Part shown: positions 1 through 64,000 of the stretch, in pieces | Layout of the letters: every line of letters begins with the position of its first letter | How positions within the stretch are numbered: position 1 is the first letter of the stretch | Source of the DNA: a phage | Length of the DNA: 64,000 nt | Reading direction: 5' to 3' (one strand) | Sequence record: PZ386971.1 | Notes under the pieces: model-generated | Database searches by the model: none | The model's input: only the letters and a program-made list of their open reading frames with translations | What the model was told of the DNA's origin: nothing | Position numbers and translations under genes: made by a program

Positions 1-2211
1 ATGGCGTATCAGAAGCGTGATGTAGAATACGCCCCACTCAAGACGGGGTTTAAGACAGAAGACGTCAGACTGCGTATGGACCAAACGTTCATGCGCAAGC
101 CGTCTGTGCGCGCTCCTCGTGTGGAGTTGATGCTAACAGATGAGCAGGAATCGGAGTTCGTCGAGTGCGCGATGGACGCCCATTACTTCGCCGCCAACTA
201 CTACAAGATCACGACCATCGATAAAGGCTTCATCCTCTTTGACATGCACGATTACCAGAAGCAGTTGTTCCATGACTTCCAGGACTATCGATTCAATGCG
301 GTCGTCCAGGCTCGTCAGTCTGGGAAATGTGTAAAAGGTGACACGCTTGTCACAGTTTACGATACTCTCAGCCAAGAGCAGTTGCTCCTGACCATAGGGG
401 AGCTTCACAGCCGCTTCGAGGACGTCAACCACGCTGTGCCGCTGAATACCATTGGCAACCATGACAAGTTCGTGGACAGCCGCTTCGGCAAACGTTACTT
501 TGTGCAATCCGATAGTGGTTGGGTTCCGGTTATCGCAGCGCATAAGACGAAGAAATATGCGGAATTCGTTATTGTGACTGTTACTGGGCGGCGAATTAAC
601 GTGGCCGACGAACATATATTCTTCACTCCGGAAATGAAGGAGATATTTGCCAAAGACCTGAATTCTGGGTCATACATCATGACGTCAGAAGGTCCAGAAG
701 AAATCCGTGAGATTTGGCAGACTGGTGAGACGCATCACATGTATGACCTACAGGTGAAATCTAGTGATCAGCGCTACTACACCAACGGCTTCCTCAGCCA
801 CAACACGACAGTCGTGGCAGCGTTCCTGCTCTGGTATGCGATGTTCCACTCCGACAAAGAGATCGCAGTACTGGCGAACAAAGAGAAGCAGGCGATTGAA
901 ATCCTAGATCGTATTCGCAAAGCATATCAAGATTTGCCATTCTTCCTCCAACAGGGTTGTGAGAAGTTCGGTTCCACGCTGATCGAGTTCGAAAACGGAT
1001 CAAAGATCTACGCCTATGCGACATCTTCCGACTCCATCCGTGGTCGATCCGTATCGCTCCTGTATGTGGACGAAGTGGCGTTCATTGAAAACGACTTTGA
1101 ATTCTGGGAGTCTACATTCCCGGCGATTGCATCTGCAGAGACTTCACGTTGTATTCTGACCAGTACGCCGAAAGGTCAGCGCGGGTTGTTCTACGACATC
1201 GTCACCAAGGCGAACCCAGAACACCCACAATACAACGACTTCAAACTCACCGAGGTCCCATGGTATCGTGTTCCAACGTACACCAAAGATCCAGACTGGG
1301 AATCCAAACAAAGGGCGAAGCTGGGTGATGCACGTTTCGATCAAGAATTTGGCATTAAGTTCCGTGGTTCTGTGGGATCACTGATACCTGCCAAGTGTCT
1401 GGACAAGATGACCTCGAAGCTGTATCAGGAGCCGAACGAGTTCACCAAGATTTATCACGACTACGATCCTAAGCGCATCTATATGGGTATCGCAGATACA
1501 GGCAAGGGTGTCGAAGGGGATTATTCTGTGCTGACCATTATCGACATCACAGACTATCCTCACAAGATCGCAGCCAAGTATCGAAATAACACGATACCTC
1601 CAATGATGTACGCGTACACAATCGCCGATATGGGCGAGAAGTATGGAACGTGCCCGATGCTAGTCGAGACTAACAACGACGTGGGTGGTCAGGTGATCAC
1701 AATTCTATACCAGGAAATTGAATATCCCGAGATCATCTTCACTACAACAGATACCAAGGGCACAGGCAAGAGAATCGGTGGTCGCCGCCCTGAGCCTGGT
1801 ATCAATACCAACAAGAAGGTGCGCACAAACGGCTGTGCCAACCTGAAAGCCCTGATTGAACGTGAAATGCTGGTGATAGATGACCAGGACACGATAGATG
1901 AACTCAGTACATTCGTATGGACTGGAACAAGGTATGAAGCCGATGATGGTTGTCATGATGACTGTGTAATGCCCCTCGTGTTGTATGCATGGGCGGTGAA
2001 ACAAGAATGGTTTAGTGACCTCACCAACTCCAGTATCTCAGTCGACATGAGAGGACGGTTGTCTGCGATGGAAGAATCACAGATGCTACCATTTGGAGGT
2101 ATGATGTCGACGCCAGATCCTCACTCTGTGGAGAACATCCCAGGGTTCGGTGGAATTCAGGTTTATGACGACCGCTCTGGTATGTCTATGGAAGAATGGC
2201 TGAGACGGTGA
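1..2211 (+). CDS. 17: Terminase large subunit (T4 gp17-like), intein-containing
   Basis: 736-aa ORF; Walker A reads VVQARQSGK then TTVVAAF once residues 110-268 are removed, matching T4 gp17 LSRQLGKTTVVAIF; sits directly upstream of the sheath gene as in T4. Confidence 0.9.
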   Translation: MAYQKRDVEYAPLKTGFKTEDVRLRMDQTFMRKPSVRAPRVELMLTDEQESEFVECAMDAHYFAANYYKITTIDKGFILFDMHDYQKQLFHDFQDYRFNAVVQARQSGKCVKGDTLVTVYDTLSQEQLLLTIGELHSRFEDVNHAVPLNTIGNHDKFVDSRFGKRYFVQSDSGWVPVIAAHKTKKYAEFVIVTVTGRRINVADEHIFFTPEMKEIFAKDLNSGSYIMTSEGPEEIREIWQTGETHHMYDLQVKSSDQRYYTNGFLSHNTTVVAAFLLWYAMFHSDKEIAVLANKEKQAIEILDRIRKAYQDLPFFLQQGCEKFGSTLIEFENGSKIYAYATSSDSIRGRSVSLLYVDEVAFIENDFEFWESTFPAIASAETSRCILTSTPKGQRGLFYDIVTKANPEHPQYNDFKLTEVPWYRVPTYTKDPDWESKQRAKLGDARFDQEFGIKFRGSVGSLIPAKCLDKMTSKLYQEPNEFTKIYHDYDPKRIYMGIADTGKGVEGDYSVLTIIDITDYPHKIAAKYRNNTIPPMMYAYTIADMGEKYGTCPMLVETNNDVGGQVITILYQEIEYPEIIFTTTDTKGTGKRIGGRRPEPGINTNKKVRTNGCANLKALIEREMLVIDDQDTIDELSTFVWTGTRYEADDGCHDDCVMPLVLYAWAVKQEWFSDLTNSSISVDMRGRLSAMEESQMLPFGGMMSTPDPHSVENIPGFGGIQVYDDRSGMSMEEWLRR
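328..804 (+). mobile_element. Mini-intein (159 aa) inserted in the terminase P-loop
   Basis: Starts with Cys right after SGK (CVKGDTLV, block A-like); internal TGRRINVADEHIFFT (block B-like TxxH); ends YYTNGFLSHN followed by Thr (+1 nucleophile); too short for a homing-endonuclease domain. Confidence 0.75.
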
Positions 2212-2263
2212 TCACTAAATATCTTTCAAATTGAGCGAAACTCTACAGAGAAGGAATAAGATT

Positions 2264-4159
2264 ATGGCAACTCAAAGCTTCAGCGTTGCGCCGTCCGTAC
2301 AGTGGACTGAGCGTGATGCCACGCTTCAGACGTCCCCATCCGTTGTTGTTCAGGGTGCGGCTGTCGGCAAATTCCAATGGGGTGAGGCAGAACTCCCTGT
2401 GTTGGTCACTGGTGGTGAAACTGGTCTGGTGAAGAAATTCTTCAAGCCAAACGATGCAACTGCCACCGACTTCTTAGTGATTGCTGACTTCCTGTCTTAC
2501 AGCTCTGTTGCATGGGTGACCCGTGTGGTCGGTCCGGCGGCACGCAACGCTGTAACCAAAGGTCAGACTGCAATCCTTATCCGCAACAAATTAGACTTCG
2601 AAACTGCGTCCCCATCTGCGTCTATTACCTGGACAGGCCGCTATGCTGGCTCTCTGGGTAACGACATTGCTGTGAACATCTGTGACGCTGCGCTGTTCCC
2701 GACCTGGGAATTCCGTAACAACTTCGCATATGCTCCGCAGGATGGCGAGTACCATATCGCCATCGTTGACAAAGTAGGTCGCATCACCGACTCTTCTGGC
2801 GCTGTTAGTCAGGTTGATCGTATCTCTGTATCCGGTACTGCCACCGCTGCTGGTTCCATCTCTGTTGCTGGTGAAGCCGTGGCGTACACTGACGCTGACA
2901 CCCCGGCGACTCTGGCGACAAAGATCGGAACTGCGCTGACGTCTCTGTCTGAAGTATATTCTTCTGTTGTCGTGAAGTCCAACACCGTCACCGTCACTCA
3001 CAAAGCAATCGGTCCTCAGGCTGCGACTGCGATTGTTCCAGACGCGAATGGCCTGACTGCTACCGCTGCCGTCACCACTGTTGGTGCTTCCGGTACGATC
3101 ATCGAGAAGTATGAACTGGTTCAGACCGCTCAGGGTTCTAAGAAATCTGATGGATCCAATGCATACTTCAAAGACGTGATCAACGGCACCTCAAATTGGG
3201 TGTACACCTTCGCCACTACCCTGGCTGCTGGTGTCATTGAACTCGAAGGTGGTGTAGACGATTACACTGGGAACCGTGTTGCGGCTATCCAGGCACTGAA
3301 CAACGCCGAAGCGTATGATGCCAAGCCAGTGTTCGGTTTCTGTGAAGAACTGATTGAGCAGCAGGCACTGATCGACCTGTCCACCGAGCGTAAAGACACA
3401 GTGTCCTTCGTGTCTCCTCTTCGCGATACGGTCGTCGGAAACCGTGGCCGTGAGATGGATGATGTTGTGGCCTGGCGTGAAAGTCTTGTTCGCGACTCCT
3501 CCTACTTCTTCATGGATGACAACTGGGCGTATGTGTACGACAAGTACAACGACAAAATGCGTTGGATTCCGGCTTGTGGCGGCACCGCAGGTGTTTGGGC
3601 GCGCAGCATTGAAATCGCGGGTATCTACAAATCTCCGGCGTTCCACAACCGTGGTAAATACAACAACTATAATCGAATGGCATGGTCTGCGTCTTCTGAT
3701 GAGCGTGCTGTGCTGTATCGCAACCAGATCAACAGCATTGTCACCTTCTCCAACGAAGGCATCGTGTTGTACGGCGACAAGACTGGCCTGACCCGCCCAT
3801 CTGCGTTCGACCGCATCAACGTTCGTGGTCTGTTCATTATGGCAGAGCAGAACATCGCAGCCATCGCCAAATACTACCTTGGTGAGAACAACGATGCATT
3901 CACTCGTGGGTTGTTCAGCAACGCTGTCCGCCCATATATCCGCCAGTTGGCCAACATGGGCGCGATCTATGACGGGATGGTGAAGTGTGATGAGGACAAC
4001 AACACTGCGGAAGTTATCGCTGCCAACCAGATGGTTGCTGGTATCTGGCTGAAGCCCGAGTACAGCATAAATTGGGTGTATCTCGACTTCGCCGCCGTTC
4101 GCCCGGACATGGAATTCAGTGAGATCGAATCCGGTGGTGGTATCGTAGCCGCTTCTTAA
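2264..4159 (+). CDS. 18: Tail sheath protein (T4 gp18-like)
   Basis: 631 aa from ATG 2264 with AAGGAAT SD; N-terminal AAVGKFQWGEAELPV matches T4 gp18 ALAGKFQWGPAFQI; position after terminase; track ORF begins at an upstream in-frame TTG. Confidence 0.85.
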   Translation: MATQSFSVAPSVQWTERDATLQTSPSVVVQGAAVGKFQWGEAELPVLVTGGETGLVKKFFKPNDATATDFLVIADFLSYSSVAWVTRVVGPAARNAVTKGQTAILIRNKLDFETASPSASITWTGRYAGSLGNDIAVNICDAALFPTWEFRNNFAYAPQDGEYHIAIVDKVGRITDSSGAVSQVDRISVSGTATAAGSISVAGEAVAYTDADTPATLATKIGTALTSLSEVYSSVVVKSNTVTVTHKAIGPQAATAIVPDANGLTATAAVTTVGASGTIIEKYELVQTAQGSKKSDGSNAYFKDVINGTSNWVYTFATTLAAGVIELEGGVDDYTGNRVAAIQALNNAEAYDAKPVFGFCEELIEQQALIDLSTERKDTVSFVSPLRDTVVGNRGREMDDVVAWRESLVRDSSYFFMDDNWAYVYDKYNDKMRWIPACGGTAGVWARSIEIAGIYKSPAFHNRGKYNNYNRMAWSASSDERAVLYRNQINSIVTFSNEGIVLYGDKTGLTRPSAFDRINVRGLFIMAEQNIAAIAKYYLGENNDAFTRGLFSNAVRPYIRQLANMGAIYDGMVKCDEDNNTAEVIAANQMVAGIWLKPEYSINWVYLDFAAVRPDMEFSEIESGGGIVAAS

Positions 4160-4201
4160 TTTACTCCATGCCCTCTTCGGAGGGTACATTGAGGTATTGT
4201 T

Positions 4202-4504
4202 ATGAAAAGTTTTTCTCAATTTTTAGCAGAAGCAGGCCTAAAAGGTGACCTTCAGAAAGTTAAAGACTCCGTGATTGAATGGTTGGAAGACCAAGATGTA
4301 AGGCTCAAAAAGGGTGATATCGAAAATGGAGTATTTGGAGATTTCTTCCGCATAACCATTGATGATTTTGAATATACATATAATGGCAAAGAGATCAAAG
4401 TATTCGACCTGAAGAAAGATAAACAGGTTGTTAGCAAAGCTGCTGGAACTCGAGAAGCCCCAGGTGAACTCGGTAAATTGTTTAAGAAATACAGCAAAGT
4501 GTGA
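4202..4504 (+). CDS. Hypothetical small protein (100 aa)
   Basis: ORF with GAGGT SD, followed by a terminator hairpin; lies in the sheath-tube insertion. Confidence 0.5.
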   Translation: MKSFSQFLAEAGLKGDLQKVKDSVIEWLEDQDVRLKKGDIENGVFGDFFRITIDDFEYTYNGKEIKVFDLKKDKQVVSKAAGTREAPGELGKLFKKYSKV

Positions 4505-4508
4505 CAAG

Positions 4509-4530
4509 ACCCCGCTTCGGCGGGGTTTTA
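4509..4530 (+). terminator. Rho-independent terminator (ccccgcTTCGgcgggg + T-run)
   Basis: Perfect 6-bp GC stem with TTCG loop then TTTT; same hairpin sequence recurs at 12721. Confidence 0.6.
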
Positions 4531-4559
4531 AATTTTTCTAGATTATTTTATTGAATTAC

Positions 4560-4587
4560 TTTACTTCTTCAATAACTCACGTATAAT
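4560..4587 (+). promoter_or_regulatory. Early sigma70-type promoter (-35 TTTACT, 16 bp, -10 TATAAT), cassette A copy 1
   Basis: TTTACTtcttcaataactcacgTATAAT then conserved leader cataagcag..caacttgaaa and AGGAACTATATCATG. Confidence 0.55.
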
Positions 4588-4635
4588 TCTAAACATAAGC
4601 AGTACGACACCAACTTGAAACGAAGGAACTATATC

Positions 4636-4992
4636 ATGACCAAGACCGAAATTAACGCTATCCTGAAAGAAATCGGCCTCTGCAACCTGAAACGCCGCGT
4701 CAATCCTTACCAGCCCGCAAAGCCAGTACGCGACAGCCAGGGAAAGATGATAAAAGGGATCTACTGTGCAGATGTTGGCCCAATGACTGTGACCAGTCCA
4801 CACATTGACAGATTTAACGCTATTGTTGAGGAGTTTTGTGGTAAGGTTCTGGGTGAACTAGCTAATGATTTATGCTCCCCAGATACCAAAGTTGTAGCTT
4901 TCGGGAGCCACCTCGTCACATTCCACCTCACCAGCTTCCGTGCCCACGGTGATTATCATGTGTATTATGCTCAGGTTAGCATTCGCAAATAG
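4636..4992 (+). CDS. Hypothetical protein (118 aa)
   Basis: ATG at 4636 preceded by AGGAACTATATC; the track's MKRRNYIM N-terminus is an artefact of an in-frame TTG in the leader. Confidence 0.5.
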   Translation: MTKTEINAILKEIGLCNLKRRVNPYQPAKPVRDSQGKMIKGIYCADVGPMTVTSPHIDRFNAIVEEFCGKVLGELANDLCSPDTKVVAFGSHLVTFHLTSFRAHGDYHVYYAQVSIRK

Positions 4993-4998
4993 CAGTTT

Positions 4999-5022
4999 AC
5001 CCCGCTGAGGCGGGGTTTAGTT
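4999..5022. terminator. Bidirectional terminator hairpin between convergent genes
   Basis: accccgcTGAGgcggggt flanked by T/A runs, between the + ORF ending 4992 and the - gene ending 5017. Confidence 0.5.
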
Positions 5023-6801
5023 TTCCAGTTCATACCGGATAAGACCACACCCCCAGATACGCCCCAACCCGGCTTCCACCGACAGCATATCCTCTGTTTT
5101 GCCTTCTATATCGTATCCAAGTTTAAGGAATTTCTCTTTCCTGAAATTGAATTTGTGTATACGTAAGCTATAGTCTGGTGTCACATATTTGTAATCAGGG
5201 GGAAGGATTTCCTTTTCAACAAATCCGTTATTCAGGTAAACATTTTTCAGACGACTGACAACACAACGATCACCAAAAGAATATACTGTCTCACCCCGAT
5301 GTCGAGCGATATAATATTTCAGCAAGCGTGAGAATGCGCCATGGCAATTGTTAGAAGCAAATCTCACCAATTCAATACCATGCACTCGTTTGGTAAACAA
5401 CATCACCGCCTGGATATTCCCAGTTTTGTCTACAAGGTGTATATAATCTGTCGCCACCACACCACCTTGTATATGGAATCGGTCGAGAAAGTCCTTGGAC
5501 GTCCTATAGGAGCCTTCCAAAATGGTATGTTGGCGAGCGTATGACAATGGTTTCCCTATCCCCAATTTTGCTTTTAGGAGTGATTTAACCACTTCCTGTT
5601 TGTCACGCCACTCATCTTCCCAGATATGGATTAATTGAATACCCTGGGATTCACAGTGCATAGTCTTTTCAAGATGGTAGTCTTTGTATCGATGTTTCTC
5701 CGAATGCCAATACAACCCATTAAATTCTATTGCCAACTTATGTTCTGGGCAGTATATGTCTATCTGGCGTGTGGTCGCCCTCCCGTCGAACATTTTACCT
5801 CTGAGGACGGAGAAATTACCAGATTCATAAACGACACCCAATGAATCCAGGTATGAACATATTTCTATTTCTGGCTGTGTTTGGCTTTGGCTGCTGGGGT
5901 ATGTGAAAGAGTTCCTATATTCTTCAGAAGAGAAATAGTGAGGTACGCCGTATTTTTCTTTTGAAATGATCCTGGTATTGGCCTGGCTTCTATCCCATAT
6001 AGCCTTTACCTTCAACGGATAATCAACCCCATATTTTAAGACGCATGTTTTCTTTCTCTTTTCTATAATGGAATTGAGGAACATTGGATGATCCACACCA
6101 TAGATCTTCCTCCAAGTCTCAATCACCCTTTCCCTCACTTCTGGCATTTTCATGACGTGTGATACGCCATAGCGTTCCATGACAGAAGCAGCCACTCTGT
6201 CCTTTATAACATCAGACTTCATAGGGTGGTCGACCCCATATTTCTTAAGGGCAGTTTCCCGTGACTTTTGTTTTACTTCTTCCAGTTGGAATATGTTGGC
6301 TACGCCATATTTCTCTGTTATGGCGTTTTCTAGGTTGGCCCGTTCTGAGCCTCCCACCTTCATTGATTCTCGTTGGCATTCTTCGGAACAAAACTTTTTG
6401 TATCTGGGCGGTTGGGCTTCCATTTCTAAGCCGACGTCAGCACCGCAAGTGGCACACTGCGACTTCGGAATATCGTACAGCCAAGCAGTTATCGCTTGTG
6501 GTTCTTCTAATAGGTCGTTGTGTGACACCACGTATCCAACAACATCAACCCCAGTATGGGCCGTGAGTAGGGGATGAGAGATAAGTTTGTAGTTCAACGA
6601 ACCATCTTTCTTCCTGAGTTTACTATCAACCCAAGAGCGGCATTCGGTTTCGGTCGTCGGGATGTCATCCAACAAACCCGGATTGCGTTTCATCGTTCCC
6701 AGCATGAATGATTTGCATTCGTCACTACAATACAACGCAGCCTTCCTGGTTGGGGTGAACGGTTTGTGGCAGCATAAACAATTTTTATCGGGGAATGGCA
6801 T
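5017..6801 (-). CDS. Homing-endonuclease-like protein: N-terminal Cys cluster, six tandem KYGV..HP repeats, Vsr/DUF559-like PD-(D/E)XK nuclease domain
   Basis: 594 aa from ATG 6801 (GAGGAT SD); N-terminal CLCCH..C..C; repeats KYGVANI / KYGVDHPM / RYGVSHVM / IYGVDHPM / KYGVDYPL / KYGVPHYF; IDIYCPEHKLAIEFNGLYWHSE...IHIWEDEW resembles the Vsr/DUF559 fold; antisense insertion between conserved sheath and tube genes. Confidence 0.55.
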   Translation of the reverse strand: MPFPDKNCLCCHKPFTPTRKAALYCSDECKSFMLGTMKRNPGLLDDIPTTETECRSWVDSKLRKKDGSLNYKLISHPLLTAHTGVDVVGYVVSHNDLLEEPQAITAWLYDIPKSQCATCGADVGLEMEAQPPRYKKFCSEECQRESMKVGGSERANLENAITEKYGVANIFQLEEVKQKSRETALKKYGVDHPMKSDVIKDRVAASVMERYGVSHVMKMPEVRERVIETWRKIYGVDHPMFLNSIIEKRKKTCVLKYGVDYPLKVKAIWDRSQANTRIISKEKYGVPHYFSSEEYRNSFTYPSSQSQTQPEIEICSYLDSLGVVYESGNFSVLRGKMFDGRATTRQIDIYCPEHKLAIEFNGLYWHSEKHRYKDYHLEKTMHCESQGIQLIHIWEDEWRDKQEVVKSLLKAKLGIGKPLSYARQHTILEGSYRTSKDFLDRFHIQGGVVATDYIHLVDKTGNIQAVMLFTKRVHGIELVRFASNNCHGAFSRLLKYYIARHRGETVYSFGDRCVVSRLKNVYLNNGFVEKEILPPDYKYVTPDYSLRIHKFNFRKEKFLKLGYDIEGKTEDMLSVEAGLGRIWGCGLIRYELEN

Positions 6802-6882
6802 AATAAATATCCTCACTTTGGAGTATTTTAACCCCCATTTATTTCAAAACTAAATATTTACACTATTCAGAGGAGAACGACC

Positions 6883-7416
6883 ATGGCTACAGTTAATGAA
6901 TTCAGAGCAGCTATGTCACGCGGGGGTGGCGTTCAGCGCCAACACCGCTGGCGTGTGACTGTTAACTTCCCTTCCTTCGTGGCTGGAAGCGATACCATCC
7001 GTGATGTTTCGCTGTTGGCGGTGACCACAAATACCCCAACAGGCCAGCTCGGGGAGATACTCGTCCCATGGGGTGGTCGTGAACTTCCATTCCCAGGTGA
7101 CCGTCGTTTTGAGGCTCTGCCTGTAACGTTTATCAACGTTGTGGACAACGCCCCGTACAACGCATTCGAAGTCTGGCAGCAGTACATCAACGGCAGCAAC
7201 AACAACCGTGCGTCTGCTAACCCAGATGATTATTTCCGTGATGTAATCATGGAACTGCTGGATGCGAATGACAATGTCACCAAGACCTGGACCCTTCAGG
7301 GCGCCTGGCCTCAGAACCTCGGTCAGCTGGAACTGGACATGTCTGCAATGGACTCTTATACTCAGTTCACTGTTGACCTGCGTTACTTCCAGGCCATTTC
7401 AGACAAGTCTCTCTAA
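6883..7416 (+). CDS. 19: Tail tube protein (T4 gp19-like)
   Basis: 177 aa; C-terminal TWTLQGAWPQNLGQLELDMSAMDSYTQFTVDLRYFQ parallels T4 gp19 KGLWPTNVGELQLDWDSNNEIQTFEVTLALDYWE. Confidence 0.85.
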   Translation: MATVNEFRAAMSRGGGVQRQHRWRVTVNFPSFVAGSDTIRDVSLLAVTTNTPTGQLGEILVPWGGRELPFPGDRRFEALPVTFINVVDNAPYNAFEVWQQYINGSNNNRASANPDDYFRDVIMELLDANDNVTKTWTLQGAWPQNLGQLELDMSAMDSYTQFTVDLRYFQAISDKSL

Positions 7417-7482
7417 TGTCCTCAGTGCTGGGGGATCTATATTCCCCCTCACTAATTACAAGAAAATGTTGAGGACTTAATC

Positions 7483-9177
7483 ATGGCATTCGGTAATGGT
7501 GCATTCGGAAATGGGTTCTTCGGCTTGTTCGGCAGAGGCGGCAAAGTAGAAGCGCCGATTGATACCGACAAGATGGTCACGAACCAAGAAGAGAAGTTGC
7601 TTTCAAAAGCGACTGTTGTTGCGCTGGACGATTCTCAGGATGGTTCGATCATCCTCCAGGGCGGCGCGAACACATTCAATTTCGTTGGTGTTGAGAATGA
7701 GTTGCTCAACGTCAAACAGCTGGTCGAAGAGTACCAGTCTATGGCTCAGCAGCCTGAGATTCGTAAGGCTGTGGATATCATTGTCAACGACATCGTCACC
7801 TGTGAAGAGGACGAGACTCCTGTAACCATCAACCTGGAAAAGGTAGATGGCATCACAAACGAAGTCAAAGAGAAGATCACTGAAGCATTCAAAGAGATCA
7901 TGCATCTCCTTGACTTTGACAACACGGCGTATCAGAAGATCCGCAAATGGTATATTGAAGGCCGTCAGGCATTCCACGTTGTAGTGGACCCGAAGAACAA
8001 GAAAGCGGGTATCGCCAAACTCATCATGATGGACTCACGCTGTATCCGCCCAGTGTACATCGTTCAAAAGGCGATGCGCGACGGTATCGAAGTCATCAAT
8101 GACGTAAAACTTCAATACTACTACAACCCGAACTACAACCGCAACCAATTCACTGGCCAGTCCGGTACGTCTCAGAACTTCCAACCGTCACAGCAAGAGC
8201 TGGTGTTCGACGATGAGAGCATCGTGTATCTGGACAGTGGTGAAGAGCCTCTGGCGAATGGGGTTGTACCAAGCCTGCTGAACCCAGCTATCCGTCCCCT
8301 GAACAACCTTGTTACAACTGAAGATGCAACTGTGATCTATGCGATCACACGTGCTCCTGAGAAGCGAGCGTTCTATCTCGACGTGGGTACGCTGGGTAAG
8401 AAGTCGGCCGAAGAATACATGCAAGCCATGATGGGCAAATTCAAGAACCGTCTGGCGTATGATCGCACCACTGGTAAGGTGGCTGGTAACACTCATTTGA
8501 TGGGTATCGCTGAGGACTACTGGCTGCCACGTCGTGAAGGACAGAACGCAACCGAGATCTCCAACGTAGGCGGTGGCGATCAACTGGGTCAAATGGATCA
8601 TGTGGTATACTTCCGCGAGAAGCTCTACGAGGCTCTGATGATCCCTAAGAGCCGCCTGCAAGAGGAAGGTTCCATCAACATCGGTGGTTCCAATCTTGCT
8701 GAAATCACACAGGAAGAATTGCGCTTCAACAAGTTCTGTGCGAGCCTGCGCCGTCGTTATTCTTCTGGTATCTTCCTGGAACTTCTGCGCCGTCAGCTGA
8801 TATTGAAAGGCATTACAGATCAGGCTGACTGGAATGAGAAGATCAAGCCGTTCGTCAAGTTCGAATTCACTTCTGACAGCTTCATCCGTGAACAACAAGA
8901 GAACGAAATCTTGTCACAGCGTATGGCGGCTCTCGGTCAGATCGAACCATATATCGGCACTCTCTTCTCTATCGATTTTGCTCAACGCAATTTGCTGCGT
9001 ATGTCCGATGAAGACATCAAAGACCAGCAAGAGAAGATCGCGAAAGAGAAGAAAGAAGGCAAATACCCTGAAGTGCAGGCAGATGAGTCCGGCGGCTTCG
9101 GCAGCGGGGAAGTCAGTCCACTGAAATTCAGACCTAACGTCATCCCAGCGACTAACCCTCCTGGTGGTGAAGAATAA
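7483..9177 (+). CDS. 20: Portal protein (T4 gp20-like)
   Basis: 564 aa; located between tube and prohead protease as in T4; size close to gp20. Confidence 0.8.
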   Translation: MAFGNGAFGNGFFGLFGRGGKVEAPIDTDKMVTNQEEKLLSKATVVALDDSQDGSIILQGGANTFNFVGVENELLNVKQLVEEYQSMAQQPEIRKAVDIIVNDIVTCEEDETPVTINLEKVDGITNEVKEKITEAFKEIMHLLDFDNTAYQKIRKWYIEGRQAFHVVVDPKNKKAGIAKLIMMDSRCIRPVYIVQKAMRDGIEVINDVKLQYYYNPNYNRNQFTGQSGTSQNFQPSQQELVFDDESIVYLDSGEEPLANGVVPSLLNPAIRPLNNLVTTEDATVIYAITRAPEKRAFYLDVGTLGKKSAEEYMQAMMGKFKNRLAYDRTTGKVAGNTHLMGIAEDYWLPRREGQNATEISNVGGGDQLGQMDHVVYFREKLYEALMIPKSRLQEEGSINIGGSNLAEITQEELRFNKFCASLRRRYSSGIFLELLRRQLILKGITDQADWNEKIKPFVKFEFTSDSFIREQQENEILSQRMAALGQIEPYIGTLFSIDFAQRNLLRMSDEDIKDQQEKIAKEKKEGKYPEVQADESGGFGSGEVSPLKFRPNVIPATNPPGGEE

Positions 9178-9214
9178 TTCGACTAAGTATAGAAAACATT
9201 TAGAGGATATGAAC

Positions 9215-9385
9215 ATGGCCGCTATCGATCTGGTAAAAGCAATCATCGCTGGTGATACTGATGCCGCTGCTGCTGAATGCGAAATGGAGCTGTCCACTCG
9301 CGCCCAAGAACTGGTCCAGCAGGGTACTGAATATGTCTTGAACTCCCTGAGCCAAGACATGGGTCCTTTCGGCGACGACCAGTAA
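9215..9385 (+). CDS. Small acidic protein, possible prohead core protein (gp67-like position)
   Basis: 56 aa from ATG with GAGGA SD; lies between portal and protease where T4 encodes gp67/gp68. Confidence 0.35.
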   Translation: MAAIDLVKAIIAGDTDAAAAECEMELSTRAQELVQQGTEYVLNSLSQDMGPFGDDQ

Positions 9386-9397
9386 GAGGAATGTATC

Positions 9398-9703
9398 ATG
9401 GAAATCGAAGAAGTTGCAACGTTCGCTGATTTCCTGGCTTCCCGCATGGATGAGCAGAAAGTCATTGACAAGGTGAACGCAAAAGGCAAACGCCGTCGCC
9501 GTCTGCAGTGTGCTCCTGGTTTCAAACTGTCTGCGGATGGTTCCCGTTGTGAGGTGATGGTCGCCAGTGAGCGCCGTACTCGCAAGCTGGGCAACCGCAA
9601 GGCGATCCGAGCCAAGAAACGCATGGGTATGGGATACCAGCGCAAAATCGAGCGTCGTAAGAAAAAAGCAATGAAGTTCCGTCGTATGATGGGGCTGAGT
9701 TAA
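9398..9703 (+). CDS. Highly basic small protein, possible prohead core or internal protein (gp68-like position)
   Basis: 101 aa, Arg/Lys-rich C-terminal half (KRRRRL, RRKKKAMKFRR); synteny between portal and protease. Confidence 0.4.
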   Translation: MEIEEVATFADFLASRMDEQKVIDKVNAKGKRRRRLQCAPGFKLSADGSRCEVMVASERRTRKLGNRKAIRAKKRMGMGYQRKIERRKKKAMKFRRMMGLS

Positions 9704-9710
9704 GGAGCGA

Positions 9711-10379
9711 ATGATGAAACTGTTGCGTGAGATCACTGCGATAGGGAAAGACCTTCAGATTGGTGAAGCGGCCACGGCTACTGGCGGCAAAGCCATGTAC
9801 ATCGAAGGTCCATTCGTGATGTGTAACCAGGTGAACCGTAATGGTCGCAACTACGATCTCCAAAAGGTGGGTATCCCTGCTGTCGAAGCATACGACAAAG
9901 AGTATATCCAGGATCGTCGTGCAATCGGTGAACTCAAGCATCCGGATTATCCTTTCCCCGATATCGAACACGCTGCACTCAAAACCGAATCTTTGCGCTG
10001 GGAAGGCACCAACGCTATCGGTCGAGCGCGGATCCTGAATACACCGAAAGGTCAGATCATTCGTGCTCTGGCTGAAGCAGACTTCAACCTGGCCGTGTCT
10101 ACACGTGGCCTTGGTGAGACCAAGTCAGTGAACGGCTATGATGACGTTCAACCCGGCTTTATGCTCACTGCTGTTGATGCAGTCGACCGTCCTTCTGGAC
10201 AAGTTTGTTATGTAAAGGCTGTGAGCGAATCTGTGGAATGGCAGCTTGATGAATCTTCAGGAATCTGGGTTCCTAAGGACATTAAGGGGCATGTGGTCGA
10301 TTCATTGGTGAAAACCAATATTCAGTTAGAAGACGACTTCCTGCGCCGCCTCGATATCGCATTGAAACATCTGGGCTGA
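9711..10379 (+). CDS. 21: Prohead core protease (T4 gp21-like)
   Basis: YIEGPFVMCNQVNRNGRNYD / GELKHP / STRGLGE / TAVDAV align with T4 gp21 YIEGIFLQAEVVNRNKRLYP / GELNHP / SSRGLGS / VGVDAV. Confidence 0.9.
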   Translation: MMKLLREITAIGKDLQIGEAATATGGKAMYIEGPFVMCNQVNRNGRNYDLQKVGIPAVEAYDKEYIQDRRAIGELKHPDYPFPDIEHAALKTESLRWEGTNAIGRARILNTPKGQIIRALAEADFNLAVSTRGLGETKSVNGYDDVQPGFMLTAVDAVDRPSGQVCYVKAVSESVEWQLDESSGIWVPKDIKGHVVDSLVKTNIQLEDDFLRRLDIALKHLG

Positions 10380-10388
10380 ATTCAGCCT

Positions 10389-10398
10389 CACTAAATAC
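10389..10398 (+). promoter_or_regulatory. Late-promoter-like motif CACTAAATAC
   Basis: Variant of T4 TATAAATA placed 27 nt upstream of the scaffold ATG; same motif upstream of several other late genes. Confidence 0.35.
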
Positions 10399-10424
10399 TG
10401 AAAATCGTTCAGAAGGAAACAATC

Positions 10425-11276
10425 ATGAAACCTGAATTGCAAAAACTGTTTGAGGGCGTTAACGGCCTCAGCACCGACTTCCTGGATAAAGTGTCTGGTC
10501 TGCTGGAATCTAAAGTAGAAGCCGCTCGCCTGACCGCTATTCAAGAAACCGAAAACGCTGCCAATATTGAGCGCCTGCGTCTGGTTGAAGCTCATCAGGC
10601 TGAGATTGCTCAGCTGAAAGAGTCTCACTTGATGGAAATTGCGACCAAAGTCGATGGCTTCCTGAACGCGGTTGTAGAAGAGTGGGCTAACAAGAACGCT
10701 CCTGCCATCGACGCTCAGATCAAACGTGAAGCGGCTGAAAATCTGCTGGCTGGCCTGACTGGTGTTCTGAAAGAAGCTGGTATCAACTTTGCCACCGACG
10801 AAAACGGCCAGATCGCTGCGCTGACTGCCCGCCTGACCGAAGCAGAACGACGTGCTGCGATTGCCGAAAGCGAAAACCGTCAAATCAAAGAAGCCGCGAA
10901 TGCGACTCTGCGTGACTCTGTGATCGCCCGTATCTGTGAAGGTATGGTCGACACCAAGAAAGCAACGGTTGTCAATCTGCTGGAAGCTGTGCAGTTCACC
11001 ACCGAAAGCGAATTCGCTTCCCGCGTACACACCTTCCGCAACCTGGTAGAAGGTAAGTCCGTGAAGAAAGAAGGCGATGACGATGACGATGACTTCCAAG
11101 ACAAAGTCGGCGGAAAAGACGGCGATGACGACAACAAAGATGTTAAAGCCGAAGGCAAAAAGCCTAAGAAAGAAGGCGATGAAGATGACGATGAAGATGA
11201 AACAGACAAAGAGCTGAAAGAATCTATCAAGCGTCAGTTGGCCGACTATAATCGTCGCTTCGGCATCAACGGCTAA
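10425..11276 (+). CDS. 22: Prohead scaffold protein (T4 gp22-like)
   Basis: 283 aa, alpha-helical and charge-rich with acidic tail (KEGDDDDDDFQDK...DEDDDEDE); between protease and major capsid gene. Confidence 0.7.
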   Translation: MKPELQKLFEGVNGLSTDFLDKVSGLLESKVEAARLTAIQETENAANIERLRLVEAHQAEIAQLKESHLMEIATKVDGFLNAVVEEWANKNAPAIDAQIKREAAENLLAGLTGVLKEAGINFATDENGQIAALTARLTEAERRAAIAESENRQIKEAANATLRDSVIARICEGMVDTKKATVVNLLEAVQFTTESEFASRVHTFRNLVEGKSVKKEGDDDDDDFQDKVGGKDGDDDNKDVKAEGKKPKKEGDEDDDEDETDKELKESIKRQLADYNRRFGING

Positions 11277-11367
11277 TTTTAGCAGCCACAGCCCTCGAAA
11301 GGGGGCTTGATTTTGAACTACTAAGTAATTTCAACTTAACTGAATATCAATGTAAGGAATGACCATC

Positions 11368-12693
11368 ATGGCTAAGAAACTTGTTACCGAACAAATGCGC
11401 GAGCAGTGGCTGCCAGTTCTTCAGAAAGAATCTGAAAGCATCCAGCCGCTTTCTGCCGAAAACGTTGCCGTCCGTCTGCTGCAAAACCAGGCTGAGTGGA
11501 ACGCCAAAAACCTGGGCGAATCCGACGCTCCTGGCTCCGTGAACGCCTCTGTGGGCAAATGGCAGCCAGTCCTGATCGACATGGCCAAACGTCTGGCTCC
11601 GGTCAACATCGCGATGGACTTCTTCGGCGTTCAGCCGCTGTCTGGTCCTGACGGTCAGATCTTTGCTCTGCGTGCTCGCCAGGGCATTTCAGACGGCGGA
11701 TCCAACACCCAACATTCCCGTAAAGAACTGTTCATGCAGGAAGCTGATTCTGGCTACTCTGGTGACGACACTGCTCAGGCTGGCGACCCATCTGGCTTTA
11801 CCCAGACTGAGATCGAAGGTTCCGGCGCTGCCACCACCACCATCGGTAAAGGCATGTCAACTTCCGACGCTGAACTGCTGGGCACCACCACTAACCCATG
11901 GGCACGTGTTGGTATCACCGTTCAGAAAGCAACCGTGACTGCGAAGTCTCGCGGCCTGTACGCTGACTACAGCCATGAACTGCGCCAGGACATGATGGCG
12001 ATCCACGGCGAAGACGTTGACAGCATCCTGTCCGACGTGATGGTAACTGAAATTCAGGCAGAGATGAACCGTGAGTTTATCCGCACCATGAACTTCAGCG
12101 CAGTACGCTTCAAAAAATTCGGCACCAACGGTATCGTAGATATCTCCACTGACATCTCCGGTCGTTGGGCGCTGGAAAAATGGAAGTACATGACTTTCAT
12201 GCTGGAAGTCGAAGCGAACGGCATCGGTGTTGACACCCGTCGTGGTAAAGGCAACCGTGTTCTGTGCTCCCCGAACGTAGCATCCGCTCTGGCGATGTCC
12301 GGCATGCTGGATTATGCTCCGGCGCTGCAGGAAAACACCAAGCTGGCGATTGATCCGACTGGCCAGACCTTCGCTGGTGTGCTGTCTAATGGTATGCGTG
12401 TCTACATCGACCCGTATGCAGTAGCAGAGTACATCACCCTGGCATACAAAGGCGCAACCGCGCTGGATGCTGGTATCTTCTTCGCCCCATACGTTCCGCT
12501 GGAGATGTACCGCACCCAGGGTGAAACCACCTTCGCTCCACGCATGGCGTTCAAGACCCGCTACGGGATTTGTGCCAACCCGTTCGTTCAGATCCCAGCG
12601 AACCAGGATCCACAGGTCTATGTGACTGCGGATGGTATCGCCAAGGACACCAACGTGTATTTCCGCAAAGGGTTAATTAAGGGACTTTTCTAA
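11368..12693 (+). CDS. 23: Major capsid protein (T4 gp23-like)
   Basis: GVQPLSGPDGQIFALRA vs T4 GVQPMNSPTGQVFALRA; GVLSNGMRVYIDPYA...AYKGATALDAGIFFAPYV...FKTRYGI vs T4 GVLGGKYRVYIDQYA...GYKGPNEMDAGIYYAPYV...FKTRYGI; start at ATG 11368 with AAGGAA SD. Confidence 0.95.
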   Translation: MAKKLVTEQMREQWLPVLQKESESIQPLSAENVAVRLLQNQAEWNAKNLGESDAPGSVNASVGKWQPVLIDMAKRLAPVNIAMDFFGVQPLSGPDGQIFALRARQGISDGGSNTQHSRKELFMQEADSGYSGDDTAQAGDPSGFTQTEIEGSGAATTTIGKGMSTSDAELLGTTTNPWARVGITVQKATVTAKSRGLYADYSHELRQDMMAIHGEDVDSILSDVMVTEIQAEMNREFIRTMNFSAVRFKKFGTNGIVDISTDISGRWALEKWKYMTFMLEVEANGIGVDTRRGKGNRVLCSPNVASALAMSGMLDYAPALQENTKLAIDPTGQTFAGVLSNGMRVYIDPYAVAEYITLAYKGATALDAGIFFAPYVPLEMYRTQGETTFAPRMAFKTRYGICANPFVQIPANQDPQVYVTADGIAKDTNVYFRKGLIKGLF

Positions 12694-12720
12694 TCGAATA
12701 GTTGTCCTTAACCCTGACAA

Positions 12721-12742
12721 ACCCCGCTTCGGCGGGGTTTTT
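12721..12742 (+). terminator. Rho-independent terminator after the major capsid gene
   Basis: accccgcTTCGgcggggttttt, identical stem-loop to the one at 4509. Confidence 0.65.
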
Positions 12743-12794
12743 CATTTTGGGGATTCGTTATATGATGTGCCAAACTTAACCGGAGATAACGTGT

Positions 12795-12995
12795 ATGAGC
12801 CTGAAAGAAGATTCTGTAAACACCACAGTCGCCAACTCCACTTTCCGTGAGTGGCACGACGTATTGTGCAAAGTCGCGAAAAGCCAGGGCGGTTCAGCCG
12901 CCGACGCCGACGCCTGGCGTGATGATTACGAAGCAGGCAAGACCCCTCGCCAGTCTTGGGAAGATGAATGGGGTTGGGAAGAACAAGAAGGATAA
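12795..12995 (+). CDS. Small acidic Trp-rich protein (66 aa)
   Basis: ORF with GGAGA SD; C-terminus WEDEWGWEEQEG. Confidence 0.4.
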   Translation: MSLKEDSVNTTVANSTFREWHDVLCKVAKSQGGSAADADAWRDDYEAGKTPRQSWEDEWGWEEQEG

Positions 12996-13055
12996 CAGTT
13001 TTCAATAACGGGGCGAGAGGTATTATTGCCCCGTCTACTATCCGAGGGTTGTGCC

Positions 13056-13280
13056 ATGTACCTGAAAAAGACTGTGAAGAAGCCGAAAGGCGAAGTGATC
13101 GAAGTGTGCCTTATTGAGGCTTATGTTGACTCCTGGAACAATGAGCAGCGCTACTTCATGGTCAACACATTGGTGTATGTGCCAGCCTCTCACCTGAACC
13201 GTGATTTCATCACAACCGAGAACATCGTCCGCTGGGAGATTGCAACGCAGTCCGATATCGACAAACACATCATTCTTTGA
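13056..13280 (+). CDS. Hypothetical small protein (74 aa)
   Basis: ATG with GAGGG SD; track ORF begins at an upstream TTG. Confidence 0.4.
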   Translation: MYLKKTVKKPKGEVIEVCLIEAYVDSWNNEQRYFMVNTLVYVPASHLNRDFITTENIVRWEIATQSDIDKHIIL

Positions 13281-13297
13281 AAGGAAGGAACTATATC

Positions 13298-13741
13298 ATG
13301 TCAAAAGAGAAATACATTTTTATCAGTCCAGCCACGAAGGAGTTCTTCATCTCTGACGTGAAAGACCGTGTTGAGAAGTTCCGCTACATGCGCAGCTATG
13401 GTCTGGCGTCTGGTGAGATCGATTACCAGTCCCTGGATAATGATCGCCAGGATCTGATTGATGACGGCTGGCGTTTGGTCCCATCCCCTCAGTATATCCA
13501 TATCAAGCTGTACTACATGAAGGACAGCGGGAAGTATTATTCTGAAGGTGAACTCGTCCTCAATCGTGGAGAGGCTGAAGCTGAACCTGCTAAGTCCTGG
13601 ATGGACACTATGGATAAAATCCGCTATCTTCTCGACTCAGGCAATTTGCCCGGTTTGGTTAAAGGTGCCCGGTACGAGGTCTTCGTGACCGGAGAAGGGC
13701 ATCCAGGTGGTTATCCACAACTGTTCCGCATTAACAACTGA
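13298..13741 (+). CDS. Hypothetical protein (147 aa)
   Basis: ATG preceded by AAGGAACTATATC initiation region. Confidence 0.5.
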   Translation: MSKEKYIFISPATKEFFISDVKDRVEKFRYMRSYGLASGEIDYQSLDNDRQDLIDDGWRLVPSPQYIHIKLYYMKDSGKYYSEGELVLNRGEAEAEPAKSWMDTMDKIRYLLDSGNLPGLVKGARYEVFVTGEGHPGGYPQLFRINN

Positions 13742-13749
13742 GGTCAAAC

Positions 13750-13986
13750 ATGATTATCAAAAAGATCGGCGCAAGTCCTCTCACTGGTACTATATTCCAG
13801 GGCAGGTTGAACACCAAAACCAGCATGTGGGTTGGTGAGAAGACCGACGTGACAGATGACTGCGTGGCAGCTGTAGCTGAACACTTGCGACACATCAAGA
13901 AAGACTATTGCTTCCCAACGACGGATGGTAAGTTTCTGGTGCTGAGCGCCGAGGTTCACGACACCCTTCCCGACCGCTTCAAATAA
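13750..13986 (+). CDS. Hypothetical small protein (78 aa)
   Basis: ORF with GAGGT SD immediately after the previous gene. Confidence 0.45.
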   Translation: MIIKKIGASPLTGTIFQGRLNTKTSMWVGEKTDVTDDCVAAVAEHLRHIKKDYCFPTTDGKFLVLSAEVHDTLPDRFK

Positions 13987-14011
13987 ATTTTAAATTTATT
14001 CAATATACGGG

Positions 14012-14040
14012 GTTTAATTCTTCAATAAACCCCGTATACT
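14012..14040 (+). promoter_or_regulatory. Early promoter, cassette A copy 2 (-35 GTTTAAT, -10 TATACT), -35 lies in the loop of a tacgggg..ccccgta stem
   Basis: Followed by the same conserved leader tcattccataagcagcacaaca...gaaa and AGGAAATATATCATG as at 4588 and 48392. Confidence 0.5.
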
Positions 14041-14089
14041 TCATTCCATAAGCAGCACAACATTGACTCTGAAATGAAGGAAATATATC

Positions 14090-14419
14090 ATGACTTTTAA
14101 AGGCTTTGTAGCATTCGACGCAACCAAAACCAACGTGCTGAGCAACCCGCAGCTGGAAACCATCTCTGAAATGCGCCAGTGGGTGATGGGGATCACTGGC
14201 CATCAAACCCGAAAGGATCTTGAAGCGGAGTTCTATATCGAACCTGCTGAAGTCTTCTTCAATCGCCCTGAAGATGAACCGTTCATCCGTCAAGACTTGG
14301 ATGACAATGATATCACTCTCGCGATCTTCTCTGAAGCAAAAGCGGCTATGATCGTGGACGGCCTGTGTGATGAGTCCTTCACATACGATGAATACTGCGA
14401 TCAGTGTCAGGATCTGTGA
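14090..14419 (+). CDS. Hypothetical protein (109 aa)
   Basis: ORF downstream of cassette A copy 2. Confidence 0.5.
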   Translation: MTFKGFVAFDATKTNVLSNPQLETISEMRQWVMGITGHQTRKDLEAEFYIEPAEVFFNRPEDEPFIRQDLDDNDITLAIFSEAKAAMIVDGLCDESFTYDEYCDQCQDL

Positions 14420-14488
14420 TTTGTTCTAAACCTTTGAACAGGGTATGTTAACCGCATACCCTATCCCCTACAAATAGAGGACTTTACC

Positions 14489-14833
14489 ATGGCAGCAGAC
14501 ACCAAACTGAACAAATCCGTGGAGATCCCCCACATCGTCAAATTCGAAAAGCCGAGCGAGCGTAAGCCACGCAAATCGCGTCGCCTGGTCACCAAACTGG
14601 ATATTCTGAAACAGAAGTTCGGCGACCACAGCGTGTTCACGCGCATTCGAAATGCATTAAAGGAAGGGCGAACTGAGCTGGAACTATATCGACCGAACGG
14701 TTCGACACGCGCGTATCAGACCACTGACGGCTTACTGGAACTGATCCGCCTGAGCGGGATGACGATCGAACCTCGTTCGTCAGGCACTCCTCTGTGCTCC
14801 CTGTACGTAATCGGCAATCTTGGGGCGCTGTGA
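14489..14833 (+). CDS. Hypothetical protein with basic N-terminal region (114 aa)
   Basis: ORF with GAGGA SD; KPSERKPRKSRR segment. Confidence 0.5.
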   Translation: MAADTKLNKSVEIPHIVKFEKPSERKPRKSRRLVTKLDILKQKFGDHSVFTRIRNALKEGRTELELYRPNGSTRAYQTTDGLLELIRLSGMTIEPRSSGTPLCSLYVIGNLGAL

Positions 14834-14838
14834 GTTCT

Positions 14839-15261
14839 ATGAAGAAGTATATCGTTCTCATTACGGGTTCCCGCTCAATCACCGAGCGGGATAAGGTATT
14901 CGCCAAGCTGGACGAACTCCTCGATCCTCATGAAGTCTATACGTTGATCGAGGGTGAGGCCACGGGTGTCGACACGATTTGCCGTGATTGGGCTGAAATC
15001 AATTATGTTCATATCACCCCCATGCCGATCCCTCCGAGCTATTATGAAAAGTATGGGAACGGGATGGGTAACAAACGCAATCAGGACATGTTAGACAAGG
15101 CATTGGATCTCGTCAGGCAGACCAAGCTGGAAGTGTATCCGATTGCGATGTGGGATGGTTCGTCCACTGGCACCCTGGACATGATCAACCGTTGCAAGAA
15201 AGCTGGCCTCCCTGTGGATATCACTCTAATGGGTAAGCCGAAGACCAAGCGCCTTTTGTAA
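14839..15261 (+). CDS. SLOG-superfamily (DUF2493/YspA-like) nucleotide-binding protein
   Basis: 140 aa; VLITGSRSITERD ... EGEATGVDTICRDWAE pattern typical of DprA/LOG-like Rossmann domains found in phages. Confidence 0.5.
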   Translation: MKKYIVLITGSRSITERDKVFAKLDELLDPHEVYTLIEGEATGVDTICRDWAEINYVHITPMPIPPSYYEKYGNGMGNKRNQDMLDKALDLVRQTKLEVYPIAMWDGSSTGTLDMINRCKKAGLPVDITLMGKPKTKRLL

Positions 15262-15302
15262 CATATCATAAATAATTTGAGTACACACAGCGGAGATACA
15301 TC

Positions 15303-15473
15303 ATGTTTGTCGTCATCAATCTGTTCTGCTATATCTTCACGGCGTACTTCTTGGGCGCGGTATGGATCGAGACCTACAATGACCTGAAGGATGGGGAATA
15401 CGCCAACCGAATGGTTTATGTCAAGAAGTTTGTTCGTAAGTTCTGGTCCAACTTCGTTTACAAACTACCATGA
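15303..15473 (+). CDS. Small predicted membrane protein (56 aa)
   Basis: Not in the ORF track (under 60 aa); GGAGA SD; hydrophobic helix MFVVINLFCYIFTAYFLGAVW. Confidence 0.35.
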   Translation: MFVVINLFCYIFTAYFLGAVWIETYNDLKDGEYANRMVYVKKFVRKFWSNFVYKLP

Positions 15474-15511
15474 TCCCTAAATACCCCCATCATCCATGGG
15501 GGTATTTTCTT

Positions 15512-16240
15512 ATGAACGCACAGATCTATGACGCCCTATCGCAGGGCAACGCCTTTACCAATCCTCTCCCGTCCCTCAGCAGCGCCTCACAGGGGTTAAT
15601 CACCAGTGGTAAGGCGACTACAGCGTCACTGGCTAACACCGGAAATACGCAGATTCAGGAAGCGCTGACGGCAGGTGGGTTGACTACAGCCAAACTCAAC
15701 GAATCTACGGCGATGTTCAACTCAGCAAACACCAGCATCACCACGCTGATCAACTATGGCGACCAGTCAGTGAACGAGGCATATTCCCGCATCGGTACAT
15801 CTGTGTCGTATAAGTCCGCCCTGAAGTCTATAGGTCGAGAACCGAACAACTGTGATCTGATCAATAATGCATTTGGGGTTATTCAGAACCTCGGCAAACA
15901 GTGGATCAATACCATGCAAAGTGTTCTCACAACTATCACAAACAAGATGAATGAGTTGGCTGAATTGGTAGCTCAGGGTGTCAGTGCTGGTCTTGATGCT
16001 ATTCGGGCACTGGCTGCTGAAGTTACTCAGGCCATCGACACTGCTGTCGCATCAGTAGCCTCTATTGCTCAGGACATCACGAACGGTATTGCAGCAGAGT
16101 TAGCCCATATCCAAGACATGGTTGGTAAGTGTCTTAACTTCTCTTTTGCCAACGTGATCTCAGAGTGGGCGAAAGATATCTGCGCCGGAGGTGTCATCAA
16201 CAGCATTGGTTCCGATAATCTGAAGAACGCACTGAAGTAA
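15512..16240 (+). CDS. Hypothetical alpha-helical protein (243 aa), possibly late or virion-associated
   Basis: ATG 15512 preceded by late-like motif CCTAAATAC inside a hairpin; Ala/Thr/Ser-rich helical sequence. Confidence 0.5.
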   Translation: MNAQIYDALSQGNAFTNPLPSLSSASQGLITSGKATTASLANTGNTQIQEALTAGGLTTAKLNESTAMFNSANTSITTLINYGDQSVNEAYSRIGTSVSYKSALKSIGREPNNCDLINNAFGVIQNLGKQWINTMQSVLTTITNKMNELAELVAQGVSAGLDAIRALAAEVTQAIDTAVASVASIAQDITNGIAAELAHIQDMVGKCLNFSFANVISEWAKDICAGGVINSIGSDNLKNALK

Positions 16241-16648
16241 TCAGTGCTCCCGCGCCGGAAGAACTCCCACTGGTTCGATGCCATCCAACAGCAGGGAGTT
16301 CACACCCACATTACTCAGTCTGATCAAGATCGTTCCCCCTGGGTTAACTTCAAAGATACTCATCCCATTTCCAACCGCGTCGTTGTTAACGAACACACCC
16401 TGAGTTGCGATTCGTACTGGTTTATCTGAGTCATTCATGATCTTGAACGTCACGATTATATCCGATGTTGTACCCAGTCGTCCAACCATGCGTTGCTTCA
16501 GCTTGGCATAGAATGATGGATTAAAAGTGATAATGATGCTGTTGTTCTGAGAGTAATAAATACTGGCTGAAAGGTATGGAATCTTCCCTTCATCGCCACG
16601 CCGCAGGAGAGGAATTGTGGTCTTCCAGTATGGCTTGAGGGTGCTCAT
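16241..16648 (-). CDS. Hypothetical protein (136 aa), convergent with the upstream + gene
   Basis: C-terminal 136 aa of the minus ORF read as a well-behaved beta-rich protein (MSTLKPYWKTT...); the upstream part of that ORF is W/C/R-rich antisense-like junk. Confidence 0.4.
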   Translation of the reverse strand: MSTLKPYWKTTIPLLRRGDEGKIPYLSASIYYSQNNSIIITFNPSFYAKLKQRMVGRLGTTSDIIVTFKIMNDSDKPVRIATQGVFVNNDAVGNGMSIFEVNPGGTILIRLSNVGVNSLLLDGIEPVGVLPAREH

Positions 16649-16917
16649 GTTCTCATCAAAGCAACCTAAAGGTACGAGCTTCTGGAAGGGCTGGAACTCT
16701 TGCACGATGATGTCCAGCATACCCTTGTTACAAGTGGGAACGCTGGCCGACAACATCACAGGTACGGTGCGCACTTCCGGGGTCCAGAGTTCGGAAACAG
16801 AAATTATTGGCGTGACAAAGATACGACAGCTCGTAAACAAGAGCATCGAGCATGCCAACAACAATCTACTGATCCCGCGCATCAGGGTCACAAAATATCT
16901 CCACAGCAAAGGTGCTA

Positions 16918-17420
16918 TTATGTCCAACGTACAATTCAAGAACGAAAACCCTAATTTCGCGGCGTCCGATAAGTGGCGTCTGACTATCGGAGACCTTGTA
17001 CTCCTAACCCGTAACATCCACGACTTCAGTATACCAGGGGTGTACTCCGAAGGCATCGATGGTCCGTCGCCAGGAGACGTACTGGTTTCTATTCCTTCAG
17101 AACGTTTAACCTATGATCCCGTCGTATTTACTTTCGTTATAGACGAGGACTGGAAATCATGGTTACAGATCCACCAATGGATTACCAGCAACGTCGGCAA
17201 GGATTTGCCTGTCAGCAAGGACATTACCATTGAATTGCTGGATAACCTCAACCGACCGATTGGCCTCACTCTAGTGCTGGAGGAAGCCCGCCCGACTGCT
17301 TTGGACAACGTACTGGTGGACGTAGACGCGGCTGTACCTCAGCTGGTGACGACAGTGACCTTCAAGTTCCAACAGCTGGTTCCACTATCTGGTGGGAAGG
17401 CGATTGATTCTAATCAGTGA
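16918..17420 (+). CDS. Hypothetical protein (167 aa; N-terminus may extend to about 16707)
   Basis: ATG 16918 with AAAGGTG SD; protein-like sequence to the stop at 17420. Confidence 0.5.
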
Positions 17421-17464
17421 AATGCGGTATAATTCTCTATGACATTGACAAGCTGGGATATTTT

Positions 17465-17917
17465 ATGAAAGAACAACTACAGACAATGGCTACCGAGGAC
17501 ATCATGAACGAACTGGAGCCACTGATCACAGTGGACCCAGAAGACATGAACCTTGACCAGATCTCGCTGAAAATCGGGCGCTCTTGGATGGCTGTACAGC
17601 GGCATTATCTGCGCGAGGGGCGTTATCTTGAATTCCTCAATGGGCGCTTCCGTCAGATAGATCTCTATTTGCGCCGCTACTATGCAGGGGAGTTACCCCC
17701 GAACATCTACGCAGAGCGCCCCCTGAAGGTTCGCCCCCTGAAGTCTGACCTGGATACATGGGTCAAAGCAGACGATGACTATGTGGAGTTGTCTGTTCTG
17801 TTACAAGAACAAAAAGCAAAAGTCAAGTTCATAGAGACTTGTTTGGATCGCCTGAACAAACTGGGATACGAAGTGAAAAATGCTATTGAATGGAGAAAGT
17901 ATCTCGATGGTGTATAA
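17465..17917 (+). CDS. uvsY: UvsY-like recombination mediator
   Basis: 151 aa; YYAGELP...DLDTWVKADDDYVELSVLL...LGYEVKNAIEWRKY parallels T4 UvsY YYSGRGD...VLSADKDVLKVDTSLQY...RGFAIKHIQDMR; adjacent to uvsW as in T4. Confidence 0.55.
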   Translation: MKEQLQTMATEDIMNELEPLITVDPEDMNLDQISLKIGRSWMAVQRHYLREGRYLEFLNGRFRQIDLYLRRYYAGELPPNIYAERPLKVRPLKSDLDTWVKADDDYVELSVLLQEQKAKVKFIETCLDRLNKLGYEVKNAIEWRKYLDGV

Positions 17918-17932
17918 CAAGGATCACACATA

Positions 17933-18679
17933 ATGGCATCTCTCCAGGATCTACGCAAGCTGAATGACTTCGAAAACCGCCATTACACATTCCAGCAGTA
18001 CGAACTTCCTTACAAGGAACTGGAGTGTGTGACGACGGAAAACGGTCGTCATTATGTATCGCCGACTGGCGTCAAGCTGACATCCGTCACGACTATGCTG
18101 GGGCGTACTGGTGATCATGAATGGCTTGAGGCTTGGAGGAAGAAGCTAGGTGCAGAGGCCGCCGACCTTGAGACCATGCGTTGCGCTGACCGAGGGGAGA
18201 AGCTGCACCTTGCATGCGAACTGTATTTGAAGAACCGCCCAATGAAAGAAGTGTTGGAAGCGGCTGGCGAATACATGTTCATGTTCAAGCAGCTGTTCCC
18301 CTATCTGAACAAGATGACAAAGATCTATGCTCAGGAGATCCCATTATACAGCGAGGTGCTTGGTCTTGCAGGTCGAGTGGACCTTATTGGGATTTATGAG
18401 GGTAAACCTGCTATCATCGACTTCAAGACATCGAACATCATGAAGACGCGGGGAATGATCGAGGACTACAGTATCCAGCTGTGCTTATATTCGGTCATGT
18501 TCCAGCAGATGTTCGGTGTCAAGATCACCCGCCTCATCAATGTGATCGCCAACGAGTCTTCCCCTCTACCAACCGTCATTGAGTTCAACCGTGATGACAT
18601 CCTGACAAAGATGTTTGAGCGTGTTCGTCTGTACCATCGCATGGATAAAGAACAGAACGGAGTCTGGCCAGATCACTAA
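17933..18679 (+). CDS. PD-(D/E)XK nuclease, Cas4/RecB-like
   Basis: 248 aa; GRVDLIGIYEGKPAIIDFKTS (D...D/ExK) followed by QLCLY (QxxxY motif). Confidence 0.6.
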   Translation: MASLQDLRKLNDFENRHYTFQQYELPYKELECVTTENGRHYVSPTGVKLTSVTTMLGRTGDHEWLEAWRKKLGAEAADLETMRCADRGEKLHLACELYLKNRPMKEVLEAAGEYMFMFKQLFPYLNKMTKIYAQEIPLYSEVLGLAGRVDLIGIYEGKPAIIDFKTSNIMKTRGMIEDYSIQLCLYSVMFQQMFGVKITRLINVIANESSPLPTVIEFNRDDILTKMFERVRLYHRMDKEQNGVWPDH

Positions 18680-18683
18680 ATAC
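18674..18683 (+). promoter_or_regulatory. Late-promoter-like motif CACTAAATAC upstream of uvsW
   Basis: Same motif as upstream of the scaffold gene, about 25 nt before ATG 18708. Confidence 0.3.
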
Positions 18684-18707
18684 CCCATAATTCTTGGGAG
18701 ATTTTGT

Positions 18708-20216
18708 ATGGCAGACATCCAGATTGTTAAGGTTAATGAAGTCCGCATGCGTTGCATCGCAGATCTTTCTATCAGGGAAGAACTGAATGACTACTTCAAA
18801 TTCGAAGACCCGAACTTCGTTCCCAACCCCTTCTCTAAATGGGACGGGGTTGTTCGCTTGTTCACCAAGTCATCCGGCCTGATTGATATCGGCCTACTGT
18901 TTGAGGTGTTCAAGTTCTGCAAGAACAACAACTACACCATTGAACTGGATCCGGCTCTGAAGTACATTCAGGACATCCCAGACCAAGAAATCCATGACTT
19001 CATCAACAGTCTGCATCCAAAGATCCGCACCGAAAATCACGAATATATCGATGCCGAGACTCGTGACTACCAGTACGACACCATCGCCAAGGCTATGCGT
19101 CAAACCAGATGCGTCTGTGAACTGGCTACGAGTGCCGGTAAGTCCTTTATTCTGTATGTCATGGCGCGGTACTACAGGCAGCGCAGAGAAGCTCTCGAAA
19201 GTCCTCTGAAGACGCTTATCGTGGTTCCGTCAATTCACCTGGTCACTCAGCTGTACGACAACTTTGAAGAGTACGCACACGGCAGTGATTGGAAGCCCGT
19301 TGTCAACACTCAATTGATCTTTGAGGGCGCGACAAAGGAAATCAGCAAACCAATCGTCATCAGTACATGGCAGGGTATTCAAGACCAGCCGAAGGAATGG
19401 TTCCACCAGTTCGGTGATATCGTGGTGGATGAAGTGCACACCTCCAAGTCTGAGAAACTGTCTTACATCCTAAACAACTGCATCTATGCCGACCAGCGCC
19501 TGGGGGTTACAGGTACGCTGGCGAATACCAAAGTTGCCGGGCTTCAGGTGGTGGCTCACTTCGGGGCGTACCATAAGATCATCACGGCTCGCGATCTTAT
19601 CAATCTCGGGTACGCCACTGACATCAAAGTGAAGATGATTCAGCTGAAGCACACTCCGGCGGATGCTGTTGGTCTAGACGGGGATTATTCCAAGGAAATA
19701 GAATACCTTATCACACACCAGTCCCGCAACGAACTGATCGCCAAGATGGCACTGAATCTGAAAGGAAACGTGGCCATCATGTTCGAACGTATTGATGGTC
19801 ACATGATGGTCGTGTATGATATGCTGAGCGCAGTCAAGCCCAACGTGTTTGTCATCAACGGGGAAGTGAAGATCGAAGACCGCCGCCGCATACAGAAAGC
19901 GATGGAGGATGGAGAGGACATCACCCTGTTGGCATCATACGGGACAATGCAGCAGGGAGTGTCGATCAAGAAGCTACACCACCTTGTACTGGCACACCCG
20001 AGCAAGTCATATATCCGCGTCATACAGACATTGGGTCGTCTGATGCGTCAGCACTCCTCTAAGGACGTCGCGTGGATATGGGACTTAGTGGATGATGCAT
20101 CGTACAACGCCAGCACGAACCACGCTCTTAGGCACTCTCACGAGCGTTACAAGTTTTACCTGGCAGAGCGCCACCCTGTGGAATTCATGAAGGTGGCGCT
20201 GGGTAATCACGATTAA
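18708..20216 (+). CDS. uvsW: UvsW SF2 helicase
   Basis: ELATSAGKS Walker A, DEVH box, QPKEWFHQFG and KKLHHLVLAH match T4 UvsW QPKEWFSQFG and KNLHHVVLAH. Confidence 0.9.
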   Translation: MADIQIVKVNEVRMRCIADLSIREELNDYFKFEDPNFVPNPFSKWDGVVRLFTKSSGLIDIGLLFEVFKFCKNNNYTIELDPALKYIQDIPDQEIHDFINSLHPKIRTENHEYIDAETRDYQYDTIAKAMRQTRCVCELATSAGKSFILYVMARYYRQRREALESPLKTLIVVPSIHLVTQLYDNFEEYAHGSDWKPVVNTQLIFEGATKEISKPIVISTWQGIQDQPKEWFHQFGDIVVDEVHTSKSEKLSYILNNCIYADQRLGVTGTLANTKVAGLQVVAHFGAYHKIITARDLINLGYATDIKVKMIQLKHTPADAVGLDGDYSKEIEYLITHQSRNELIAKMALNLKGNVAIMFERIDGHMMVVYDMLSAVKPNVFVINGEVKIEDRRRIQKAMEDGEDITLLASYGTMQQGVSIKKLHHLVLAHPSKSYIRVIQTLGRLMRQHSSKDVAWIWDLVDDASYNASTNHALRHSHERYKFYLAERHPVEFMKVALGNHD

Positions 20217-20584
20217 TCTTGATTCACATAGGCGGGGGTGGCCTCGCCTTCATCAGATACTACGCCGAACAATTTGTCCAGAGAAGCCAGACATTGTGAG
20301 TTCAGGTGTTCACTGATCGTATCCTTCAGCATTTGTTCGCTGCCCATTTTGAATGGTAGAACCTTCGCTTCGATGCCGTTTTCAAACGTCACAACACCGA
20401 CATACAGACCAACTTTCAGGCCTGTCATCAAGCCAAGAGGGACAAATCGCGGCTCCGATGGTAAGTTCTTGTCTGACGCCAGCTGTGCCAGATAAACTGG
20501 GGTGCCTGTGACAAATTGCCCTGCGGTGAGGATGGCGTCTGGCTTACTGCATCCGACCGCATATAATCCTACGAACTGTTTCAT
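20213..20584 (-). CDS. Hypothetical protein (123 aa)
   Basis: Clean minus-strand ORF convergent with uvsW; AT-rich promoter region upstream. Confidence 0.5.
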   Translation of the reverse strand: MKQFVGLYAVGCSKPDAILTAGQFVTGTPVYLAQLASDKNLPSEPRFVPLGLMTGLKVGLYVGVVTFENGIEAKVLPFKMGSEQMLKDTISEHLNSQCLASLDKLFGVVSDEGEATPAYVNQD

Positions 20585-20768
20585 ATATTACTCTCGTGTG
20601 TTGGTTAACCTGACATACATATTATTTCGCATGCATGTTTAGACCAAATTAAATTAATTTTGCTGTTGAATAAAAAATTGCTTTCCTGTTGAACAATGGC
20701 GTGGTATTATACGAGTTGTGAGTGTTAACGAACAACGAGTATTTGTTTTATGAGCGAAGCGAATAGGA

Positions 20769-20817
20769 TTAATAAAGATTATTATCTTTAATAAAGGTTA
20801 TTATCTTTAATAAAGTC
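20769..20817. repeat. Tandem near-palindromic repeats, 2.5 copies of AATAAAG(A/G)TTATTATCTTT
   Basis: Each unit holds the inverted repeat AAAGAT-TATT-ATCTTT; lies in a 364-bp AT-rich divergent intergenic region. Confidence 0.6.
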
Positions 20818-20838
20818 CATAAATGCCGAAGGCATTTA
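20818..20838. promoter_or_regulatory. Perfect palindrome ATAAATGCC-GAA-GGCATTTAT (hairpin or operator)
   Basis: 9-bp inverted repeat with 3-nt spacer, directly after the tandem repeats. Confidence 0.45.
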
Positions 20839-20948
20839 TTAATAACGCGTAGCGCAATTTGCCACTTGTTCTATAAACAAAACACAGCGATACTAGATTG
20901 CGTCAAACATGACTTGAACCCCCCACTATATTTTGAGGATACATACAA

Positions 20949-21617
20949 ATGCAAGAGATCACTCTCTCCGAACGTACACTTCAGTTGCTGGCCAACTTTG
21001 AGACCATCAACCCATCTATCGTCCTGACACCGGGTAAGATGCTGCGCAGCATTAACGATTCGTCTACTGTTATCGCCGTGGCACAGATCGAAGAAGACTT
21101 CCCGTTTGAGTTCCCTATCCTGGACCTGACCAAACTTCTGGCCATCCAGCGCCTGCCTTCCTTCAAAGGTGGTAAAGCCGAATTCCATCAGGACTACATC
21201 CTGTTGAAAGGCGAAAACTCTCAGCTGCAATTCTGGCGTTCTGCTAAAGAACTCACTGTTGTTCCGGCTGACACCATTGAACTGCCGTCTGTCGACTTTG
21301 AAGCGATCATCACTCCAGAGAAGATGAAAGAACTGACCCGCGCCTGTTCTACCCTCGGACACAAGACTGTGCGCCTGGTTGCTCAGGGTGGCAAAACTCG
21401 CCTGGTTGCAACCACCACTACCCTGGACAACTCCAACAACTACACTGTTGAGCTGGGCGAAACCGCGCTGCCGGACTTCGTAATGCCGCTGGATGTTGCC
21501 AACCTGAAAATGATCGAAGGCAACTACACTCTGCGTGCCTGTGCTGATCTACAGATGGTGAACTTCCAATCATCCGACGCGACGATCAATTACTTCGTCG
21601 GCGCACAGATTGAGTAA
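20949..21617 (+). CDS. 45: Sliding clamp (T4 gp45-like)
   Basis: 222 aa; LLANFETINPSIVL and NLKMIEGNYTL resemble T4 gp45 LLKNFATINSGIML and NMKMQPGNYKL. Confidence 0.85.
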   Translation: MQEITLSERTLQLLANFETINPSIVLTPGKMLRSINDSSTVIAVAQIEEDFPFEFPILDLTKLLAIQRLPSFKGGKAEFHQDYILLKGENSQLQFWRSAKELTVVPADTIELPSVDFEAIITPEKMKELTRACSTLGHKTVRLVAQGGKTRLVATTTTLDNSNNYTVELGETALPDFVMPLDVANLKMIEGNYTLRACADLQMVNFQSSDATINYFVGAQIE

Positions 21618-21646
21618 TCAATCTCCAGCCTGATGCTATAATGTGT

Positions 21647-21670
21647 GGGCGGGGCGTTCCCCGCCTATTT
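21647..21670 (+). terminator. Attenuator or terminator hairpin between gp45 and gp44 genes
   Basis: GGCGGGGcgttCCCCGCC then TATTT; T4 has an analogous hairpin between genes 45 and 44. Confidence 0.5.
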
Positions 21671-21697
21671 GAAATGATTCTTCTACACGAGGCTGAA

Positions 21698-22687
21698 ATG
21701 TCTAATATCACTATCGTTTCCGACCAGTACGCATGGGAAAACAAGTACCGCCCTGACAACCTGGACGAGATTATCATCCCTCAAGACGTCCGCGCTAAAA
21801 TCCATGGCTACATCACCAGCGGCAACGGCAACATCCCGTCTATGCTGTTCTACTCCCCTCAGCCTGGTACTGGCAAGACTACCTCCGCCCTGGCCGTGTG
21901 TAATGAAATCGGTTGTAAGCAACCACTGATGATCAACGCATCCCTGGACAACAGCATCGACGTTATCCGTGACCGCGTGATTCAGTACTCTACTGGTGTG
22001 AGCGTATTCGGTGGTCGCAAAGTCGTTATCCTCGACGAAGTAGAGCGTCTGTCTATGGCGGCACAGGAGTCGCTGAAGGGTATTGTGGAGAAGGTCTCCA
22101 AGAACTGTTCATTCATCCTGACCACCAACGCCAAGCAACGTGTGAACGAACCTCTGCGCTCTCGTTGCCGTGAAATCGACTTTATCTGGAATGAGGCTGA
22201 GGCTGATGAGGTAAAACTTCAGTTCATGCGCCGCTGTGCTGAAATCCTTCGCTGCGAAGGTGTTGAGTATGACCCTCCTGTGTTGGCTGCTATTGTCAAG
22301 CGCCATTTCCCTGATAACCGCCGCATCATGGGTGTTCTACAGGATAACGTCACCACTTACGGCAAGATCGACGAACGTGCACTGGCTGTGTTAAAATCGG
22401 CCGATATGGGCATGTTGGTGAATATGTTGAAGGATAATGACTGGGCTGGGATGAAGCAGTGGGTGACCGACAACCAGAACTATATCACTGAAGACTTCTA
22501 TTCCCGCTTCTTCCAGTTCTGTGTACCACAGGATAAAGAGAAGCAAATGTTGGTTCAGAATGAGTCTATCCCTGATCTGGTATGCGTGTGTGGTCAGTCT
22601 CAGATTGAACACCGTCAGGTCGGCGATGTCTGGCTGCATGCTGTGTATTTCCTGACCAACGTCATGCTCAACATCAAGTGGAAGTGA
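21698..22687 (+). CDS. 44: Clamp loader large subunit (T4 gp44-like AAA+)
   Basis: SPQPGTGKTT Walker A (T4 SPSPGTGKTT), LRSRCREIDF (T4 LQSRCRVITF), C-terminal NIKWK (T4 EMQWK). Confidence 0.9.
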   Translation: MSNITIVSDQYAWENKYRPDNLDEIIIPQDVRAKIHGYITSGNGNIPSMLFYSPQPGTGKTTSALAVCNEIGCKQPLMINASLDNSIDVIRDRVIQYSTGVSVFGGRKVVILDEVERLSMAAQESLKGIVEKVSKNCSFILTTNAKQRVNEPLRSRCREIDFIWNEAEADEVKLQFMRRCAEILRCEGVEYDPPVLAAIVKRHFPDNRRIMGVLQDNVTTYGKIDERALAVLKSADMGMLVNMLKDNDWAGMKQWVTDNQNYITEDFYSRFFQFCVPQDKEKQMLVQNESIPDLVCVCGQSQIEHRQVGDVWLHAVYFLTNVMLNIKWK

Positions 22688-22691
22688 TACT

Positions 22692-23114
22692 ATGGCCGCC
22701 CTTGGATTGTTCGATTACCTGTCTGCTCTGAACAGCAGCAAAGAAAACCTTCTGCGGACTGATGACCCAGAAGTGTTGAAAGGATTCGACCCGTTTATGA
22801 CGCGGCGTGGTTTAGCTCAGAGCAAAGACACTCTAGTGACCGCTCAGCAGATGAACAAACTGCATGCTGTTACTCCATGGATGCAATGGTCATATGCCTT
22901 TCACACCATTCCGGCGCGGAAACGCTACGACAAATGGTCTAAGAAAGGTCCGATTGATCCTGACGTGAAGTTACTCTCCGAGTACTTCTACATCAGCATG
23001 GAGAAGGCATCCGAGTACGTCCGTTTCTTGCCGAAGGAAGTCCTGGCCGAAATACGCGAGAAGATGAGACGCACTGAGCTGAACGCCAAAGCGAAACCGC
23101 GCAAGGCTAAGTAG
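22692..23114 (+). CDS. 62: Clamp loader small subunit (T4 gp62-like)
   Basis: 140 aa; ARKRYDKWSK resembles T4 gp62 RGKRYGKWAK; follows gp44 gene. Confidence 0.7.
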   Translation: MAALGLFDYLSALNSSKENLLRTDDPEVLKGFDPFMTRRGLAQSKDTLVTAQQMNKLHAVTPWMQWSYAFHTIPARKRYDKWSKKGPIDPDVKLLSEYFYISMEKASEYVRFLPKEVLAEIREKMRRTELNAKAKPRKAK

Positions 23115-23143
23115 TTCAAACTATTGTGAAAGGAGAATGAGTC

Positions 23144-23608
23144 ATGGCGCGCAATACGCTAGACATATTGAACATTTCAGCCGTCAACGATGAGGCCAGC
23201 ATCGTTGATTGTATGGTTGAAGTTCAATTGAACCAAGATCGGCCAGGAATATTCCTGGGGATCAAGGAAACACTGAGCCGGATTGGGGTAAACACGCGCC
23301 AAGAGCCGAATACTCTGTATCAGACTTGCCATATTCTTCATAAGTGTGGTAAGTATTATATCGTCCACTTTAAGCATCTATTCATGCTGGACGGGCATTA
23401 CAACGGATTTAACCGCGAAGATGTCCTGAGGATGAACCGCATCATCAAGCTGCTGGAGCAGTGGAACATGGTGAAGGTCATTCATCCCGAGCAGGTCACC
23501 GAAGCCGCCGATATGTCACGCATTAAAGTGGTTAAACACGATCAGGTTCCTGAATGGAAGCTGGTCCCAAAATACATTATCCGGCCTACGAAGGCCAAGA
23601 GCGAATAA
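23144..23608 (+). CDS. regA: RegA translational repressor
   Basis: LYQTCHILHKCGKYYIVHFKHLFMLDG and EWKLVPKYIIRP match T4 RegA LYQSCHILQKKGLYYIVHFKEMLRMDG and EWKLVPKYTIG. Confidence 0.85.
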   Translation: MARNTLDILNISAVNDEASIVDCMVEVQLNQDRPGIFLGIKETLSRIGVNTRQEPNTLYQTCHILHKCGKYYIVHFKHLFMLDGHYNGFNREDVLRMNRIIKLLEQWNMVKVIHPEQVTEAADMSRIKVVKHDQVPEWKLVPKYIIRPTKAKSE

Positions 23609-23624
23609 CTGGAGTCGCTAAATC

Positions 23625-24497
23625 ATGACAACTACATTTTCTAAGAACGTGAATCTGAATCTGGCTTTCGGTAATGCAAAGGGCGACGTCACATCGCCTG
23701 ACTTTGGTAAGATCCGCAATCAGGCGAAACTGGTGCTGGAAGAGACCCGCGAACTGCTGGAAGCGGTGTTCTTTGACCATGATGTGAAGGTGGAATTCAC
23801 TGCAACTCCACGAGTCCTGAAAGAACCTGCCGTTGTGGACATCAAAGGCATCATGCGCCAGATCATGGATGCCCAGGGCGACATCACAACAGTCAACGAC
23901 GGTTTGGCTCATATTGCTGGTTTCGACGGCGACGAATGCCTACAGCGCGTGTATGCGTCTAACATGAGCAAGTTCATTCGCAATGAAGGTGAAGTTGTGC
24001 CTGCACTGGATTACTACTACAACAAAGGCTTCCCACGCGAAAGTCTGCGCATCGAAGGGGAATTCCCTCAGGCGTGCATCAAAGTGGTAGACACCATCAC
24101 CGTCGACGGCAAAGAATACCCGGCTGGCAAGTTCCTGAAGAACATGGCAACCTTCAAAGAGCCTGACTTCTCTGATATGCTGACTGCCGAGCCTAAGCGC
24201 CAGATCACTGAAATCATTCTGACGGGTACGGCCATTCCAGGCCAGCTCGGCTCTAACGAACACGCTGGTGTTGCCTTCGCTCCGTTCGATTTTATTGACG
24301 AGATCATGGGATACACCAAGATGGGCTTCCAGGCGTTCTCTGGCGAAACAGTCGAGAGCTACATTCCCGTGTTTGTTTTCAATGAAGACAACTTCCCAAC
24401 TCTACCGTTGATCTGGGGTGAATGGAAAGCCAACGTCCGTATCTATGTGGCCAGCCCAGTGCAATCATCTATCACCCAACTGACCCGTATCGATTAA
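23625..24497 (+). CDS. Hypothetical protein (290 aa) with weak MazG/HisE-like all-alpha NTP-pyrophosphatase signature at N-terminus
   Basis: EETRELLEAV (EExxE) segment; the full EExxE...EExxD motif is not convincingly present. Confidence 0.45.
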   Translation: MTTTFSKNVNLNLAFGNAKGDVTSPDFGKIRNQAKLVLEETRELLEAVFFDHDVKVEFTATPRVLKEPAVVDIKGIMRQIMDAQGDITTVNDGLAHIAGFDGDECLQRVYASNMSKFIRNEGEVVPALDYYYNKGFPRESLRIEGEFPQACIKVVDTITVDGKEYPAGKFLKNMATFKEPDFSDMLTAEPKRQITEIILTGTAIPGQLGSNEHAGVAFAPFDFIDEIMGYTKMGFQAFSGETVESYIPVFVFNEDNFPTLPLIWGEWKANVRIYVASPVQSSITQLTRID

Positions 24498-24565
24498 GAT
24501 ATACGGTTATTCACTAAACAACAGAGGCTATAATGGCCTCTGTTTTCGTATTCTAAGAGGATACC

Positions 24566-25789
24566 ATGAAAGATAAACCATATGACATCCCATATTGCGG
24601 TGTCCGTGAAACCAAAATCAAATCAGCCCATCCTATGTTAAGTTCATTCCACCGTCAGCTGGCATATGAATGGATGAGGGATCGTTATGCGATACATGTC
24701 AAGAAGGACGTGCAATGCCTTCCAGCGCCATGGACGGATAATCCGGTATTACGCCAAGTCAAGTTTTGTAACGTGCGGAGAGAGCACGATAGACAGTCTC
24801 GAAATTTGATCAATAATATCATCCTCAATCAGGATCTCACGCTATCTGACAAAATGTTCAACTGTGTATTGTTCCGCATGTACAACATGTGGGAACCTAT
24901 ACAGGCTTTGGGTGGTCCATGGACGATCGAAGAATTCGGAAACATAAATCTTGAATGGTGTCGAAGTGTTCTTCAGGAATTCGAATCTAAAGGTGGCAAA
25001 GTTTTCACCAATGCGTTTAATACAGGCGGTCTGAAACAATGCCTGGCTTTCCCCGAACTAGTTGTCAACCACAAGGAGCAGCGCTTCGGTGGGATGATGG
25101 TGAATCTGATCTGTAAAGACGGTTCAACCCAGAACATGGATTACAAGGAAGCCAAGGCCATCGCTGAAGCAGAGCCGGACTTCTACACCATCGAAGGTTG
25201 GGAACCGTACATGCCAATGCGTGTCATCCGCTCCCTGAAGGCATTCGTCAACAAACACCCTCATTACTTTGATCGCCTCAGGGAATTTAGCCGTCCCGAC
25301 TCTGTTTACCAGGCGATGTATGACGACATTGAGGGGCTTGGACCATTCTTGGCATACCAGATTTGGGTTGATTTTACATACATCGATGAATATCCATTCA
25401 GTGAAAACCACTTCACTATCGCTGGTCCAGGTTGCCGTGCTGGTATCGATCTGTTATTTTTGGACAAGGACGGCATGACGCATGAAGAATGCATATTCTG
25501 GGTTCGTGATCATCAAGATCAATTGTTCGCTCAGTATGGGTATAAACGTAATGAATTTTGGTCGGCAGAAGAACCGGAAGATCGTTGCATGAATGTTATG
25601 CAGCTGGAGAACATGTTCTGTGAACTTCAGAAATATACCCGCTGTGTTGAGGCAGTGATGCGCGGGGAGAAACCTCGAGGAAAGGTGGGGTATGACGGGA
25701 ATGGTAGTGCGTATAAGCAACGTTGTGATGAAGTCGTGCTCAAACGTGGTTCCGTCAATTTGCTGGACCGTTTGAAGAAACCTGAATAA
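24566..25789 (+). CDS. Hypothetical protein (407 aa), orphan enzyme-like
   Basis: Long clean ORF with RBS; no recognisable P-loop, methyltransferase or ligase motif. Confidence 0.55.
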   Translation: MKDKPYDIPYCGVRETKIKSAHPMLSSFHRQLAYEWMRDRYAIHVKKDVQCLPAPWTDNPVLRQVKFCNVRREHDRQSRNLINNIILNQDLTLSDKMFNCVLFRMYNMWEPIQALGGPWTIEEFGNINLEWCRSVLQEFESKGGKVFTNAFNTGGLKQCLAFPELVVNHKEQRFGGMMVNLICKDGSTQNMDYKEAKAIAEAEPDFYTIEGWEPYMPMRVIRSLKAFVNKHPHYFDRLREFSRPDSVYQAMYDDIEGLGPFLAYQIWVDFTYIDEYPFSENHFTIAGPGCRAGIDLLFLDKDGMTHEECIFWVRDHQDQLFAQYGYKRNEFWSAEEPEDRCMNVMQLENMFCELQKYTRCVEAVMRGEKPRGKVGYDGNGSAYKQRCDEVVLKRGSVNLLDRLKKPE

Positions 25790-25903
25790 AGATTCCCTTT
25801 ACTTCGTTCTTCAATAACTCAATCCAGCGTATATTAACCTCACTTAAACGAAGCGCCCTGGCAAACGGGGCGCACATTTGAACTGAAACAGGAAGATTAC
25901 ATC

Positions 25904-27922
25904 ATGTCAGATTTTAAGCCCTTCGCAGTAGCTGTCAACAATAACGTGCTGGCCATGTCAGCAACTGGTCTGTTCATGACCAACATCGATAAAGATGCTC
26001 TGTGGGATCTGTATCTGTCTTCTTTCCCTGCTGGCACTAACCCGCTTTATCGTGAGCGTACCGAGCACGACTGCACCTGCTGTAAACAATTCATCCGTAA
26101 TATCGGCGGTGTGGTCACCATCGACTCCGACCTGAACGTGATCTCTATCTGGGATAACATTCAGCTGGGTAACGAATACGACGTTGTCGCTGCGGCGCTG
26201 TCAGCATATGTTAAGCAGCACGCAATCGTCGACGTGTACTTCAACGACACCAAGAAAGTTGGTGTTGAGTCGAATCACGAAATGAAAGACGGTATTGCCC
26301 GCACCTACAACCACTTCCACACCGACCTGCTGGGTAGCTATGTTCTGCGGGCAGATACCATCGCTTCTAAGAAGGGCGAAATCCGCCAGGCGATTGAAGT
26401 GTTTGAGCGCGGTCTGCGCGAACTGTCTCTGGAATCGGCTGAAATCGTTCTGGAATTGATTGACCAGAATTCTCTGTATCGCGGTGAAGAGCACAAAGCG
26501 GCAGTGCAGGCGTTCGTGGTGAACAAGACCCTGTACGAACAAACTGCAGAAGAGAAACGCGCTCTGTGGGCTTGGCGCACTGGCTACCGTGCAAACGGTC
26601 ATACCCCTCACGGCATTCGTAATACCGTGATTGGCTCTCTGCTGGTAGACCTCAATGAAGGCCGGGATTTGGAAACCGCCGTGAAGTCCTTTGAAGCCAA
26701 AGTCGCCCCGACGAACTACAAGCGCCCAACCGCGCTGGTCACGAAGTCGATGATTGAAAACGCGCAGAAAGAAGTCGAAGCGCTGGGTCTGACTGATTCA
26801 CTGGGTCGCCGTTATGCCGTGTATGACGATCTGACCATCAACAACGTTCTGTTCGCCGATCTGGCAGCTCAGAAGAAGATGGACCCGTTTGCTCAGCTGG
26901 CGTCTGAAGTGAAGACTCCGACCAAGTCCCTGGACAAGGTTGAAGAGATCACGATCGACGACTTCCTGGCCAACGTGTTGCCAAAGGCGCATTCCCTGGA
27001 AGTGCTGGTCGAAAACTCTCACATTGGCAACCTGATGTCCCTGATCGCTCCGGCTACCGCAGGCGCTCCTAACCTGTTCAAATGGAACAACGGTTTCAGC
27101 TGGTCATACAACGGTGAAGTGGCCGACTCCATCAAAGAGCGCGTGAAGACAGCAGGCGGCAACGTTGACAGCTTCCTCCGGGTGTCACTGGCTTGGCATA
27201 ACAACGACGACCTGGATCTGAGCATGAACGATCCTCTTCACAACCACGTATATTTTCGCAACCGTCGTTCGACAACTGGCGCAACTCTGGACATCGACAT
27301 GAACGGTATGGACGGCATTGACCCAAATCGCCGTCCGGTGGAGAACATCTTCTTCAGCGATGAACGCAAGCTACGTGACGGGAATTATGAGTTCTATGTC
27401 ACCAACTTCAACAAGCGTGAAACCTGTGACGTTGGTTTCGAAATCGAAGTCGAATACAAAGGCCAGACCAAGCGCTTCTCACACCCTGGCCTGGGTAACA
27501 AAGATCGCACGTTGGCTGTTGTGGTTCAGGTTCGCGCTGGTCAGGTGGTTGACATCAGTTCTACCCTGAAAGACGACGCTCGCTCTCAGGAAATCTGGGG
27601 CATCAAGACCTCCGTCTTCCAGAAGGTACAGCTGGTTCTGAACTCACCAAACCATTGGGACGGCGAGCAGACGGGCAACAAGCACGTGTTCTTCATCCTG
27701 GAAGGTTGTGCTAACCCTGTCGGCACCCGTGGTTTCTATAACGAATATCTGAAGCCGGAACTTGATAAACACCGCAAGGTTTTTGAAATGTTAGGTGGTA
27801 AGATTAAAGTACAGCCAAGCAATGAGCAGCTGTCCGGTCTGGGCTTCTCTACCACCCAACGCAACCACGTGTTCGTGAAGGTGAGCGGTTCGTTCAACCG
27901 CACTGTGAAAGTTGTGTTCTAA
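25904..27922 (+). CDS. Hypothetical large protein (672 aa)
   Basis: Clean ORF preceded by AGGAAGATTACATCATG; Cys cluster HDCTCCKQF near N-terminus; no recognisable catalytic motif. Confidence 0.6.
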   Translation: MSDFKPFAVAVNNNVLAMSATGLFMTNIDKDALWDLYLSSFPAGTNPLYRERTEHDCTCCKQFIRNIGGVVTIDSDLNVISIWDNIQLGNEYDVVAAALSAYVKQHAIVDVYFNDTKKVGVESNHEMKDGIARTYNHFHTDLLGSYVLRADTIASKKGEIRQAIEVFERGLRELSLESAEIVLELIDQNSLYRGEEHKAAVQAFVVNKTLYEQTAEEKRALWAWRTGYRANGHTPHGIRNTVIGSLLVDLNEGRDLETAVKSFEAKVAPTNYKRPTALVTKSMIENAQKEVEALGLTDSLGRRYAVYDDLTINNVLFADLAAQKKMDPFAQLASEVKTPTKSLDKVEEITIDDFLANVLPKAHSLEVLVENSHIGNLMSLIAPATAGAPNLFKWNNGFSWSYNGEVADSIKERVKTAGGNVDSFLRVSLAWHNNDDLDLSMNDPLHNHVYFRNRRSTTGATLDIDMNGMDGIDPNRRPVENIFFSDERKLRDGNYEFYVTNFNKRETCDVGFEIEVEYKGQTKRFSHPGLGNKDRTLAVVVQVRAGQVVDISSTLKDDARSQEIWGIKTSVFQKVQLVLNSPNHWDGEQTGNKHVFFILEGCANPVGTRGFYNEYLKPELDKHRKVFEMLGGKIKVQPSNEQLSGLGFSTTQRNHVFVKVSGSFNRTVKVVF

Positions 27923-27966
27923 ACCTGATTTGAAATTGTAACCCATTCATCATTGAGGATAGTAAA

Positions 27967-28338
27967 ATGTTTGATAAAGCAACCCGTATGAAACTGCGCT
28001 TCGAGTCTAACAAAGGCCTGTTGTCTGTTGAGCAGGTCTGGGACCTGAGCCTGACTGCCCTGAACGAAATGGCGAAAGGTCTGAGCCGTCAGGTGAAAGC
28101 AGCAGAAACCGATGAAGAAGATTTCATTGGTACCAAAAGCAACGTTGACTCCGAACTGCAGCTGCGCTTCGACGTTGTCAAGCACATCATCGGCGTTAAG
28201 CTGAAAGAACGTGACGACAGCAGAGACGCGGCAGAGCGTAAGGCGAACAACCAGATTATCCTGGAGCTGATCCAGCGTAAGAAACAGCAAGAGCTGGAAA
28301 GCAAATCTGTTGAAGAACTGGAAGCACTCCTGAAATAA
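27967..28338 (+). CDS. Hypothetical charged helical protein (123 aa)
   Basis: ORF with GAGGAT SD; followed by a terminator hairpin. Confidence 0.5.
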   Translation: MFDKATRMKLRFESNKGLLSVEQVWDLSLTALNEMAKGLSRQVKAAETDEEDFIGTKSNVDSELQLRFDVVKHIIGVKLKERDDSRDAAERKANNQIILELIQRKKQQELESKSVEELEALLK

Positions 28339-28361
28339 TCTGTCTGACCTCAGCCTGAGCA

Positions 28362-28388
28362 ACCCCGCCATGTGCGGGGTTTCTTTTG
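28362..28388 (+). terminator. Rho-independent terminator
   Basis: ccccgcCATGTgcgggg then TTTCTTTT. Confidence 0.55.
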
Positions 28389-28398
28389 GACAAAGAAT

Positions 28399-28773
28399 AT
28401 GAAACCTGTTATATGCGATTACTGTGGCCTCCCAGCCGAATTCGTCGGTGGTGATGTTCTCTACCCTCATCACCCTGACCTCCGCAATCTGAAGTTCTGG
28501 GTGTGCACTCCATGTGATGCCCGTGTCGGTTGCCATGCCCATGGCGACGGCAGACAACCTTTGGGAAGGATGGCGAATGCCGCTCTCCGTGCTGCTAAGC
28601 AAAAAGCCCATAGATCGTTTGACCCATTATGGAAAAGCGGAGAGAGGAGCAGGAGCGACGCTTACAGTTGGCTGGCGCATAAGCTGGGGATTAAGAAGCG
28701 CGATTGCCATATCGGCTTGTTCGATATCGACATGTGCCGTAAAGTAGTGGAGGTCTGTAAACAAATATCATAG
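28399..28773 (+). CDS. Zinc-ribbon protein (125 aa)
   Basis: CDYC...(n)...CTPCDARVGCHAH Cys/His cluster. Confidence 0.5.
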   Translation: MKPVICDYCGLPAEFVGGDVLYPHHPDLRNLKFWVCTPCDARVGCHAHGDGRQPLGRMANAALRAAKQKAHRSFDPLWKSGERSRSDAYSWLAHKLGIKKRDCHIGLFDIDMCRKVVEVCKQIS

Positions 28774-28781
28774 GAGAACAC

Positions 28782-29654
28782 ATGACAACTCGCACTGGCA
28801 TCAAACTCACTCCTGAAGTCCTGAAGTCACATATCGCTGAGGTGATTTACGAAGACCGCGAAGTCGGCGGTCACCGGGCTATCACTTGTCATTTCAAGAT
28901 GGATAACGGCTTCGTCGTTCACGGCACCAAGCCCAGCACATCCATAGACCCGGCCAACTTCGATGAAGCCCTGGGCAAAGAGATTTCCTACAATAACACC
29001 TTCGACCAGCTGTGGCAGCTGGAGGCGTACCGGGCGCTTGTTGAACAAGATCTGTTGGCCAAAGCCACGGAAACGGCAGAGATCCGGATCGATCAATACG
29101 CTGTTGAACGTAGCGCCCTCTGTCCGGCCTATCACCTCGGCTTCAATGTGATGATTCAGGAAGTGATGTTCAGAGCGGAAAATGGCGAGCGCTTCTTGGC
29201 GTCTTTCATTTGTGGGCCGGATGACATGGAACTTGTTGTTGAATCTCACAACGCCAAATCTCGTAAGGCTGTTAGTGATTTCCTGCGCGCCAACTCCAAA
29301 CTCGATCTCACTTGTTCGCCATTGGTTCTGCGCATCGCCAAGATTTGTCATGAAGCCAACCGCGCATACTGCAAGTCTATTGGTGACGACTCTCAACTGC
29401 CTTGGGAACAATCTCCGGCCTGGCAGCGTGAGAGCGCTTGCAAAGGTGTTATCTTCCATCTCACTGGTGATCGTAAGCCCAGCGAATCGCATGAGAGATG
29501 GATGGCGGAGAAGGAGTCTGAGGGATGGGTATATGGCCCAGTCAAAGACCCTCAGACCAAGCAACACCCTTGCATAGTTCCGTATGGAGAACTCCCGGTA
29601 CAACAACGCTCCAAAGATTATATTTTCAAATCCATTGTAGACTCCTTTAAATAA
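28782..29654 (+). CDS. Gp49-like N-terminal domain fused to a C-terminal RyR-domain
   Basis: N-terminus HRAITCHFKMDNGFVVHGT...DPANFDEALGKEISYNNTFDQLWQLEAYRAL; C-terminus HERWMAEKESEGWVYGPVKDPQTKQHPCIVPYGELP resembles the RyR repeat. Confidence 0.5.
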   Translation: MTTRTGIKLTPEVLKSHIAEVIYEDREVGGHRAITCHFKMDNGFVVHGTKPSTSIDPANFDEALGKEISYNNTFDQLWQLEAYRALVEQDLLAKATETAEIRIDQYAVERSALCPAYHLGFNVMIQEVMFRAENGERFLASFICGPDDMELVVESHNAKSRKAVSDFLRANSKLDLTCSPLVLRIAKICHEANRAYCKSIGDDSQLPWEQSPAWQRESACKGVIFHLTGDRKPSESHERWMAEKESEGWVYGPVKDPQTKQHPCIVPYGELPVQQRSKDYIFKSIVDSFK

Positions 29655-29690
29655 GCTCTGAATAATATTTCAACCTGTCAATAATATAAT

Positions 29691-29719
29691 GCCCGGTTAT
29701 ATTCAATCGGGCATTTTTA
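29691..29719 (+). terminator. Terminator-like hairpin after the RyR-domain gene
   Basis: gcccg-(12 nt loop)-cgggc followed by ATTTTTA. Confidence 0.4.
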
Positions 29720-29728
29720 TTATATTAA

Positions 29729-29759
29729 TTGGCATCAATACCGCCTGTCGTAATATAAT
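29729..29759 (+). promoter_or_regulatory. Sigma70-like promoter (TTGGCA ... TATAAT) upstream of the vWA gene
   Basis: TTGGCA at 29729 and TAATATAAT at about 29751-29759 (16-19 bp spacer depending on hexamer choice). Confidence 0.4.
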
Positions 29760-29804
29760 AGTCCCATGTTAAAATAGTTAGGAAATATAACTCACGAGAG
29801 CCTG

Positions 29805-29981
29805 ATGACCGACAACAAATTAAAACGTGTCGGACTTGATTGTCTTGACAATTCATTCCGCCCCAGTGATGTTCTGGTCGCCCAAATGGAAAACAACCGG
29901 GATTTCATTGAAACTATGCTGGAGAACGCCGACGCGAACTCCAAACACTCCAAAGCCCAAAAAGGTCAAAACGATGATTGA
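29805..29981 (+). CDS. Possible small ORF (58 aa) overlapping the vWA start
   Basis: Not in the track (under 60 aa); ATG with GAGAG upstream; reads MTDNKLKRVGLDCLDNSFRP...; hand-indexed coordinates. Confidence 0.25.
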   Translation: MTDNKLKRVGLDCLDNSFRPSDVLVAQMENNRDFIETMLENADANSKHSKAQKGQNDD

Positions 29982-32175
29982 ATCATTAACATTTAAGAAT
30001 GCGGTTGCGACCGTTGCGCCGTCTAACCATGTAATCGTTGTGGATATCTCCGGTTCCATGTATCGTTCACTTCCAGAAGTCCGTAAGCATCTGAAGGAGA
30101 ACCTGCCTTCCCTGGTGAAACCCGAAGATACTGTGAGCATCCTTTACTTTTCATCTCGCGGTGATTTCGGAACGGTATTTGCCGGACGCCAGATCGGTGT
30201 CGCATCTGACCTGAGCGAGCTGAATAAGCTGATCGATCGCTTCCTGCAACCGTCCGGATGTACTGGCTTTGTTGAGCCGTTGAAACTGGCGATGGACACT
30301 GCTCGTAGCCTGAAGAAGCCTGGCTATGTCAACAACCTGGCGTTCATGACTGACGGGTATGACAACTGCTGGCGTACCAACGAAATCTTACTGGTTGCTG
30401 AGACCCTGCCATTTGCTTTCGATAACATTACTTTCATCGAATACGGCTGGCACTGTAACCGCGAACTGCTGGCGCAGATGGCCGAACGCTCCGGTGCGAC
30501 CCACGTGTTTGCCGAAGGTCAGACCGAATACCAGACCGAACTAGAAAACGTGCTGAAGTCATCAGTGCCGAAGGTGAAAGTTGATGTCCCAGTCATCTAC
30601 ACCCATGCCATCTACGTCGAAAACGGTGTGGCAACAGTACTGGCGGTGCAGGACGATGACTCTCACCCGGTCGGCTATGTGAGCATCCCTGAGAGCGTCA
30701 CCAAGCTGTGGGTTGTAAACCCTAACATGATCGACCAGCTTGATGCGCTGGCGGACATCCAGGCGGCATACGTGCTGGCGTTCTACGGCGTACACATCAT
30801 GGACGCAGACCTGGTATGGGCTGCGCTGAAGAAGACGGGCGACGTTCGCTTCATCAAACAGTACAGCAACTGCTTTACCAAGCAGGACTACTCCAACATC
30901 AAGAACGATCTGGTACAGGCGATTGTTGACGACCAGCTGCGCGGCGTTGACGGTATTGACTATGACCTGGTTCCGGCTGAAGATGCGACGACCGTCGTTG
31001 ACGTGCTGACGTATCTGGCTGAAGCTGGCGTGTCTGTTGCCACCAAACATCCTATGTTCTCCTACAAGAGCATTGGTCGCGGTACTGTGCAGAAAGCGGA
31101 CGATACCGAAGACAAACTGGCAGAACAGATCGCGAATGCTCAGTCCAAAGAAGAGCGTAAAGCCCTGGCTCTCAAGCTGGCTGAGCACGAAGAATGGACG
31201 CCGTCGTTTGAACCTGCCAACGATCTGGGCGTTATCTCAATCAGCGATCTGGTCTACAACTCTGAGCGCCCGAACATCAGTGTGCGCACTATTCAGCATG
31301 GTACTGTGACTGTCCCTGAGTTCGCACAGAAGAAGTTTGGTCTGCCTGAAGAACTGGATACTTTCCAGTGGCGCAACTACACCATCGTCAAAGATGGTAT
31401 CATCAACGTGAAGACCCTGCCGTTCAAGGCTGATATCGAAGTTGTACAGAAGCTGATCGAAATGGGCGTCCACGTGTTTGGTGGACCGGAAGTGTTTGTC
31501 CTGAACCTGGAAAGCGTACCGCTGGTCAACCGCGCCATGGTCAAGAACATCAGTGCTGCTCAGTTCTTTGCGGATAATGTCCGTTTGGAAGCCCTGAAAG
31601 GCAAGCAGAAGGTGCTGAAGTTCTATCGAGACGCCCTGGTTGGTAAAGGTAACGCCAAAGGCCTGGCAGTACAGTACGGCGCTGAGGCGGCCGAGTTCCT
31701 GTCCTCCTACGGCATCCGCGATTACGGCTTCTCACCGAAGACTGAGACCAAAGAGTCTACCGACTTCTACATGAGCCGGGAGCTGAACGTGAAGATCGCT
31801 GGCGCTTCATCTCTACCGTCTATCGCAGCGGTACAGAAGAAGATTGCCGAGAACAAGAAACTCAATGCTGGTGACTTGTTCATCGCCAATGCTCTGAAAG
31901 AGTACGAAGCATTCGTGAAGTCTCCTATGATCACTGCCGTGCCTGAAGCCTTACAGAAACAGCTGATCGAAAACTGGATCGACGCTGCTGCCAAGGCGAC
32001 CATCACCGAAGTCCGTGCCCTGAACAAGACACTGTCTAAAGTGGTGTATGGTATCGTTGCTGGCCACGGCTGGTTCACCGACCTCGACCTGGAAGAGTCC
32101 ACCATGGAAGTTGAAGTGGATGGCGTGAAGTACAAGGTCACTGCCGAACTGACAGAGAAAGAAATCAAAATCTAA
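29974..32175 (+). CDS. von Willebrand factor A (vWA) domain protein, 733 aa
   Basis: VIVVDISGSM (MIDAS DxSxS), later FMTDGYDN; N-terminal 49 aa of the track ORF are low-complexity and likely untranslated, start ATG 29974 with AAAGG SD. Confidence 0.7.
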   Translation: MIESLTFKNAVATVAPSNHVIVVDISGSMYRSLPEVRKHLKENLPSLVKPEDTVSILYFSSRGDFGTVFAGRQIGVASDLSELNKLIDRFLQPSGCTGFVEPLKLAMDTARSLKKPGYVNNLAFMTDGYDNCWRTNEILLVAETLPFAFDNITFIEYGWHCNRELLAQMAERSGATHVFAEGQTEYQTELENVLKSSVPKVKVDVPVIYTHAIYVENGVATVLAVQDDDSHPVGYVSIPESVTKLWVVNPNMIDQLDALADIQAAYVLAFYGVHIMDADLVWAALKKTGDVRFIKQYSNCFTKQDYSNIKNDLVQAIVDDQLRGVDGIDYDLVPAEDATTVVDVLTYLAEAGVSVATKHPMFSYKSIGRGTVQKADDTEDKLAEQIANAQSKEERKALALKLAEHEEWTPSFEPANDLGVISISDLVYNSERPNISVRTIQHGTVTVPEFAQKKFGLPEELDTFQWRNYTIVKDGIINVKTLPFKADIEVVQKLIEMGVHVFGGPEVFVLNLESVPLVNRAMVKNISAAQFFADNVRLEALKGKQKVLKFYRDALVGKGNAKGLAVQYGAEAAEFLSSYGIRDYGFSPKTETKESTDFYMSRELNVKIAGASSLPSIAAVQKKIAENKKLNAGDLFIANALKEYEAFVKSPMITAVPEALQKQLIENWIDAAAKATITEVRALNKTLSKVVYGIVAGHGWFTDLDLEESTMEVEVDGVKYKVTAELTEKEIKI

Positions 32176-32181
32176 TCCAAC

Positions 32182-32205
32182 GGGCGGGGCAACCCGCCTT
32201 TCTTT
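32182..32205 (+). terminator. Rho-independent terminator with GNRA loop
   Basis: ggcgggGCAAcccgcc then TTTCTTT. Confidence 0.55.
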
Positions 32206-32217
32206 GGGAGAAGTAGC

Positions 32218-32541
32218 ATGAGCAGTAAACCAACATATGTTGAAGTCATGCGTCATCTGGCTCAGTACGCCACTGACAATCTGAACTTGGATCTGTGGCG
32301 TGACGATGACAAGCGCAAATTGCTGGACGACGTGGCATCTCAGAACGAGGACGCCCTAGACAAGCTGGCTGGCCTCCGCACCAAGAAAGACCTCGGCGGT
32401 GATGAACTGGACGCTATCGAAATTGTAATGGACCTCGAAGAAGAGTTTCAGGTCGAAATCGACGATGGTTGGCTGGGCAGTAAAGGTGATGACCCGACCA
32501 TGGGTGAACTCGCTGAACTCGTGGTTGCCCTGCGCAAATAA
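32218..32541 (+). CDS. Acyl carrier protein homolog with Ser-to-Glu at the phosphopantetheine site
   Basis: DLGGDELDAIEIVMDLEEEFQVEIDD aligns with E. coli ACP [26 protein letters not shown]; the conserved DSL Ser is Glu (DEL). Confidence 0.7.
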   Translation: MSSKPTYVEVMRHLAQYATDNLNLDLWRDDDKRKLLDDVASQNEDALDKLAGLRTKKDLGGDELDAIEIVMDLEEEFQVEIDDGWLGSKGDDPTMGELAELVVALRK

Positions 32542-32547
32542 CAGAAG

Positions 32548-32572
32548 TCCCCAACAAACGTTGGGGATTTTT
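32548..32572 (+). terminator. Terminator hairpin tccccaacAAAgttgggga + T-run (copy 1)
   Basis: Identical 26-bp element recurs at 32904. Confidence 0.55.
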
Positions 32573-32583
32573 ACTTTTAGGGG

Positions 32584-32612
32584 TTTACTTCTATAATGTA
32601 AATGCGTATTAT
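32584..32612 (+). promoter_or_regulatory. Early promoter (-35 TTTACT, 17 bp, -10 TATTAT)
   Basis: gggGTTTACTtctataatgtaaatgcgTATTAT; same -35 family as cassette A. Confidence 0.45.
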
Positions 32613-32661
32613 TGAATTCATAGAGCGGGGCGTTCCTGTTCATTGAAAGAAGGTATACATT

Positions 32662-32886
32662 ATGTCTGCTATATCATGTGTTGTTGATCTCACCCCATTT
32701 TGCCTGAACAATATTGCTAACCCTAAATTGGTCTTGTTTAAGGATCCCTCTAATTTCTGCTGGCTGGCAAGTTGTGATACCAACAACGGGCGTCGTGCTG
32801 TTTGGGAGTTTCCCGCAACTGATGAAGGCAGAATTTCTGCTATAAGAAAATTAGAACTAGAAAATTCAAGCCGAGAAATTAAATAG
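32662..32886 (+). CDS. Hypothetical small protein (74 aa)
   Basis: ORF flanked on both sides by duplicated terminator-promoter cassettes. Confidence 0.4.
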   Translation: MSAISCVVDLTPFCLNNIANPKLVLFKDPSNFCWLASCDTNNGRRAVWEFPATDEGRISAIRKLELENSSREIK

Positions 32887-32903
32887 GCATAACTTTTATT
32901 AAA

Positions 32904-32928
32904 TCCCCAACAAACGTTGGGGATTTTT
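32904..32928 (+). terminator. Terminator hairpin tccccaacAAAgttgggga + T-run (copy 2)
   Basis: Exact repeat of the element at 32548. Confidence 0.55.
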
Positions 32929-32940
32929 AACTTTTAGGGG

Positions 32941-32969
32941 TTTACTTCCTTTAAGGAATGTCCTATTAT
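32941..32969 (+). promoter_or_regulatory. Early promoter (-35 TTTACT, 17 bp, -10 TATTAT)
   Basis: GTTTACTtcctttaaggaatgtccTATTAT. Confidence 0.45.
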
Positions 32970-33020
32970 TCAATAACTGGCGAACGATGGGTTCACCGGG
33001 TTGAAAGGTAAGATTATATC

Positions 33021-33260
33021 ATGAAGAACAAAATGGTCGAAACTTCAGTAGAGATTGATCGCAATTGGGGATTGCTCCGCGCTAAAGGGTTCCGTCGTGT
33101 GTATGCGACCAAAGAAGTCTACGCACAGCGCCGTGACGTTATCATCAGCAAGAAAGGCAAAGAGTGGGTTGCTGAAGAAGTTGATGTCGAGACAGGCATC
33201 GTAGGAAAGGTAAAGGCCAAGGCCGTGATCCTCTTCGCTCTTCTGAAGCACATCAGTTAA
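33021..33260 (+). CDS. Hypothetical small protein (79 aa)
   Basis: ATG preceded by AGGTAAGATTATATC. Confidence 0.4.
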   Translation: MKNKMVETSVEIDRNWGLLRAKGFRRVYATKEVYAQRRDVIISKKGKEWVAEEVDVETGIVGKVKAKAVILFALLKHIS

Positions 33261-33273
33261 TTCTATAACTTTG

Positions 33274-33300
33274 GGCGGGGTATGATTACCCCGTCTATTT
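33274..33300 (+). terminator. GC hairpin GGCGGGGTATGATTACCCCGTC + TATTTG (type B, copy 1)
   Basis: 31-bp element identical to the one at 33833. Confidence 0.5.
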
Positions 33301-33319
33301 GAAATGCAGGAACTATACC

Positions 33320-33826
33320 ATGACCGATCAACAAATTCAAGATTTATTTTACCTCGTCCATGATAAGTCCCACATCATGCGCCCCGGTACTGTTTCCCCT
33401 GCCGTCCGTGATCTGGTGCAAGAATTGCGCGAACCACAGACGACCACACTTTATCGCGGGTTGCCTAAAGAGGACGTTGCGCGTTTAGAGATGATGTTTG
33501 AACGAGGCGACATGTTCCAGACATGGGATTCTTGCCTTAGCTTCAGTGAACTGAAGCATGTGGCCAAAAAATTTTCTAAATCGTACGGAACCCAAGCTGT
33601 TGCCCGCATTTGTTACAAACATCGAAACAGACTCCCGGAGGGGCTTAATGTCTATGGTTCTCTAGAAAAATTTGTGAACAAAGGCGATGAATCAGAAATG
33701 GATATGCTGGACTTGGCGTCCATGGAGAAAGAATGGATATTCTGCCAGCCTCGCGTCATACCAGTTTCAAGAAAAATGGCAACAGACGGCACGATGGTTT
33801 TTACCGTATCACTTGTTACCCTATAA
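33320..33826 (+). CDS. Hypothetical protein (168 aa)
   Basis: ATG preceded by CAGGAACTATACC. Confidence 0.5.
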   Translation: MTDQQIQDLFYLVHDKSHIMRPGTVSPAVRDLVQELREPQTTTLYRGLPKEDVARLEMMFERGDMFQTWDSCLSFSELKHVAKKFSKSYGTQAVARICYKHRNRLPEGLNVYGSLEKFVNKGDESEMDMLDLASMEKEWIFCQPRVIPVSRKMATDGTMVFTVSLVTL

Positions 33827-33832
33827 ACCCAC

Positions 33833-33859
33833 GGCGGGGTATGATTACCCCGTCTATTT
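33833..33859 (+). terminator. GC hairpin GGCGGGGTATGATTACCCCGTC + TATTTG (type B, copy 2)
   Basis: Exact repeat of 33274 element. Confidence 0.5.
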
Positions 33860-33878
33860 GAAACCAAGAGACTATATC

Positions 33879-34256
33879 ATGAAAAAGTTAATCCTCGCTG
33901 TTGCCCTGCTGGGCGCTTCCTTTGCTGCTGTTTCCGCCCCTCCTGTCATCACCGGAGTGTCTACCAACGGTGTTTATGCTTTCAAGGCGTATGGCCAAGA
34001 CCTCGTTCTGTATAAGAACGGGAAGATGATTGAGCGCTGCGTATCAGACGACGTGAATCGTGGGATCGACAATCAGGGTAGCCCATACGTCCTGGACATC
34101 TATTCCTGCTCCAACGGGACGAAGTCCTTTGGCGTCAAGACCTTTGGCAACGTCGCCGACGGTGGCTGGGGCTTCATGTTCGAAACCCGCAACCACCACC
34201 CGGTCAAGACCATGCAAGAAGAGTTCTTGATCTCTGTCGGGGGTGGAACATTATGA
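33879..34256 (+). CDS. Secreted small protein with signal peptide (125 aa)
   Basis: MKKLILAVALLGASFAAVSA signal-peptide-like N-terminus; two Cys. Confidence 0.5.
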   Translation: MKKLILAVALLGASFAAVSAPPVITGVSTNGVYAFKAYGQDLVLYKNGKMIERCVSDDVNRGIDNQGSPYVLDIYSCSNGTKSFGVKTFGNVADGGWGFMFETRNHHPVKTMQEEFLISVGGGTL

Positions 34257-34540
34257 CGCCTGAACAACGCCGTTCCGTGAAAGTCATGGTGAAAGGTAAG
34301 ACTCAGCTGAGTTATGTCCAGTCTGCCAATGTTGTCCGCCTGATGGAAGTCAAGAACGACATCGACAACTCCCGATTCCAATCGGCACTCTACGGGCTTC
34401 TCGAGTTCGTTCTTCGCCAGGCTGATCTTGGTCCTGTCTATACTCTTGATGATCTGACCAAGCTGTTGAACACGGGCGGGGAAGGTTTCGACACTGCTCG
34501 TATCCTGATTGACGGTGGACCTAAAGAAGACGAGGTATAA
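34253..34540 (+). CDS. Hypothetical protein (95 aa)
   Basis: ORF overlapping the upstream stop (ATGA). Confidence 0.45.
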   Translation: MTPEQRRSVKVMVKGKTQLSYVQSANVVRLMEVKNDIDNSRFQSALYGLLEFVLRQADLGPVYTLDDLTKLLNTGGEGFDTARILIDGGPKEDEV

Positions 34541-34732
34541 TTTGGATAAAGAATTGGTTTGGGAAATTGTGAAGGGTGTCCTAGTAATAATCGCGGTGGT
34601 TTTCATCTTGGGTGGAAACTTCTTCTATTGGTTATTCCGATCCGACCAGAAACGTCGCGAACGCAAGGAGAAAGAGAGAAAGGATCGATGGATGCGCTAA
34701 CTAAGGGATAACCCTATATCCCGAGGTGTGTC

Positions 34733-35182
34733 ATGTTCCTTACATCCTTTATTGACTGGTTGAACATCATTAACGGCCTGAGGATCCCTGTTGGGAACCT
34801 CGGGCTTTCTCGTTCTTCTATGCCGCAAATCGATGCCGACAAACAAGAAGATTTTCACAAATATCTTGAAGACAACGGCGTGTCCATAGATGCTGTGCAA
34901 GTGCCCATCAAAATGCTTCGTCTCACCCAGAACGAAATCAACAAGATGAAGGTCTGGAAGATCATGAAGCAGATCAGAAATAAGAAACCTATGGGTCGAG
35001 TTTGGGTGTCTTCTGACAATTACGTTGTTGACGGTTCTCACCGATTTGTCGCTGCGTTGAACATGGACGGCAAACAGCGCATGAAGGTCTACAAAGTTGA
35101 TTTGCCAGCGATGGAATTTGTTAAACTCGCTAAACAGTTTCAGGGTGTGCGATACAGAACGGTCAGCGATACCCGTTTCTGA
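34733..35182 (+). CDS. ParB/Srx-like nuclease-domain protein
   Basis: 149 aa; LRLTQNEI ... VVDGSHRFVAA resembles the ParB N-terminal domain (LxxTQ ... DGxHR). Confidence 0.5.
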   Translation: MFLTSFIDWLNIINGLRIPVGNLGLSRSSMPQIDADKQEDFHKYLEDNGVSIDAVQVPIKMLRLTQNEINKMKVWKIMKQIRNKKPMGRVWVSSDNYVVDGSHRFVAALNMDGKQRMKVYKVDLPAMEFVKLAKQFQGVRYRTVSDTRF

Positions 35183-35261
35183 ATACGATAGTTTATTGAA
35201 ACCCTTTACTCATCATGGTGAGCCGCCTATCATTTCATCCAATGAAATAAGGAGAATCACC

Positions 35262-35948
35262 ATGAAACGTTTAATCCTCGGGGTCGTGCTGTCTGGTCTG
35301 GCATTACCCGCCGCTGCTAAGCTGAACTCCACAGGTGATAAACTGTGGTCCGACCTTTCCTATTGTGCTGGGTTCTCCCAGGCGGTTGCCATCGACAAGT
35401 CTGGTTCCATAGAGAACTTCGCTGAACTCTGGAACACAGGCAACGTCTCCACTGCTGTCGTCAATGCCGGAATTGAGTTCAACCGTTACAAACAGGGAGC
35501 CTATAACCTCAAGGGCTACCTCAATGACGACGAATTTAACCGTGGAGGCATGGAGGCTGGCGATTTGATCATGACTGGGCGTATGGGCACCCAAGGCCGA
35601 ATGACCGTAAGACAGTGCCGTTCGCTCCCTTCTCCGGCATTACAGAAGGGTGTGCAGGTTGGTCGCCGCCACCTGAACCTCATCAACGATGGCAACCAGT
35701 GCGTCAAAGTATTCGAATACAGCGCTACGCAGACCTCTGATCGCGTCCTGAAGAAGGAATGGCGCACCCGCGCTCTTGGTCTCAGAGCCTGGCTGGTTGA
35801 GAACGATTATTACTTTGAAGACAGGGTTCAGAACGGTCTGAAAGACCTGGCCACGAATCTGAGCGTGAACCTTGATGATCCTCGCATGTCGCGCGAACTC
35901 CAGCAGACTCGTGTTGACTGCGACAATATGATGAAGGAGAACGAGTGA
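35262..35948 (+). CDS. Secreted or periplasmic protein with signal peptide (228 aa)
   Basis: MKRLILGVVLSGLALPAAA signal-peptide-like N-terminus; several Cys. Confidence 0.5.
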   Translation: MKRLILGVVLSGLALPAAAKLNSTGDKLWSDLSYCAGFSQAVAIDKSGSIENFAELWNTGNVSTAVVNAGIEFNRYKQGAYNLKGYLNDDEFNRGGMEAGDLIMTGRMGTQGRMTVRQCRSLPSPALQKGVQVGRRHLNLINDGNQCVKVFEYSATQTSDRVLKKEWRTRALGLRAWLVENDYYFEDRVQNGLKDLATNLSVNLDDPRMSRELQQTRVDCDNMMKENE

Positions 35949-36274
35949 TGAAATGTAAAATCTTGCTCTTGTTGGTACTGATAGCCGGATGTGTAAACGC
36001 CGCGCCACCGTCCAAACTGAACACATGTGTGGCATGGATGGAGACGTATCAGCAGTTCCACCCAGATGACAAAGACACATCTATCCTCCTGTCTGACTTT
36101 GAGGGAGAGCTGAAGCGCCTTGATCTGTTCAGTGTTGATCAGATAGAGAATGCGCTGGATCTTCCCATGATGCTGACTGCGGCTGATAACAGTCCACAAA
36201 CGAAAAAAGACCTGATGTATTGTCGGGGGATTGCCCAGGACTTTGTCGGATTTCAAAATAAAGTTTCGGGTTAA
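35945..36274 (+). CDS. Putative lipoprotein (109 aa)
   Basis: MMKCKILLLLVLIAGC: signal peptide with lipobox-like LIAGC. Confidence 0.5.
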   Translation: MMKCKILLLLVLIAGCVNAAPPSKLNTCVAWMETYQQFHPDDKDTSILLSDFEGELKRLDLFSVDQIENALDLPMMLTAADNSPQTKKDLMYCRGIAQDFVGFQNKVSG

Positions 36275-36313
36275 AATTTAGCCCTACATTGTGAACTGAA
36301 GGAATACACTGTG

Positions 36314-37180
36314 ATGCTCCTGACCAAAACAATCGCTGCGGCGATTATCGAAAAGAATAAGGCTTTTGCCCCCAACGCAGCCAAAGTTATGTTGGTACAC
36401 GAAGACGCTCGCGTGATCTTCGCCGAGAAGTTCGAGATGGGCGCGAAGTTCTGGTATGCCGACAACTTACGTGAGAGCAAACTTCAGGGTATCATCCACA
36501 AACTGACTCTGGTCGCCAAGCGTAATGACCAGGGTGACTGGGTCGGCGTTTCTGACTTCAGTACGAAGATCACCCCAAAGGCTCCGCTTTCTCGTCAAGA
36601 GCGCATTCTGGAAGCCCAGGAAAAGCTGCGTGCGGCTCGGAGTACCACAAAGGCGAAGCCAGATGCAAGCCCTGTCATCAAGCCAGCGGTTGTTCCTAAG
36701 TCCAAATACCTCCCGCCCGTGAGTCAAAAGTCTGTGGAGCAATTGGTTGAGAAGCGCAAGGGTGACGTTGTGATGAAGTCTGACTCTTCAGTGGAGTCGT
36801 TCAAGCCGGATCCAGCAGAAGTACAGGCGCTGGCAGAAAAGGTAAAGAATTCACAATTCATTTCCCTGCGCGAACTTGAACCGCCTACTCGCCGTCGTAT
36901 CGCCAACGAGCTGTTTGTGTCGTTCAGGTCGGATGGCAAGATCGTCCTGTGCAAAGCCCTGCGCGATGCAATCCCTTGGACAACTCTGAACATGATGGTC
37001 ACTCGCGACTTCAAGCGTTTTGGTATCATGCAAGGCAAGGACTACAACGTCAACCAGAGCGGGACTTATGTTAATCGCGCCATGTGTGACAAACTGACCT
37101 TCCCAGAAGACACCGGAACGATCCGTGTCGTTCTGAATTGGGATGACAAGCTGAACATGTATGTTGGCGATTTCCAATAA
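36314..37180 (+). CDS. Hypothetical protein (288 aa)
   Basis: ATG 36314 with AAGGAA SD; track start is the GTG 3 nt upstream. Confidence 0.5.
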   Translation: MLLTKTIAAAIIEKNKAFAPNAAKVMLVHEDARVIFAEKFEMGAKFWYADNLRESKLQGIIHKLTLVAKRNDQGDWVGVSDFSTKITPKAPLSRQERILEAQEKLRAARSTTKAKPDASPVIKPAVVPKSKYLPPVSQKSVEQLVEKRKGDVVMKSDSSVESFKPDPAEVQALAEKVKNSQFISLRELEPPTRRRIANELFVSFRSDGKIVLCKALRDAIPWTTLNMMVTRDFKRFGIMQGKDYNVNQSGTYVNRAMCDKLTFPEDTGTIRVVLNWDDKLNMYVGDFQ

Positions 37181-37236
37181 TCAATAACCTCGGGCGGCTT
37201 ATCATAAAGCTGCCCTTTCATTTGAGAGACTATATC

Positions 37237-37899
37237 ATGGAAAAACTTTATTCTATTATCGTCGGTCCTGATCCTGACGGATTATTCTTCGCCTCGTTGT
37301 CTTATATTGCCCACGCCCGTATCGGTAGCTATTACGCATATTGCACACGTGGCCACGACGGTTCCAATATCCTCCATTATAGCCGCCTGAACGATTTCCT
37401 GGCACTTCAACCAGAAGATGTTGTGCTGGCGCGTCGCGTGTTCATCGACTTCAACGCGATGCACAACAACGAAATCGACGCTCGCTACCATGCCATGCGT
37501 TCTATGGACGGGGGAGATTGCATTTATCGTATCGACCATTTTAGTGAGTTTACCGAATGTATTGATTGGTTTATCTCTGATAAAGTGATGGGTGAAAGAA
37601 TCGTCACAACTCCGTGGGCACATGCGGAACAACTTCGTGTGTCTACCGATGCGTACAAAGAAGTCGACAATCTGTGCAACAAGTTCCGCATCTCGGTGAC
37701 CTGTAATCAAGACCTGGGCGAAGAGATACAATGGACAGCTGAGTCTCCTCATTTCAGTGGCCTGGTGATGACGGCCGAAACCCGTTCCCGTGCTGTTGTC
37801 CAGTTAGTACTCTGGGCGTTCTACCAGCGCACCCCGTTCTCGTACATGGGGCAGAAAGAGATTGATGAACTCCTGAAGTCTCACGCGGTGGAGGTGTAA
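37237..37899 (+). CDS. Hypothetical protein (220 aa)
   Basis: ATG preceded by GAGAGACTATATC. Confidence 0.5.
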   Translation: MEKLYSIIVGPDPDGLFFASLSYIAHARIGSYYAYCTRGHDGSNILHYSRLNDFLALQPEDVVLARRVFIDFNAMHNNEIDARYHAMRSMDGGDCIYRIDHFSEFTECIDWFISDKVMGERIVTTPWAHAEQLRVSTDAYKEVDNLCNKFRISVTCNQDLGEEIQWTAESPHFSGLVMTAETRSRAVVQLVLWAFYQRTPFSYMGQKEIDELLKSHAVEV

Positions 37900-37900
37900 T

Positions 37901-38179
37901 ATGGCTGGCGTATGGTGTGATGTCTTGCTGGTTCGTTACAGCGTAAATGGGTGTGTCCAAGTGCGTTCCGCCTTCTATCCAGTACCGTTCTCTTCCGGTG
38001 GCCTGACGGTTCAGCGAGTTCTCGATATTGAGGCAGAACTGAACAAAAAGTCTTTTGGTGTACAAGTCCTGGGGTACGATCTTCTGAATGAAATGATGGT
38101 TGAAGAAGACAAAGTTGAGACTGTCATTGGTCGTCAGGAGATGGAATCGTTAATCTCCAAATCGGAGGTCAAATCATGA
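37901..38179 (+). CDS. Hypothetical small protein (92 aa)
   Basis: ORF with GGAGGTG SD. Confidence 0.4.
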   Translation: MAGVWCDVLLVRYSVNGCVQVRSAFYPVPFSSGGLTVQRVLDIEAELNKKSFGVQVLGYDLLNEMMVEEDKVETVIGRQEMESLISKSEVKS

Positions 38180-38427
38180 GTCCCAACATGGCAATAATCT
38201 GGGTTGGTGAATCGTCAATGCGTTGTCCTCACAAGACGATCACCTTCTTGGACGATGAGCGCCTGGCCGAACAACGGGTTGAAGTCCGCGAAATGCAGGT
38301 TTCTTCAAAGGTGGTGAACGTTCCTGTGACTAATATTCAGACTTTTAAGCCTTGCGTCAGAGTGATTTGTGAACGCTGTGGATGTTATGGCACGATGACG
38401 ACTGAAGACGTGGCGAAAGGCTATTAA
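38176..38427 (+). CDS. Hypothetical small Cys-containing protein (83 aa)
   Basis: ORF overlapping the upstream stop; C..C pairs. Confidence 0.4.
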   Translation: MSPNMAIIWVGESSMRCPHKTITFLDDERLAEQRVEVREMQVSSKVVNVPVTNIQTFKPCVRVICERCGCYGTMTTEDVAKGY

Positions 38428-38517
38428 TTCCGCTTTATTCAATAAAATTTGTTAGTTAAACTGTAGTCCTCTTGTAGTGAACATGAAAGTAAACATTAAC
38501 CCAACGGAGAAATCCAG

Positions 38518-38796
38518 ATGAATCGTACTGAATTTGTTGCCCACATTGCTTCGACCCAGAACATCACCAAAGGCGAAGCGGAGAAAGTAGTGGCATCCTT
38601 TATCAACGGTGTTAAGACTGCAGTTGCTGCAGGCGCATCTGTACAGCTGGTCGGCTTCGGTGCGTTCGAAGTGAAACACCAAGAAGCGCGTGAAGGCCGC
38701 AACCCTCTGGACGGCCAGACCATTCAGATCGCGGCGAAAAACGTTGTGAAATTCAAAGTGGGCGAAGGTCTGAAGAACGCTGCCAACGGCAAGTAA
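38518..38796 (+). CDS. HU/IHF-family histone-like DNA-binding protein
   Basis: 92 aa; GFGAFEVKHQEAREGRNPLDGQTIQIAAKNVVKFKVGEGLK matches the HU signature arm. Confidence 0.85.
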   Translation: MNRTEFVAHIASTQNITKGEAEKVVASFINGVKTAVAAGASVQLVGFGAFEVKHQEAREGRNPLDGQTIQIAAKNVVKFKVGEGLKNAANGK

Positions 38797-38848
38797 TTCT
38801 ATCTGACGCGCGGCCAGGCTCTGCAATACAGGGCATGGCAAAGAGAAA

Positions 38849-38875
38849 GCCGGAGCATTGTACTCCGGCTTTTTC
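38849..38875 (+). terminator. Rho-independent terminator after the HU gene
   Basis: gccggagCATTGTActccggc then TTTTT. Confidence 0.6.
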
Positions 38876-38924
38876 GTTCTTGGGGATCGGGTAAACTATA
38901 GGCGAATCCCATAGGAGGAAGAAA

Positions 38925-40643
38925 GTGACAGCATTCAACCAATATACCAAGGCGCTTGACGGCGTCGGACCAGTCAGCATAGACCGCATCAAGTCTCTTG
39001 CCACTGAGTTCTTCCCGTATGACACCGCCAACCCCGGCCAGATGGAATGCATCGTTGAAGCCATTGATGCCCTTGTGAATAAGAAATTCAAACACGTGAT
39101 CATCGAGGCTCCGACTGGTGTAGGTAAATCCCTCATCGGCACTACCATCCATAATGTGCTTCGCCATTTGGTTCTTGAGCACAACCCGTATGGTCAGTTC
39201 CGCACGTCTATCACGACGCCGACCAAAGGTTTACAGGATCAGTATGCAGCAGAGAAAGCCGTGGCGATAGACATCCTGAAGGGCAAGAAGAACTACCGTT
39301 GCCACATCAGTCCCGACCTATACTACAACGCCATTCAGTGCCGTATGGCATGCCGTGATGGCCACTGTAGTAAGAATCGTTGCCCATATGTTCAGGCGCG
39401 TCGACAGTGGACCGACGTCTCCTCCCTGCGCTGCACCAACGCCGCCATGATGGTGGAGATGTGTACGACGATTTGTATGAAGCCGGAAAACCGTGCCGAT
39501 ATGCTGATCCTTGACGAGTGTCATAAGATGCCCTCTACGCTCCTAGAGCATACTATCATGGAATACAACATAAAGGCTGTGGAAGGGTTGCTTACGATCC
39601 CCGAGGGAGTGCCTATCGTGGAGACCATCAAGGATATCATCATCCGCACAGAGAACTATGAATTGGGCAAGCTGTATTCCCTGTCTGGTGAGATGCATGC
39701 GATATTTGATGAACTACACGGCAAGGTTGAAGCCCTGTTGGAAACTCTTGAAGAACTGGTAGAGGATGAGCGCCTGACTGAAGCCCAGGTGATGAAGCTG
39801 TCTGATATTATTGATAATCTTCACAACCTCAGTGACTACTGCGGTATCATGGGGCAGACCAACGCCAGCACTTTCATCGTACAGGAGAAGGACAAGGGTA
39901 TGATTCAGTTCAAGCCTGTCATCGCCTCTGATGTATCCCAGTTCGGTCTGTTCCGCAAGGGTGACTACCACGTTCACATGTCGGCGACCATCTGCGGGAT
40001 TGACTCGTACGCCCGGTCACTGGGTATCCGCGAGGGTGAGTACCACAAGATACAGATCGGCAACCCTATCCCGATTGAGAACCGGAAAGTCAACTACATG
40101 CCCATCATGAAGATGACAGCGAACATGGGTGACTACGAGATGAAGAAGCTGGCTGAATACGTGGATGAAATTATCGCGTTCCACCCTGGGCAGTCTGGCA
40201 TCATTCACACAGTCAGTTATGACCGCGCCCTGGCTCTACAAAAGTTCAGTAAGTACCGGAATATGATTCACGTTCCTCGTACTCGTAAGGCTCTGATGGA
40301 CATCATGGAAAACGCGTTCAGGACGAAGACGCCTTGTGTCATCGCCAGTCCGGCCATGGAAGAGGGGTATGACTTCAAAGGCGATTATAGTCGATTTCAG
40401 ATCTTGATCAAAGTGCCATACGATTACCTTGGTGATCCTCTGGTGGCCCACGTCAACAGTGTGGACCCATCGGCGTACTTCAGGATGGCGGTACTGCGTA
40501 TCGTTCAGATGTGTGGGCGTTCGGTCAGGGGCGTGAATGACTGGGCTGCGACGTACATCCTTGATTCTTCTTTTGAATCACTGATGATGCGCAACCCAGA
40601 GTTCTTCCCCGCTTGGTTCACTGATGCCGTGTTTGAGGTTTAG
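38925..40643 (+). CDS. DinG/XPD-like Fe-S SF2 helicase
   Basis: 572 aa; APTGVGKS Walker A; four-Cys cluster CHISPDLYYNAIQCRMACRDGHCSKNRC; DECH box. Confidence 0.75.
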   Translation: MTAFNQYTKALDGVGPVSIDRIKSLATEFFPYDTANPGQMECIVEAIDALVNKKFKHVIIEAPTGVGKSLIGTTIHNVLRHLVLEHNPYGQFRTSITTPTKGLQDQYAAEKAVAIDILKGKKNYRCHISPDLYYNAIQCRMACRDGHCSKNRCPYVQARRQWTDVSSLRCTNAAMMVEMCTTICMKPENRADMLILDECHKMPSTLLEHTIMEYNIKAVEGLLTIPEGVPIVETIKDIIIRTENYELGKLYSLSGEMHAIFDELHGKVEALLETLEELVEDERLTEAQVMKLSDIIDNLHNLSDYCGIMGQTNASTFIVQEKDKGMIQFKPVIASDVSQFGLFRKGDYHVHMSATICGIDSYARSLGIREGEYHKIQIGNPIPIENRKVNYMPIMKMTANMGDYEMKKLAEYVDEIIAFHPGQSGIIHTVSYDRALALQKFSKYRNMIHVPRTRKALMDIMENAFRTKTPCVIASPAMEEGYDFKGDYSRFQILIKVPYDYLGDPLVAHVNSVDPSAYFRMAVLRIVQMCGRSVRGVNDWAATYILDSSFESLMMRNPEFFPAWFTDAVFEV

Positions 40644-41407
40644 TAACCCGCAACGAAGGACAGATGGCACTTGACATTCGGTTCCAACGACGTCACAGAA
40701 ACCGTCATATTGTCCGTATCTTGGCTGAAGTCAATGGTGGCGAGAGGTTTGGTCTGAATATGGTTGTAAACACTGTAGATCAGATCCTCGCCACGATACC
40801 CTACCTTCCCGTCGGTGTCTTGCCAATGACCCAGTGTTTCATCGTAGACATGCACTCTGAACTCGATCATATGGAAGAGTGCCTTGGGGATGTCCTTGAG
40901 TACGCTGGTGCCAACCACGGGAATCTCTATGCTGGAATCATTGGAGTTCCCTTCATAGACCGAAGCCCATGCAAAGGTAGGATCACCCCCAGCAACAGGG
41001 GTTCGCTTCCAGTATTGGAATTCTGGGTTGCCTGAAGCGTTCTTCTGAAGTAGAATGACCTCACCACCTTTGAAGTTCGAGGTATCGATGTCGCCTCGCT
41101 GAAGTTCATCTGCTGGAGATCCAATAAATTTCCAACCTTCGCGATCCAGTAAAGACTTATAATAGTCGGTGAACACGTTGCTGTCTTCTGCATCGTTGAT
41201 GGCATCTTTGAGACCTTGGCCTGTCACCATCTCGTTGAGCTTCAACCACATGTTCTTGACAGCAGACGCTGCTGCGACTTGTCCAGCAGTCCCACCTGCA
41301 GCATAATCATAGATGATATCTTCTGACTTGATAGCATCATAGATAGAGAGGAGCAATTGCTCAATCTGCGGGGCGGTGAGACTGAAACGATATGCGCGGG
41401 GTGCCAT
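40640..41407 (-). CDS. Hypothetical protein (255 aa)
   Basis: Minus-strand ORF from ATG with GAGGAA SD; the track's upstream extension (52 aa) looks like junk. Confidence 0.5.
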   Translation of the reverse strand: MAPRAYRFSLTAPQIEQLLLSIYDAIKSEDIIYDYAAGGTAGQVAAASAVKNMWLKLNEMVTGQGLKDAINDAEDSNVFTDYYKSLLDREGWKFIGSPADELQRGDIDTSNFKGGEVILLQKNASGNPEFQYWKRTPVAGGDPTFAWASVYEGNSNDSSIEIPVVGTSVLKDIPKALFHMIEFRVHVYDETLGHWQDTDGKVGYRGEDLIYSVYNHIQTKPLATIDFSQDTDNMTVSVTSLEPNVKCHLSFVAGY

Positions 41408-41452
41408 AGTTTCATTCCTCTTTCTATAAAACCAGTTTGGGATATTTATATC

Positions 41453-41980
41453 ATGATAGAAATTTATTCTGACGGGGGTTCTAACCCGAAGACCAACCAG
41501 GCCGCAGGCTGGGCATTTGTCATCAGGCCAATAACGGGTATGCAATGGAAGGTGTTCTTCGGTCATCTACCTCCCCCGTCCACTAACAATATCGCCGAGT
41601 TGTTGGGTGTGACCAACGCATTGAAGCTACTGTGGGCATTCTCAGGAAAGGGTGAGCGCAGAATACCAAAGGCAACAATTTGGTCTGACAGCCAATATGC
41701 CATCAAGAGTGTCACCGAATGGCGAGCGAAGTGGGAGTATCAGGGTTTCCCAGAAAAGAACGTTGAACTCATCAAAGATCTGTTCAGAATCTATGATCTC
41801 GTTTGTTCAATTTGTGATGTTGAACTAAAATGGGTTAAGGGTCATGCGGGGCACGAAGGCAACGAACTTGCCGATGACTGGGCCACAGCAGCCAAAAACG
41901 ACAGCAACTTCCTGATTGAGAATGACAAGATCTCAGTGAAGAAGGTTGTTGGATCTTTTGATGAATTTATCGGTATCTGA
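41453..41980 (+). CDS. rnhA: Ribonuclease HI
   Basis: YSDGGS...GWAFVI, TNNIAELLGV, WSDSQYAI, VKGHAGHEGNELADDWA match the RNase H type 1 catalytic motifs. Confidence 0.85.
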   Translation: MIEIYSDGGSNPKTNQAAGWAFVIRPITGMQWKVFFGHLPPPSTNNIAELLGVTNALKLLWAFSGKGERRIPKATIWSDSQYAIKSVTEWRAKWEYQGFPEKNVELIKDLFRIYDLVCSICDVELKWVKGHAGHEGNELADDWATAAKNDSNFLIENDKISVKKVVGSFDEFIGI

Positions 41981-41991
41981 GGGCTTTCATA

Positions 41992-42783
41992 ATGGGAATG
42001 AACTTCGTGGACAGAGGGGAGAATGTCGTCAAATATTTCACGGACGAAGACAACGAGCGTGTCATTAGTATCCTTCGTGATTGGATCCCCGCCCGCAAGA
42101 AAGCACTTGCTGAGGGCACCAGGCTTCCAAAGATCCCCAACTATGTTGCTCTGCAGGTCCAGCGCATCATCACCAAGATGAGTACCCGCTACAACTATCG
42201 CGACTATCCCTTCCGTGAAGACATGGTCTCTGAAGCAATAGTCAACATCCTGCGCTACCTCCACACCTTTGACGTCGAACACATTGGAAAGAAAGGGAAG
42301 ATCAACTTCTTCTCTTGGGTGACCATGTGCGCTGATCGATCATTCGCTCGTAAACTGAATATCGAAGAAGAACACACGTACATCAAATTGCGCTCATTTG
42401 AAGAGGCGGGTGGGTTCGCAGGCCTGGCAGACGATCCCGACTTCCAACAAGAGATCTTTGTTGACGCGACAGGGATTGGTATGGACTTCCGTGAGCGTAT
42501 CGGTAACTTTGAGAACAAAAAGGACGCTCAAAGGCAGAAGGAGCGAGAGAAGGTGGAGGCGGCTCGTCTCGCAGAATCGAATAAAAAGATTGCGAAAGGC
42601 ATACTTCAATACATGGCGCAGGCTAAGAATACGGTAACAGCGCAGGCCGAAGACAATTCAGATCAGGACTTTGGCAAAACCCAATTCAATCTGGAAGATG
42701 ATATCTGTGCGATGGAACCAGATTGGGAAGCCCTCAAACAAAGATTAGAAGAACGGGAGAAAAAGAATAATGGCGATTGCTAA
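41992..42783 (+). CDS. 55: Late sigma factor (T4 gp55-like)
   Basis: NFFSWVTMCADRSFARKLNIEEEH resembles T4 gp55 [24 protein letters not shown]; lies upstream of gp47/gp46 as in T4. Confidence 0.6.
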   Translation: MGMNFVDRGENVVKYFTDEDNERVISILRDWIPARKKALAEGTRLPKIPNYVALQVQRIITKMSTRYNYRDYPFREDMVSEAIVNILRYLHTFDVEHIGKKGKINFFSWVTMCADRSFARKLNIEEEHTYIKLRSFEEAGGFAGLADDPDFQQEIFVDATGIGMDFRERIGNFENKKDAQRQKEREKVEAARLAESNKKIAKGILQYMAQAKNTVTAQAEDNSDQDFGKTQFNLEDDICAMEPDWEALKQRLEEREKKNNGDC

Positions 42784-43885
42784 AATCGGCGATCTGCATA
42801 TCGGGAGCCGTAATGGTTCCCGATACGTTCGCGACTTCATCAAGAACTACCTCATCAATTATTTCATCCCTGAACTTGTCGCCTCCGACATCCATGAGGT
42901 CTGGCAGTTTGGTGACACATTTGACGTCCGCAAATTCATGTACGGGCGTGACAAGGACTGGTTGAAAGATGAGCTGACTCCGGCGCTGAAAGCTGCTGGG
43001 ATCAAGTGGAATGGTATTGTTGGCAACCACGACATCACCCTGGAAGAGTCTAACCGCATCAACTGGCCATCCTACCTGAACGAACTCGACCCAGATGTAT
43101 ACTGCTATTATAGCGAACCGACCGAAGTGATGATCGAGGGTGTCAAGACTCTGCTCCTACCGTGGATCAACAAGGAGAACTATGATGCGTCTATTAAGGC
43201 GTTACAAGATACAGACGCCGAGTACTGTTTTGCGCATCTGGAGTTGGCAGGGTTCAAAATGTACCAGTCCTCTACTTGTGATCACGGTCAGATCGACGTT
43301 GCGTTGCTTTCCAAGTTTACCAGGGTCGACACGGGGCATTTCCATACCCGTTCGATGGAAGGTAACATTCAGTATCTTGGGACTCCGTATCACCTGAACT
43401 GGGAAGACTACAAAGATGGCACCAACCGTGGCTTCTATGTGGACGACATGCGCGGCGGTGAGGTATTCATTCCCAACAGCGAGCACCAGACGTTGTTCCG
43501 CTATGTGGAATATGATTACACCAAGTTGTCCTCAGACGATGAGGGTAACTGGATCGACCCGGAATGGTTGAACACAGGCTTGGGTATTGAAGGGCAAATC
43601 GTTAAGGTTATTGTACAGAATCGCGACAATGCTAAGCATTATGAAAAGTTCTGTGATGCAATGAAGCGATGCAAGTGTATTGACTACAACTTCATCGACC
43701 GGACTATTACCGTAGCGGCTGAGAAGGTTGAGGTCACCGAAGAGATGGTGGCAACCGACGCAGTGGAAGTCCTAAAGAAGGATATCCGCGCCGGGAACAA
43801 CATCCAGCGCCCTGAAAACGTCTGCAAGCTAGCAGAGCACTTCTACAACGCTGCCCAACAACGCCTGAATACACTGGATGCATAA
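42770..43885 (+). CDS. 47: Recombination nuclease subunit (T4 gp47, Mre11-like)
   Basis: Calcineurin-like phosphoesterase motifs GDLHIG, GNHD, GHFH; followed by the gp46 gene. Confidence 0.85.
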   Translation: MAIAKIGDLHIGSRNGSRYVRDFIKNYLINYFIPELVASDIHEVWQFGDTFDVRKFMYGRDKDWLKDELTPALKAAGIKWNGIVGNHDITLEESNRINWPSYLNELDPDVYCYYSEPTEVMIEGVKTLLLPWINKENYDASIKALQDTDAEYCFAHLELAGFKMYQSSTCDHGQIDVALLSKFTRVDTGHFHTRSMEGNIQYLGTPYHLNWEDYKDGTNRGFYVDDMRGGEVFIPNSEHQTLFRYVEYDYTKLSSDDEGNWIDPEWLNTGLGIEGQIVKVIVQNRDNAKHYEKFCDAMKRCKCIDYNFIDRTITVAAEKVEVTEEMVATDAVEVLKKDIRAGNNIQRPENVCKLAEHFYNAAQQRLNTLDA

Positions 43886-43886
43886 C

Positions 43887-46223
43887 ATGACTCAAAGTAC
43901 AGATATCCTGGCCAAATTTGGCAATCTTTTGAAGGAAGCTGACACCCCGGTAGAGGTGGAAGTCCCATTTGAAGTGCGTGATAACGTTACGCACAAACTG
44001 ACTTTCCGCAAAGGTCGCGCCAAGAACTTCCGCTCCATCGGCAATCAGTTCATGGAGATTGATTATCAGCGCAACCCAGCCACCCTTGTCACGTCTGATG
44101 ACAACGGCGCGGGTAAATCCACGATGTTGGTATGGCTGCTGTTCTTCGTACTGTACAACACCACGTACAGTAAGAAGGAGAAGAAGGCAGGCCTGGTTAA
44201 CTCACAAAGCCGCAAGGAATGTGTGGGTGAGGTAGAGTTTGCCTGTCGTGGTAGTGAATGGAAAGTTCGCCGGGGTATCAAGCCCGACTTTGTTGAAGTC
44301 TACCAGATGGTGGACGGTAAGTGGTTGCAGATCGATAACGAAGCAGCCAAGGCCGACATGAACAAGTACATCGTGAACCTCATCGGTGTAGACCAGAAGA
44401 TGTTTGAGAACTCTCTGGTGCTGGGTAAAGAGAAGTTCATTCCGTTTACGGAGATGTACACTGCCGACCGTCGCGCCATGGTGGAGACAATTTGGGACTT
44501 GGGCTTCTTCAGCCTGATGAACGAAGATGTCAAGGCCGCCATCAAAAAGGCAAATACAACTCTGGACTCCATATCTAACGAATGCGCACTGAAGGTTATT
44601 GACCACACCAACAAGAAGACGCAGCTTCAGCAGATCGAGCAATCCAACGCCCTGATCCAACAGCAGTCGGCCGATATCCTTGTACAGCAACAGGAAGCCC
44701 TGAATTCCCTGGATGCTGACATCGCTTCCCAGAACGAAGAGCGCAGCCGCCTCACTGCGGTTGAGTTCGAAGCCACCCAGGAAATGAAGACGGTAGAAAA
44801 CCGCCTGAATGATGAATCCATGGTGGAGATCGAGGCTATCAAGAAAGACTTTGATGCCAAGATCCAGGCGGTGAAGGATGCCGCTCAGGAAAAGGCCGAT
44901 GATTATGAGCGCATCGAAGTGTCTACTGCGGAGCATGAACTTCAGGTCTTGCGTGACCGTGCCTTTACAGTGGCCGAAAGCAAGAACACCCTGCTCACCG
45001 AGCGCAACACAAACCTGGACGCCCTGAACGCTGCTATTCAGCGCCGCCAGCAGGGTGAGAACTTCCGCATCAAGTTCCAGACCGAAATGGACGGACATCA
45101 GTCGGCCATCAAGCGCTTCCACGACATGGGGACTTGCCCTACCTGTACCCAACTGGTGTCTGATGACACCAAGGCGCGGATTGAGAGTGAGTACAATCCT
45201 CAGATCCAGGAACTGCAGTCGAAGTTAGATCAACTAGACAAAGTTACCGCCGATATCAATGTCCTGATCGATGATCACAAGGCTCAGGACGATAAGTTGG
45301 TTGCTGACATTGCTGTGTTGGACACTGAACTGGATGCAATGCGCAAGCAGGCTGACGAAATCGTTGACAACATCAAGCAGCTGCGCCGTGATATTCAAGG
45401 TTTTCATGATGCTGCCACGATTGAGTGTAATTCACTGAACCGTGAATGTCAACAGAAGATCCTTGACATCCGTAAGGCACTGAACGTTCGTTTTGAAGAC
45501 ATCACTGCGTCACTACAACAAACTCGAGAGAATGCCGTCAGCGGGATTAAAGCCGTCGATGATAAGATCGCCGAGCTGAAAGCCCGTCGTGCTCCTCTCG
45601 TGGCGTCTATTGCCGATCTGGAGCGTAAACTGGCTGTACAACCAACGCCTACCGCCGAACTAGAGAACTCTATCGCTGTGTTGGAAGGTGAACTGGAGGA
45701 TCTATACCAGCGCCGCGAGGATGCCGATCAGGAACTCCAGGACTTACAGCACCTCCTGTTCTTCCTGAAGGATGACCAGACCAAGGCGCGTATCATCGCC
45801 CTGTATCTGCCATTCCTCAATAGCAAGATCAACGAGTATCTTGAAGCCCTCAACATGTTCTTGGACATCGTTGTTGACGATACCTTTGAGATCACCATGA
45901 GTGCAGCAGGCCGCAAGGGGCAGAGTATCTTCTCCCTGTCTACTGGCCAGCGGAGCCGCCTGAACCTGGCGGTGACATTAGCTCTGCGTGACGTGGCTAA
46001 CCTCAAGGCATCAGTGCAATGTAACCTGTTTGTCCTGGATGAAATCCTTGAGAACATGAGCGAGCGCGGGGTGCAGGAATCGGTTGAGATGCTGAAGCAT
46101 AAGTTCGGCGGGAACAACCTGTTTGTCATCAGCCAGCGTGAGCAGGAGTTCCAGGAATACTTCCAACACAACATTCGCTACGGCCTACGAAACGGCCTGA
46201 CCGAAGTTATCAAGAAGGATTGA
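43887..46223 (+). CDS. 46: Recombination ATPase subunit (T4 gp46, Rad50-like)
   Basis: N-terminal P-loop DDNGAGKST, long coiled-coil, CPTC zinc hook; start could be ATG 43878 instead. Confidence 0.85.
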   Translation: MTQSTDILAKFGNLLKEADTPVEVEVPFEVRDNVTHKLTFRKGRAKNFRSIGNQFMEIDYQRNPATLVTSDDNGAGKSTMLVWLLFFVLYNTTYSKKEKKAGLVNSQSRKECVGEVEFACRGSEWKVRRGIKPDFVEVYQMVDGKWLQIDNEAAKADMNKYIVNLIGVDQKMFENSLVLGKEKFIPFTEMYTADRRAMVETIWDLGFFSLMNEDVKAAIKKANTTLDSISNECALKVIDHTNKKTQLQQIEQSNALIQQQSADILVQQQEALNSLDADIASQNEERSRLTAVEFEATQEMKTVENRLNDESMVEIEAIKKDFDAKIQAVKDAAQEKADDYERIEVSTAEHELQVLRDRAFTVAESKNTLLTERNTNLDALNAAIQRRQQGENFRIKFQTEMDGHQSAIKRFHDMGTCPTCTQLVSDDTKARIESEYNPQIQELQSKLDQLDKVTADINVLIDDHKAQDDKLVADIAVLDTELDAMRKQADEIVDNIKQLRRDIQGFHDAATIECNSLNRECQQKILDIRKALNVRFEDITASLQQTRENAVSGIKAVDDKIAELKARRAPLVASIADLERKLAVQPTPTAELENSIAVLEGELEDLYQRREDADQELQDLQHLLFFLKDDQTKARIIALYLPFLNSKINEYLEALNMFLDIVVDDTFEITMSAAGRKGQSIFSLSTGQRSRLNLAVTLALRDVANLKASVQCNLFVLDEILENMSERGVQESVEMLKHKFGGNNLFVISQREQEFQEYFQHNIRYGLRNGLTEVIKKD

Positions 46224-46225
46224 TC

Positions 46226-46390
46226 ATGAACTACGAACAAATTAAACTCGCAATCCTGGTCTTTGCATGCATCATTGATATCGTTGCGTTTTCTCGTGAA
46301 GTCGAAAGGAAAAACTACCTGAAAGCACTGGGGTATCTCGGGTTCTCTGTCTGGTTCTGTTATCTACTTGCAGGTCAAATCCTGAAATGA
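46226..46390 (+). CDS. Small predicted membrane protein (54 aa)
   Basis: Not in the track (under 60 aa); hydrophobic segments ILVFACIIDIVAF and LGFSVWFCYLLAG; stop overlaps next ATG. Confidence 0.3.
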   Translation: MNYEQIKLAILVFACIIDIVAFSREVERKNYLKALGYLGFSVWFCYLLAGQILK

Positions 46391-46716
46391 AAGTCGTCCA
46401 CTTCAAGAAGGAGCCATATGATGTCTACATTGGTCGGCCTGGTAAATGGGGGAACCCGTTTGAGGTCAAAGACCATGGACGAGGCGTCTGTATCGAACTG
46501 TTTGAGGACGACCTGTATGTGCGCCTGATTGAAGGGGATATCACTGAGGATGAACTCCTTGATCTTGACGGGAAGGTATTGGGGTGCTGGTGTAAGCCGC
46601 GCCCCTGCCACGGAGATGTTTACGTCAAAGTCGTCGGGCGTATTAAACTATTCCGCAAGCTGGGCAAATCCTTTACTGAACATCTGAGACAAACGTATGT
46701 CAGAAAACAAAGATGA
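46387..46716 (+). CDS. DUF4326-like protein
   Basis: YDVYIGRPGKWGNPF and LGCWCKPRPCHGDV recalled as hallmarks of DUF4326. Confidence 0.45.
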   Translation: MKVVHFKKEPYDVYIGRPGKWGNPFEVKDHGRGVCIELFEDDLYVRLIEGDITEDELLDLDGKVLGCWCKPRPCHGDVYVKVVGRIKLFRKLGKSFTEHLRQTYVRKQR

Positions 46717-46981
46717 AATTCAGGAATCCTGTGACATTGCTGTGGAGATATGGAATCGCAGGAATCCTCATTACCAAGTGACCGTCACTCCGAATCGTTA
46801 TCTTGAGCAGGGCGGCCTGATTGTGGTTGATGCTGTACTCGCTTTCAACAAGTACCAAGATATGCAGATCCTGGACGGCAACTTTACCGTCGCGACCAAT
46901 ACGGCATGGGATGACCCTCTACAGTTCGTCTATGGCTGGCTGGAGTGTATCGAGGAATCCTACCACCTCATCTACGAATGA
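46697..46981 (+). CDS. Hypothetical protein (94 aa)
   Basis: ORF overlapping the upstream gene end. Confidence 0.45.
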   Translation: MSENKDEIQESCDIAVEIWNRRNPHYQVTVTPNRYLEQGGLIVVDAVLAFNKYQDMQILDGNFTVATNTAWDDPLQFVYGWLECIEESYHLIYE

Positions 46982-46991
46982 GGCTGAAGGG

Positions 46992-47001
46992 CACTAAATA
47001 C
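46992..47001 (+). promoter_or_regulatory. Late-promoter-like motif CACTAAATAC in a hairpin loop
   Basis: gggcac-TAAATACCAC-gtgccc; same motif class as at 10389 and 18674. Confidence 0.3.
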
Positions 47002-47080
47002 CACGTGCCCTTTATCTTTTAACCCCTGTCAGGAGGCTCAAGCGAGCTGCAAGTCGACAAACCACATAAGGAACGCCATC

Positions 47081-47695
47081 ATGACGATGACAACGTTGAA
47101 GGCCATGGCCTTGTCCGTGACCTTTACCATTGCCAGCGGGAATGTGCACGCTTCCCAAAATACAAGTCAATGTGTTTATGATTTCTCTGAGCAACAACTT
47201 AATACGATGGCAACCGCCTATCACGTAGGCAAGACACAAGATCTTGGCTACACTCTGGCCGCCATATCTTGGCGAGAGAGCCGCGCTGGTGAAGATGTAG
47301 TGTCAATGCGATACGGCCTCAAGGCGGCCAACATGGGAGCCTTCCAGAACAAGGTGAAGACAGTTGGTGATCGCGAAGGTTGTAAGAATCGCAAGTGCTA
47401 TGCCAATGTCGCCATAAAGTTGCTGACCGACCAAGAATATGCCGCGCAAGCCGCCCTCGATGAGATACAGTTCTGGCTGACCTATCACAATCAGAATATC
47501 CGCAAATCCCTCTCCTCTTACAATGCTGGCTTCGCCCGTAATCCCGCATCGAACGCTTATGCTGCTGACGTCGTGAAGAAAGCTAAATATCTTCAGAAAT
47601 GTGTGTCTTTCGAAGGCCGGACCATCTCCGAGGTAGATCCTCAGGTGATCGCCATGAACAAGCACACAATAGAGAAACTGAAGAGGACAAGATAA
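47081..47695 (+). CDS. Secreted protein with lytic-transglycosylase-like motif
   Basis: Signal-peptide-like N-terminus MTMTTLKAMALSVTFTIASGNVHA; ISWRESRAG...GAFQ weakly resembles the SLT ES/GLMQ motifs. Confidence 0.4.
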   Translation: MTMTTLKAMALSVTFTIASGNVHASQNTSQCVYDFSEQQLNTMATAYHVGKTQDLGYTLAAISWRESRAGEDVVSMRYGLKAANMGAFQNKVKTVGDREGCKNRKCYANVAIKLLTDQEYAAQAALDEIQFWLTYHNQNIRKSLSSYNAGFARNPASNAYAADVVKKAKYLQKCVSFEGRTISEVDPQVIAMNKHTIEKLKRTR

Positions 47696-48333
47696 TGAAC
47701 ATCACTCCATCTCAGGCCGGATATGAACATATCTTGGTCTTCATTGCTCTACAGGGTGCGAAGGAAGGCATCATCGTATCCGAGTACTCAGGCACGGTTC
47801 GCCTTGCCGATTATGTCGCACCAGAGGCATTTATCAAGAAGTGTATTGACGCATGGTGCCTCTATGCCCTCGGCACGTATCCTGCTCCTCCTGATGGCGA
47901 GCTGTTGTTTACTGTGCCGACTCCGGCTGCTGGCGATACGGACGCGATCTTTGCCGATATGCTGGCCAAGGGGTATCTGGTGTATGACATCACCCACGAT
48001 GTCTACTCCTTTACTTCGCTGAACACCGTGTTTGGATTCACCATCACATCTGAAGCCAACATCCCTGACTGGGGTATCTTGGCATGGGGTGTTGACGGCC
48101 TGGGTGCAACCTACGCATCGTCTGACGTCGGTGCAGTTCTGATTGATGAGGGTGTCACCATGGAGCAGTACCTTGCCCAGTTCCCTCAGCACAATATCAC
48201 AGGCAGCGACATCATTTTGGTCCAGCCTGGCGCTATCGCTCTCCCCCGTTTGGTGGATGGATGGAATCCTCGGCTGAAGGACATCATCGCAGGTATTCGA
48301 TCCCACATTCCGATTGTGAATCCGACGCCGTAA
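47695..48333 (+). CDS. Hypothetical protein (212 aa)
   Basis: ATG overlapping the upstream stop (TAATG); the track's N-terminal extension is low-complexity. Confidence 0.5.
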   Translation: MNITPSQAGYEHILVFIALQGAKEGIIVSEYSGTVRLADYVAPEAFIKKCIDAWCLYALGTYPAPPDGELLFTVPTPAAGDTDAIFADMLAKGYLVYDITHDVYSFTSLNTVFGFTITSEANIPDWGILAWGVDGLGATYASSDVGAVLIDEGVTMEQYLAQFPQHNITGSDIILVQPGAIALPRLVDGWNPRLKDIIAGIRSHIPIVNPTP

Positions 48334-48362
48334 AATAATTCAATAAAAGGGGCTTTTGCCCC

Positions 48363-48391
48363 TTTACTTCTTCAATATCCTTCCCTATACT
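48363..48391 (+). promoter_or_regulatory. Early promoter, cassette A copy 3 (-35 TTTACT, 17 bp, -10 TATACT)
   Basis: Preceded by hairpin aggggcTTTTgcccct and followed by leader tcattccataagcaacacaacaccaacttgaaa and AGGAACTACACCATG. Confidence 0.5.
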
Positions 48392-48439
48392 TCATTCCAT
48401 AAGCAACACAACACCAACTTGAAAAGCAGGAACTACACC

Positions 48440-48715
48440 ATGAAAATTATCCTCGACGCATATATCCGCCACGGTCAGAAATACCTGATGGCCAAGGTTT
48501 ACGACGGCGAAGAATTGATCCACGCCCAGACCGCCCCAGCTGCCCAGCTGCGAGAAATCATGTCACGCGACTTCCCTGGTGTTGAAATGGTAGAGCCTAC
48601 CAACCAGGCCGAAGTAGACAAAGAGTGGGAGCGCGAATGGAGTCCAGCGGCTATCGCTCGGGCTGAAAAGAATTGGTCTAACCGCGAAAACGCAAACCGC
48701 CCTTTCCGCCGTTAA
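48440..48715 (+). CDS. Hypothetical small protein (91 aa)
   Basis: ORF downstream of cassette A copy 3. Confidence 0.45.
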   Translation: MKIILDAYIRHGQKYLMAKVYDGEELIHAQTAPAAQLREIMSRDFPGVEMVEPTNQAEVDKEWEREWSPAAIARAEKNWSNRENANRPFRR

Positions 48716-48737
48716 TTTGAACCGAAGGAACTATATC

Positions 48738-49073
48738 ATGACACAACTCAAGAACTTCACCGCCGATGACATGTTTGCCTTCCAGGGTGCTGAGCACTTT
48801 GCTGACGGCTCCGTACCTCGCATCTACTACTTCTCCGACGAAGAAATGGAAGATTTCTTCGCCCTGATGGAAAAGGACTACGAACCAGACGACTTCGTTT
48901 ATATCATCCATCACGCCGAAGGACTGACATTGGGCTGGACGGCCAACAATGAACCAGAAGAAGTAAACTTCCCTGAAGGTATCATGTCAGAGCGCGTCGA
49001 ATATCTACTGGAAGCCCTGGACCCCCACACCCTCCCGCTCTGGGCGATGTCTGTAGCCCAAGTTCAAAAATAA
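48738..49073 (+). CDS. Small strongly acidic protein (111 aa)
   Basis: ATG preceded by AAGGAACTATATC; Asp/Glu-rich. Confidence 0.45.
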   Translation: MTQLKNFTADDMFAFQGAEHFADGSVPRIYYFSDEEMEDFFALMEKDYEPDDFVYIIHHAEGLTLGWTANNEPEEVNFPEGIMSERVEYLLEALDPHTLPLWAMSVAQVQK

Positions 49074-49148
49074 GATAAGGGGGCTGACGCTCCCTTTTGG
49101 TTTCGCTAATTAGAAGAAACCGCCGTTAATTCAATCAGGAGATATAAA

Positions 49149-52133
49149 ATGTCAAAGCCAAGTTTCCTCCAGTTCATGCAGGAAAGAGATCAGTTGGACG
49201 AAGCGTTCAACTCCGCTCCGTATGAGCTGACCATGGGTAAGAAGAACGCAGGCGATGTGTTCTTCACCTTCGTCGACGAAGATGATAAGGAATACCGCAT
49301 TCAGTTCTATACTCCTCAGGGACTGGGCAAGAGCGTTCGTCAGGTTTTCATCGGCCAGAAGCGCGGCTCCGTCTATCCTGACGCCATCGCTCGCTTCAAG
49401 AACCCAATGCGCGTTATTGCTTCCATGATCGAAGCGACCAAACAATTCATGGCGACTCCTCTGGGCAAAACTATCGATGGCTATGCTGTCAACTTCTCGA
49501 AGAAAGCGCTGGATCGCGGTATGACCCTGATTCCTAAGATCATCCGCCAGTCCGGTCTGAAGCAGAAACTGAATGTCATGGACCTGACCTACGCGCCTGT
49601 CCCTGACCGTGGTTATGTGTGGCTAGTTCGTAAGGGCAAAGATCCGGCTCAGGTATTCGACGGTCCGAAGATGCAGGGTATCACCTGGGATGATCCAGAC
49701 AAGGTCGGTGACGTTCCGGTTCAGAACAATACTCCGGATGTGGGTGTGTCATCTTCTGTTGATAATTCCAACGGATGGAAATTAACTTCAAACGGGGATC
49801 AGCCCATGTTGATATGGGCTGGTAAGGAGAGAGGCCGCACGAATACGGCAAATATCGCTCCCCACTACAATGAGCCGGGCGTGTATGTTGGCGCATACAT
49901 GAATGAGAAACCTGTGCGTGGGCAAAGTGCTGATTTCATTGCTCGTCAGTTGAAATTACCACAAGTCCCTATCAGTATCCTGAATGATTTCACCACGGCG
50001 TCCACAAAATTTTGGAAAGGTTCTCAACAGAAATCTGCGCCTGTTGTGCCGGCAGGTTCGGACAGAAATAACCCAGCCAACATTATCGGTTCTGGAACTG
50101 CTGTTATTGATGCCAAACGGCTTGGTGCTCAGGAAGTAAACGTGGAACGATTCAAAAACGGCGTTCGCATGCGTTCTCGAAACGGTGACGTCGACATCAG
50201 TATTTCTGACCCAGACTTTTCAAATGCAGCAAGTGCGGCTGATGCTGCCACAGCCTCTGTTGTGGTCAAGAACGGGCGTTACGAAGGTGCCATCAATTCA
50301 AAGCGCAAGATTGCCCGCACCTCGAACGAGCAGGGTACTGAATGGGATATTATCGGCGTCAACGGGGAAATCCTTGTCTCTATCAAGTTGAACAAAGTGT
50401 CTAAATCCACATCAGATTCGACCGAGGGTGCAACCAGTGTTGATCAATTACGTGACAGCGGTTTCATCGCTCGTGTTCTGGGTATCATTGATACCAACGT
50501 TGGGCTGGACACTTCTATTCTTCCTGGTGAAAACATCCGTCGCGTGGGCGCTGGTCGTTACACGACGACAGGCGGGTTGGTTATCGTTGTCAACTTCACA
50601 AACGTCCTCGCTGGTTTCGTTCAATACTCAGTTTTCAGCGAAATTGCTGAAGAGGAGAACGTGGCCAAAGGTAGCGCCCGTGACGTCGCCAAGGCGGTAA
50701 TTGCGTCCATCTTTGAGGTTGCTAAGACCCAGTACACTGGCAAATGGGAAATTAGCGCAGTGCCAACAAGCGCTCCATATCCTATCAAAGCCATTCGCCG
50801 TTCTCGGGGCTGGGGTTATGTGGAAACCGCAAACTGGACTCTGACAGTGTCCGACGCTGTCCTGAATCGTGTGAAGCCAGGGAACACTGCTCTGCTGGAA
50901 CTCATCAAAGAGCCTCCGCGTGGCAAGCACCTGCTGGAAATCATCCCAGAGAAGGGCGACAAGACCCTGATGCTGAAAGATCGTATTACCGGGGCCATCT
51001 ATGGTTCTATCGACCTGAATGCCCAAGGCGCTGATCTGGTCAACTCTGGAACCCTGAAGATACCAAGCAACGCCATGGTGTTTGGTGAGACTGTCAACGG
51101 TATGTCCATTCGGTGGGATGTCAATTTCCCCGAAACGGGAAAATACGCCGGTACTTCTATGATAACCAACGTGACCTATTACTACGACAAAGGTAAAGTT
51201 GCATTCACCCCAATTGTCTCTCAGAAAGGGCGTACCCTGAACAATCCGAAGACATATGAACTTCCTTTAAACAAAGATATGGTCCAGAGTGTGATTGATG
51301 AGATTTCATCAAAAATGGTATATCTTTCCAGAAACCTCCAACAGTTGAAAAGTCAGTCATACAACCCAAACCAGGTGTTCTTGAACGATATAACCATCAC
51401 GGATAAAGGTGAAGTGATTTGGAATGATTACAACTTGTCTGACGGCAAAGTTACACAAATTATGCTGTCCATGATAAGCGCAGAAAATAAACGCCTGGAG
51501 AAAGTAGCAAACACGCCGGATATCAATATCACATTGCCCAAGAAACAAGCTGAAGTGGTAGAATTTATAAACCGGATGATCGACATCGATCTCACCCCTT
51601 ATGTGAGAACCCCCAAAAAACGTGATGTGGTATTATTTGACTCTTCTGAATTGTCGATAAACCAACTCAACAACATAGAACGCCTGGGAAGAGAAACAGG
51701 AAAATGGTCTCTTCAGCCAAACGGTGGTATGGGTCATGCACTACTTCTGAAAAGCACGTCGCACAATCCGAAGGACGACCTTGCGGCATACGCCGACTCC
51801 ATTCGCGACAACGCACCAAAAGGTCGCGACCTGGATTGGCAGATCTATGCAAGCCGTGATGGTCAGACTCTGAACGTGGACTGGGATATCACCTTCCGCC
51901 GCAACACAACTGAAGGGGCATATCGCGAGTTCAAAGCTCAGATTGACCGCGCCAACCAGTACCTGCAGACACTGTACCGGGATGCGAAGTCCAAGGGTTA
52001 CAACCCGACTGAACCAAACCTGATGACTCTGGCTCGCGCCCAGCAGTCTGACCAGTGGTCACAAGACAACGGGGAAAGCGCATACAGCGAGTACGAGCAG
52101 TCCCTGGGTGGCAACATGCAGATTAAGATCTGA
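49149..52133 (+). CDS. Large hypothetical protein (994 aa)
   Basis: Long uninterrupted ORF with GGAGA SD; Asn/Gly/Ser/Thr-rich; no polymerase or ATPase motifs found. Confidence 0.6.
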   Translation: MSKPSFLQFMQERDQLDEAFNSAPYELTMGKKNAGDVFFTFVDEDDKEYRIQFYTPQGLGKSVRQVFIGQKRGSVYPDAIARFKNPMRVIASMIEATKQFMATPLGKTIDGYAVNFSKKALDRGMTLIPKIIRQSGLKQKLNVMDLTYAPVPDRGYVWLVRKGKDPAQVFDGPKMQGITWDDPDKVGDVPVQNNTPDVGVSSSVDNSNGWKLTSNGDQPMLIWAGKERGRTNTANIAPHYNEPGVYVGAYMNEKPVRGQSADFIARQLKLPQVPISILNDFTTASTKFWKGSQQKSAPVVPAGSDRNNPANIIGSGTAVIDAKRLGAQEVNVERFKNGVRMRSRNGDVDISISDPDFSNAASAADAATASVVVKNGRYEGAINSKRKIARTSNEQGTEWDIIGVNGEILVSIKLNKVSKSTSDSTEGATSVDQLRDSGFIARVLGIIDTNVGLDTSILPGENIRRVGAGRYTTTGGLVIVVNFTNVLAGFVQYSVFSEIAEEENVAKGSARDVAKAVIASIFEVAKTQYTGKWEISAVPTSAPYPIKAIRRSRGWGYVETANWTLTVSDAVLNRVKPGNTALLELIKEPPRGKHLLEIIPEKGDKTLMLKDRITGAIYGSIDLNAQGADLVNSGTLKIPSNAMVFGETVNGMSIRWDVNFPETGKYAGTSMITNVTYYYDKGKVAFTPIVSQKGRTLNNPKTYELPLNKDMVQSVIDEISSKMVYLSRNLQQLKSQSYNPNQVFLNDITITDKGEVIWNDYNLSDGKVTQIMLSMISAENKRLEKVANTPDINITLPKKQAEVVEFINRMIDIDLTPYVRTPKKRDVVLFDSSELSINQLNNIERLGRETGKWSLQPNGGMGHALLLKSTSHNPKDDLAAYADSIRDNAPKGRDLDWQIYASRDGQTLNVDWDITFRRNTTEGAYREFKAQIDRANQYLQTLYRDAKSKGYNPTEPNLMTLARAQQSDQWSQDNGESAYSEYEQSLGGNMQIKI

Positions 52134-52189
52134 TCATTGAAAGCCCCTTCGGGGGCTTATAAATAACTGAAATCCCCGAGGAGATTAAG

Positions 52190-52759
52190 ATGAAACCGTT
52201 TATCGAATATTTTAAAGAACAAGCCGCTAAACCTCAGACCCATGCTGGTGTCCAGGGTAAGACCGTATCCATCACCAAGCAAGCTGACGGCACCCAGTGG
52301 TGTTCCGGCGCTACCGTGACCCAGATCACCCCTGACAATCAGGCGGATGTCTACAACCTGGAGTTAACCAACGGCAACACTATCAAGGTGAAGCTGACTC
52401 CGGATCAGACCCATGGCATTACCCAAGGCCAGGAAGTTGTTGCTGTCCATGACGGTTTCGAATTCTTCTTTGGCAAGTCTGCCGACAAAGGCCAGGTGAC
52501 CGAATCCTATGCTCAGGAACTGGCGAACATGGACAAGATGATCGGTAAAGCACTGGGTGCTGGCAAGTCTCGCAAGAGTGGTCGTACTGAGTTTGAATAC
52601 TCTGGCATCCCTGGCATCGGCAAGGCGATCACCGTGAACTTCGGTGGTGAAGATGACCCGTATGTGATCGTCACCTGCAACGGCAAGGAGCATGATATCA
52701 GCAAGGGTAAAAACCTGGCTGCTGACATTGCCAAGTTCCTCGGTGTTAAGCCTGTCTAG
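52190..52759 (+). CDS. Hypothetical protein (189 aa)
   Basis: ORF with GAGGAG SD. Confidence 0.5.
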   Translation: MKPFIEYFKEQAAKPQTHAGVQGKTVSITKQADGTQWCSGATVTQITPDNQADVYNLELTNGNTIKVKLTPDQTHGITQGQEVVAVHDGFEFFFGKSADKGQVTESYAQELANMDKMIGKALGAGKSRKSGRTEFEYSGIPGIGKAITVNFGGEDDPYVIVTCNGKEHDISKGKNLAADIAKFLGVKPV

Positions 52760-52852
52760 AAGGTTGCACTAGACGACGCCACGGCGAAAGAACTTGGTCT
52801 GTAACTGGATCCCCCTAAATACAGGGGGATTTCTTTTTCTGAGGACAACATC

Positions 52853-53206
52853 ATGGTCAACGCTAGTATTTTCATCAACCGTGGATTGCTTGCTATAGCC
52901 CACTCTCATGCCTTACACTTCGTTACAACGTCCTATGCCAAGCACAAGGCACTCGGGGAGTTCTACGGGGAACTGGAGGACTTACTAGACACGTTTACCG
53001 AAGCATACATCGGCGCGGGTGGTCAGTATGTTCCATCATTCGAGAATATCAAATTGTACAATCCTGATCCGATATCGTATATCAACAGCGTAATCATCGA
53101 CGTCAATGGGATCTACAATCAATGTGACAGCCATTTACAAAACACGCTTGACGAAATCAAAACTCTGTGCTATCAAACGATTTACAAACTGAAGCAACTG
53201 GCGTAG
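52853..53206 (+). CDS. Hypothetical protein (117 aa)
   Basis: Preceded by ccccc-TAAATACA-ggggg hairpin carrying the late-like motif. Confidence 0.45.
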   Translation: MVNASIFINRGLLAIAHSHALHFVTTSYAKHKALGEFYGELEDLLDTFTEAYIGAGGQYVPSFENIKLYNPDPISYINSVIIDVNGIYNQCDSHLQNTLDEIKTLCYQTIYKLKQLA

Positions 53207-53267
53207 TCTATAGATCTATCTGATAATATAATTGCCCATTATTTGTCAATCATAGATAAGGATAAAG

Positions 53268-53876
53268 ATGGGCAAGATCTTCGTTCCAACACATTTAGAA
53301 GGCTGTCAAATTGCAGCCAAATATCTTCACAAGCAGATGAATTGCGGTGCCGTATTTATCGAACCGAATCCTCACACCAATTCTGAATCCCCTGATGCAA
53401 TCGGGTTTCGCCCCGATGGGTGCAGTATTTTGATCGAGGTCAAAATCAGCCGGGATGATTTCCGAGCAGATGCTAAGAAACCTCATCGCATCAATCCTGA
53501 GCAGGGGATGGGCAGCTATCGTTTTTATGCATGTCCTGAGGGAGTCATCCGCATTGAAGATCTACCACCAAAGTGGGGGTTGTTCTACTTCACGCCTCGA
53601 AAATCATTGAAGGCGATCCATGTCCCCGACATGAAGATATCTTCCCTGTATTCCCCTCAGCACTATCTGAATATGATAGCCTGCCGAGGCCAGAATGGCA
53701 AGATGCCTCCTTATCTCCTCCATTACCAAAAGATGGTGGAAGACTTCGGCCATGTCGTAAAGAACACCGTCGCTGAACACAATGTCCTCTATGGGGCTTG
53801 GCGTCAGCTCTGTATTGCTCAAACCCGTGGTGTGGCATATACTGTCAATGAGGTATTCCAGAGGCCCGCGATTTAA
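53268..53876 (+). CDS. Putative PD-(D/E)XK-fold nuclease (202 aa)
   Basis: ESPDAIGFRPDGCSILIEVKISRDD contains a PD...(E)xK arrangement. Confidence 0.4.
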   Translation: MGKIFVPTHLEGCQIAAKYLHKQMNCGAVFIEPNPHTNSESPDAIGFRPDGCSILIEVKISRDDFRADAKKPHRINPEQGMGSYRFYACPEGVIRIEDLPPKWGLFYFTPRKSLKAIHVPDMKISSLYSPQHYLNMIACRGQNGKMPPYLLHYQKMVEDFGHVVKNTVAEHNVLYGAWRQLCIAQTRGVAYTVNEVFQRPAI

Positions 53877-53886
53877 GAGGTGTACT

Positions 53887-54171
53887 ATGTCATTAGCAGC
53901 ATACAACAAAGAATTTTCAGAAATAAATTATGACTTCTTGTTTGCGAGTGAGCGCCGATTTGTACAGGCGAATGAATATTTGGAAAACCACGGTATGGAA
54001 TCCAGATATGAAAATATATTGAACATGCAAGCGGCCATGGCGACGACTGAACTTGGGGCTGACAGTTATGAAGCCAAAGCATATTCTCGTCTTACCCATT
54101 ATGATCAGACCATGGTAGAAAAATATAAATCTATCCTTTCTCAGAACGGGTGGGTAAATGAAATTTCTTGA
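53887..54171 (+). CDS. Hypothetical small protein (94 aa)
   Basis: ATG 53887 with AGAGGTG SD; track ORF begins upstream. Confidence 0.4.
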   Translation: MSLAAYNKEFSEINYDFLFASERRFVQANEYLENHGMESRYENILNMQAAMATTELGADSYEAKAYSRLTHYDQTMVEKYKSILSQNGWVNEIS

Positions 54172-55219
54172 CGAACAATTCATAAATTACGTTGCTCCCA
54201 GACTCGATAAATTCAAGTGGGAACGTGTTGGGTCTGTCGCAAATTTTAGATGCCCACTTTGTGGAGATTCTCTCAAAAGTGCTAACAAGCGACGCGGTTA
54301 TTTTTTCTTCGATCGAGATAATGATTGCTTTCGGTTTAAATGTCATAATTGCCATAACATGAGTGGCTGGGCGTTTGAGTTCTGGTTGAAGAAGTTTGAT
54401 GAACGCTTGTCCACCGAGTACAACATGGAGAAGTTCCGTCTGCTGGGTGATTCATCTTCCAAGCCGCTCCCGGCGCTGAAGCCTTTGCCAAAGCTGACAC
54501 AGTCAGCCCGTATCGGTTCAATGGAGGCTAAACGCGACGAGAGCCTCCTCGGCAATATGCTCCGACTTGATCTGCTACCGCCCAACCATAAGGCTCGGCA
54601 GTACGTACAGGGCAGGGGAATGCCGGAGAGCACGTTGCCCCTCCTGTATTACACCCAACACTTCCGCCAGGATCTACTCCAGTTCGAAACGAACCCCGAG
54701 AAGCAGCTGAAAATCCCCGATGACGAACGGCTGGTGATTCCATTCTGGACGCAAGACGGGCGTATGAAGATCGTCCAGGGGCGTGCATTTGAAGTGCGTG
54801 ATGGGATACTGCGGTACTCTACTGTCAAGCCGCGCGATGAAGACACTAAGGTCTATGGTGAAGACCGGGTGAACATTCACAAGACCAAGCTGGTTGTGGA
54901 AGGTCCGATTGACAGCCTATTCCTACCCAACTGTCTTGCATCGGCCGACGCTGATCTACTGAGTGTGAAGGGCGACATCTATATCCCCGACAACCAGTAC
55001 CGGAACCCGCAGGTGTGTGACGGTATCCAGAAGATGATAGATAAAGGTGTCAAGGTTGTACTGTTCCCACCAGACGTTCCTTGGAAGGATATCAACGACA
55101 TGGTCATGCCATCAAAGGGCAACATGTCCATACAAGACCTCCTGAAGCTGATCGCCAAGAACGTTTACCAGGGTATGGCCGCATCATTACAATTCGCAGA
55201 ACTGAGGAAAGTACGATGA
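54158..55219 (+). CDS. 61: DNA primase (T4 gp61-like, zinc ribbon + TOPRIM)
   Basis: FRCPLCGDS...FKCHNCH zinc-binding region; VVEGPIDSLF TOPRIM acidic motif. Confidence 0.7.
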   Translation: MKFLDEQFINYVAPRLDKFKWERVGSVANFRCPLCGDSLKSANKRRGYFFFDRDNDCFRFKCHNCHNMSGWAFEFWLKKFDERLSTEYNMEKFRLLGDSSSKPLPALKPLPKLTQSARIGSMEAKRDESLLGNMLRLDLLPPNHKARQYVQGRGMPESTLPLLYYTQHFRQDLLQFETNPEKQLKIPDDERLVIPFWTQDGRMKIVQGRAFEVRDGILRYSTVKPRDEDTKVYGEDRVNIHKTKLVVEGPIDSLFLPNCLASADADLLSVKGDIYIPDNQYRNPQVCDGIQKMIDKGVKVVLFPPDVPWKDINDMVMPSKGNMSIQDLLKLIAKNVYQGMAASLQFAELRKVR

Positions 55220-55422
55220 CGTTAGAAGAACTGAACAAACTGGACGACGGAGAGATCTTGCGGGGGTACTTGAAATCTCGTGAGGGATATGTCCTATCTG
55301 GGGAAGAGTCTCCGAGTTTCATCCACGGCTGGAAGAATGGTCAGGCGGACTTCCATGGGGTTCCCATCAGTGATGAGCAGGCCGAATTGGCTCGCGAGTT
55401 TGTAAGATTTCGCCCGAACTAA
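55216..55422 (+). CDS. Hypothetical small protein (68 aa)
   Basis: ATG overlapping the primase stop. Confidence 0.4.
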   Translation: MTLEELNKLDDGEILRGYLKSREGYVLSGEESPSFIHGWKNGQADFHGVPISDEQAELAREFVRFRPN

Positions 55423-55450
55423 AACTTTTTAATTCACATTACTTCCCTCC

Positions 55451-55476
55451 AGGCCTCATTCGACGAGGCCTTTTAA
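55451..55476 (+). terminator. Rho-independent terminator
   Basis: aggcctcATTCGACgaggcct then TTTT. Confidence 0.6.
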
Positions 55477-55516
55477 AATACTTCAAAAATAATTTTAAAA
55501 AATTATTGAAAAAGAC

Positions 55517-55548
55517 TTTACTCTTCAATAATAGCGCACTATTATAAT
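55517..55548 (+). promoter_or_regulatory. Strong early promoter with AT-rich upstream element (-35 TTTACT, 17 bp, -10 TATTATAAT)
   Basis: aaaataattttaaaaaattattgaaaaagaCTTTACTcttcaataatagcgcacTATTATAAT. Confidence 0.5.
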
Positions 55549-55617
55549 CACATAGGGCGGCAACACACCGCCGAATGAAAAGTGAAACGAACCAACTACA
55601 TTATGAGGAATTACATC

Positions 55618-56106
55618 ATGGCTACTACCAAAACTCTGATCACCAACGGCACCATCTCTTTCGAACTGAACACCGAAGTTGCTAAAGTTGAAATGTTCCG
55701 CATCGCTCAAGCAGCTGGCTTCACTGGTGGCAAAACTTCCTTCATGAACCTGCTGAACGGTAAAGTGAAAGCGACTAACGGCTTCACCCTGGTAGAGCAG
55801 GTTGTGGTTGATAAAGCTGTGGTTGCTAAGACTGCCGACAAAGTTGGTATGCTGAAAAACCTGGGCCACGACATTCACATTGTCGAAGCGAAGACCGAAA
55901 CTTACGGCACCATCGTAGTCGGTAAAGGTCGCATCCAGCTGAACCCACTGAACAACGGTTCCTTCTCTGTGATGGTCTTCCCTAAGAAGGGATACGACAA
56001 CACCGACATCGTGAAAGCTGCTGGCGGCGAAGCAAAAGCTCAGTACGTCAAAATGGGTAAACTGAGCGCCGACGCAGTTGAAGATCTGGTGAGCAAACTG
56101 GCCTAA
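55618..56106 (+). CDS. Hypothetical protein (162 aa), probably abundant
   Basis: Strong promoter and UP element upstream; codon choice looks biased toward abundant codons; Gly/Lys/Thr-rich. Confidence 0.55.
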   Translation: MATTKTLITNGTISFELNTEVAKVEMFRIAQAAGFTGGKTSFMNLLNGKVKATNGFTLVEQVVVDKAVVAKTADKVGMLKNLGHDIHIVEAKTETYGTIVVGKGRIQLNPLNNGSFSVMVFPKKGYDNTDIVKAAGGEAKAQYVKMGKLSADAVEDLVSKLA

Positions 56107-56252
56107 TCCAGACGTGTAACATAGGGGAGGCAACTCCCCCTATCAGGTCTTGGGAGGAGATCACAGTCATTCAATCCTCTTTGGTGCTCTCTGGGTTGCT
56201 GACACATCCAGAACAAAGTCTCCCCCAGCTCCTCGAGTAGTTCACTTTCACT

Positions 56253-56262
56253 TTAAATACCT
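56253..56262 (+). promoter_or_regulatory. Late-promoter-like motif CTTTAAATAC upstream of endolysin
   Basis: About 27 nt upstream of ATG 56289; the SD GGAGGT lies in a possible hairpin acctcTGCATTCATTGTGgaggt. Confidence 0.3.
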
Positions 56263-56288
56263 CTGCATTCATTGTGGAGGTATTTCTT

Positions 56289-57083
56289 ATGGCCATTCTA
56301 AAACTTGGCAACCGTGGCACTGAAGTGAAGGCACTTCAGGATAGCCTCAACAAAATCGGCTTCACCCTCGTCGCTGATGGTATCTTTGGCAAGGCAACAG
56401 AGAACGCCGTCAAGACTGTTCAGGCGGGTGCGGGGCTTGTCATCGATGGTATCGTGGGTCCAAAGACCTCCTATGCTATTCGCAACGCCGGAGACGCCCA
56501 TCAGGATCATCTAACTGAGTCAGACCTGATTGATGCTGCTAACGATCTGGGTGTTGACCTCGCCTCTGTCAAGGCGGTGAATCAGGTTGAGTCGCGCGGC
56601 ACGGGCTTCACCAAGTCAGGTAAGATCAAGACATTATTTGAGCGCCACATCATGTATAAGAAGCTGATGGCGAAGTTCGGACAGGCTCGGGCGAATGCCA
56701 TGGGACATATGTACCCGACGTTGGTCAGTCCTTCCGCAGGCGGGTACACGGGAGGCGACGCGGAGTTGGATCGACTTCATGCGGCCATCAACATCGATGA
56801 GGATTGTGCGTACGAGAGCGCCTCTTACGGTCTCTTCCAGATCATGGGATTCAACTGCCAGGTCTGTGGATACGCCAACGCCAAGGAGATGTTCAACGAC
56901 TTCCTGACAGGAGAACGTGCTCATTTGATGGCATTCGTGAAGTTCATCAAGGCTGACGCCAAGCTCTGGCAGGCTCTGAAGGACAAGAACTGGTCTGAAT
57001 TTGCACGGCGCTATAATGGTCCGGCGTATGCCAAGAACCAGTACGACAAGAAGCTCGCAGCAGCATACAAGAGTTTCAGTTAA
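56289..57083 (+). CDS. Endolysin: peptidoglycan-binding domain + DUF3380-type muramidase domain
   Basis: N-terminus LKLGNRGTEVKALQDSLNKIGF...DGIFGKATENAVKTVQ (PG_binding_1-like); C-terminus ESRGTGF...SYGLFQIMGFN...WSEFARRYNGP. Confidence 0.8.
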   Translation: MAILKLGNRGTEVKALQDSLNKIGFTLVADGIFGKATENAVKTVQAGAGLVIDGIVGPKTSYAIRNAGDAHQDHLTESDLIDAANDLGVDLASVKAVNQVESRGTGFTKSGKIKTLFERHIMYKKLMAKFGQARANAMGHMYPTLVSPSAGGYTGGDAELDRLHAAINIDEDCAYESASYGLFQIMGFNCQVCGYANAKEMFNDFLTGERAHLMAFVKFIKADAKLWQALKDKNWSEFARRYNGPAYAKNQYDKKLAAAYKSFS

Positions 57084-57088
57084 CTCAA

Positions 57089-57111
57089 AGGCCGGAAACG
57101 GCCTTTTCTTT
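57089..57111 (+). terminator. Rho-independent terminator after endolysin
   Basis: aggccgGAAAcggcct then TTTCTTT. Confidence 0.6.
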
Positions 57112-57185
57112 ATCCAATCCTCAGGTATGCTGGGGTTGTCACCTTAATTAGAGGTGATGACACCCTGAGATATAGGAAGGTTCCC

Positions 57186-58028
57186 ATGCAATCTGCCACC
57201 AAAGTTGTAAGTAAGAAGCCAGCGGGTAAGACCAAGTCAGCACGTAAGAAAGAGACAATTCAGAAAGAAGATGACTGGATGAAGTTCTCTAAAGGTGACT
57301 TCAGAATCGCTCCATTCAATGGCCTCTCAGAAAATCAGAACCTCGCGTATCAATCTGCTCTTGAAGAAAACCTCACCATCGCAATCGGTCCGGCAGGCAC
57401 AGGTAAATCGTATTGTGGTGCCTCAGCCGCCGCCAAGCTCCTGATCGATAAAGTGGTCAGCAAGATCGTCATCACGCGCTCTCCGCTGCCAACAGGCCAG
57501 ACTGCAGGCTTCCGCCCTGGCGACACATACGAAAAACTGATGCCATATCTGATGCCCCTGATTCAGACGCTGAAGAAGGTGCTGAAGACTGACACAGGTA
57601 GCGACGGTTTCTTCAACTATCTGTGGGAGAAGCGGATCATTGAGATCCAGGATCTGGAGACCATCAAGGGGATGACCTTCGACGACACCTTCCTGATCAT
57701 TGAAGAAGCGCAGGAATGTGATATGGAGCAGCTGAAGAACCTACTGACCCGCGCATCCGACTCGACTTATATCTTTGTCAACGGTGACATCAAACAGTCC
57801 AACAAGCGCCTGCGCGACAGCGCCCTTGAAAAGTACGTCAGTTCCTTCCGCGACTTCAACGCCAAGCTGGAGGCCGGAACCCTGAAGATCGATGGTATTG
57901 ACGTCGGTGATGAGTACCCTGAATGGGTTCAGCCGTTCAGTATCATCGAGTTCGACAAGTCTGACCGCAACGGGCGCGGCGACTTCACCCGCCTGATGCT
58001 GGAAGTCAACGATCTGTACGACATTTAA
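57186..58028 (+). CDS. phoH: PhoH-like ATPase
   Basis: GPAGTGKS Walker A and IIEEAQE Walker B-like segment in a 280-aa protein, as in PhoH family. Confidence 0.8.
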   Translation: MQSATKVVSKKPAGKTKSARKKETIQKEDDWMKFSKGDFRIAPFNGLSENQNLAYQSALEENLTIAIGPAGTGKSYCGASAAAKLLIDKVVSKIVITRSPLPTGQTAGFRPGDTYEKLMPYLMPLIQTLKKVLKTDTGSDGFFNYLWEKRIIEIQDLETIKGMTFDDTFLIIEEAQECDMEQLKNLLTRASDSTYIFVNGDIKQSNKRLRDSALEKYVSSFRDFNAKLEAGTLKIDGIDVGDEYPEWVQPFSIIEFDKSDRNGRGDFTRLMLEVNDLYDI

Positions 58029-58111
58029 GTAACTCGCCAACCCTCCCCGCCGCCTTCAATCTACGAGGGCGGCGTATAATAAAACCTGCGTAAACAAACC
58101 CGAGGAACACC

Positions 58112-60394
58112 ATGATTAACGTTATAAAACGTGACGGATCTTCTGTCCCATTTGATATTGAGAAACTACACGCAGTCGTAGACCGCGCATGTGATGGCCT
58201 GTCTGGTGTGTCAATGTCAGAGGTGATCGCTGCATCGAAGATTCAGTTCACCGACAACATGAGAACAGATCGCATTCAGGATATCCTCATCCAGGCTGCG
58301 GCTTCACTGATCTCTGTAGAGAAACCCAACTACCAGTATGTGGCCGCTCGCCTGAAGTCATATGATCTGCGCAAGGCTGTCTATGGCCAGTACAAGCCGC
58401 CTCACCTGCTGGACATCTTCGTCAAGAACATCAAACAGCGCGTGTATGATCGTGAGTTCCTTGATCTCTACACGACCGAAGAGTTCAACGAGCTGAACGA
58501 TGTTATTAACCACAAACGTGACAAGAACTTCACGTGGGCGGCCATGGGCCAGCTGACAGAGAAGTATCTGCTGCGCGACCGTTCCAAGAAAGACAGCAAG
58601 ATCTTCTATGAAACTCCACAGGTCATGTACATGGGCATCGCCATGGCGTTGTTCTCCAACTGGGACAAAGCCAGCCGCCTGGAGATGGTGAAAAAGTTCT
58701 ATGAATATGCCAGCACAGGCAAGTTCAGTCTTCCCACCCCGATTATGGCAGGTGTTCGTACTCCTACCCGTCAGTTCAGTTCCTGTGTGTTAATCAAGAC
58801 GGATGACACCCTGAACTCTATCAACGCAACAGCCAAGACCATCGTTGACTATGTGTCCAAACGTGCGGGTATCGGCTTCGATGTCGGGGCAATCCGTGGG
58901 ATTGGTAGTCCTATTCGCGGCGGAGAGATGGTTCACACAGGCCTGATCCCGTTCATCAAGTATCTCACTGGGGCACTCAAATCGTGCTCTCAGGGCGGCA
59001 TTCGTGGTGGTGCAGCAACAGCGTACATCCCTCTGTGGCATTACCAGTTCGATGACGTCGTTGTTCTGAAGAACAACCGTGGTACTGAAGAAAACCGCGA
59101 ACGCCGTATCGACTATGGCATTCAGATCAACCGCGTGATGTTTGAGCGCCTGGTTGCCAAGCAGCCTCTGTATCTGTTCGACCCGAAAGACAACCGCGAA
59201 ATGTATGAAGCATACTTCGCTGACGTTGACAAGTTCCGTACTCTGTATGAGAACATGATCAAGGCCGCTGATGCTGGTTTGGTTCGTGCTAAAAAGTTGC
59301 AGGCAGAAGAGGTGTTCCAGATGCTGTTAGACCAGCGTTCAGACACAGGCCGCATCTACATCGCATTTGTCGATCACATGAATGAATACAGTCCATTCAA
59401 CCTAGACACGATTTATTCTTCAAATCTTTGTTTAGAAATCGCCCTGCCGACCCGTGAGTTTGAGCAGTACAACGATGAAAACGGGCGCGTGGCTCTGTGC
59501 ACCCTGGCTTCCTTCAACCTGACAGCGTTCGAAGATCCTACGGAAATGGAAGACGTGGCGTTCGTGTTGGTGTCTGCGCTGGACATGCTGTTGGAATATC
59601 AGGACTATCCAGCGATTCAGGCTCGCAAGGCTGTTGAAGACTATCGTCCTCTGGGTGTTGGTATCGTGAACGTGGCTCACTTCCTGGCCAAGAACTTCAC
59701 GGGCTATGGCTCACCAGCTGGTCTTGAAATGCTGGATGCGTGGATGGCACACCTGCACTTCTATCTGGTCAAGGCGTCCAACCGTCTGGCCATGAAGTTC
59801 GGGGCGTGTAAACGCAGAACCATCCACAATAATGGGCAGGTCACCGCCGACCTTCAGCCGCTTCCACTTGATATCCTACCAAATGGCAAGAAGCCAGAAG
59901 GGATGGCATACGGGCTGGATTGGGATGAGTTGAAGGATAATCTGAAGACCTATGGTATCCGCAACGCCACTCTGCTGGCAGTAGCCCCTACCGAAAGCTC
60001 CTCACAGGTCCTCAACGCAACGAACGGCATTGAGCCACCGAAGGGCTTGGTGAGCATCAAGGGTAGCAAGGACGGCACTTATAAGCAGGTCGTCCCGGAC
60101 GTTGAGACCCTTGGACCGATGTATGACCTCAAGTGGGACCTGGACTGTATTGAGTACCTGAAGACCGCTGCTGTCATCCAGCGCTGGGTTGACCAGTCCA
60201 TCAGTACCAACACGTGGTATGACCCAGAGAAGTACCCTGACAGCAAGATCCCTCGCGCCAAGATGATGCAGGATATCCTGTCGTTCTATATGTGGGGTGG
60301 CAAGACTCTGTATTACAACACAAACAAGGACGCCAAGGAAGACGAAGAGCTGAAGCAGGCTGAGGAAACTCAGTGCGATAGCTGTGTTGTATAA
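58112..60394 (+). CDS. nrdA: Ribonucleotide reductase class Ia alpha subunit
   Basis: 760 aa; N-terminal ATP-cone (VIKRDGSSVPFDIEKL); C-terminal redox Cys pair CDSCVV; size equals T4 NrdA. Confidence 0.95.
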   Translation: MINVIKRDGSSVPFDIEKLHAVVDRACDGLSGVSMSEVIAASKIQFTDNMRTDRIQDILIQAAASLISVEKPNYQYVAARLKSYDLRKAVYGQYKPPHLLDIFVKNIKQRVYDREFLDLYTTEEFNELNDVINHKRDKNFTWAAMGQLTEKYLLRDRSKKDSKIFYETPQVMYMGIAMALFSNWDKASRLEMVKKFYEYASTGKFSLPTPIMAGVRTPTRQFSSCVLIKTDDTLNSINATAKTIVDYVSKRAGIGFDVGAIRGIGSPIRGGEMVHTGLIPFIKYLTGALKSCSQGGIRGGAATAYIPLWHYQFDDVVVLKNNRGTEENRERRIDYGIQINRVMFERLVAKQPLYLFDPKDNREMYEAYFADVDKFRTLYENMIKAADAGLVRAKKLQAEEVFQMLLDQRSDTGRIYIAFVDHMNEYSPFNLDTIYSSNLCLEIALPTREFEQYNDENGRVALCTLASFNLTAFEDPTEMEDVAFVLVSALDMLLEYQDYPAIQARKAVEDYRPLGVGIVNVAHFLAKNFTGYGSPAGLEMLDAWMAHLHFYLVKASNRLAMKFGACKRRTIHNNGQVTADLQPLPLDILPNGKKPEGMAYGLDWDELKDNLKTYGIRNATLLAVAPTESSSQVLNATNGIEPPKGLVSIKGSKDGTYKQVVPDVETLGPMYDLKWDLDCIEYLKTAAVIQRWVDQSISTNTWYDPEKYPDSKIPRAKMMQDILSFYMWGGKTLYYNTNKDAKEDEELKQAEETQCDSCVV

Positions 60395-60463
60395 ATTGGT
60401 CTAAACCTACTACCGTTATATCATCAGGGGTGAGAGATCACCCCTATTCATCAGGAGTTCTAT

Positions 60464-60757
60464 ATGTTCCAAACGTTATTGTTAGTCCCTGGCCAACCAG
60501 GTATCTTGCTCGAACACAACAGCAAAATGGAAGCGGAGAATGTTCTGCGCAACGTGAAGGTGGCCACTGCTTGGCACAACGGCGGCGAAGTCACGGCTAT
60601 CCCGTTGAACTACACGGATCCAATGGATACTGTGAACCGTACTCACATCCTTCTAGACCTCAGCAAATTACCTGCAGACAAACGCCGGGATTTTGTTGTT
60701 AACATCAAGAATTACATTACCACCGAACAGATCAAACTCCACGAAGGCAAGGCATAA
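60464..60757 (+). CDS. Hypothetical small protein (97 aa) between nrdA and nrdB
   Basis: ORF with AGGAG SD. Confidence 0.4.
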   Translation: MFQTLLLVPGQPGILLEHNSKMEAENVLRNVKVATAWHNGGEVTAIPLNYTDPMDTVNRTHILLDLSKLPADKRRDFVVNIKNYITTEQIKLHEGKA

Positions 60758-60758
60758 C

Positions 60759-61862
60759 ATGAGCGAACAGAAACAATTCTCCGTATTCGACCCAAGCTCC
60801 GATAACACTGGTCTGCCGTTCTTCGGTGACCCAGTGAGCATTCAGCGTTACGATGTCGTGGCCTGGCCATTCGTACAGAAGTGGTATGAGAAAGGTCTCA
60901 GTCAATTCTGGCGTCCTGAAGAGGTGGACATCACCAAGGACAAGGCAGACTTCGCTACTCTGAACGAAGCAGAGAAACATGTCTACTTCAGCAACCTGAA
61001 GCGCCAGACCATGCTGGACTCTATCCAGGGTGCGGCTCCGTTCGAGGCGTTTGGTCCATGGGCGTCTACCCCTGAAATGCAGTTTGCTGTCCTTGAATGG
61101 ACGCGCCAGGAAGCCATTCACTCTTTATCTTACACCCACATTTTGCGCAATACTGTGAACGATCCAGGTATTGTGTTTGACCACGTACTGGATGTTGTGG
61201 AGATCGTGGACTGTGCTCACCAGATCAGTGTGTACTACGATGACATGGTACAGTACAGTGGCATGCGTATGGCCGGACGCATCTTCACCCGAGAAGATCT
61301 GATGAATGCCAAACGCGCATTCTGGCGTGCTCTGTTTGCTGCCAACACACTGGAAGGCATCCGCTTCTACGTGTCCTTTGCATGCTCTTGGGCATTCACA
61401 CAGTTCCAGAAGAAGATGGAAGGCAATGCCAAAATCATTCGACAGATCGCCCGTGATGAGCAGGATCACCTGATCCTGACCCAGACGCTGCTAAACCGCC
61501 TGCCTGGTATGGACCCTGACTTTGCAATCATCCGTGAGGAACTGCGTGGTGAGATGACCCAGATGTTCCTGGACGTGGTTCATCAAGAGAAGGAGTGGGC
61601 GAACTACCTATTCAAAGACGGTTCCATCCTGGGGCTGAACGCCAAGATCCTTCATCAGATGGTAGACTGGCTGGCAACCCACCGAATGGGCGCTATCGGG
61701 CATCCATATCCCGGTGAACCTCGCAAGGAGAACCCAGTCCCATGGATTAATGACTGGCTAGATAATAAGGCAATGCAGTACGCGTTGCAGGAAGCGGAAG
61801 CTCCTGATTATCTGATGGGTGTACTGACTGGTTCGGTATCCGATGGCCTCAAATTCGCTTAA
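60759..61862 (+). CDS. nrdB: Ribonucleotide reductase beta subunit
   Basis: 367 aa; di-iron ligand region EAIHSLSYTH and EGIRFYVSFA; no intron interruption. Confidence 0.9.
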   Translation: MSEQKQFSVFDPSSDNTGLPFFGDPVSIQRYDVVAWPFVQKWYEKGLSQFWRPEEVDITKDKADFATLNEAEKHVYFSNLKRQTMLDSIQGAAPFEAFGPWASTPEMQFAVLEWTRQEAIHSLSYTHILRNTVNDPGIVFDHVLDVVEIVDCAHQISVYYDDMVQYSGMRMAGRIFTREDLMNAKRAFWRALFAANTLEGIRFYVSFACSWAFTQFQKKMEGNAKIIRQIARDEQDHLILTQTLLNRLPGMDPDFAIIREELRGEMTQMFLDVVHQEKEWANYLFKDGSILGLNAKILHQMVDWLATHRMGAIGHPYPGEPRKENPVPWINDWLDNKAMQYALQEAEAPDYLMGVLTGSVSDGLKFA

Positions 61863-61871
61863 AGGTGAGAA

Positions 61872-62096
61872 ATGATTACTATCTATTCCAAACAAGGTTG
61901 CGCTCAGTGTGTAACAGCCGAAAATCTGTGCAAAATGAAAGGGCTGGAACACAAGATCCTCAAGCTGGACAAAGATTACCGGCTGGAAGAACTTCAGCAG
62001 TTGACGGGTAAGCCGCGCGTGTCGATGCCTGTAATCGTCCTCGCTGACCAGACCGTGACCGACGTTAATGGACTCGCCGCCAGCCTTAAACGCTGA
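61872..62096 (+). CDS. Glutaredoxin/NrdH-like small redoxin
   Basis: 74 aa; MITIYSKQGCAQCV CxxC active site; directly downstream of nrdB. Confidence 0.7.
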   Translation: MITIYSKQGCAQCVTAENLCKMKGLEHKILKLDKDYRLEELQQLTGKPRVSMPVIVLADQTVTDVNGLAASLKR

Positions 62097-62122
62097 CAAG
62101 CCAAAGCCCCTCATTGAGGGGC

Positions 62123-62151
62123 TTTACTTCTATAATCCCTGCGCTTATACT
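62123..62151 (+). promoter_or_regulatory. Early promoter (-35 TTTACT, 17 bp, -10 TATACT)
   Basis: Hairpin agcccctCATTGaggggct then TTTACTtctataatccctgcgctTATACT; AGGAACTATATCATG at the ORF start. Confidence 0.45.
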
Positions 62152-62202
62152 TCCCAGTAATTCATTGGCATTCGCCACAAATTGAACAGCAGGAACTATA
62201 TC

Positions 62203-62442
62203 ATGACCGACTCTGAAGTCTACGACACCTCAATGAAATACCACGCCATGACAGCCAAACGCGGCTGTGCTGCTAACAAGGCATATTGGATAGGTGAACT
62301 CAGAACCCTCCGCGCCGTGGTCAACCACGAAATCATTATGAATCACGACAACAACGGTCAAGGTAAAGACCGAGAAGAATTGAAGGTTGCTCGTGAACGT
62401 CTTCGCTTTGGTCTGACCAAAGCCCTTGAATATGTGAAATAA
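62203..62442 (+). CDS. Hypothetical small protein (79 aa)
   Basis: ATG preceded by CAGGAACTATATC. Confidence 0.45.
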   Translation: MTDSEVYDTSMKYHAMTAKRGCAANKAYWIGELRTLRAVVNHEIIMNHDNNGQGKDREELKVARERLRFGLTKALEYVK

Positions 62443-62453
62443 GGAACTATATC

Positions 62454-62915
62454 ATGACAAACAAAGTACTCACCAACCCACTGCACAACTTCGGTTACAT
62501 TCAACTCCCTCTGGTGATCGACACCCTGTACGCCGACGACAAAGAAGAGATCTGCTGGTCACCCACCGCACTGATTGAACGCGAAATCTTCAAGTCTGTT
62601 GTTGATGTCATGTTCCGTATCGGTCGCAATGGACCTCTGGTCTACCTCGGCAAGGTGACTGAGTTGAAGACAAGCCACAACGAACGCTTCCTTCGTATCG
62701 ATACAACGGGGTGCTCTCATCAGGACTTCAACACATTGCGCAATTATGTTCTGGTCAACCGCCCGGTCAGTCAACACCGCCCGTATCTGACGTCAATGCA
62801 CATCGACAATTTCATCACCGACGTACACCTCCGCGCCGAAACCCTCCATGAAGAGGAAACAGGCCGAGCTATCGACACAGTCTTAAATATGGTTGTGATC
62901 ACCCTGGCGGAGTAG
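62454..62915 (+). CDS. Hypothetical protein (153 aa)
   Basis: ATG preceded by AAGGAACTATATC. Confidence 0.5.
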   Translation: MTNKVLTNPLHNFGYIQLPLVIDTLYADDKEEICWSPTALIEREIFKSVVDVMFRIGRNGPLVYLGKVTELKTSHNERFLRIDTTGCSHQDFNTLRNYVLVNRPVSQHRPYLTSMHIDNFITDVHLRAETLHEEETGRAIDTVLNMVVITLAE

Positions 62916-62920
62916 TCCTC

Positions 62921-63271
62921 ATGCAAGATTACAAAGAGTTGAGAATGCAGCTGGCAGTCCCCATACCAGACAAAGGTTTATACCAGAACCTGCATCATCT
63001 GATGTCTGAAGGGCATATGCTGCCCTTGCGGTCTGAGGATGGATCTCAGATCGGTTATGCCACCAGTTGCGTGGTCTACGACAAACCAGGAGACGAAGAG
63101 CGCGGAAAGGTCAGTGTGGGTTCCAGATTTGTGTTGAACAAGAAGCTGGAGGGATCAGTGGTTGACGTCAGGCCGATGATTATCCTCTACCAATTCAACG
63201 GCAAAGAAATGTTCAGGTTATTGAGCCACTTCATGTTAGTCGTGGCTCCGGCATTCAGGACGAAATTCTAA
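62921..63271 (+). CDS. Hypothetical protein (116 aa)
   Basis: ORF immediately after the previous gene. Confidence 0.45.
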   Translation: MQDYKELRMQLAVPIPDKGLYQNLHHLMSEGHMLPLRSEDGSQIGYATSCVVYDKPGDEERGKVSVGSRFVLNKKLEGSVVDVRPMIILYQFNGKEMFRLLSHFMLVVAPAFRTKF

Positions 63272-63648
63272 TTCGTCCTTTTCAACCACACGGTGTCTGT
63301 TATTGGATCTGGATTGTTGACCACATAGAATGTGATGGTCACGCCCAGAGAGTGGTAATCCTCTGACAGACTCACCGTGACTTCTTCTACCTCTGCTCTG
63401 GGTTCATACAGGGCGATGGCGTCCTCTACTTTGTTCTTCACATCTACCTGGATAGTCGGTGTCGTGTTTTCACCCAGCAGCCCATAAAGTCCCGCGCCGA
63501 TCCCAGGATAAGTGGGCCAGTCCCCGACTGAAGACATGACGATATTCCGCACGGATTGTAAGACAGCATACACACCTGATTTCATGGTGACATCTTTGGT
63601 CACCGGATGCATGCCGAACTTCAGATCGACATCTTTATACTCTTTCAT
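63268..63648 (-). CDS. 25: Baseplate wedge protein (T4 gp25-like)
   Basis: ALYEPRAEVEEVTVSLSEDYHSLGVTITFYVVNNPD aligns with T4 gp25 RNYEPRIDKLAVNVIPVYDDYTLIVEIRFSVIDNPD. Confidence 0.8.
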   Translation of the reverse strand: MKEYKDVDLKFGMHPVTKDVTMKSGVYAVLQSVRNIVMSSVGDWPTYPGIGAGLYGLLGENTTPTIQVDVKNKVEDAIALYEPRAEVEEVTVSLSEDYHSLGVTITFYVVNNPDPITDTVWLKRTN

Positions 63649-63721
63649 TTCGCGATCCTCTCAGGATGCCTATAAGGAGCAGAGAGACGTGCTGTCCCTC
63701 TGCCACTAAACTTATACCAAC

Positions 63722-64000
63722 TTACTCTTTGGTGCCGAAATTACCACCATTGTCTTTTAATTCTGCCTTGATGTCAATCTCACCCGGACCCGTAGGGGAT
63801 GCAGGGGTTGCACCTGACAGAGAAGAAGCGCGACCAGCACCTTCGGCATATATGATGTTACCATTGATCGTCTGAGCGACAGTCAGTTTGTCAGCGATTA
63901 TCTCAGTCGTTAGAATCTTAGGAACCTTCAATGTCCCACCGACCTCCAGAGTCTCGCAGATAATGCGCAGAATATTCTGCGCTTGCATTTCCGCTAGGTC
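63722..64000 (-). CDS. Partial gene upstream of gp25 (3-prime part only), possibly baseplate-associated
   Basis: Minus-strand reading frame runs to the window edge; Gly/Thr/Ala-rich C-terminus. Confidence 0.3.
   Translation of the reverse strand, partial: DLAEMQAQNILRIICETLEVGGTLKVPKILTTEIIADKLTVAQTINGNIIYAEGAGRASSLSGATPASPTGPGEIDIKAELKDNGGNFGTKE

Follow-up and report, generated by a model that had tools for sequence, protein, structure and literature searches.

The closest described relatives of the helicase reported here are the DinG proteins of Escherichia coli (6FWR/6FWS) and Finegoldia magna (9KQH), which gave its best sequence and fold matches and have in common with it the SF2 5'-3' helicase architecture of HD1, an insert at the Fe-S position, an Arch insert and HD2. 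Identity is about 16%, and the DinG proteins are longer (716-748 aa compared with 572 aa) than the phage protein, which, unlike them, is phage-encoded and not the product of an SOS gene. The DinG cysteines are spread over what we take to be about 86 residues (C120-C205), as against 28 in the phage helicase; C194, C199 and C205 of DinG are visible in the alignment of the two.

The archaeal XPD proteins of S. acidocaldarius (3CRV), T. acidophilum (2VSF/4A15) and S. tokodaii (2VL7) are 13-18% identical to the phage helicase, which has a shorter Fe-S domain and lacks the TFIIH/NER partner context. It also differs from them in having no match at E<=0.01 to Pfam DEAD_2 (PF06733), the N-terminal model of the family, owing to a divergent and shortened Fe-S/HD1 region; a precomputed match to this model was found in one homologue only (P0062). 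E. coli YoaA is an Fe-S XPD/Rad3-like helicase that binds the chi subunit of the clamp loader and acts as a replisome-linked accessory helicase. The location of the phage gene near clamp and clamp-loader genes recalls this link, but a HolC-like partner was not identified for the phage helicase.

Two further systems are relevant. T4 Dda, an SF1B 5'-3' accessory helicase, belongs to an unrelated superfamily without sequence similarity to the phage protein, yet the niche proposed below is the same, that of a non-replicative 5'-3' helicase in T4-type replication and recombination, and the two may be functionally equivalent. CasDinG of type IV-A CRISPR systems (8E2W, 7XF0) belongs to the same fold family and is 12% identical to the phage helicase in its solved form; it presumably carries no cluster.

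Phages commonly carry HU homologues. Bacterial HU proteins (e.g., 3RHI, 1HUU) have a 90-residue fold with GFGxF and R-N-P arm motifs that are also present in the HU protein encoded next to the helicase. SPO1 TF1 (1EXE/1WTU) comes, like the latter, from a phage with hmU-derived bases in its DNA, and has, we assume, a C-terminal extension for which the phage HU protein has no counterpart.

The phage and its two genes

The window, i.e., the whole 64-kb stretch of DNA analysed, belongs to an Agtrevirus-like (ViI-like) phage of the Ackermannviridae and not to T4, although T4 core genes are also present in it. It is 95% identical in nucleotide sequence to Escherichia phages PC3/PH4 and collinear in gene order with Shigella phage Ag3. 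An earlier note on this DNA had set the HU and helicase genes against T4, which was said to use Dda and UvsW and to have no Fe-S helicase. This frame was misplaced, since both genes are expected in an Agtrevirus-like phage. UvsW is itself encoded in the window (18615-20216), and Dda is absent from the genome of the related phage Vi01.

Across the Ackermannviridae the HU and helicase genes are conserved and a regular part of the annotation, with more than 160 genomes annotating both, so that their occurrence in the window is no surprise. They are two ordinary, previously annotated phage genes about which little is new, and as HU and Fe-S proteins of phages were known before, they upset no established idea. 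It is probable that they are two independent, conserved genes of the early/replication module. This reading builds on gene structure, family membership, cysteine conservation, predicted fold, synteny and the lack of Dda in Vi01, and would extend from these to metal identity, polarity, substrates and biological role. A promoter scan returned nothing above background near either gene, and the literature search found no characterised phage XPD/DinG Fe-S helicase, no study of an Ackermannviridae helicase or HU protein, and no biochemical data for members of the phage helicase clade.

The HU protein

Both ORFs described in the earlier note were present, and its assignment of the first to the HU fold proved correct. 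The HU gene (38518..38796, + strand) starts with ATG and encodes 92 aa with a pI of 9.7; a ribosome-binding site, GGAGA, was read from the sequence at 38506..38510 (+ strand), and in phage Marshall one is annotated at the matching position. The protein covers Pfam Bac_DNA_binding (PF00216) over profile positions 1-90 of 90 (E 5.7e-29, 100.6 bits, cutoff 22.4), matches phrog_379 at 4e-35 and PDB HU chains at 2e-19 (best 2.4e-19), and is 96.7% identical to Ag3 gp113. Reading the sequence confirmed all of the residues G46-F-G-A-F50, R58, R61-N62-P63 and K86, and the full-length domain together with the R-N-P motif of the beta-arm places the protein in the HU/IHF family.

Within that family it falls under all NCBIfam equivalog cutoffs for HU-alpha, HU-beta, IHF-alpha and IHF-beta orthologues (scores/cutoffs 69.6/157, 67.3/162, 71.4/111 and 65.7/115, respectively). 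In a search limited by its word index, the closest non-phage relatives were HU proteins of Bacteroidota (around 52% identity) and not enterobacterial ones, on which ground recent capture of a host HU gene was rejected. As to a particular likeness to TF1, TF1 (1EXE) ranked below ordinary HU (4.2e-11 compared with 2.4e-19). The phage HU protein most likely dimerises and bends phage DNA through minor-groove beta-arms, with P63 as the intercalating wedge, and is probably an architectural factor in replication, recombination, transcription or packaging.

The region between the two genes

The HU and helicase genes are separated by an intrinsic terminator-like hairpin with a 13-bp stem and a T-run (38843..38881, + strand). 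Its folding energy is -21.6 kcal/mol (z -3.4), and none of 200 shuffled sequences was equally stable. A consensus terminator scan missed this hairpin, which was found by direct folding; the annotation of phage Marshall has a terminator at the homologous site. The HU gene would be transcribed separately, its transcript ending at the hairpin.

Throughout the enterobacterial Ackermannviridae the two genes are adjacent on one strand with a gap of about 130 nt, an arrangement that could suggest a single functional unit, either an operon or a complex, with HU loading or targeting the helicase. We regard this as highly improbable given the stable hairpin in between, the separate ribosome-binding site of each gene, and the relatives in Vibrio, Aeromonas, Acinetobacter, Delftia and metagenomic phages, in which the helicase occurs without HU in the flanks examined (by annotation and the HU Pfam model). 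The operon was rejected on account of the terminator and the loss of adjacency outside the enterobacterial Ackermannviridae.

Family and fold of the helicase

The helicase gene (38925..40643, + strand) has a GTG start and encodes a protein of 572 aa and 64.8 kDa. An AGGAGG ribosome-binding site was read from the sequence 6 nt upstream of the GTG (38913..38918, + strand), and relatives annotate an identical 1719-nt CDS. The protein is an SF2 helicase of the XPD/Rad3/DinG family. Motifs Q (Q39), I, Ia, II (DExH), III, V and VI are all present and invariant or nearly so. On the + strand, motif I (Walker A, APTGVGKS, aa 62-69) lies at 39108..39131 with P63, G65, G67 and K68 invariant, and motif Ia (TPTKGLQDQ, aa 98-106), which aligns with the TANVALQDQ segment of DinG, at 39216..39242 with L103, Q104 and Q106 invariant. 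Motif II (Walker B) is the DECH box noted earlier, confirmed at residues 197-200 (39513..39524, + strand); D197, E198 and H200 are invariant, while position 199 has Cys in 110 of the 119 close homologues and either Cys or Ala in the distant representatives. Motif III (SAT, aa 353-355; 39981..39989, + strand) is conserved in homologue alignments, and the HD2 motifs V (EEGYDFKGD) and VI (QMCGRSVRG) at 40356..40532 (+ strand) contain the invariant residues G481, D483, Q528, G531, R532 and R535.

Between motifs II and III of HD1, where the family carries its Arch domain, there is an Arch-like helical insertion (about aa 216-340; 39570..39944, + strand), for which the AF2 secondary structure gives helices at 217-241, 255-279 and 286-311 and a beta hairpin at 316-331. 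The AF2 model (pLDDT 91.6, pTM 0.89) aligns over its full length to DinG and XPD. With this model Foldseek returned only XPD/DinG/CasDinG/Hna-type proteins at ranks 1-44 (best 6fws, 6e-28, TMq 0.66-0.68), and the family profile matched E. coli DinG 6fwr (2e-19), F. magna DinG (4e-16) and TaXPD (3e-13). The earlier call of a DinG/XPD-type helicase is thus borne out by both sequence and predicted fold, which align to this family and nothing else; no alignment to a non-helicase family was seen. The domain search for the DinG family that had been proposed gave a match to Helicase_C_2 (PF13307, E 3.8e-12, 47.0 bits, cutoff 25.3), with DEAD and ResIII also matching, and DinG (NF008729, 1.8e-18) was the best NCBIfam match, followed by YoaA (NF053712, 2.4e-15).

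The scores are nevertheless far under the equivalog cutoffs (66.3 bits versus 598 for DinG and 56.3 versus 680 for YoaA), and the substrates of DinG and YoaA are therefore not simply transferable to the phage helicase. As judged from their sequences, the phage helicases form a distinct clade, phrog_2488, rather than DinG or YoaA orthologues. The phage-borne XPD/DinG clade is large: at E<=1e-30 it numbers 1,122 cluster representatives, and it occurs in 498 phage genomes.

The strongest library match outside PHROGs was the PADLOC model typeIV_DinG ('CAS-IV-A; associated', PDLC01439), full-length at 2.8e-51, which might point to a component of a conflict system, CasDinG-like in a type IV CRISPR system or acting in counter-defence, instead of a replication or repair enzyme. 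Such a role appears extremely improbable, since neither a CRISPR array nor cas genes were found within the window, the canonical Csf4 models match very weakly (TIGR03117 11.6 bits, cutoff 400; Csf4_0_IVA 8.8e-7), DinG and XPD structures outrank CasDinG, and the gene is embedded among those of the replication module. Membership of CRISPR type IV (Csf4/CasDinG) was rejected on the Csf4 scores, the lack of an array or cas genes and the replication-gene neighbours.

The four-cysteine segment

A compact segment predicted to bind metal (aa 126-153; 39300..39383, + strand) has the sequence CHISPDLYYNAIQCRMACRDGHCSKNRC. The earlier note quoted it as a four-cysteine cluster, and four of its cysteines did prove invariant, but the segment holds five. 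C126, C139, C148 and C153 are present in all 119 homologues (35-99% identity), while C143 is variable (Cys in 42/119). These four are the only invariant ones among the 14 cysteines of the protein, C357 being Cys in 118/119; as the mean column identity of the 119-homologue alignment is 40%, such conservation is far beyond chance. It extends to 134 more distant representatives (28-48% identity), all of which have C126 and C153; 129 of them contain at least four cysteines inside the segment bounded by the first and last of the four.

The cysteines follow the spacing C-x12-C-x8-C-x4-C over 28 residues (family median 28, range 22-61) and lie between motif Ia and the DECH box, and C148 and C153 (C-x4-C-P-Y, a CP[YF] motif) align with C199 and C205 of E. 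coli DinG. The Fe-S domain of XPD occupies the equivalent position between motifs Ia and II (PMC3378879). By comparison with these proteins, the four invariant cysteines are very probably the ligands of an iron-sulfur cluster, most likely [4Fe-4S]. The alternative of a structural zinc site (a Cys4 knuckle), which would leave the protein an XPD-like helicase but make it independent of host Fe-S assembly, derives some support from the compact, zinc-ribbon-like arrangement of the cysteines within 28 residues and from the five of the 134 representatives with only three. It is considered unlikely, as the location between motifs Ia and II and the C-x4/5-CP[YF] element match the DinG cluster ligands C199 and C205, and every characterised XPD-family member with four cysteines at this place binds [4Fe-4S] (PMC3378879).

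For an iron-sulfur cluster, maturation would be carried out by the host Isc/Suf machinery. Both the binding of Fe-S and the tie to host Fe-S assembly, which the earlier note had put forward, are what we infer from family precedent. Within that family CasDinG functions without an Fe-S cluster, and S. aureus DinG reportedly does so too. The link of a phage to host Fe-S metabolism would in any case be nothing special, since T4 encodes the Fe-S enzyme NrdG and gpL of lambda also binds Fe-S. The span of 28 residues is, to our knowledge, much below that of the characterised XPD and DinG Fe-S domains, and a site binding [4Fe-4S] would rank with the most compact Fe-S domains that we know of in the XPD/DinG family.

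The importance of a large phage-borne clade keeping so unusually compact a four-cysteine site is modest. If [4Fe-4S] is bound, the 65-kDa protein would offer a tractable model for the cluster domain as a wedge, and replication or repair of therapeutic ViI-like phages of Salmonella, E. coli and Klebsiella would depend on host Isc/Suf status, iron and oxidative stress.

Gene neighbourhood and possible role

Beside the helicase gene there is a conserved, convergent ORF of 255 aa (40643..41407, - strand; phrog_3833, 8e-160) that is 96% identical to Ag3 orf124; some records label it a structural protein. It is followed by an RNase HI-type ribonuclease (41453..41980, + strand; Pfam RNase_H PF00075, 7e-25), a gp55-like late sigma (41992-42783) and then gp47/gp46. 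The order clamp/clamp-loader, helicase, RNase HI, gp55, gp47 and gp46 was observed in the window, Ag3, Vi01, Vibrio phage K444 and two metagenomic relatives (L016/L017).

Family membership and these neighbours suggest that the protein is most likely a 5'-3' accessory helicase for replication, recombination or repair. Two RecA-like motor domains carry all the helicase motifs, and motor domain 1 bears both the minimal four-cysteine domain and the helical Arch insertion. If the protein works like XPD and DinG, ssDNA would be threaded 5'-3' through the pore that these domains form, with the Fe-S domain as the strand-separating wedge. The helicase most likely assists the T4-like replication, recombination and repair machinery of the phage, and likely tasks are the clearing of R-loops, D-loops, flaps and protein blocks beside RNase HI and the gp46/47 nuclease.

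The Vi01 genome contains gp41, gp59 and UvsW-like genes. Searching T4 Dda by tblastn against the whole Vi01 genome and the window (to E<=10) gave only noise (E>=0.47), and a Dda homologue in either was rejected. The argument that the helicase substitutes for Dda is weak because the absence was checked in one complete genome, that of Vi01, and many T4-related phages reportedly have neither Dda nor such an XPD-like helicase.

Hypermodified DNA

The DNA of this phage is 5-hmdU-derived and hypermodified; a 5-hmdU DNA kinase is encoded at 24566-25789 (PF18723, 2.4e-83), and 5-NeOmdU occurs in the DNA of ViI-type phages (PMC5889632). A helicase dedicated to thymidine hypermodification, opening 5-hmdU DNA or scanning it on behalf of the kinase and transferases, or adapted to translocation on bulky 5-NeOmdU DNA, might be suggested by the presence of both helicase and kinase genes in all Ackermannviridae, by the kinase 13 kb upstream of the helicase in the window, and by Delftia phage PhiW-14, in which a single small ORF separates the homologue (39% identity) from the 5-hmdU DNA kinase downstream. 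The wider distribution makes this very unlikely. Rhizobium phages, haloviruses, phage G and Lak phages have the helicase, and none of them appeared in the kinase search, while Pseudomonas and Microbacterium phages have the kinase but do not figure among the organisms that the helicase search listed. In Vibrio phages some 100 kb separate the two genes: the helicase of K444/D504 is located at about 21-24 kb and the kinase of D504 at around 120 kb. Nor are the genes adjacent in the neighbourhoods L013 and L015-L017.

The biochemistry points the same way, five ViI proteins having reconstituted 5-NeOmdU in vitro without a helicase (PMC5889632), and the thymidine-hypermodification papers make no mention of one. 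The link to hmU was rejected as the main explanation because co-occurrence tracks lineage and, among the neighbourhoods sampled, adjacency was found in PhiW-14 only.

A broader proposal is that phrog_2488 is an XPD-type branch with a minimal Fe-S domain that replaces Dda as 5'-3' accessory helicase in the Ackermannviridae and PhiW-14-like phages and is adapted to threading DNA with bulky cationic 5-substituted uracils, on which DinG and YoaA, as lesion-sensing host helicases, might stall, the adjacent HU protein being TF1-like and selective for modified DNA. This is quite unlikely in our estimation.

Family assignment of the helicase

The helicase gene (38925-40643, plus strand) has a GTG start 6 bases after AGGAGG, and the same CDS is annotated in relatives. 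Its 572-aa ORF and DECH box (residues 197-200) are both as the earlier note described them. The domain search for the DinG family proposed there returned Helicase_C_2 (3.8e-12), which is Pfam's model of the XPD/DinG-family C-terminal domain, together with DEAD and ResIII; DEAD_2 gave no match in the Pfam search. The top NCBIfam models were DinG (1.8e-18), YoaA (2.4e-15), dinG_rel and rad3, all far below orthologue cutoffs, and PHROGs assigned the protein to phrog_2488 'DNA helicase' (1e-259). Against the PDB, the family profile matched DinG 6FWR (2e-19), F. magna DinG (4e-16) and T. acidophilum XPD (3e-13), as well as yeast and human XPD and FANCJ (1e-10 to 1e-12).

The AlphaFold2 model, built from 85 sequences, was confident (pLDDT 91.6, pTM 0.89), and its Foldseek matches in the PDB at ranks 1-39 were DinG (6e-28, TMq 0.66-0.68), XPD, CasDinG and TFIIH-XPD. 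In the model a helical insertion of ~125 residues between DECH and the SAT motif matches the Arch domain, and motifs Ia and II flank a short insert bearing the cysteines. Every SF2 motif is invariant. Profiles and predicted fold together make the protein a genuine XPD/Rad3/DinG family member, in a phage clade of its own rather than orthologous to DinG, YoaA or CasDinG. A CRISPR or defence role is suggested by a full-length match to PADLOC model PDLC01439 ('typeIV_DinG; CAS-IV-A; associated'; 2.8e-51), which by a wide margin outscores both the canonical Csf4 models and the E. coli DinG model, but the Csf4 scores are very weak and the genomic context lends nothing to such a role, which is therefore unsupported.

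The conserved cysteines

The Cys-rich string quoted in the earlier note corresponds to residues 126-153 and itself holds five cysteines rather than four, although a cluster of four conserved cysteines does exist. C126, C139, C148 and C153 are Cys in all 119 aligned homologues (35-99% identity), whereas C143 is variable (42/119). Of 1.84 billion cluster representatives searched, 5,596 were relatives at E<=1e-3, 1,122 of them at E<=1e-30. Among 134 distant full-length representatives (28-48% identity), the first and last cysteines are kept in every one, the second in 113 and the third in 128 (strict column), and 129 carry at least four cysteines within the C1-C4 segment, whose median length is 28 residues (range 22-61). 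Loss of the cluster in homologues had been named beforehand as a possible refutation; the cluster is clearly conserved.

C148 and C153-P-Y align with C199 and C205-P-F of E. coli DinG, and the position of DinG C194 is occupied by the variable C143, so the predicted second ligand at the family level is C139. Zinc in place of an Fe-S cluster at these four cysteines is disfavoured by the homology of their position with the XPD/DinG family.

Distribution

By tblastn the helicase was found in 498 phage records, covering all enterobacterial Ackermannviridae, ~157-kb Vibrio phages, Aeromonas phiA8-29 (Tedavirus) and Acinetobacter SH-Ab 15599 and, further afield, Delftia PhiW-14, Rhizobium phages, Bacillus phage G and Lak phages. 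Haloviruses HF1 and HF2 also carry it, labelled 'Rad3-related DNA helicase', and many structural relatives from viruses are present in BFVD, among them one named 'DinG Rad3-related DNA helicases'. Among Escherichia phage records, only 32 have this helicase, compared with 713 with a Dda homologue, consistent with its absence from T-even phages. The record of Shigella phage Ag3 already points out resemblances to the HF2 helicase and a phage HU. Both genes come from known protein families; they are conserved across a well-studied phage family, where annotations for them already exist. A literature search for characterisation of any phage member or its Fe-S site found none. What is mildly interesting is the predicted compact Fe-S site of this large phage helicase clade, and its biological role.

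Identity of the phage

The observation of an HU-like protein and a DinG/XPD-type helicase is confirmed and its interpretation supported, with three corrections: the ligand cysteines, the identity of the phage, which is not T4, and the presence of UvsW. The T4-like framing arose because the window carries T4-core genes: an intein-bearing large terminase, the tail sheath, tail tube, portal and major capsid proteins, then UvsY, UvsW, gp45, gp44/62 and RegA, and also gp55 and gp47/46. UvsW, named in the earlier note as a helicase that T4 uses, is encoded here too, and the gene order from UvsW to gp47 is collinear with Ag3. T4 also differs from the window in GC content (~49-50% in the window).

The phage is of Ackermannviridae type. 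Over 25 kb the closest matches are Escherichia phages PC3 and PH4 (95%), followed by Ag3 (92%; Ackermannviridae, Aglimvirinae, Agtrevirus). The 2.3-kb region shares 98-99% nucleotide identity with Escherichia phage A221, Enterobacter phage fGh-Ecl02 and Salmonella phages Marshall and Maynard; the hosts of its 161 full-length matches are Salmonella, Klebsiella, Dickeya, Escherichia, Shigella and Enterobacter, except for one Yersinia and one Enterococcus record. A 5-hmdU DNA kinase gene (24566-25789, plus strand; PF18723, 2.4e-83), labelled merely 'hypothetical protein' in nearly all relatives, is a hallmark of thymidine-hypermodifying ViI-like phages, whose DNA contains 5-NeOmdU (PMC5889632; PMC3184105), and marks this phage as one of that type.

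Genomic context and likely function

The helicase lies within a replication/recombination block, ordered gp45, gp44, gp62 ... helicase, small convergent ORF, RNase HI (PF00075), gp55, gp47, gp46, and this order is common to the window, Salmonella phage Vi01, Ag3, Vibrio K444 (46% identity) and two metagenomic relatives (36-40%). In Acinetobacter phage SH-Ab 15599, dexA adjoins the helicase gene. The RNase HI (41453-41980, plus strand) is a true RNase HI, unlike T4 rnh, which is a FEN-type enzyme. In the window, Vibrio K444 and the two metagenomic relatives the RNase HI gene follows the helicase at a distance of 1-5 kb. Known DinG substrates are R-loops, D-loops and forks. The complete Vi01 genome encodes gp41, a gp59-type loader, a UvsW-like helicase and the XPD/DinG-type helicase, and no Dda homologue was found there by annotation or by tblastn of T4 Dda (E>=0.47 only).

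XPD-family enzymes translocate 5'-3', and the Fe-S domain is required for their unwinding yet dispensable for their ATPase activity (PMC3378879). From the replication-block context, the lack of Dda in Vi01 and this family precedent we infer a 5'-3' accessory helicase that would assist fork progression, repair or replication dependent on recombination, and that may occupy the niche of Dda with RNase HI as partner. Role, polarity and metal identity are all predictions. A dedication to thymidine hypermodification might instead be read from PhiW-14 (GQ357915), where a single 120-aa ORF separates the helicase (39% identity) from the kinase downstream of it on the same strand (8001-10982 of the PhiW-14 locus, L012). 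However, PhiW-14 is the only relative examined in which the two are nearly adjacent; they lie ~100 kb apart in Vibrio phages and are non-adjacent in other relatives, their families differ in overall distribution, and the pathway has been rebuilt without a helicase (PMC5889632).

The HU protein

The HU gene (38518-38796, plus strand; 92 aa) has an ATG start with GGAGA upstream. The canonical HU fold claimed for it holds: Pfam Bac_DNA_binding spans the whole model (5.7e-29), and GFGAF, R58, R61-N62-P63 and K86 are all present (pI 9.7). That HU and helicase form one functional unit, as their adjacency might suggest, is contradicted by a hairpin with a 13-bp stem and T-run between them (38843-38881; -21.6 kcal/mol, z -3.4, 0/200 shuffles as stable), at the same place as the annotated terminator of phage Marshall, and by the absence of this adjacency in the relatives examined outside the enterobacterial phages.

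HU proteins of enterobacterial Ackermannviridae form a tight clade (at least 72% identity; Serratia phiMAM1, 51%). In a search limited by its word index, the next relatives beyond the phage clade are Bacteroidota HU proteins at ~52% identity, which argues against recent capture from the host. Many other phages have HU homologues, including SPbeta (yonN), SPO1-like phages and BcepMu. SPO1 TF1 matched the window's HU more weakly (4e-11) than did ordinary HU (2e-19), and a preference for modified DNA like that of TF1 is conceivable but lacks support. Vi01 has a second, longer 'histone family DNA-binding' gene (167 aa; 6626-7129 of the Vi01 locus, L003, beyond the window), away from the 92-aa HU, and ViI-like phages may have two HU-family genes each.

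Other features

The large terminase gene (1-2211, plus strand) has an Intein_splicing match at aa 127-228; at 736 aa its product equals Marshall TerL in length, whose annotated intein runs from Cys110 to Asn268. A 599-aa ORF (5017-6816, minus strand), flanked by the tail sheath and tail tube genes, occupies a low-GC patch (43% vs ~50%). It has DUF7487, weak REase_MTES_1575/DUF559 endonuclease matches and a PADLOC 'homing endonuclease' match (2e-6); in Marshall and Vi01 the equivalent site holds a small GIY-YIG homing endonuclease instead, and the ORF looks like a different mobile endonuclease insertion.

The orf152 homologue (28782-29654; N4 gp49-like plus RyR domain) shares just 40% identity with the Ag3 copy, and the nicotinamide phosphoribosyltransferase gene found in Ag3 between orf152 and orf144 is absent from the window (~29651-29974). 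After a 782-aa VWA-domain protein (29827-32175) comes an acyl carrier protein homologue (32218-32538). No Pfam match was obtained for ORFs of 672 aa (25904-27922, plus strand) and 994 aa (49149-52133, plus strand), nor a PADLOC match for the latter. Within the scaffold-protein region, three imperfect 29-nt direct repeats (11064-11194; spacing 48 and 54) encode an acidic stretch rich in Asp, Glu and Lys.

Follow-up and report, generated by a model that had tools for sequence, protein, structure and literature searches.

A 994-aa open reading frame (ORF) in a ViI-like phage of the Ackermannviridae (sequence record PZ386971.1) probably encodes a large internal head protein of the class formed by T4 Alt and the T4 internal proteins (IPs), which would be cut after residue E18 and ejected with the DNA. 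This reading was drawn from sequence comparisons and from virion proteomes of orthologues. The protein is assigned to PHROG 3867, which is labelled 'unknown function'. Searches of Pfam, NCBIfam, PADLOC and the PDB sequences returned nothing significant, so that the absence of a recognisable enzyme motif stated in the first-pass annotation still holds, and a profile built from 37 family members found no match among the PDB sequences.

The window analysed here is the whole stretch of 64,000 nucleotides. Position and length of the ORF (49149-52133 on the plus strand, from the ATG to the stop codon inclusive) are exactly as first annotated. It had been taken for the second-largest ORF but is the largest listed in the window (the next have 782, 781 and 760 aa), and a stop-free run of 994 codons would be expected by chance at about 2e-21. 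The ATG start is backed by a near-identical N-terminus across 120 homologues. Based on similarity breakpoints, alignments and AlphaFold2 (AF2) models, the ORF was divided as follows.

49137..49141, plus strand: ribosome-binding site AGGAG, 7 nt before the ATG, read from the sequence
49149..52133, plus strand: 994-aa ORF, PHROG 3867; orthologues are virion proteins; predicted Alt-type internal head protein
49149..49202, plus strand: leader, codons 1-18, MSKPSFLQFMQERDQLDE; predicted propeptide or targeting leader ending in L16-D17-E18
49203..49742, plus strand: module A (N-module), aa 19-198; Alt-N-like carrier with a GNAT-like alpha/beta fold, probably non-catalytic
49743..50042, plus strand: module B, aa 199-298; putative cargo; BLAST breakpoints at ~198 and ~298; AF2 pLDDT 70-82
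50043..50435, plus strand: module C, aa 299-429; beta-rich insertion present in about half of the homologues
50436..51515, plus strand: module D, aa 430-789; core common to the Ackermannviridae orthologues; AF2 pLDDT about 80-90
51516..51776, plus strand: module E, aa 790-876; homologue of the mature T-even internal head protein Ip9
51777..52130, plus strand: module F, aa 877-994; portable C-terminal domain with the signatures TFRRNT and YSEYEQS(L/I)GG

The composition, described as rich in Asn, Gly, Ser, Thr and Lys, departs only slightly from the usual (Asn 6.7%, the other four 6.3-7.6%); clearer compositional oddities are the complete lack of cysteine and the presence of only four histidines. 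The predicted mature protein has a mass of ~108 kDa and is mildly basic (pI 9.0). No second copy of the N-module, the C-terminal module or their motifs was found in any of the six frames of the window.

Orthologues of the protein were detected in virions of phages from other genera, to which they were mapped by synteny and BLASTP. The syntenic orthologue in Sajous1, gp214, shares 74% identity in the N-terminal domain, 35% in the core (module D) and 77% in the C-terminal domain. With 196 spectra in CsCl-purified virions, it ranks third after the capsid protein (924) and VriC (311) (PMC10892097, Table 6). In LIMEstone1 the same gene is split into ORF082 and ORF081 by a 1-nt difference from JA15. 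ORF81 was identified with 23 unique peptides and 55% coverage, and only the tail sheath ranks higher (PMC3296691, Table 2); together, ORF81 and ORF82 account for 23 + 4 peptides in virions. The related gene in Vi01, Vi01_094c, is annotated as 'phage associated protein'. Components of the prohead are listed in the same virion proteomes, namely Sajous1 gp154-156 (prohead protease, scaffold and core proteins; PMC10892097) and, among proteins of these kinds, LIMEstone1 ORF141 (PMC3296691). The proteome of AG3, for which six gel bands were analysed, was uninformative. The suggestion that the protein is virion-packaged or injected is thus supported by the orthologue proteomes and also by the Alt and Ip9 homologies described below, injection itself being what we infer. 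Support for the earlier guess comes from this evidence and not from the size and composition on which it had been based.

At the motif level, a prohead-protease site is predicted between E18 and A19. E18 and M1 are the sole invariant residues in an alignment of 36 divergent N-modules, the P3 position of the predicted site is always L, I, V or F, and in the full-length alignment this is the only LxE kept in 36 of 36 sequences. The hhalign comparison pairs E18 with E6 of Alt, which is itself invariant. T4 Alt is annotated to shed its first six residues by a cut after E6 during head maturation, and short N-terminal peptides of the IPs and Alt are removed by gp21 (PMC9958956; PMC9026906). In addition, the leader holds a CTS-like F-x-x-F-M-x-E stretch.

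Profile comparisons show homology between residues ~14-180 and the N-terminal domain of T4-type Alt. The 36 N-modules aligned with 11 Straboviridae Alt N-termini over 162 columns (hhalign; Prob 96.2%, E 2.7e-9). An N-module HMM matched 12 of 12 Alt proteins collinearly at their N-termini (hmmsearch; best 32.3 bits, with E-values referring to a 12-sequence database), and Foldseek matched Alt of phiAS5 and two other ADP-ribosyltransferases (ARTs). The similarity is not visible to single-sequence methods and became significant only with an Alt family profile: T4 Alt as a single sequence did not score significantly against the N-module profile (hhalign; Prob 2.5%), a wide search from the T4 Alt N-terminus recovered only five proteins, too few for a profile, and PF26846, the Alt N-terminal family of Pfam, was absent from all 120 homologues listed and does not cover the 994-aa protein. 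Module A was modelled with a pLDDT of 88.7 (AF2) and is always N-terminal in the about 70 clusters in which it occurs.

The likeness to T4 Alt, a head-packaged and injected ADP-ribosyltransferase, extends beyond the homologous domain of ~165 residues to the short leader ending in (L/I)-x-E at the aligned position, the large size and the location of the gene outside the head-gene cluster. Moreover, distant relatives of the 994-aa protein keep an Alt-type ART downstream of the shared domain. The differences are a leader of 18 residues versus 6 in Alt, the lack of an ART, and different cargo modules. Alt is reported at ~40 copies (PMC9958956), whereas the orthologues of the 994-aa protein appear to be far more abundant.

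The part behind module A is mosaic. Among phages with N-modules >95% identical, a given module may occur once, in duplicate or not at all. Module B is missing or duplicated in some close relatives; coverage over module C falls to 66-80 of 120 homologues, and Sajous1 gp214 lacks it. For the fold of module D, no convincing match outside the family was found in PDB or BFVD. An effector role of modules B, C and D is a guess. Module E is linked to a known head protein: phrog_7673 ('internal head protein') matched at aa 796-851 (E 3.8e-10), and BLASTP aligned residues ~794-868 with Ip9 of RB32 and VR5 (36-44% identity; E 4e-15 and 1e-13). Ip9 carries the canonical CTS MKTYQEFI(S/A)E, and its genes were found by tblastn in >150 Straboviridae records. 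Module F is common to ~55 clusters, mostly at the extreme C-terminus of proteins of 110-280 aa, and bears no relation to Alt proteins. The motif h-x-E[AMSG] is over-represented in the leaders of module-F proteins (26/53 versus 5/93, p 1e-9), and one of these proteins has the canonical MKTFKEF leader. Two unannotated portable domains are thereby defined, the Alt-N-like carrier and the TFRRNT...YSEYEQSLGG C-terminal domain.

Judged from these sequences, the polymorphic internal proteins of T-even phages (IPI, IPII, IPIII, Ip5, Ip7, Ip8 and Ip9) seem to have a multi-module relative in the 994-aa protein, module E being homologous to mature Ip9. The content of the ipI locus differs between close relatives, as does that of the 994-aa family. 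The T-even proteins are, however, single small domains of 8-20 kDa behind a 10-residue CTS, whereas in the 994-aa protein, of 110 kDa, a folded carrier domain precedes a chain of at least six modules.

From the Alt carrier, the maturation site and the link to the T-even IPs, a concrete model of capsid entry can be proposed. The protein would be made with the 18-residue leader, followed by the domain homologous to the Alt N-terminus, and by homology both would steer it into the prohead scaffolding core, as with Alt and CTS proteins. A prohead protease of the T4 gp21 type would then cut after E18 and leave a protein of ~108 kDa and pI ~9 starting with AFNSAPYE (expected neo-N-terminus AFNSAPYELTMGK); we infer this cleavage because the site is invariant and aligned with the known cleavage site of Alt. 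The mature protein would stay in the filled head, with about one molecule for every ten of the major capsid protein. Presence and abundance in virions are those of the orthologues, and the location in the head and the copy number are rough estimates. At infection it would leave the head with the DNA, as do Alt and the IPs. Downstream of the carrier, it would present a chain of exchangeable cargo modules, of which E is an Ip9 domain and F stands alone elsewhere behind CTS-like leaders. The protein would act early in infection, on host defences, on host takeover or on the condensed DNA. The mosaic modules are candidates for injected takeover or anti-defence factors and could explain plating differences beyond those due to tailspikes. 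Leader and N-module together might also serve as a natural tag with which foreign proteins are loaded into these phages, as the CTS does in T4.

It is possible, if somewhat doubtful, that the Alt N-terminal domain acts as a general capsid-targeting carrier with swapped cargo across the T4 superfamily, in parallel to the MuF injected-effector system. This reading spans the Straboviridae, the Ackermannviridae and their Vibrio, Aeromonas, Ralstonia and Agrobacterium relatives, and the swapped cargo would comprise ADP-ribosyltransferases, a Zeta-toxin-like domain and Ip9-like and other internal-protein modules. An Alt-like ART is found in three distant proteins with the N-module (PF03496, E 1e-18; phrog_802, E 1e-29 to 1e-36), and one Foldseek match is annotated as a Zeta-toxin-domain protein. 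The fusion proteins come from metagenomes; no isolated phage with an N-module and ART fused as in P0198 was found. The MuF polymorphic effectors and polyvalent proteins described by Iyer, Aravind and colleagues (PMC5512222, PMC9503650) likewise combine a conserved head-incorporation end with an exchangeable other end and are predicted to be delivered with the DNA. Here, in contrast, the carrier is Alt-N-like, the phages belong to the T4 superfamily and most cargo modules lack a recognisable enzymatic or toxin fold. No MuF domain was found in the 994-aa protein with Pfam, and the likeness is architectural only. Were the general reading true, the 994-aa protein would be a 'polyvalent internal protein' with several modules for anti-defence or takeover, of which each virion would deliver roughly a hundred copies. 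Phages of the Ackermannviridae (ViI-like) find wide use, also in engineered form, in biocontrol and in detecting Salmonella, E. coli O157, Klebsiella and Dickeya. Module swaps would, on the same premise, help to set the host range of the biocontrol phages among them.

Less is to be said for a head-internal protein that is no effector but a structural or DNA-associated component (a core remnant, or a DNA-condensing or pressure-modulating protein) whose job ends in the capsid or at ejection; we consider this unlikely. The orthologues are very abundant in virions, and an internal protein with a structural or DNA-associated role would account for this no less well than an enzyme-like effector. The basic pI of the mature protein, the missing enzyme signature and a Dps/ferritin-like virion protein encoded nearby are also in line with it, and T4 IPII and IPIII are likewise without known effector function (PMC9026906). 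A cargo mosaic that varies between near-identical phages is, however, more typical of conflict proteins, and relatives join toxin-type enzymes to the same carrier. [quoted passage not shown]

A tail or baseplate component, corresponding to the 'tail completion protein' of Harris et al. 2024, is improbable. Whole-virion proteomics, in which the orthologues are abundant, cannot separate head from tail, and the label is used in PMC10892097 and in a few GenBank records such as that of Klebsiella phage UPM 2146. The same proteomes, however, list other tail-completion proteins (Sajous1 gp146 and gp168; LIMEstone1 ORF127, labelled T4 gp3), and no similarity to tail families was found in Pfam, PHROGs, NCBIfam, PDB or BFVD. 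The structure searches in PDB and BFVD returned no known tail-fibre or baseplate fold, which the first-pass annotation had named as contrary evidence, and the positive homologies (Alt N-terminal domain, Ip9, CTS-like leaders) are all head-internal. Since the gene also goes under 'endolysin' or 'hypothetical' in other records, these labels look arbitrary; one of the most abundant virion proteins of the Ackermannviridae is still 'hypothetical' or mislabelled as 'tail completion protein' or 'endolysin'.

An enzyme, either an ADP-ribosyltransferase or an acetyltransferase by virtue of its GNAT-like N-terminal domain, is very improbable, even though the family includes ART-bearing members. The ART signature suggested for inspection earlier is absent from the 994-aa protein (PF03496 at E <= 1; ART PHROGs at E <= 0.01), and the ART identity was rejected, while the same methods readily found the domain in T4 Alt and in the siblings P0198, P0203 and P0190. 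With regard to an acetyltransferase, nearly all PDB matches of the N-module model were to GNAT acetyltransferases (~40 of the top 50; Foldseek probability up to 0.99), and its predicted beta-sheet/helix topology resembles that of GNAT structures. These matches are nevertheless weak (TM 0.3-0.45, best E 3.7e-3). The acetyl-CoA pyrophosphate-binding loop Q/R-x-x-G-x-G/A expected before helix alpha3 is missing; the segment preceding helix 86-101 reads F-K-N-P-x-R-V-I-A-T and has no glycine loop. The conserved residues of the N-module (G, F, Y, P and T) are not of catalytic types. On the predicted structure, the GNAT likeness is at most a resemblance of fold. The full-length AF2 model had no convincing match in PDB. 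Its weak GNAT matches, which had tentatively been placed in module D (G508 region), most likely stem from the N-module, since a model of the N-module alone gave the same GNAT targets.

The gene is located among replication genes, between gp46/47 and the primase gene; T4 alt and the ip genes likewise lie outside the head-gene cluster. The genes that follow are unassigned, as first noted, and relatives label the gene and its neighbours as hypothetical. The following features surround the ORF.

47692..48333, plus strand: 213-aa DUF7270 gene (Pfam), virion-protein gene of the cluster
49077..49096, plus strand: terminator-like GC-rich hairpin with a T-run between the upstream 111-aa ORF and the 994-aa ORF (terminator scan)
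52142..52165, plus strand: hairpin AGCCCCTTCGGGGGCT followed directly by TATAAATA (52158-52165), the consensus of T4 gp55-type late promoters
52190..52759, plus strand: 189-aa gene with the T4-CTS-like leader MKPFIEYFKE/QAA; candidate small internal head protein
52853..53206, plus strand: 117-aa DUF5856 gene (Pfam, PHROG), virion protein

The DUF7270 gene corresponds to LIMEstone1 ORF85, a 'confirmed structural protein', and to Vi01_096c, a 'phage associated protein'. Virion orthologues of the DUF5856 protein are Sajous1 gp217, LIMEstone1 ORF78 and Vi01_092c; it is called Dps/ferritin-like in the Sajous1 paper (PMC10892097). No late promoter of the TATAAATA type with 0 or 1 mismatch was found between the hairpin at 49077-49096 and the ATG, and a scan for sigma-70-type promoters gave chance-level results; the authors of LIMEstone1 predicted a middle promoter two genes upstream. 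That the protein is a non-virion early or middle product of the replication region contaminating phage preparations, as the gene's location, the missing late promoter and the caution of Harris et al. that low-count proteins may be contaminants might suggest, is hardly credible. Two laboratories working with CsCl- or gel-purified virions obtained 196 spectra and 55% coverage, respectively; the products of the same four cluster genes recur in the LIMEstone1 proteome and bear the label 'phage associated' in Vi01; and the protein is homologous to head-packaged proteins.

The TATAAATA element at 52158-52165 serves the next gene. It is one of only two exact sites in the 64 kb, and the same element is annotated as 'putative late promoter' in LIMEstone1. 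The leader of this next, 189-aa protein is a near-canonical CTS when compared with the T4 ipII and ipIII leaders (MKTYQEFIAE/A), and its orthologues were found in virions of both Sajous1 (gp215, 32 spectra) and LIMEstone1 (ORF80).

The position and length given for the reading frame in the first-pass annotation were confirmed, and it is the largest one reported in the window, not the second-largest:

49149-52133, + strand: reading frame of 994 codons plus stop, with an ATG start
7 nt 5' of the ATG, + strand: ribosome-binding site AGGAG, from the sequence

The N-terminus of the 994-aa protein is nearly unchanged across 120 homologs, and the chance of a stop-free run of this length is about 2e-21. 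Of the Asn/Gly/Ser/Thr/Lys-rich composition described earlier, only a mild skew is left (Asn 6.7%, no Cys, four His). The source phage belongs to the Ackermannviridae (ViI-like, Aglimvirinae), and the closest DNA match of the window is Escherichia phage vB_EcoM-ZQ1 (96.8% identity). The genes for the gp55 sigma factor and gp47/gp46 are located 5' of the gene (+ strand), those for primase, endolysin, PhoH and ribonucleotide reductase 3' of it. All relatives label the gene 'hypothetical', with 'endolysin' and 'tail completion protein' among the stray labels. No matches came from searches of Pfam, NCBIfam, PADLOC and PDB sequences, in line with the earlier statement that no ATPase, polymerase or metallo-enzyme motif is recognisable. 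PHROGs assigned the protein to phrog_3867 (unknown function), and residues 796-851 showed a short local match to phrog_7673 'internal head protein'.

The best-supported reading of the protein is an internal head protein of the class formed by Alt, the head-packaged, injected ADP-ribosyltransferase (ART) of T4, and the T-even internal proteins (IP). The earlier proposal of a virion-packaged or injected protein gains support from orthologs abundant in virions and from homology to the Alt N-domain and to the internal protein Ip9; ejection is presumed. In the Kuttervirus Sajous1, gp214 is the syntenic ortholog (gene order: RegB-like, two small genes, the large gene, small genes, primase), with identities of 74% in the N-domain, 35% in the core and 77% in the C-domain. 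It was detected with 196 spectra in CsCl-purified virions, exceeded only by the major capsid protein (924) and VriC (311) (PMC10892097 Table 6); by rough arithmetic on length-normalised spectra, this is about one tenth of the capsid protein. The ortholog in LIMEstone1 (Limestonevirus) is represented by ORF082 and ORF081, split by 1 nt relative to the 531-aa gene of phage JA15. Both are 'confirmed structural proteins', and ORF81 was identified with 23 unique peptides and 55% coverage, only the tail sheath being higher (PMC3296691 Table 2). They are part of a structural-protein cluster, ORF78-85, left unexplained by the authors (PMC3296691). In the locus records, LIMEstone1 2197-3793 is annotated as an overlapping gene pair, and the 100% identical JA15 6001-7596 is one base shorter and holds one undivided 531-aa gene; an artefact of sequencing or a frameshift probably accounts for the split. 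Phage Vi01 has its ortholog and the three corresponding neighbours annotated as 'phage associated protein', the genes around them as 'uncharacterised'.

BLAST against the 120 homologs revealed recurrent breakpoints at about 198, 298, 416-430, 789 and 867-877, and the pieces are named as follows:

residues 1-18: leader
residues 19-198: module A (N-terminal domain)
residues 199-298: module B
residues 299-429: module C
residues 430-789: module D
residues 790-876: module E
residues 877-994: module F (C-module)

Three distant metagenomic proteins (P0198, P0203 and P0190) carry an Alt-type ART downstream of module A (PF03496, E 1e-18; phrog_802 positions ~361-641, E 1e-29 to 1e-36; BLASTP match to T4 Alt residues 410-588). 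When the full-length model was compared with viral predicted structures by Foldseek, the hits beyond orthologs were Alt of Aeromonas phage phiAS5 (probability 1.0, E 2e-4, 185 columns), two further phage ARTs and a Zeta-toxin-domain protein of Agrobacterium phage Atu_ph07. Compared alone with the module-A profile, the T4 Alt sequence did not reach significance (Prob 2.5%), and Alt genes were therefore gathered from another 11 genera or species of Straboviridae. The module-A HMM matched 12/12 Alt proteins collinearly and at residues ~2-180 only (best 32.3 bits), and hhalign of 36 module-A sequences against 11 Alt N-termini (Prob 96.2%, E 2.7e-9, 162 columns) paired residues 14-180 of the 994-aa protein with T4 Alt 2-181. 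Module A thus corresponds to the N-terminal domain of Alt. Pfam has a family for this domain, PF26846, which is listed with Alt relatives but with none of the 120 Ackermannviridae homologs shown, and the link is therefore missed by current annotation. A shallow family alignment yielded a poor model of module A (pLDDT 30-50), a diverse one a good model (pLDDT 88.7, pTM 0.81). The PDB structures nearest to it are nearly all GNAT acetyltransferases, at weak similarity (TM 0.3-0.45, best E 3.7e-3); module A lacks the acetyl-CoA loop, and its conserved residues are of structural types. It is read as a GNAT-like scaffold that is probably non-catalytic.

Only Met1 and E18 are invariant in the 36 module-A sequences (25-55% identity). 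E18 lies in the motif (L/I/V/F)-x-E-(A/S)-(F/L)-(N/D)-(S/T)-x-P-Y, behind a variable leader that is acidic/hydrophobic and 3-45 residues long, and L16-x-E18 is the sole LxE conserved in all 36 sequences of the full-length alignment. In T4, gp21 cuts short N-terminal peptides off IPI-III and Alt, and a 10-residue capsid targeting sequence (CTS) directs proteins into the prohead core (PMC9958956; PMC9026906); six residues are removed from T4 Alt (GenBank X15811). The profile alignment pairs E18 with the invariant E6 of Alt, and cleavage after E18 is therefore predicted. The mature protein would have 107.8 kDa and a pI of 9.0.

Module E is homologous to the entire mature Ip9 of T-even phages (RB32 and VR5, 90 aa; 36-44% identity, pairwise E 4e-15 and 1e-13). 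Ip9 starts with the canonical CTS MKTYQEFI(S/A)E, is encoded in the hypervariable ipI locus and is carried by >150 Straboviridae records. A database record of 'Enterococcus phage Efm 3-10' matches module E at 93%, and T4 Alt fragments are assigned to 'Enterococcus faecalis'; in both cases, contamination or mislabelling of the public record is probable. Modules B, C and D were modelled with fair confidence (pLDDT 70-90) and had no relatives outside the family when the full-length model was searched against the PDB and viral predicted structures.

Modules B, C and E are kept, lost or duplicated among phages with module A >95% identical, and the family members are between 645 and 1208 aa long. 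When 1.84 billion representative proteins were searched with a profile, 143 relatives were found, and two portable pieces emerged. Module A was N-terminal in all of about 70 clusters (300-1409 aa), with unrelated downstream parts, while module F (signatures TFRRNT and YSEYEQS(L/I)GG) occurred in about 55, mostly at the extreme C-terminus of proteins 110-280 aa long. Leaders of the type h-x-E[AMSG] were found in 26/53 module F proteins versus 5/93 window ORFs (Fisher p 1e-9), and one module F protein starts with MKTFKEFVKE, similar to Ip5 and Ip7 of RB32. A Vibrio Ackermannviridae phage has two neighbouring module-A genes with different cargo (738 and 1026 aa). In its locus record (144E46.1, 6421-12072) an 87-aa gene separates them, the downstream parts are unrelated and lack the C-module, and the tandem pair occupies the genomic position of the 994-aa gene. 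In the metagenomic relatives P0173 and P0195, N-terminal parts of the upstream small genes (window 48437-48715 and 47692-48333) are joined directly to the YSEYEQSLGG C-module, which suggests recombination or deletion across the locus.

As an Alt/IP-class protein, it would be carried into the prohead core by the leader and the Alt-N-like domain, cut after E18 by the prohead protease, stay abundant in the filled head in trimmed form and exit with the DNA. A real possibility is an internal protein whose role is purely structural or DNA-associated. A cryptic enzyme was considered as well, but the cargo has no recognisable enzyme and module A no acetyl-CoA loop; the earlier suggestion of an ART is unsupported. 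A tail component would agree with the published 'tail completion protein' label of the Sajous1 paper (PMC10892097), which its operon table confirms to be gp214, but the label was given without evidence and is unsupported here. A contaminant, also considered, fits poorly with the abundance of the orthologs in virions. MuF-type polymorphic effectors and 'polyvalent proteins' likewise combine a conserved carrier with exchangeable cargo (PMC5512222, PMC9503650); compared to MuF-type effectors, the carrier of the 994-aa protein is different and its cargo is without recognisable enzyme. The virion association of the orthologs is already in the literature; the literature searched held no description of the Alt N-terminal domain link, the invariant site of cleavage, the module resembling Ip9, the portable domain at the C-terminus or the mosaic architecture.

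Neighbouring and promoter-linked features are:

40640-41407, - strand: 255-aa gene (phrog_3833), exact TATAAATA ~36 nt upstream
47692-48333: DUF7270 gene, 213 aa, same cluster as the 994-aa gene
from 52142, + strand: hairpin, then TATAAATA (52158-52165), the T4 late-promoter consensus, directly 3' of the 994-aa stop
52853-53206: DUF5856 gene, 117 aa, same cluster; described as Dps/ferritin-like in the Sajous1 paper

Upstream of the 994-aa ORF there is a terminator-like hairpin and no TATAAATA-type promoter with 0 or 1 mismatch. The 189-aa gene 3' of TATAAATA (to 52759) encodes a leader, MKPFIEYFKE-QAA, that mirrors the T4 CTS as found in ipII/ipIII, MKTYQEFIAE-A, at M1, K2, aromatic 4, E6, aromatic 7 and E10. 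Sajous1 gp215 and LIMEstone1 ORF80, its orthologs, are virion proteins, Pfam gave only a weak TOBE-like match, and a small internal head protein is the probable product. Elsewhere in the 64 kb, TATAAATA occurs exactly just once, at 41443-41450 (-), before the 255-aa gene, whose ortholog Sajous1 gp203 was found with 39 spectra in virions. Both exact sites thus mark virion-protein genes outside the structural module in this window. The product of 47081-47695, 'RegB endoribonuclease' in relatives, begins with a signal-peptide-like stretch (MTMTTLKAMALSVTFTIASGNVHA) and shows weak similarity to lytic-transglycosylase SLT (Pfam E 6.6e-4, under the cut-off). In Sajous1 virions its ortholog was detected with 31 spectra; the name RegB may be a misannotation. 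The DUF5856 and DUF7270 products are virion proteins in LIMEstone1 and 'phage associated' in Vi01. The DUF5856 ortholog was detected in Sajous1 virions too, and a Dps-like virion protein would fit co-packaging with DNA.

Follow-up and report, generated by a model that had tools for sequence, protein, structure and literature searches.

The endolysin gene of an Ackermannviridae phage of the ViI-like, Agtrevirus type (sequence record PZ386971.1) is preceded by a gap of 182 nt (56107-56288), and upstream of this gap lies a gene with the marks of strong early expression. What the gap contains, and how a lysis gene placed behind such a unit is controlled, are the questions that this locus raises in the 64,000-nucleotide stretch of DNA analyzed here (the window). 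A preliminary description of the letters had pointed out a promoter, hairpins and a possible RNA element; all sequence features named there are present, with slightly corrected coordinates (Table 1), and the gap is indeed non-coding, with no credible ORF. Minus-strand ORFs of 37-49 aa over the gap are mechanical calls whose frame is not conserved and which carry indels among close relatives. The gap consists of three unrelated parts: a GNRA hairpin, a gene remnant, and a late promoter fused to a second hairpin. As a whole, the observed anatomy is probably that of an early transcription unit that continues into a lysis gene expressed late, its boundaries marked by RNA hairpins. A search of the available literature found neither an Ackermannviridae transcriptome nor an earlier report of a hairpin in the endolysin leader.

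Table 1. Features of the locus, in the coordinates of the window.
Feature	Position	Strand	Basis
Terminator-like hairpin AGGCCTC-attcgac-GAGGCCT, then TTTT	55451-55474	+	dG -12.2, z -3.8
AT-rich UP-element-like tract	55471-55516	+	in all relatives
Sigma-70-type promoter TTTACT-17-TATTAT	55517-55545	+	9/12 hexamer match
5′-proximal stem-loop GGCGG-caacaca-CCGCC	55556-55572	+	local hairpin in 5′ UTR fold
Gene for 162-aa core Ackermannviridae protein (PHROG 3764)	55618-56106 (ATG to TAA, 162 codons)	+	PHROG 3764, E 1e-91
GNRA-tetraloop hairpin GGGGAG-GCAA-CTCCCC	56124-56139	+	dG -12.3, z -3.2
Orphan Shine-Dalgarno GGAGGAG of lost 62-aa gene	56153-56159	+	aligns to Shine-Dalgarno of LIMEstone1 ORF072
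Pseudogene remnant, 5′ third of 62-aa gene (phrog_3594)	56162-56232	+	homology, frameshifts
T4-type late promoter box TTTAAATA (predicted)	56252-56259 (core TAAATA 56254-56259)	+	7/8 match to T4 consensus
13-bp hairpin AAAUACCUCUGCA-uucau-UGUGGAGGUAUUU	56255-56285	+	dG -15.7 kcal/mol, z -4.66
Endolysin Shine-Dalgarno GGAGG	56276-56280	+	sequence; pairing probability 1.00 in long leader
Endolysin (PG_binding_1 + N-acetylmuramidase PF11860)	56289-57083	+	Pfam, E 6e-59 and 1.4e-14
Intrinsic terminator 3′ of endolysin	57087-57106	+	terminator scan

The third part is found directly before the endolysin gene. The suspicion that a hairpin could sequester the Shine-Dalgarno (SD) sequence of this gene proved well founded: the hairpin is real, longer than first seen, and conserved with compensatory changes. 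None of 200 shuffled sequences folds as well. Its 5′ arm overlaps the predicted late promoter, and its 3′ arm contains the SD of the endolysin gene together with the U-rich spacer that follows. The 13-bp helix is retained in a fold of the complete 211-nt region, and the in silico foldings place the SD in a stable helix in transcripts derived from upstream. Because the promoter box of T4 late promoters occupies positions -13 to -6 (PMC2988020), the late start is predicted within the 5′ arm, at about 56265, and an RNA beginning there folds weakly (dG -4.3, z 0.1).

Several lines of evidence point to a gp55-dependent late promoter at this place. In addition to the TATAAATA-like box with its 7/8 match, the TAAATA core stands 22-35 nt upstream of eight of the 81 gene starts in the window against 0.19 expected (P 3e-11), and none of its letter permutations exceeds three in the same test. 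A homolog of the gp55 late sigma factor is encoded in the window itself (41992-42783, E 3e-52), and ViI-like phages possess homologs of gp55, gp33 and gp45 (PMC3184105). The TAAATA site at the endolysin is likewise a late promoter in the annotation of LIMEstone1. Of the 11 genes in the window that TAAATA precedes, only two to three show a hairpin covering the SD, so the hairpin is not a by-product of having a promoter and an SD close together. "Translational control for lysis timing", as the preliminary description put it, is still best read as control of lysis gene expression to judge by these features, but the late core TAAATA had been missed, and since this core abuts the hairpin, the proposal narrows to the mechanism of T4 gene e.

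The same layout is found widely in the family. Sixteen distinct leaders were compared, coming from Agtrevirus, Limestonevirus, Kuttervirus, Taipeivirus, Miltonvirus, Erwinia phage Bue1, and metagenomic relatives (at least six genera), and in all of them TAAATA stands 27-33 nt ahead of the ATG and an SD-containing hairpin is present. The hairpins have dG values of -9.7 to -23.1, with z at or below -3.8 in 13 of the 16, and the predicted late forms of these leaders fold weakly (0 to about -4.1). Two of the leaders stand before a different type of endolysin (CHAP), and the hairpins of two, L190 and L193, are not alignable to the rest and share the layout. When metagenomes were scanned with an alignment of the endolysin, distant endolysins only (35-46% identity) came up, with no Ackermannviridae context.

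Folding and covariation in related phages had been proposed as a check on the hairpin, and the outcome favors the helix. In an alignment of 15 sequences, many of them closely related and all fitted to the model structure, 92.7% of cells are paired against 84.3 +/- 1.4% after shuffling, a value reached by 0/500 shuffles, and slid controls are paired at 44-65%. Double-sided changes are seen at four of the 13 pairs and in 16 cells, the latter against 6.3 in shuffles (0/500). A covariance-model alignment was used here in place of a MAFFT alignment of the leaders, which misplaced the inner stem of the distant ones. Constraint by the promoter and the SD keeps six of the 13 pairs invariant.

A precedent exists in T4, where a hairpin gates translation of gene e, encoding lysozyme, and late promoters provide a bypass (McPheeters et al., 1986; reviewed in PMC3014915); T4 soc, 49 and I-TevI use the same design (PMC3014915). 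In T4, and by prediction in the present phage, a gene for a lysis enzyme lies downstream of earlier transcription with its SD in a helix of the long transcripts, the DNA for the 5′ strand of this helix contains a TATAAATA-type late promoter so that late mRNA would be without the inhibitory arm, and a gp55-type late sigma factor is encoded by the phage. The differences are also clear. The present phage belongs to Ackermannviridae and not to the T-even group, and its endolysin, a PG_binding_1 plus PF11860 muramidase that some relatives replace by a CHAP enzyme, has no homology to the lysozyme of T4. While T4 gene e has two promoter boxes, only one is found here, with the core TAAATA and a variable 5′ pair. 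Furthermore, unlike in gene e, the helix pairs the AAAUA of the promoter with the U-rich spacer between SD and AUG, and hence is also terminator-like.

From these likenesses, which for the present phage are read from its sequence, the following course of events can be proposed. Early in infection, the promoter with its UP element (55471-55545), used by the host sigma-70, would drive the 162-aa gene, whose mRNA would be bracketed by the 5′ stem-loop and the GNRA hairpin. Early polymerase would pass the GNRA hairpin and the gene remnant and reach the endolysin leader. In such upstream-derived transcripts the 13-bp hairpin would fold and hide the SD, and endolysin would not be made early; with its U-rich 3′ flank, the hairpin may also terminate part of the transcripts. 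Later, the gp55-type sigma factor would start transcription at TAAATA, with the first nucleotide within the 5′ arm. The late mRNA would not contain this arm, and therefore its SD would be open and the endolysin translated. As an account of the whole, control of the endolysin leader by the logic of T4 gene e is the best explanation and probably the correct one. In the cytoplasm, an endolysin that has no signal sequence does no harm as long as holin is absent. For this reason the selective value of such gating is not obvious, and the same is true of T4 gene e.

The 13-bp hairpin can also be taken mainly as a Rho-independent terminator of the early operon, with its overlap with the SD incidental and late transcripts starting inside the stem. 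This interpretation, which is possible although on balance doubtful, agrees with the annotation of the homologous hairpin in LIMEstone1 as a "putative factor-independent terminator". The spacer between SD and AUG is unusually U-rich in 15 of the 16 leaders (UAUUUCUU, UUUUUCAUU, CUUUUUU, UUUUUUAUU), whereas at other genes of the window this spacer is A-rich; in the present phage the tail after the GC-rich core reads AUUUCUUAU, and U-runs are longer in Serratia-type leaders. In addition, TAAATA occurs in the loops of clear terminator hairpins with U-tracts at 46995 and 52816, so that late promoters embedded in terminators appear to be habitual for this phage. However, only three of the eight nucleotides after the full 13-bp stem are U, the site was not flagged by the terminator scan, and the U residues of the spacer are paired with the promoter AAAUA in most leaders. 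Moreover, the 3′ arm holds the SD in every lineage, even where the stem is an entirely different one (L190 and L193), and termination alone does not need an SD. Termination is compatible with masking of the SD, and the two may be combined.

For gating by the logic of gene e, the early part of the locus would supply the long transcripts. It begins past a terminator-like hairpin, which would close a unit of primase and small ORFs; LIMEstone1 has a terminator annotated here, and Vibrio relatives have a hairpin with a U-tract at the same place. The promoter that follows has the 17-bp spacing and the AT-rich -40 to -60 region of an early-type promoter, to which class it is assigned by sequence. It belongs to a promoter family of the phage, CTTTACT.CTTCAATAA-N7-8-TATAAT, and is kept family-wide, from Agtrevirus to phages of Erwinia and Serratia. 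It had been called the best promoter in the window; by hexamers it is not, with 9/12 matches against at least 10/12 at 16 sites, but its upstream region is the most AT-rich, 55471-55515 being the most AT-rich 45-mer of the 64 kb (0.91). The mRNA would carry the 5′ stem-loop about 4 nt past its predicted first nucleotide, and the ATAGGGCGG motif of this stem-loop is kept across genera; it is a putative mRNA stabilizer.

T4 early promoters have a comparable architecture of UP, -35 and -10 elements (PMC2988021). The promoter here resembles them in its AT-rich UP tract, its -35-like and -10 hexamers, its location directly past a terminator, and the extreme codon bias of the gene that follows; it differs in having no TGn extension and only 9 of 12 hexamer matches, and the phage-specific spacer motif CTTCAATAA is absent from T4 promoters. 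The LIMEstone1 record labels it a MotA-type "middle promoter". This label is doubtful because MotA and AsiA are missing from ViI-like phages (PMC3184105), and the spacing is unlike that of a MotA box.

The 162-aa gene had been described as strongly promoted, and the observed marks of strong expression agree with this. Besides the most AT-rich upstream tract, it has a codon bias stronger than that of any other gene in the window (ENC 34.9, rank 1 of 59 genes), and all of its 12 Leu codons are CTG. Probably, the gene is highly expressed, as far as codon usage and promoter sequence can tell. The protein is found in 354 phage records and is not among the virion proteome of LIMEstone1. It has no Pfam match, PHROG 3764 is a family without assigned function, matches to NCBIfam are far under the cut-off, and a profile search of the PDB gave E values of at least 0.16. 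An AF2 model (pLDDT 87.5) had no fold match in the PDB by Foldseek (best E 0.17), and a search of BFVD returned uncharacterized relatives only. No gene of the window is more codon-biased, the gene belongs to the core set of the whole family, and its product, for which the PDB holds no matching fold, could be an early factor for host takeover that is new and very abundant. The gene is flagged here as probably the most strongly expressed gene of unassigned role in this part of the genome.

Downstream of the stop codon stands the GNRA hairpin, about 4 nt to the right of the earlier estimate and, as noted then, without a U-tract: its tail, CUAUCAGGU, has 3 U in 9 nt, which falls short of a Rho-independent terminator. 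A hairpin is found at the same position after the 162-aa gene in 20 of 22 loci, where the stems are unrelated and the loops are GNRA or UUCG. In AV101, a phage of the same clade (to which A221 and vB_CECAV_050 also belong), the loop is ACAA. The idea of an RNA stability element is plausible for this part, a conserved structure that closes the 162-aa cistron on its 3′ side. Most likely, the hairpin protects the 3′ end of an abundant cistron, or it weakly attenuates transcription with RNA polymerase continuing. Stabilizer hairpins at 3′ ends occur in bacterial operons, and hairpins with C(UUCG)G and GNRA tetraloops reportedly stand between cistrons of T4-type phage mRNAs, as Tuerk and co-workers are said to have found in 1988. 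Shared with these are a very stable GC-rich tetraloop hairpin directly past the stop of an abundant cistron, the absence of a U-tract, and a position that is kept while the sequence is not; the function of the present hairpin, unlike theirs, is predicted, and in some Vibrio relatives that carry a U-tract it may be an ordinary terminator.

If the GNRA hairpin were an efficient terminator, early transcription would never reach the endolysin or the second hairpin. Such a role is unlikely, although a GC-rich hairpin does follow the stop codon in those 20 loci and a U-run comes directly after it in a few lineages (UUUUG in Vibrio D504, UUUCUU in VP-1, and L190), because the phage of the window and most enterobacterial relatives have no U-tract there (0 to 4 U in 9 nt). 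Furthermore, the next small genes of the relatives begin 20-40 nt past the hairpin with an SD and without a promoter of their own, and therefore must be transcribed by read-through from upstream. From these two observations we infer read-through past the GNRA hairpin.

The small genes of the relatives also explain the middle of the gap. Most relatives have one to three small accessory genes between the 162-aa gene and the endolysin, and a 62-aa gene (phrog_3594) with further small genes is present at the locus in LIMEstone1, ChubbyThor, YX22, and 18 IMG/VR loci. In the present phage, a deletion of about 425 bp removed the rest of the 62-aa gene together with a second gene of about 100 aa; the remnant stops at the junction CAGCTCC/TCGAG, and CAGTTCC direct repeats flank the deleted segment in relatives. 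Another deletion of 12 bp, directly after the orphan SD, took the ATG. The phage SW16-7 has the same large deletion with the ATG retained, which leaves a stub of 29 codons, and the clade of the present phage additionally lost the ATG and gained 1-nt indels. The remnant has three such indels and the truncation, and one frame still reads GALWVAD. It is a pseudogene by its homology to the phrog_3594 gene, its lost start codon, its frameshifts, and its truncation. Among six close phages sharing the deletion, it is the fastest-evolving segment, with 0.208 substitutions per site and three indel columns, against 0 substitutions in 53 columns of the segment with late promoter and hairpin. From these comparisons, about 70-85 nt of the gap is junk, a decaying remnant of a deleted gene. 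The lost genes have neither a Pfam or NCBIfam match nor transmembrane character, and a holin or spanin identity was rejected for them on these grounds.

It is very unlikely that the 182 nt form a small stable or regulatory RNA, or a processing element acting as one unit: although the whole region folds better than shuffled sequences (z -3.0) and both hairpins are stable individually, the good fold comes from these two terminal hairpins, the central 85 nt or so correspond by homology to the 5′ coding part of a gene intact in most relatives and are the most variable segment among the deletion-sharing phages, with length polymorphisms, no promoter or terminator delimits the gap as a separate unit, and an Rfam cmscan of 54000-58000 at E <= 10 gave no match in the gap and one chance miRNA match elsewhere. 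The structured non-coding region or small RNA of the preliminary description thus gives way, over about 85 nt, to the remnant of a coding gene with the highest substitution density, frameshifting indels, and no Rfam family. For genome scans this is a caution, as a well-folding gap may be a deletion scar between two real elements.

In a wider sense, the fusion of late promoter and hairpin may be a portable insulator cassette of about 31 nt in Ackermannviridae. Such a cassette may terminate early read-through or silence its translation, and be skipped by gp55-driven initiation within its own stem. A late promoter within a hairpin recurs at a second gene in the window (15474-15514), the TAAATA sites in terminator loops at 46995 and 52816 fit the same picture, and so does the family-wide presence of the cassette before the lysis enzyme, even with a swap to a non-homologous endolysin. 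Taken jointly with the separate proposal of a 162-aa host-takeover factor, this picture is tentative and falls a little short of an even chance. As a candidate, judged by its letters, the 31-nt element would be a ready-made sigma-dependent switch for engineering.

A description of the ViI-like group from 2011 named neither its lysis genes nor a consensus for its late promoters as identified (PMC3184105). The present analysis gives a concrete, testable model of late endolysin expression for these phages, a group in wide use for biocontrol and therapy. It would also mean that the trick of T4 gene e is not bound to T4 lysozyme, as it recurs, or has been kept, in a sister family whose endolysins are unrelated; this recurrence argues that selection may act on the regulatory logic itself.

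In the window, the endolysin gene is preceded by DNA primase, a 68-aa ORF and a 162-aa gene, and is followed by PhoH and NrdA. A 1.5-kb segment around the 182-bp gap between the 162-aa and endolysin genes is 96–98% identical to Salmonella phage vB_CECAV_050 and Escherichia phages A221, LHE287, and AV101, and 80–91% identical to more than 200 further Ackermannviridae (Agtrevirus, Limestonevirus, and Kuttervirus). The Shine-Dalgarno sequence (SD) of the endolysin gene is covered by a hairpin, which had been seen in the preliminary description in a shorter form; none of 200 shuffled sequences folds as well. The core of a predicted T4-type late promoter box, TAAATA, adjoins this hairpin. Over both strands together, the window has 21 copies of TAAATA, and one ends 22–35 nt before eight of 81 predicted gene starts, against 0.19 expected (Poisson P 3e-11), while none of its same-letter permutations exceeds three in the same test. 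Most of these gene-start sites are ACTAAATA, in agreement with a late-consensus variant described in Aeromonas phage Aeh1 (PMC2988020). The homologous site in LIMEstone1 was annotated as a late promoter by its authors, and the window itself encodes a gp55 homolog (gp55 being the late sigma factor of T4). Because the 8-bp late promoter box of T4 spans −13 to −6 (PMC2988020), the late start is predicted at ~56265, eleven nucleotides into the 13-nt 5′ arm. The RNA between this point and the start codon has a folding energy of just −4.3 kcal/mol, a value that shuffled sequences equally reach.

Features of the endolysin locus and related sites (dG, folding energy; z, relative to shuffled sequence)
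Feature	Position	Strand	Details
Terminator-like hairpin	55451-55474	+	AGGCCTC/GAGGCCT + TTTT; dG −12.2, z −3.8
Promoter-like site	55517-55545	+	TTTACT-17-TATTAT; hexamer score 9/12
Further copies of the CTTTACT promoter family	near 4560, 14013, 25802, 48362	+	
162-aa gene	55618-56106	+	ATG 55618, TAA 56106
GNRA hairpin	56124-56139	+	GGGGAG-GCAA-CTCCCC; dG −12.3, z −3.2
62-aa gene remnant	56162-56232		three more 1-nt indels; one frame reads GALWVAD, as in the 62-aa protein
Predicted late promoter core TAAATA	56254-56259	+	adjoins hairpin; AAATA forms outer 5 bp of stem
Endolysin SD hairpin	56255-56285	+	AAAUACCUCUGCA-uucau-UGUGGAGGUAUUU; 13 bp, dG −15.7, z −4.66
Near-copy of endolysin leader module	15474-15514	+	TAAATAcCCCCATcatccATGGGGGtattttcttATG; dG −17.2; covariance model 40.9 bits
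gp55 homolog	41992-42783		phrog_234, E 3e-52
TAAATA in loop of terminator-like hairpin	46986-47012		GGGCAC-taaataccac-GTGCCC + TTT
TAAATA in loop of terminator-like hairpin	52808-52840		ATCCCCC-taaatac-AGGGGGAT + TTCTTTTT

This arrangement is widely conserved. Sixteen distinct leaders were compared, from Agtrevirus, Limestonevirus, two Kuttervirus types, Klebsiella Taipeivirus, Serratia Miltonvirus (phiMAM1 and Kevin), Erwinia phage Bue1, and six metagenomic or Logan contigs found via the 162-aa protein. In all 16, TAAATA lies 27–33 nt ahead of the ATG and a hairpin includes the SD in its 3′ arm (dG −9.7 to −23.1; z at or below −3.8 in 13), while the predicted late form has a dG of 0 to −4.1. 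The stems themselves differ: CCTCTGCA/TGTGGAGG, CCTTCGCA/TGCGGAGG, CCCTCTGAA/TTCAGAGGG, CCCTTTACA/TGTAAGGGG, and CCCTTGTAT/ATACAGGGG. Two leaders cannot be aligned to the others, namely TCCTAAAT/ATTTAGGA of locus L190, whose 5′ arm is the promoter itself, and GTCCTCATAT/ATATGAGGAC of L193. In L193 (3541-4308) and L192 (3362-4099), both Ackermannviridae-like contigs from metagenomes, this slot is occupied by an endolysin of PG_binding_1 and CHAP instead of PG_binding_1 and muramidase: the catalytic domain is swapped, with the late promoter and hairpin design retained. Folding and covariation in related phages, suggested as a check in the preliminary description, speak for the hairpin. In an alignment of 15 sequences, which was fitted to the structure by the model and in which many rows are close kin and six of 13 pairs are invariant because of the promoter box and the SD, paired cells reach 92.7% (84.3 ± 1.4 in shuffled alignments), two-sided changes 16 cells (6.3 ± 2.1), and the covariation score 0.292 (0.154). 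None of 500 shuffles equals any of these values, and pairing falls to 44–65% when the partner is slid by 1–3 columns. Furthermore, when the plus strand of the 64 kb is scanned with a covariance model built on ten leaders, it matches only the endolysin leader (58.8 bits) and the near-copy at 15474-15514. Strong SD-covering hairpins are found at only two of 11 plus-strand genes preceded by TAAATA, the endolysin gene and that at 15512, with a weaker hairpin at the helicase gene (18708), and thus the SD hairpin is not a by-product of having a promoter and an SD.

The near-copy, of which Dickeya phage phiDP23.1 and pSal-SNUABM-02 have conserved counterparts, precedes ORF 15512-16240. This ORF and ORF 14794-15261 match the C- and N-terminal halves, respectively, of phrog_289 (“GTP-binding domain,” 500 aa); between them lies a 56-aa hydrophobic ORF (15303-15473, phrog_4845) with its own TAAATA at 15269.

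The main rival explanation is that the endolysin hairpin is also an intrinsic terminator, a role that can coexist with masking of the SD. The spacer between SD and AUG is U-rich in 15 of the 16 leaders, with up to six consecutive U in the Serratia-type and L193 leaders, and the LIMEstone1 annotation calls the hairpin a terminator. TAAATA is also located within the loop of clear terminator hairpins with U-tracts elsewhere in the window (46995 and 52816). These two sites share the logic of a promoter inside a hairpin with the endolysin leader: with a late start within the 3′ arm, their transcripts would avoid being terminated. However, the SD is within the 3′ arm in every lineage, which argues against a terminating role alone, and a consensus terminator scan did not flag 56255-56285.

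A small RNA, also proposed for the gap, is not borne out. In LIMEstone1, ChubbyThor, YX22, and every IMG/VR relative, the slot between the 162-aa and endolysin genes holds one to three small genes: a 62-aa gene (phrog_3594) is nearly always present, and the others are variable and unrelated (92, 99, 101, or 111 aa; 65 aa; a 38–40-aa zinc-ribbon, CPHCG...CPxCG). The slot is a hypervariable accessory-gene cassette, with gap lengths of 60 to 1340 nt (loci L001-L023 and L189-L195). Alignment to relatives shows that the window and vB_CECAV_050 are without ~425 bp of it, which are bounded by the direct repeat CAGTTCC in LIMEstone1 and ChubbyThor; a second loss in the window removed 12 bp including the ATG of the 62-aa gene. 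The intermediate between the intact gene and the remnant in the window is Salmonella phage SW16-7, with the same large deletion but the ATG kept and a 29-codon stub. In a comparison of the six phages that have both deletions, no segment of the 1.5 kb varies more than the remnant (variable sites per column, 0.208; three indel columns), while the adjoining late promoter and hairpin segment has no substitution in 53 columns. Because of the homology to the 62-aa gene, the deletions, the high variability, and the lack of any Rfam family matching the gap, its centre is a decaying deletion scar rather than a small RNA.

The GNRA hairpin behind the 162-aa gene is present as first described, without a U-tract (three U in the next 9 nt). 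A GC-rich hairpin starts 0–23 nt past the stop codon in 20 of 22 loci, mostly with GNRA (12 loci) or UUCG loops, and only four loci have at least five U within the following 9 nt. Its stems are unrelated between lineages: the window has GGGGAG/CTCCCC, one Kuttervirus group GGGGGA/TCCCCC, Serratia phages GCCGGGG/CCCCGGC, Vibrio phage K474 GAGGGGG/CCCCCTC, and Bue1 GCGGGG/CCCCGC. The loop is GCAA elsewhere in the clade but ACAA in AV101 (L199, at the homolog of 56130), a natural variant in which the GNRA signature is broken. In relatives, the SD of the next gene follows this hairpin by 20–40 nt with no promoter between, and polymerase must therefore read through it. We infer a 3′-end stabilizer or weak attenuator of the abundant upstream cistron. 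It would be comparable to the intercistronic tetraloop hairpins of T4 mRNAs, reportedly first noted by Tuerk et al. in 1988.

The 162-aa gene, confirmed with its predicted boundaries, encodes a member of PHROG 3764, a family of unknown function. tblastn found homologs in 354 phage records family-wide (hosts Salmonella, Escherichia, Klebsiella, Dickeya, Serratia, Erwinia, Vibrio, and Aeromonas), and the gene is a core gene of the family. Its codon bias is the strongest among 59 window genes (ENC 34.9, median 50.6): Leu is CTG at each of its 12 codons, every Asn is AAC, every Phe is TTC, and Thr is solely ACC and ACT. Such a pattern is typical of highly expressed E. coli genes. The protein is absent from the LIMEstone1 virion proteome of 39 proteins (PMC3296691). 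A Pfam search and sequence-profile searches of PDB and NCBIfam gave no match; a confident AlphaFold model (pLDDT 87.5) found none in PDB either (best E 0.17), and all its matches in BFVD are phage proteins without characterisation.

Upstream of this gene, the terminator described earlier is present as a hairpin with TTTT. The promoter behind it had been called the best in the window: by hexamer score it is surpassed by 16 other sites with at least 10/12, and it is distinguished by its upstream tract, the most AT-rich 45-mer of the window, and by being conserved. The second most AT-rich 45-mer is a tandem repeat, TAATAAAG(A/G)TTATTATCTT, with at least two copies at ~20770-20815, close to a further AT-rich stretch at 20635. 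The order of terminator, AT-rich tract, promoter, 5′-proximal ATAGGGCGG stem-loop and gene is kept from Agtrevirus to Erwinia, Serratia, and Vibrio phages. The ATAGGGCGG motif itself (55556-55572), located where the mRNA is predicted to begin, is kept from Agtrevirus to Erwinia and Serratia phages, and could be a 5′ stabilizer or an initial-transcribed-sequence signal; it forms a stem-loop in most homologs, with a less regular 3′ partner. The promoter belongs to a phage-specific family, CTTTACT.CTTCAATAA-N7-8-TATA(A/C)T, followed by CATAAGCA or CATAGGGC at the likely start. Its members share similar 5′UTRs (TTGAAACGAAGGAA...ATATCATG), and several directly follow terminator hairpins. Probably, this family is the early promoter consensus of the phage group, which the CBA120 paper on ViI-like phages described as not identifiable. 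The LIMEstone1 record labels the site a middle promoter, which is unlikely to be right because MotA and AsiA are absent from ViI-like phages (PMC3184105); an early sigma-70-dependent class would be the better inference.

The endolysin leader has the arrangement demonstrated for T4 gene e; this endolysin has no homology to T4 lysozyme. For gene e, a helix that covers the ribosome-binding site forms in long early transcripts and keeps their translation low, while late promoters lie in the DNA for the 5′ strand of the helix, so that late transcripts lack it and are well translated (McPheeters et al., 1986, reviewed in PMC3014915); soc, 49, and I-TevI of T4 have the same leader design. Likewise, transcription from the strong upstream promoter would continue to the endolysin leader, where the SD would be hidden, and late in infection a gp55-directed start at ~56265 would free it. 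Translational control of lysis timing, as first suggested, is supported by the conserved SD hairpin and the gene e-like layout, with promoter classes, transcript ends, and translational effects all predicted from sequence. This late-bypass mechanism is classical in T-even phages; no report of such an endolysin leader for Ackermannviridae was found in the searchable literature, and in the 2011 CBA120 and AG3 papers the late consensus and lysis genes were not yet identified (PMC3184105). Either way, by masking or by termination, the outcome would be alike: endolysin would be absent from early transcription and freely expressed from the late promoter.
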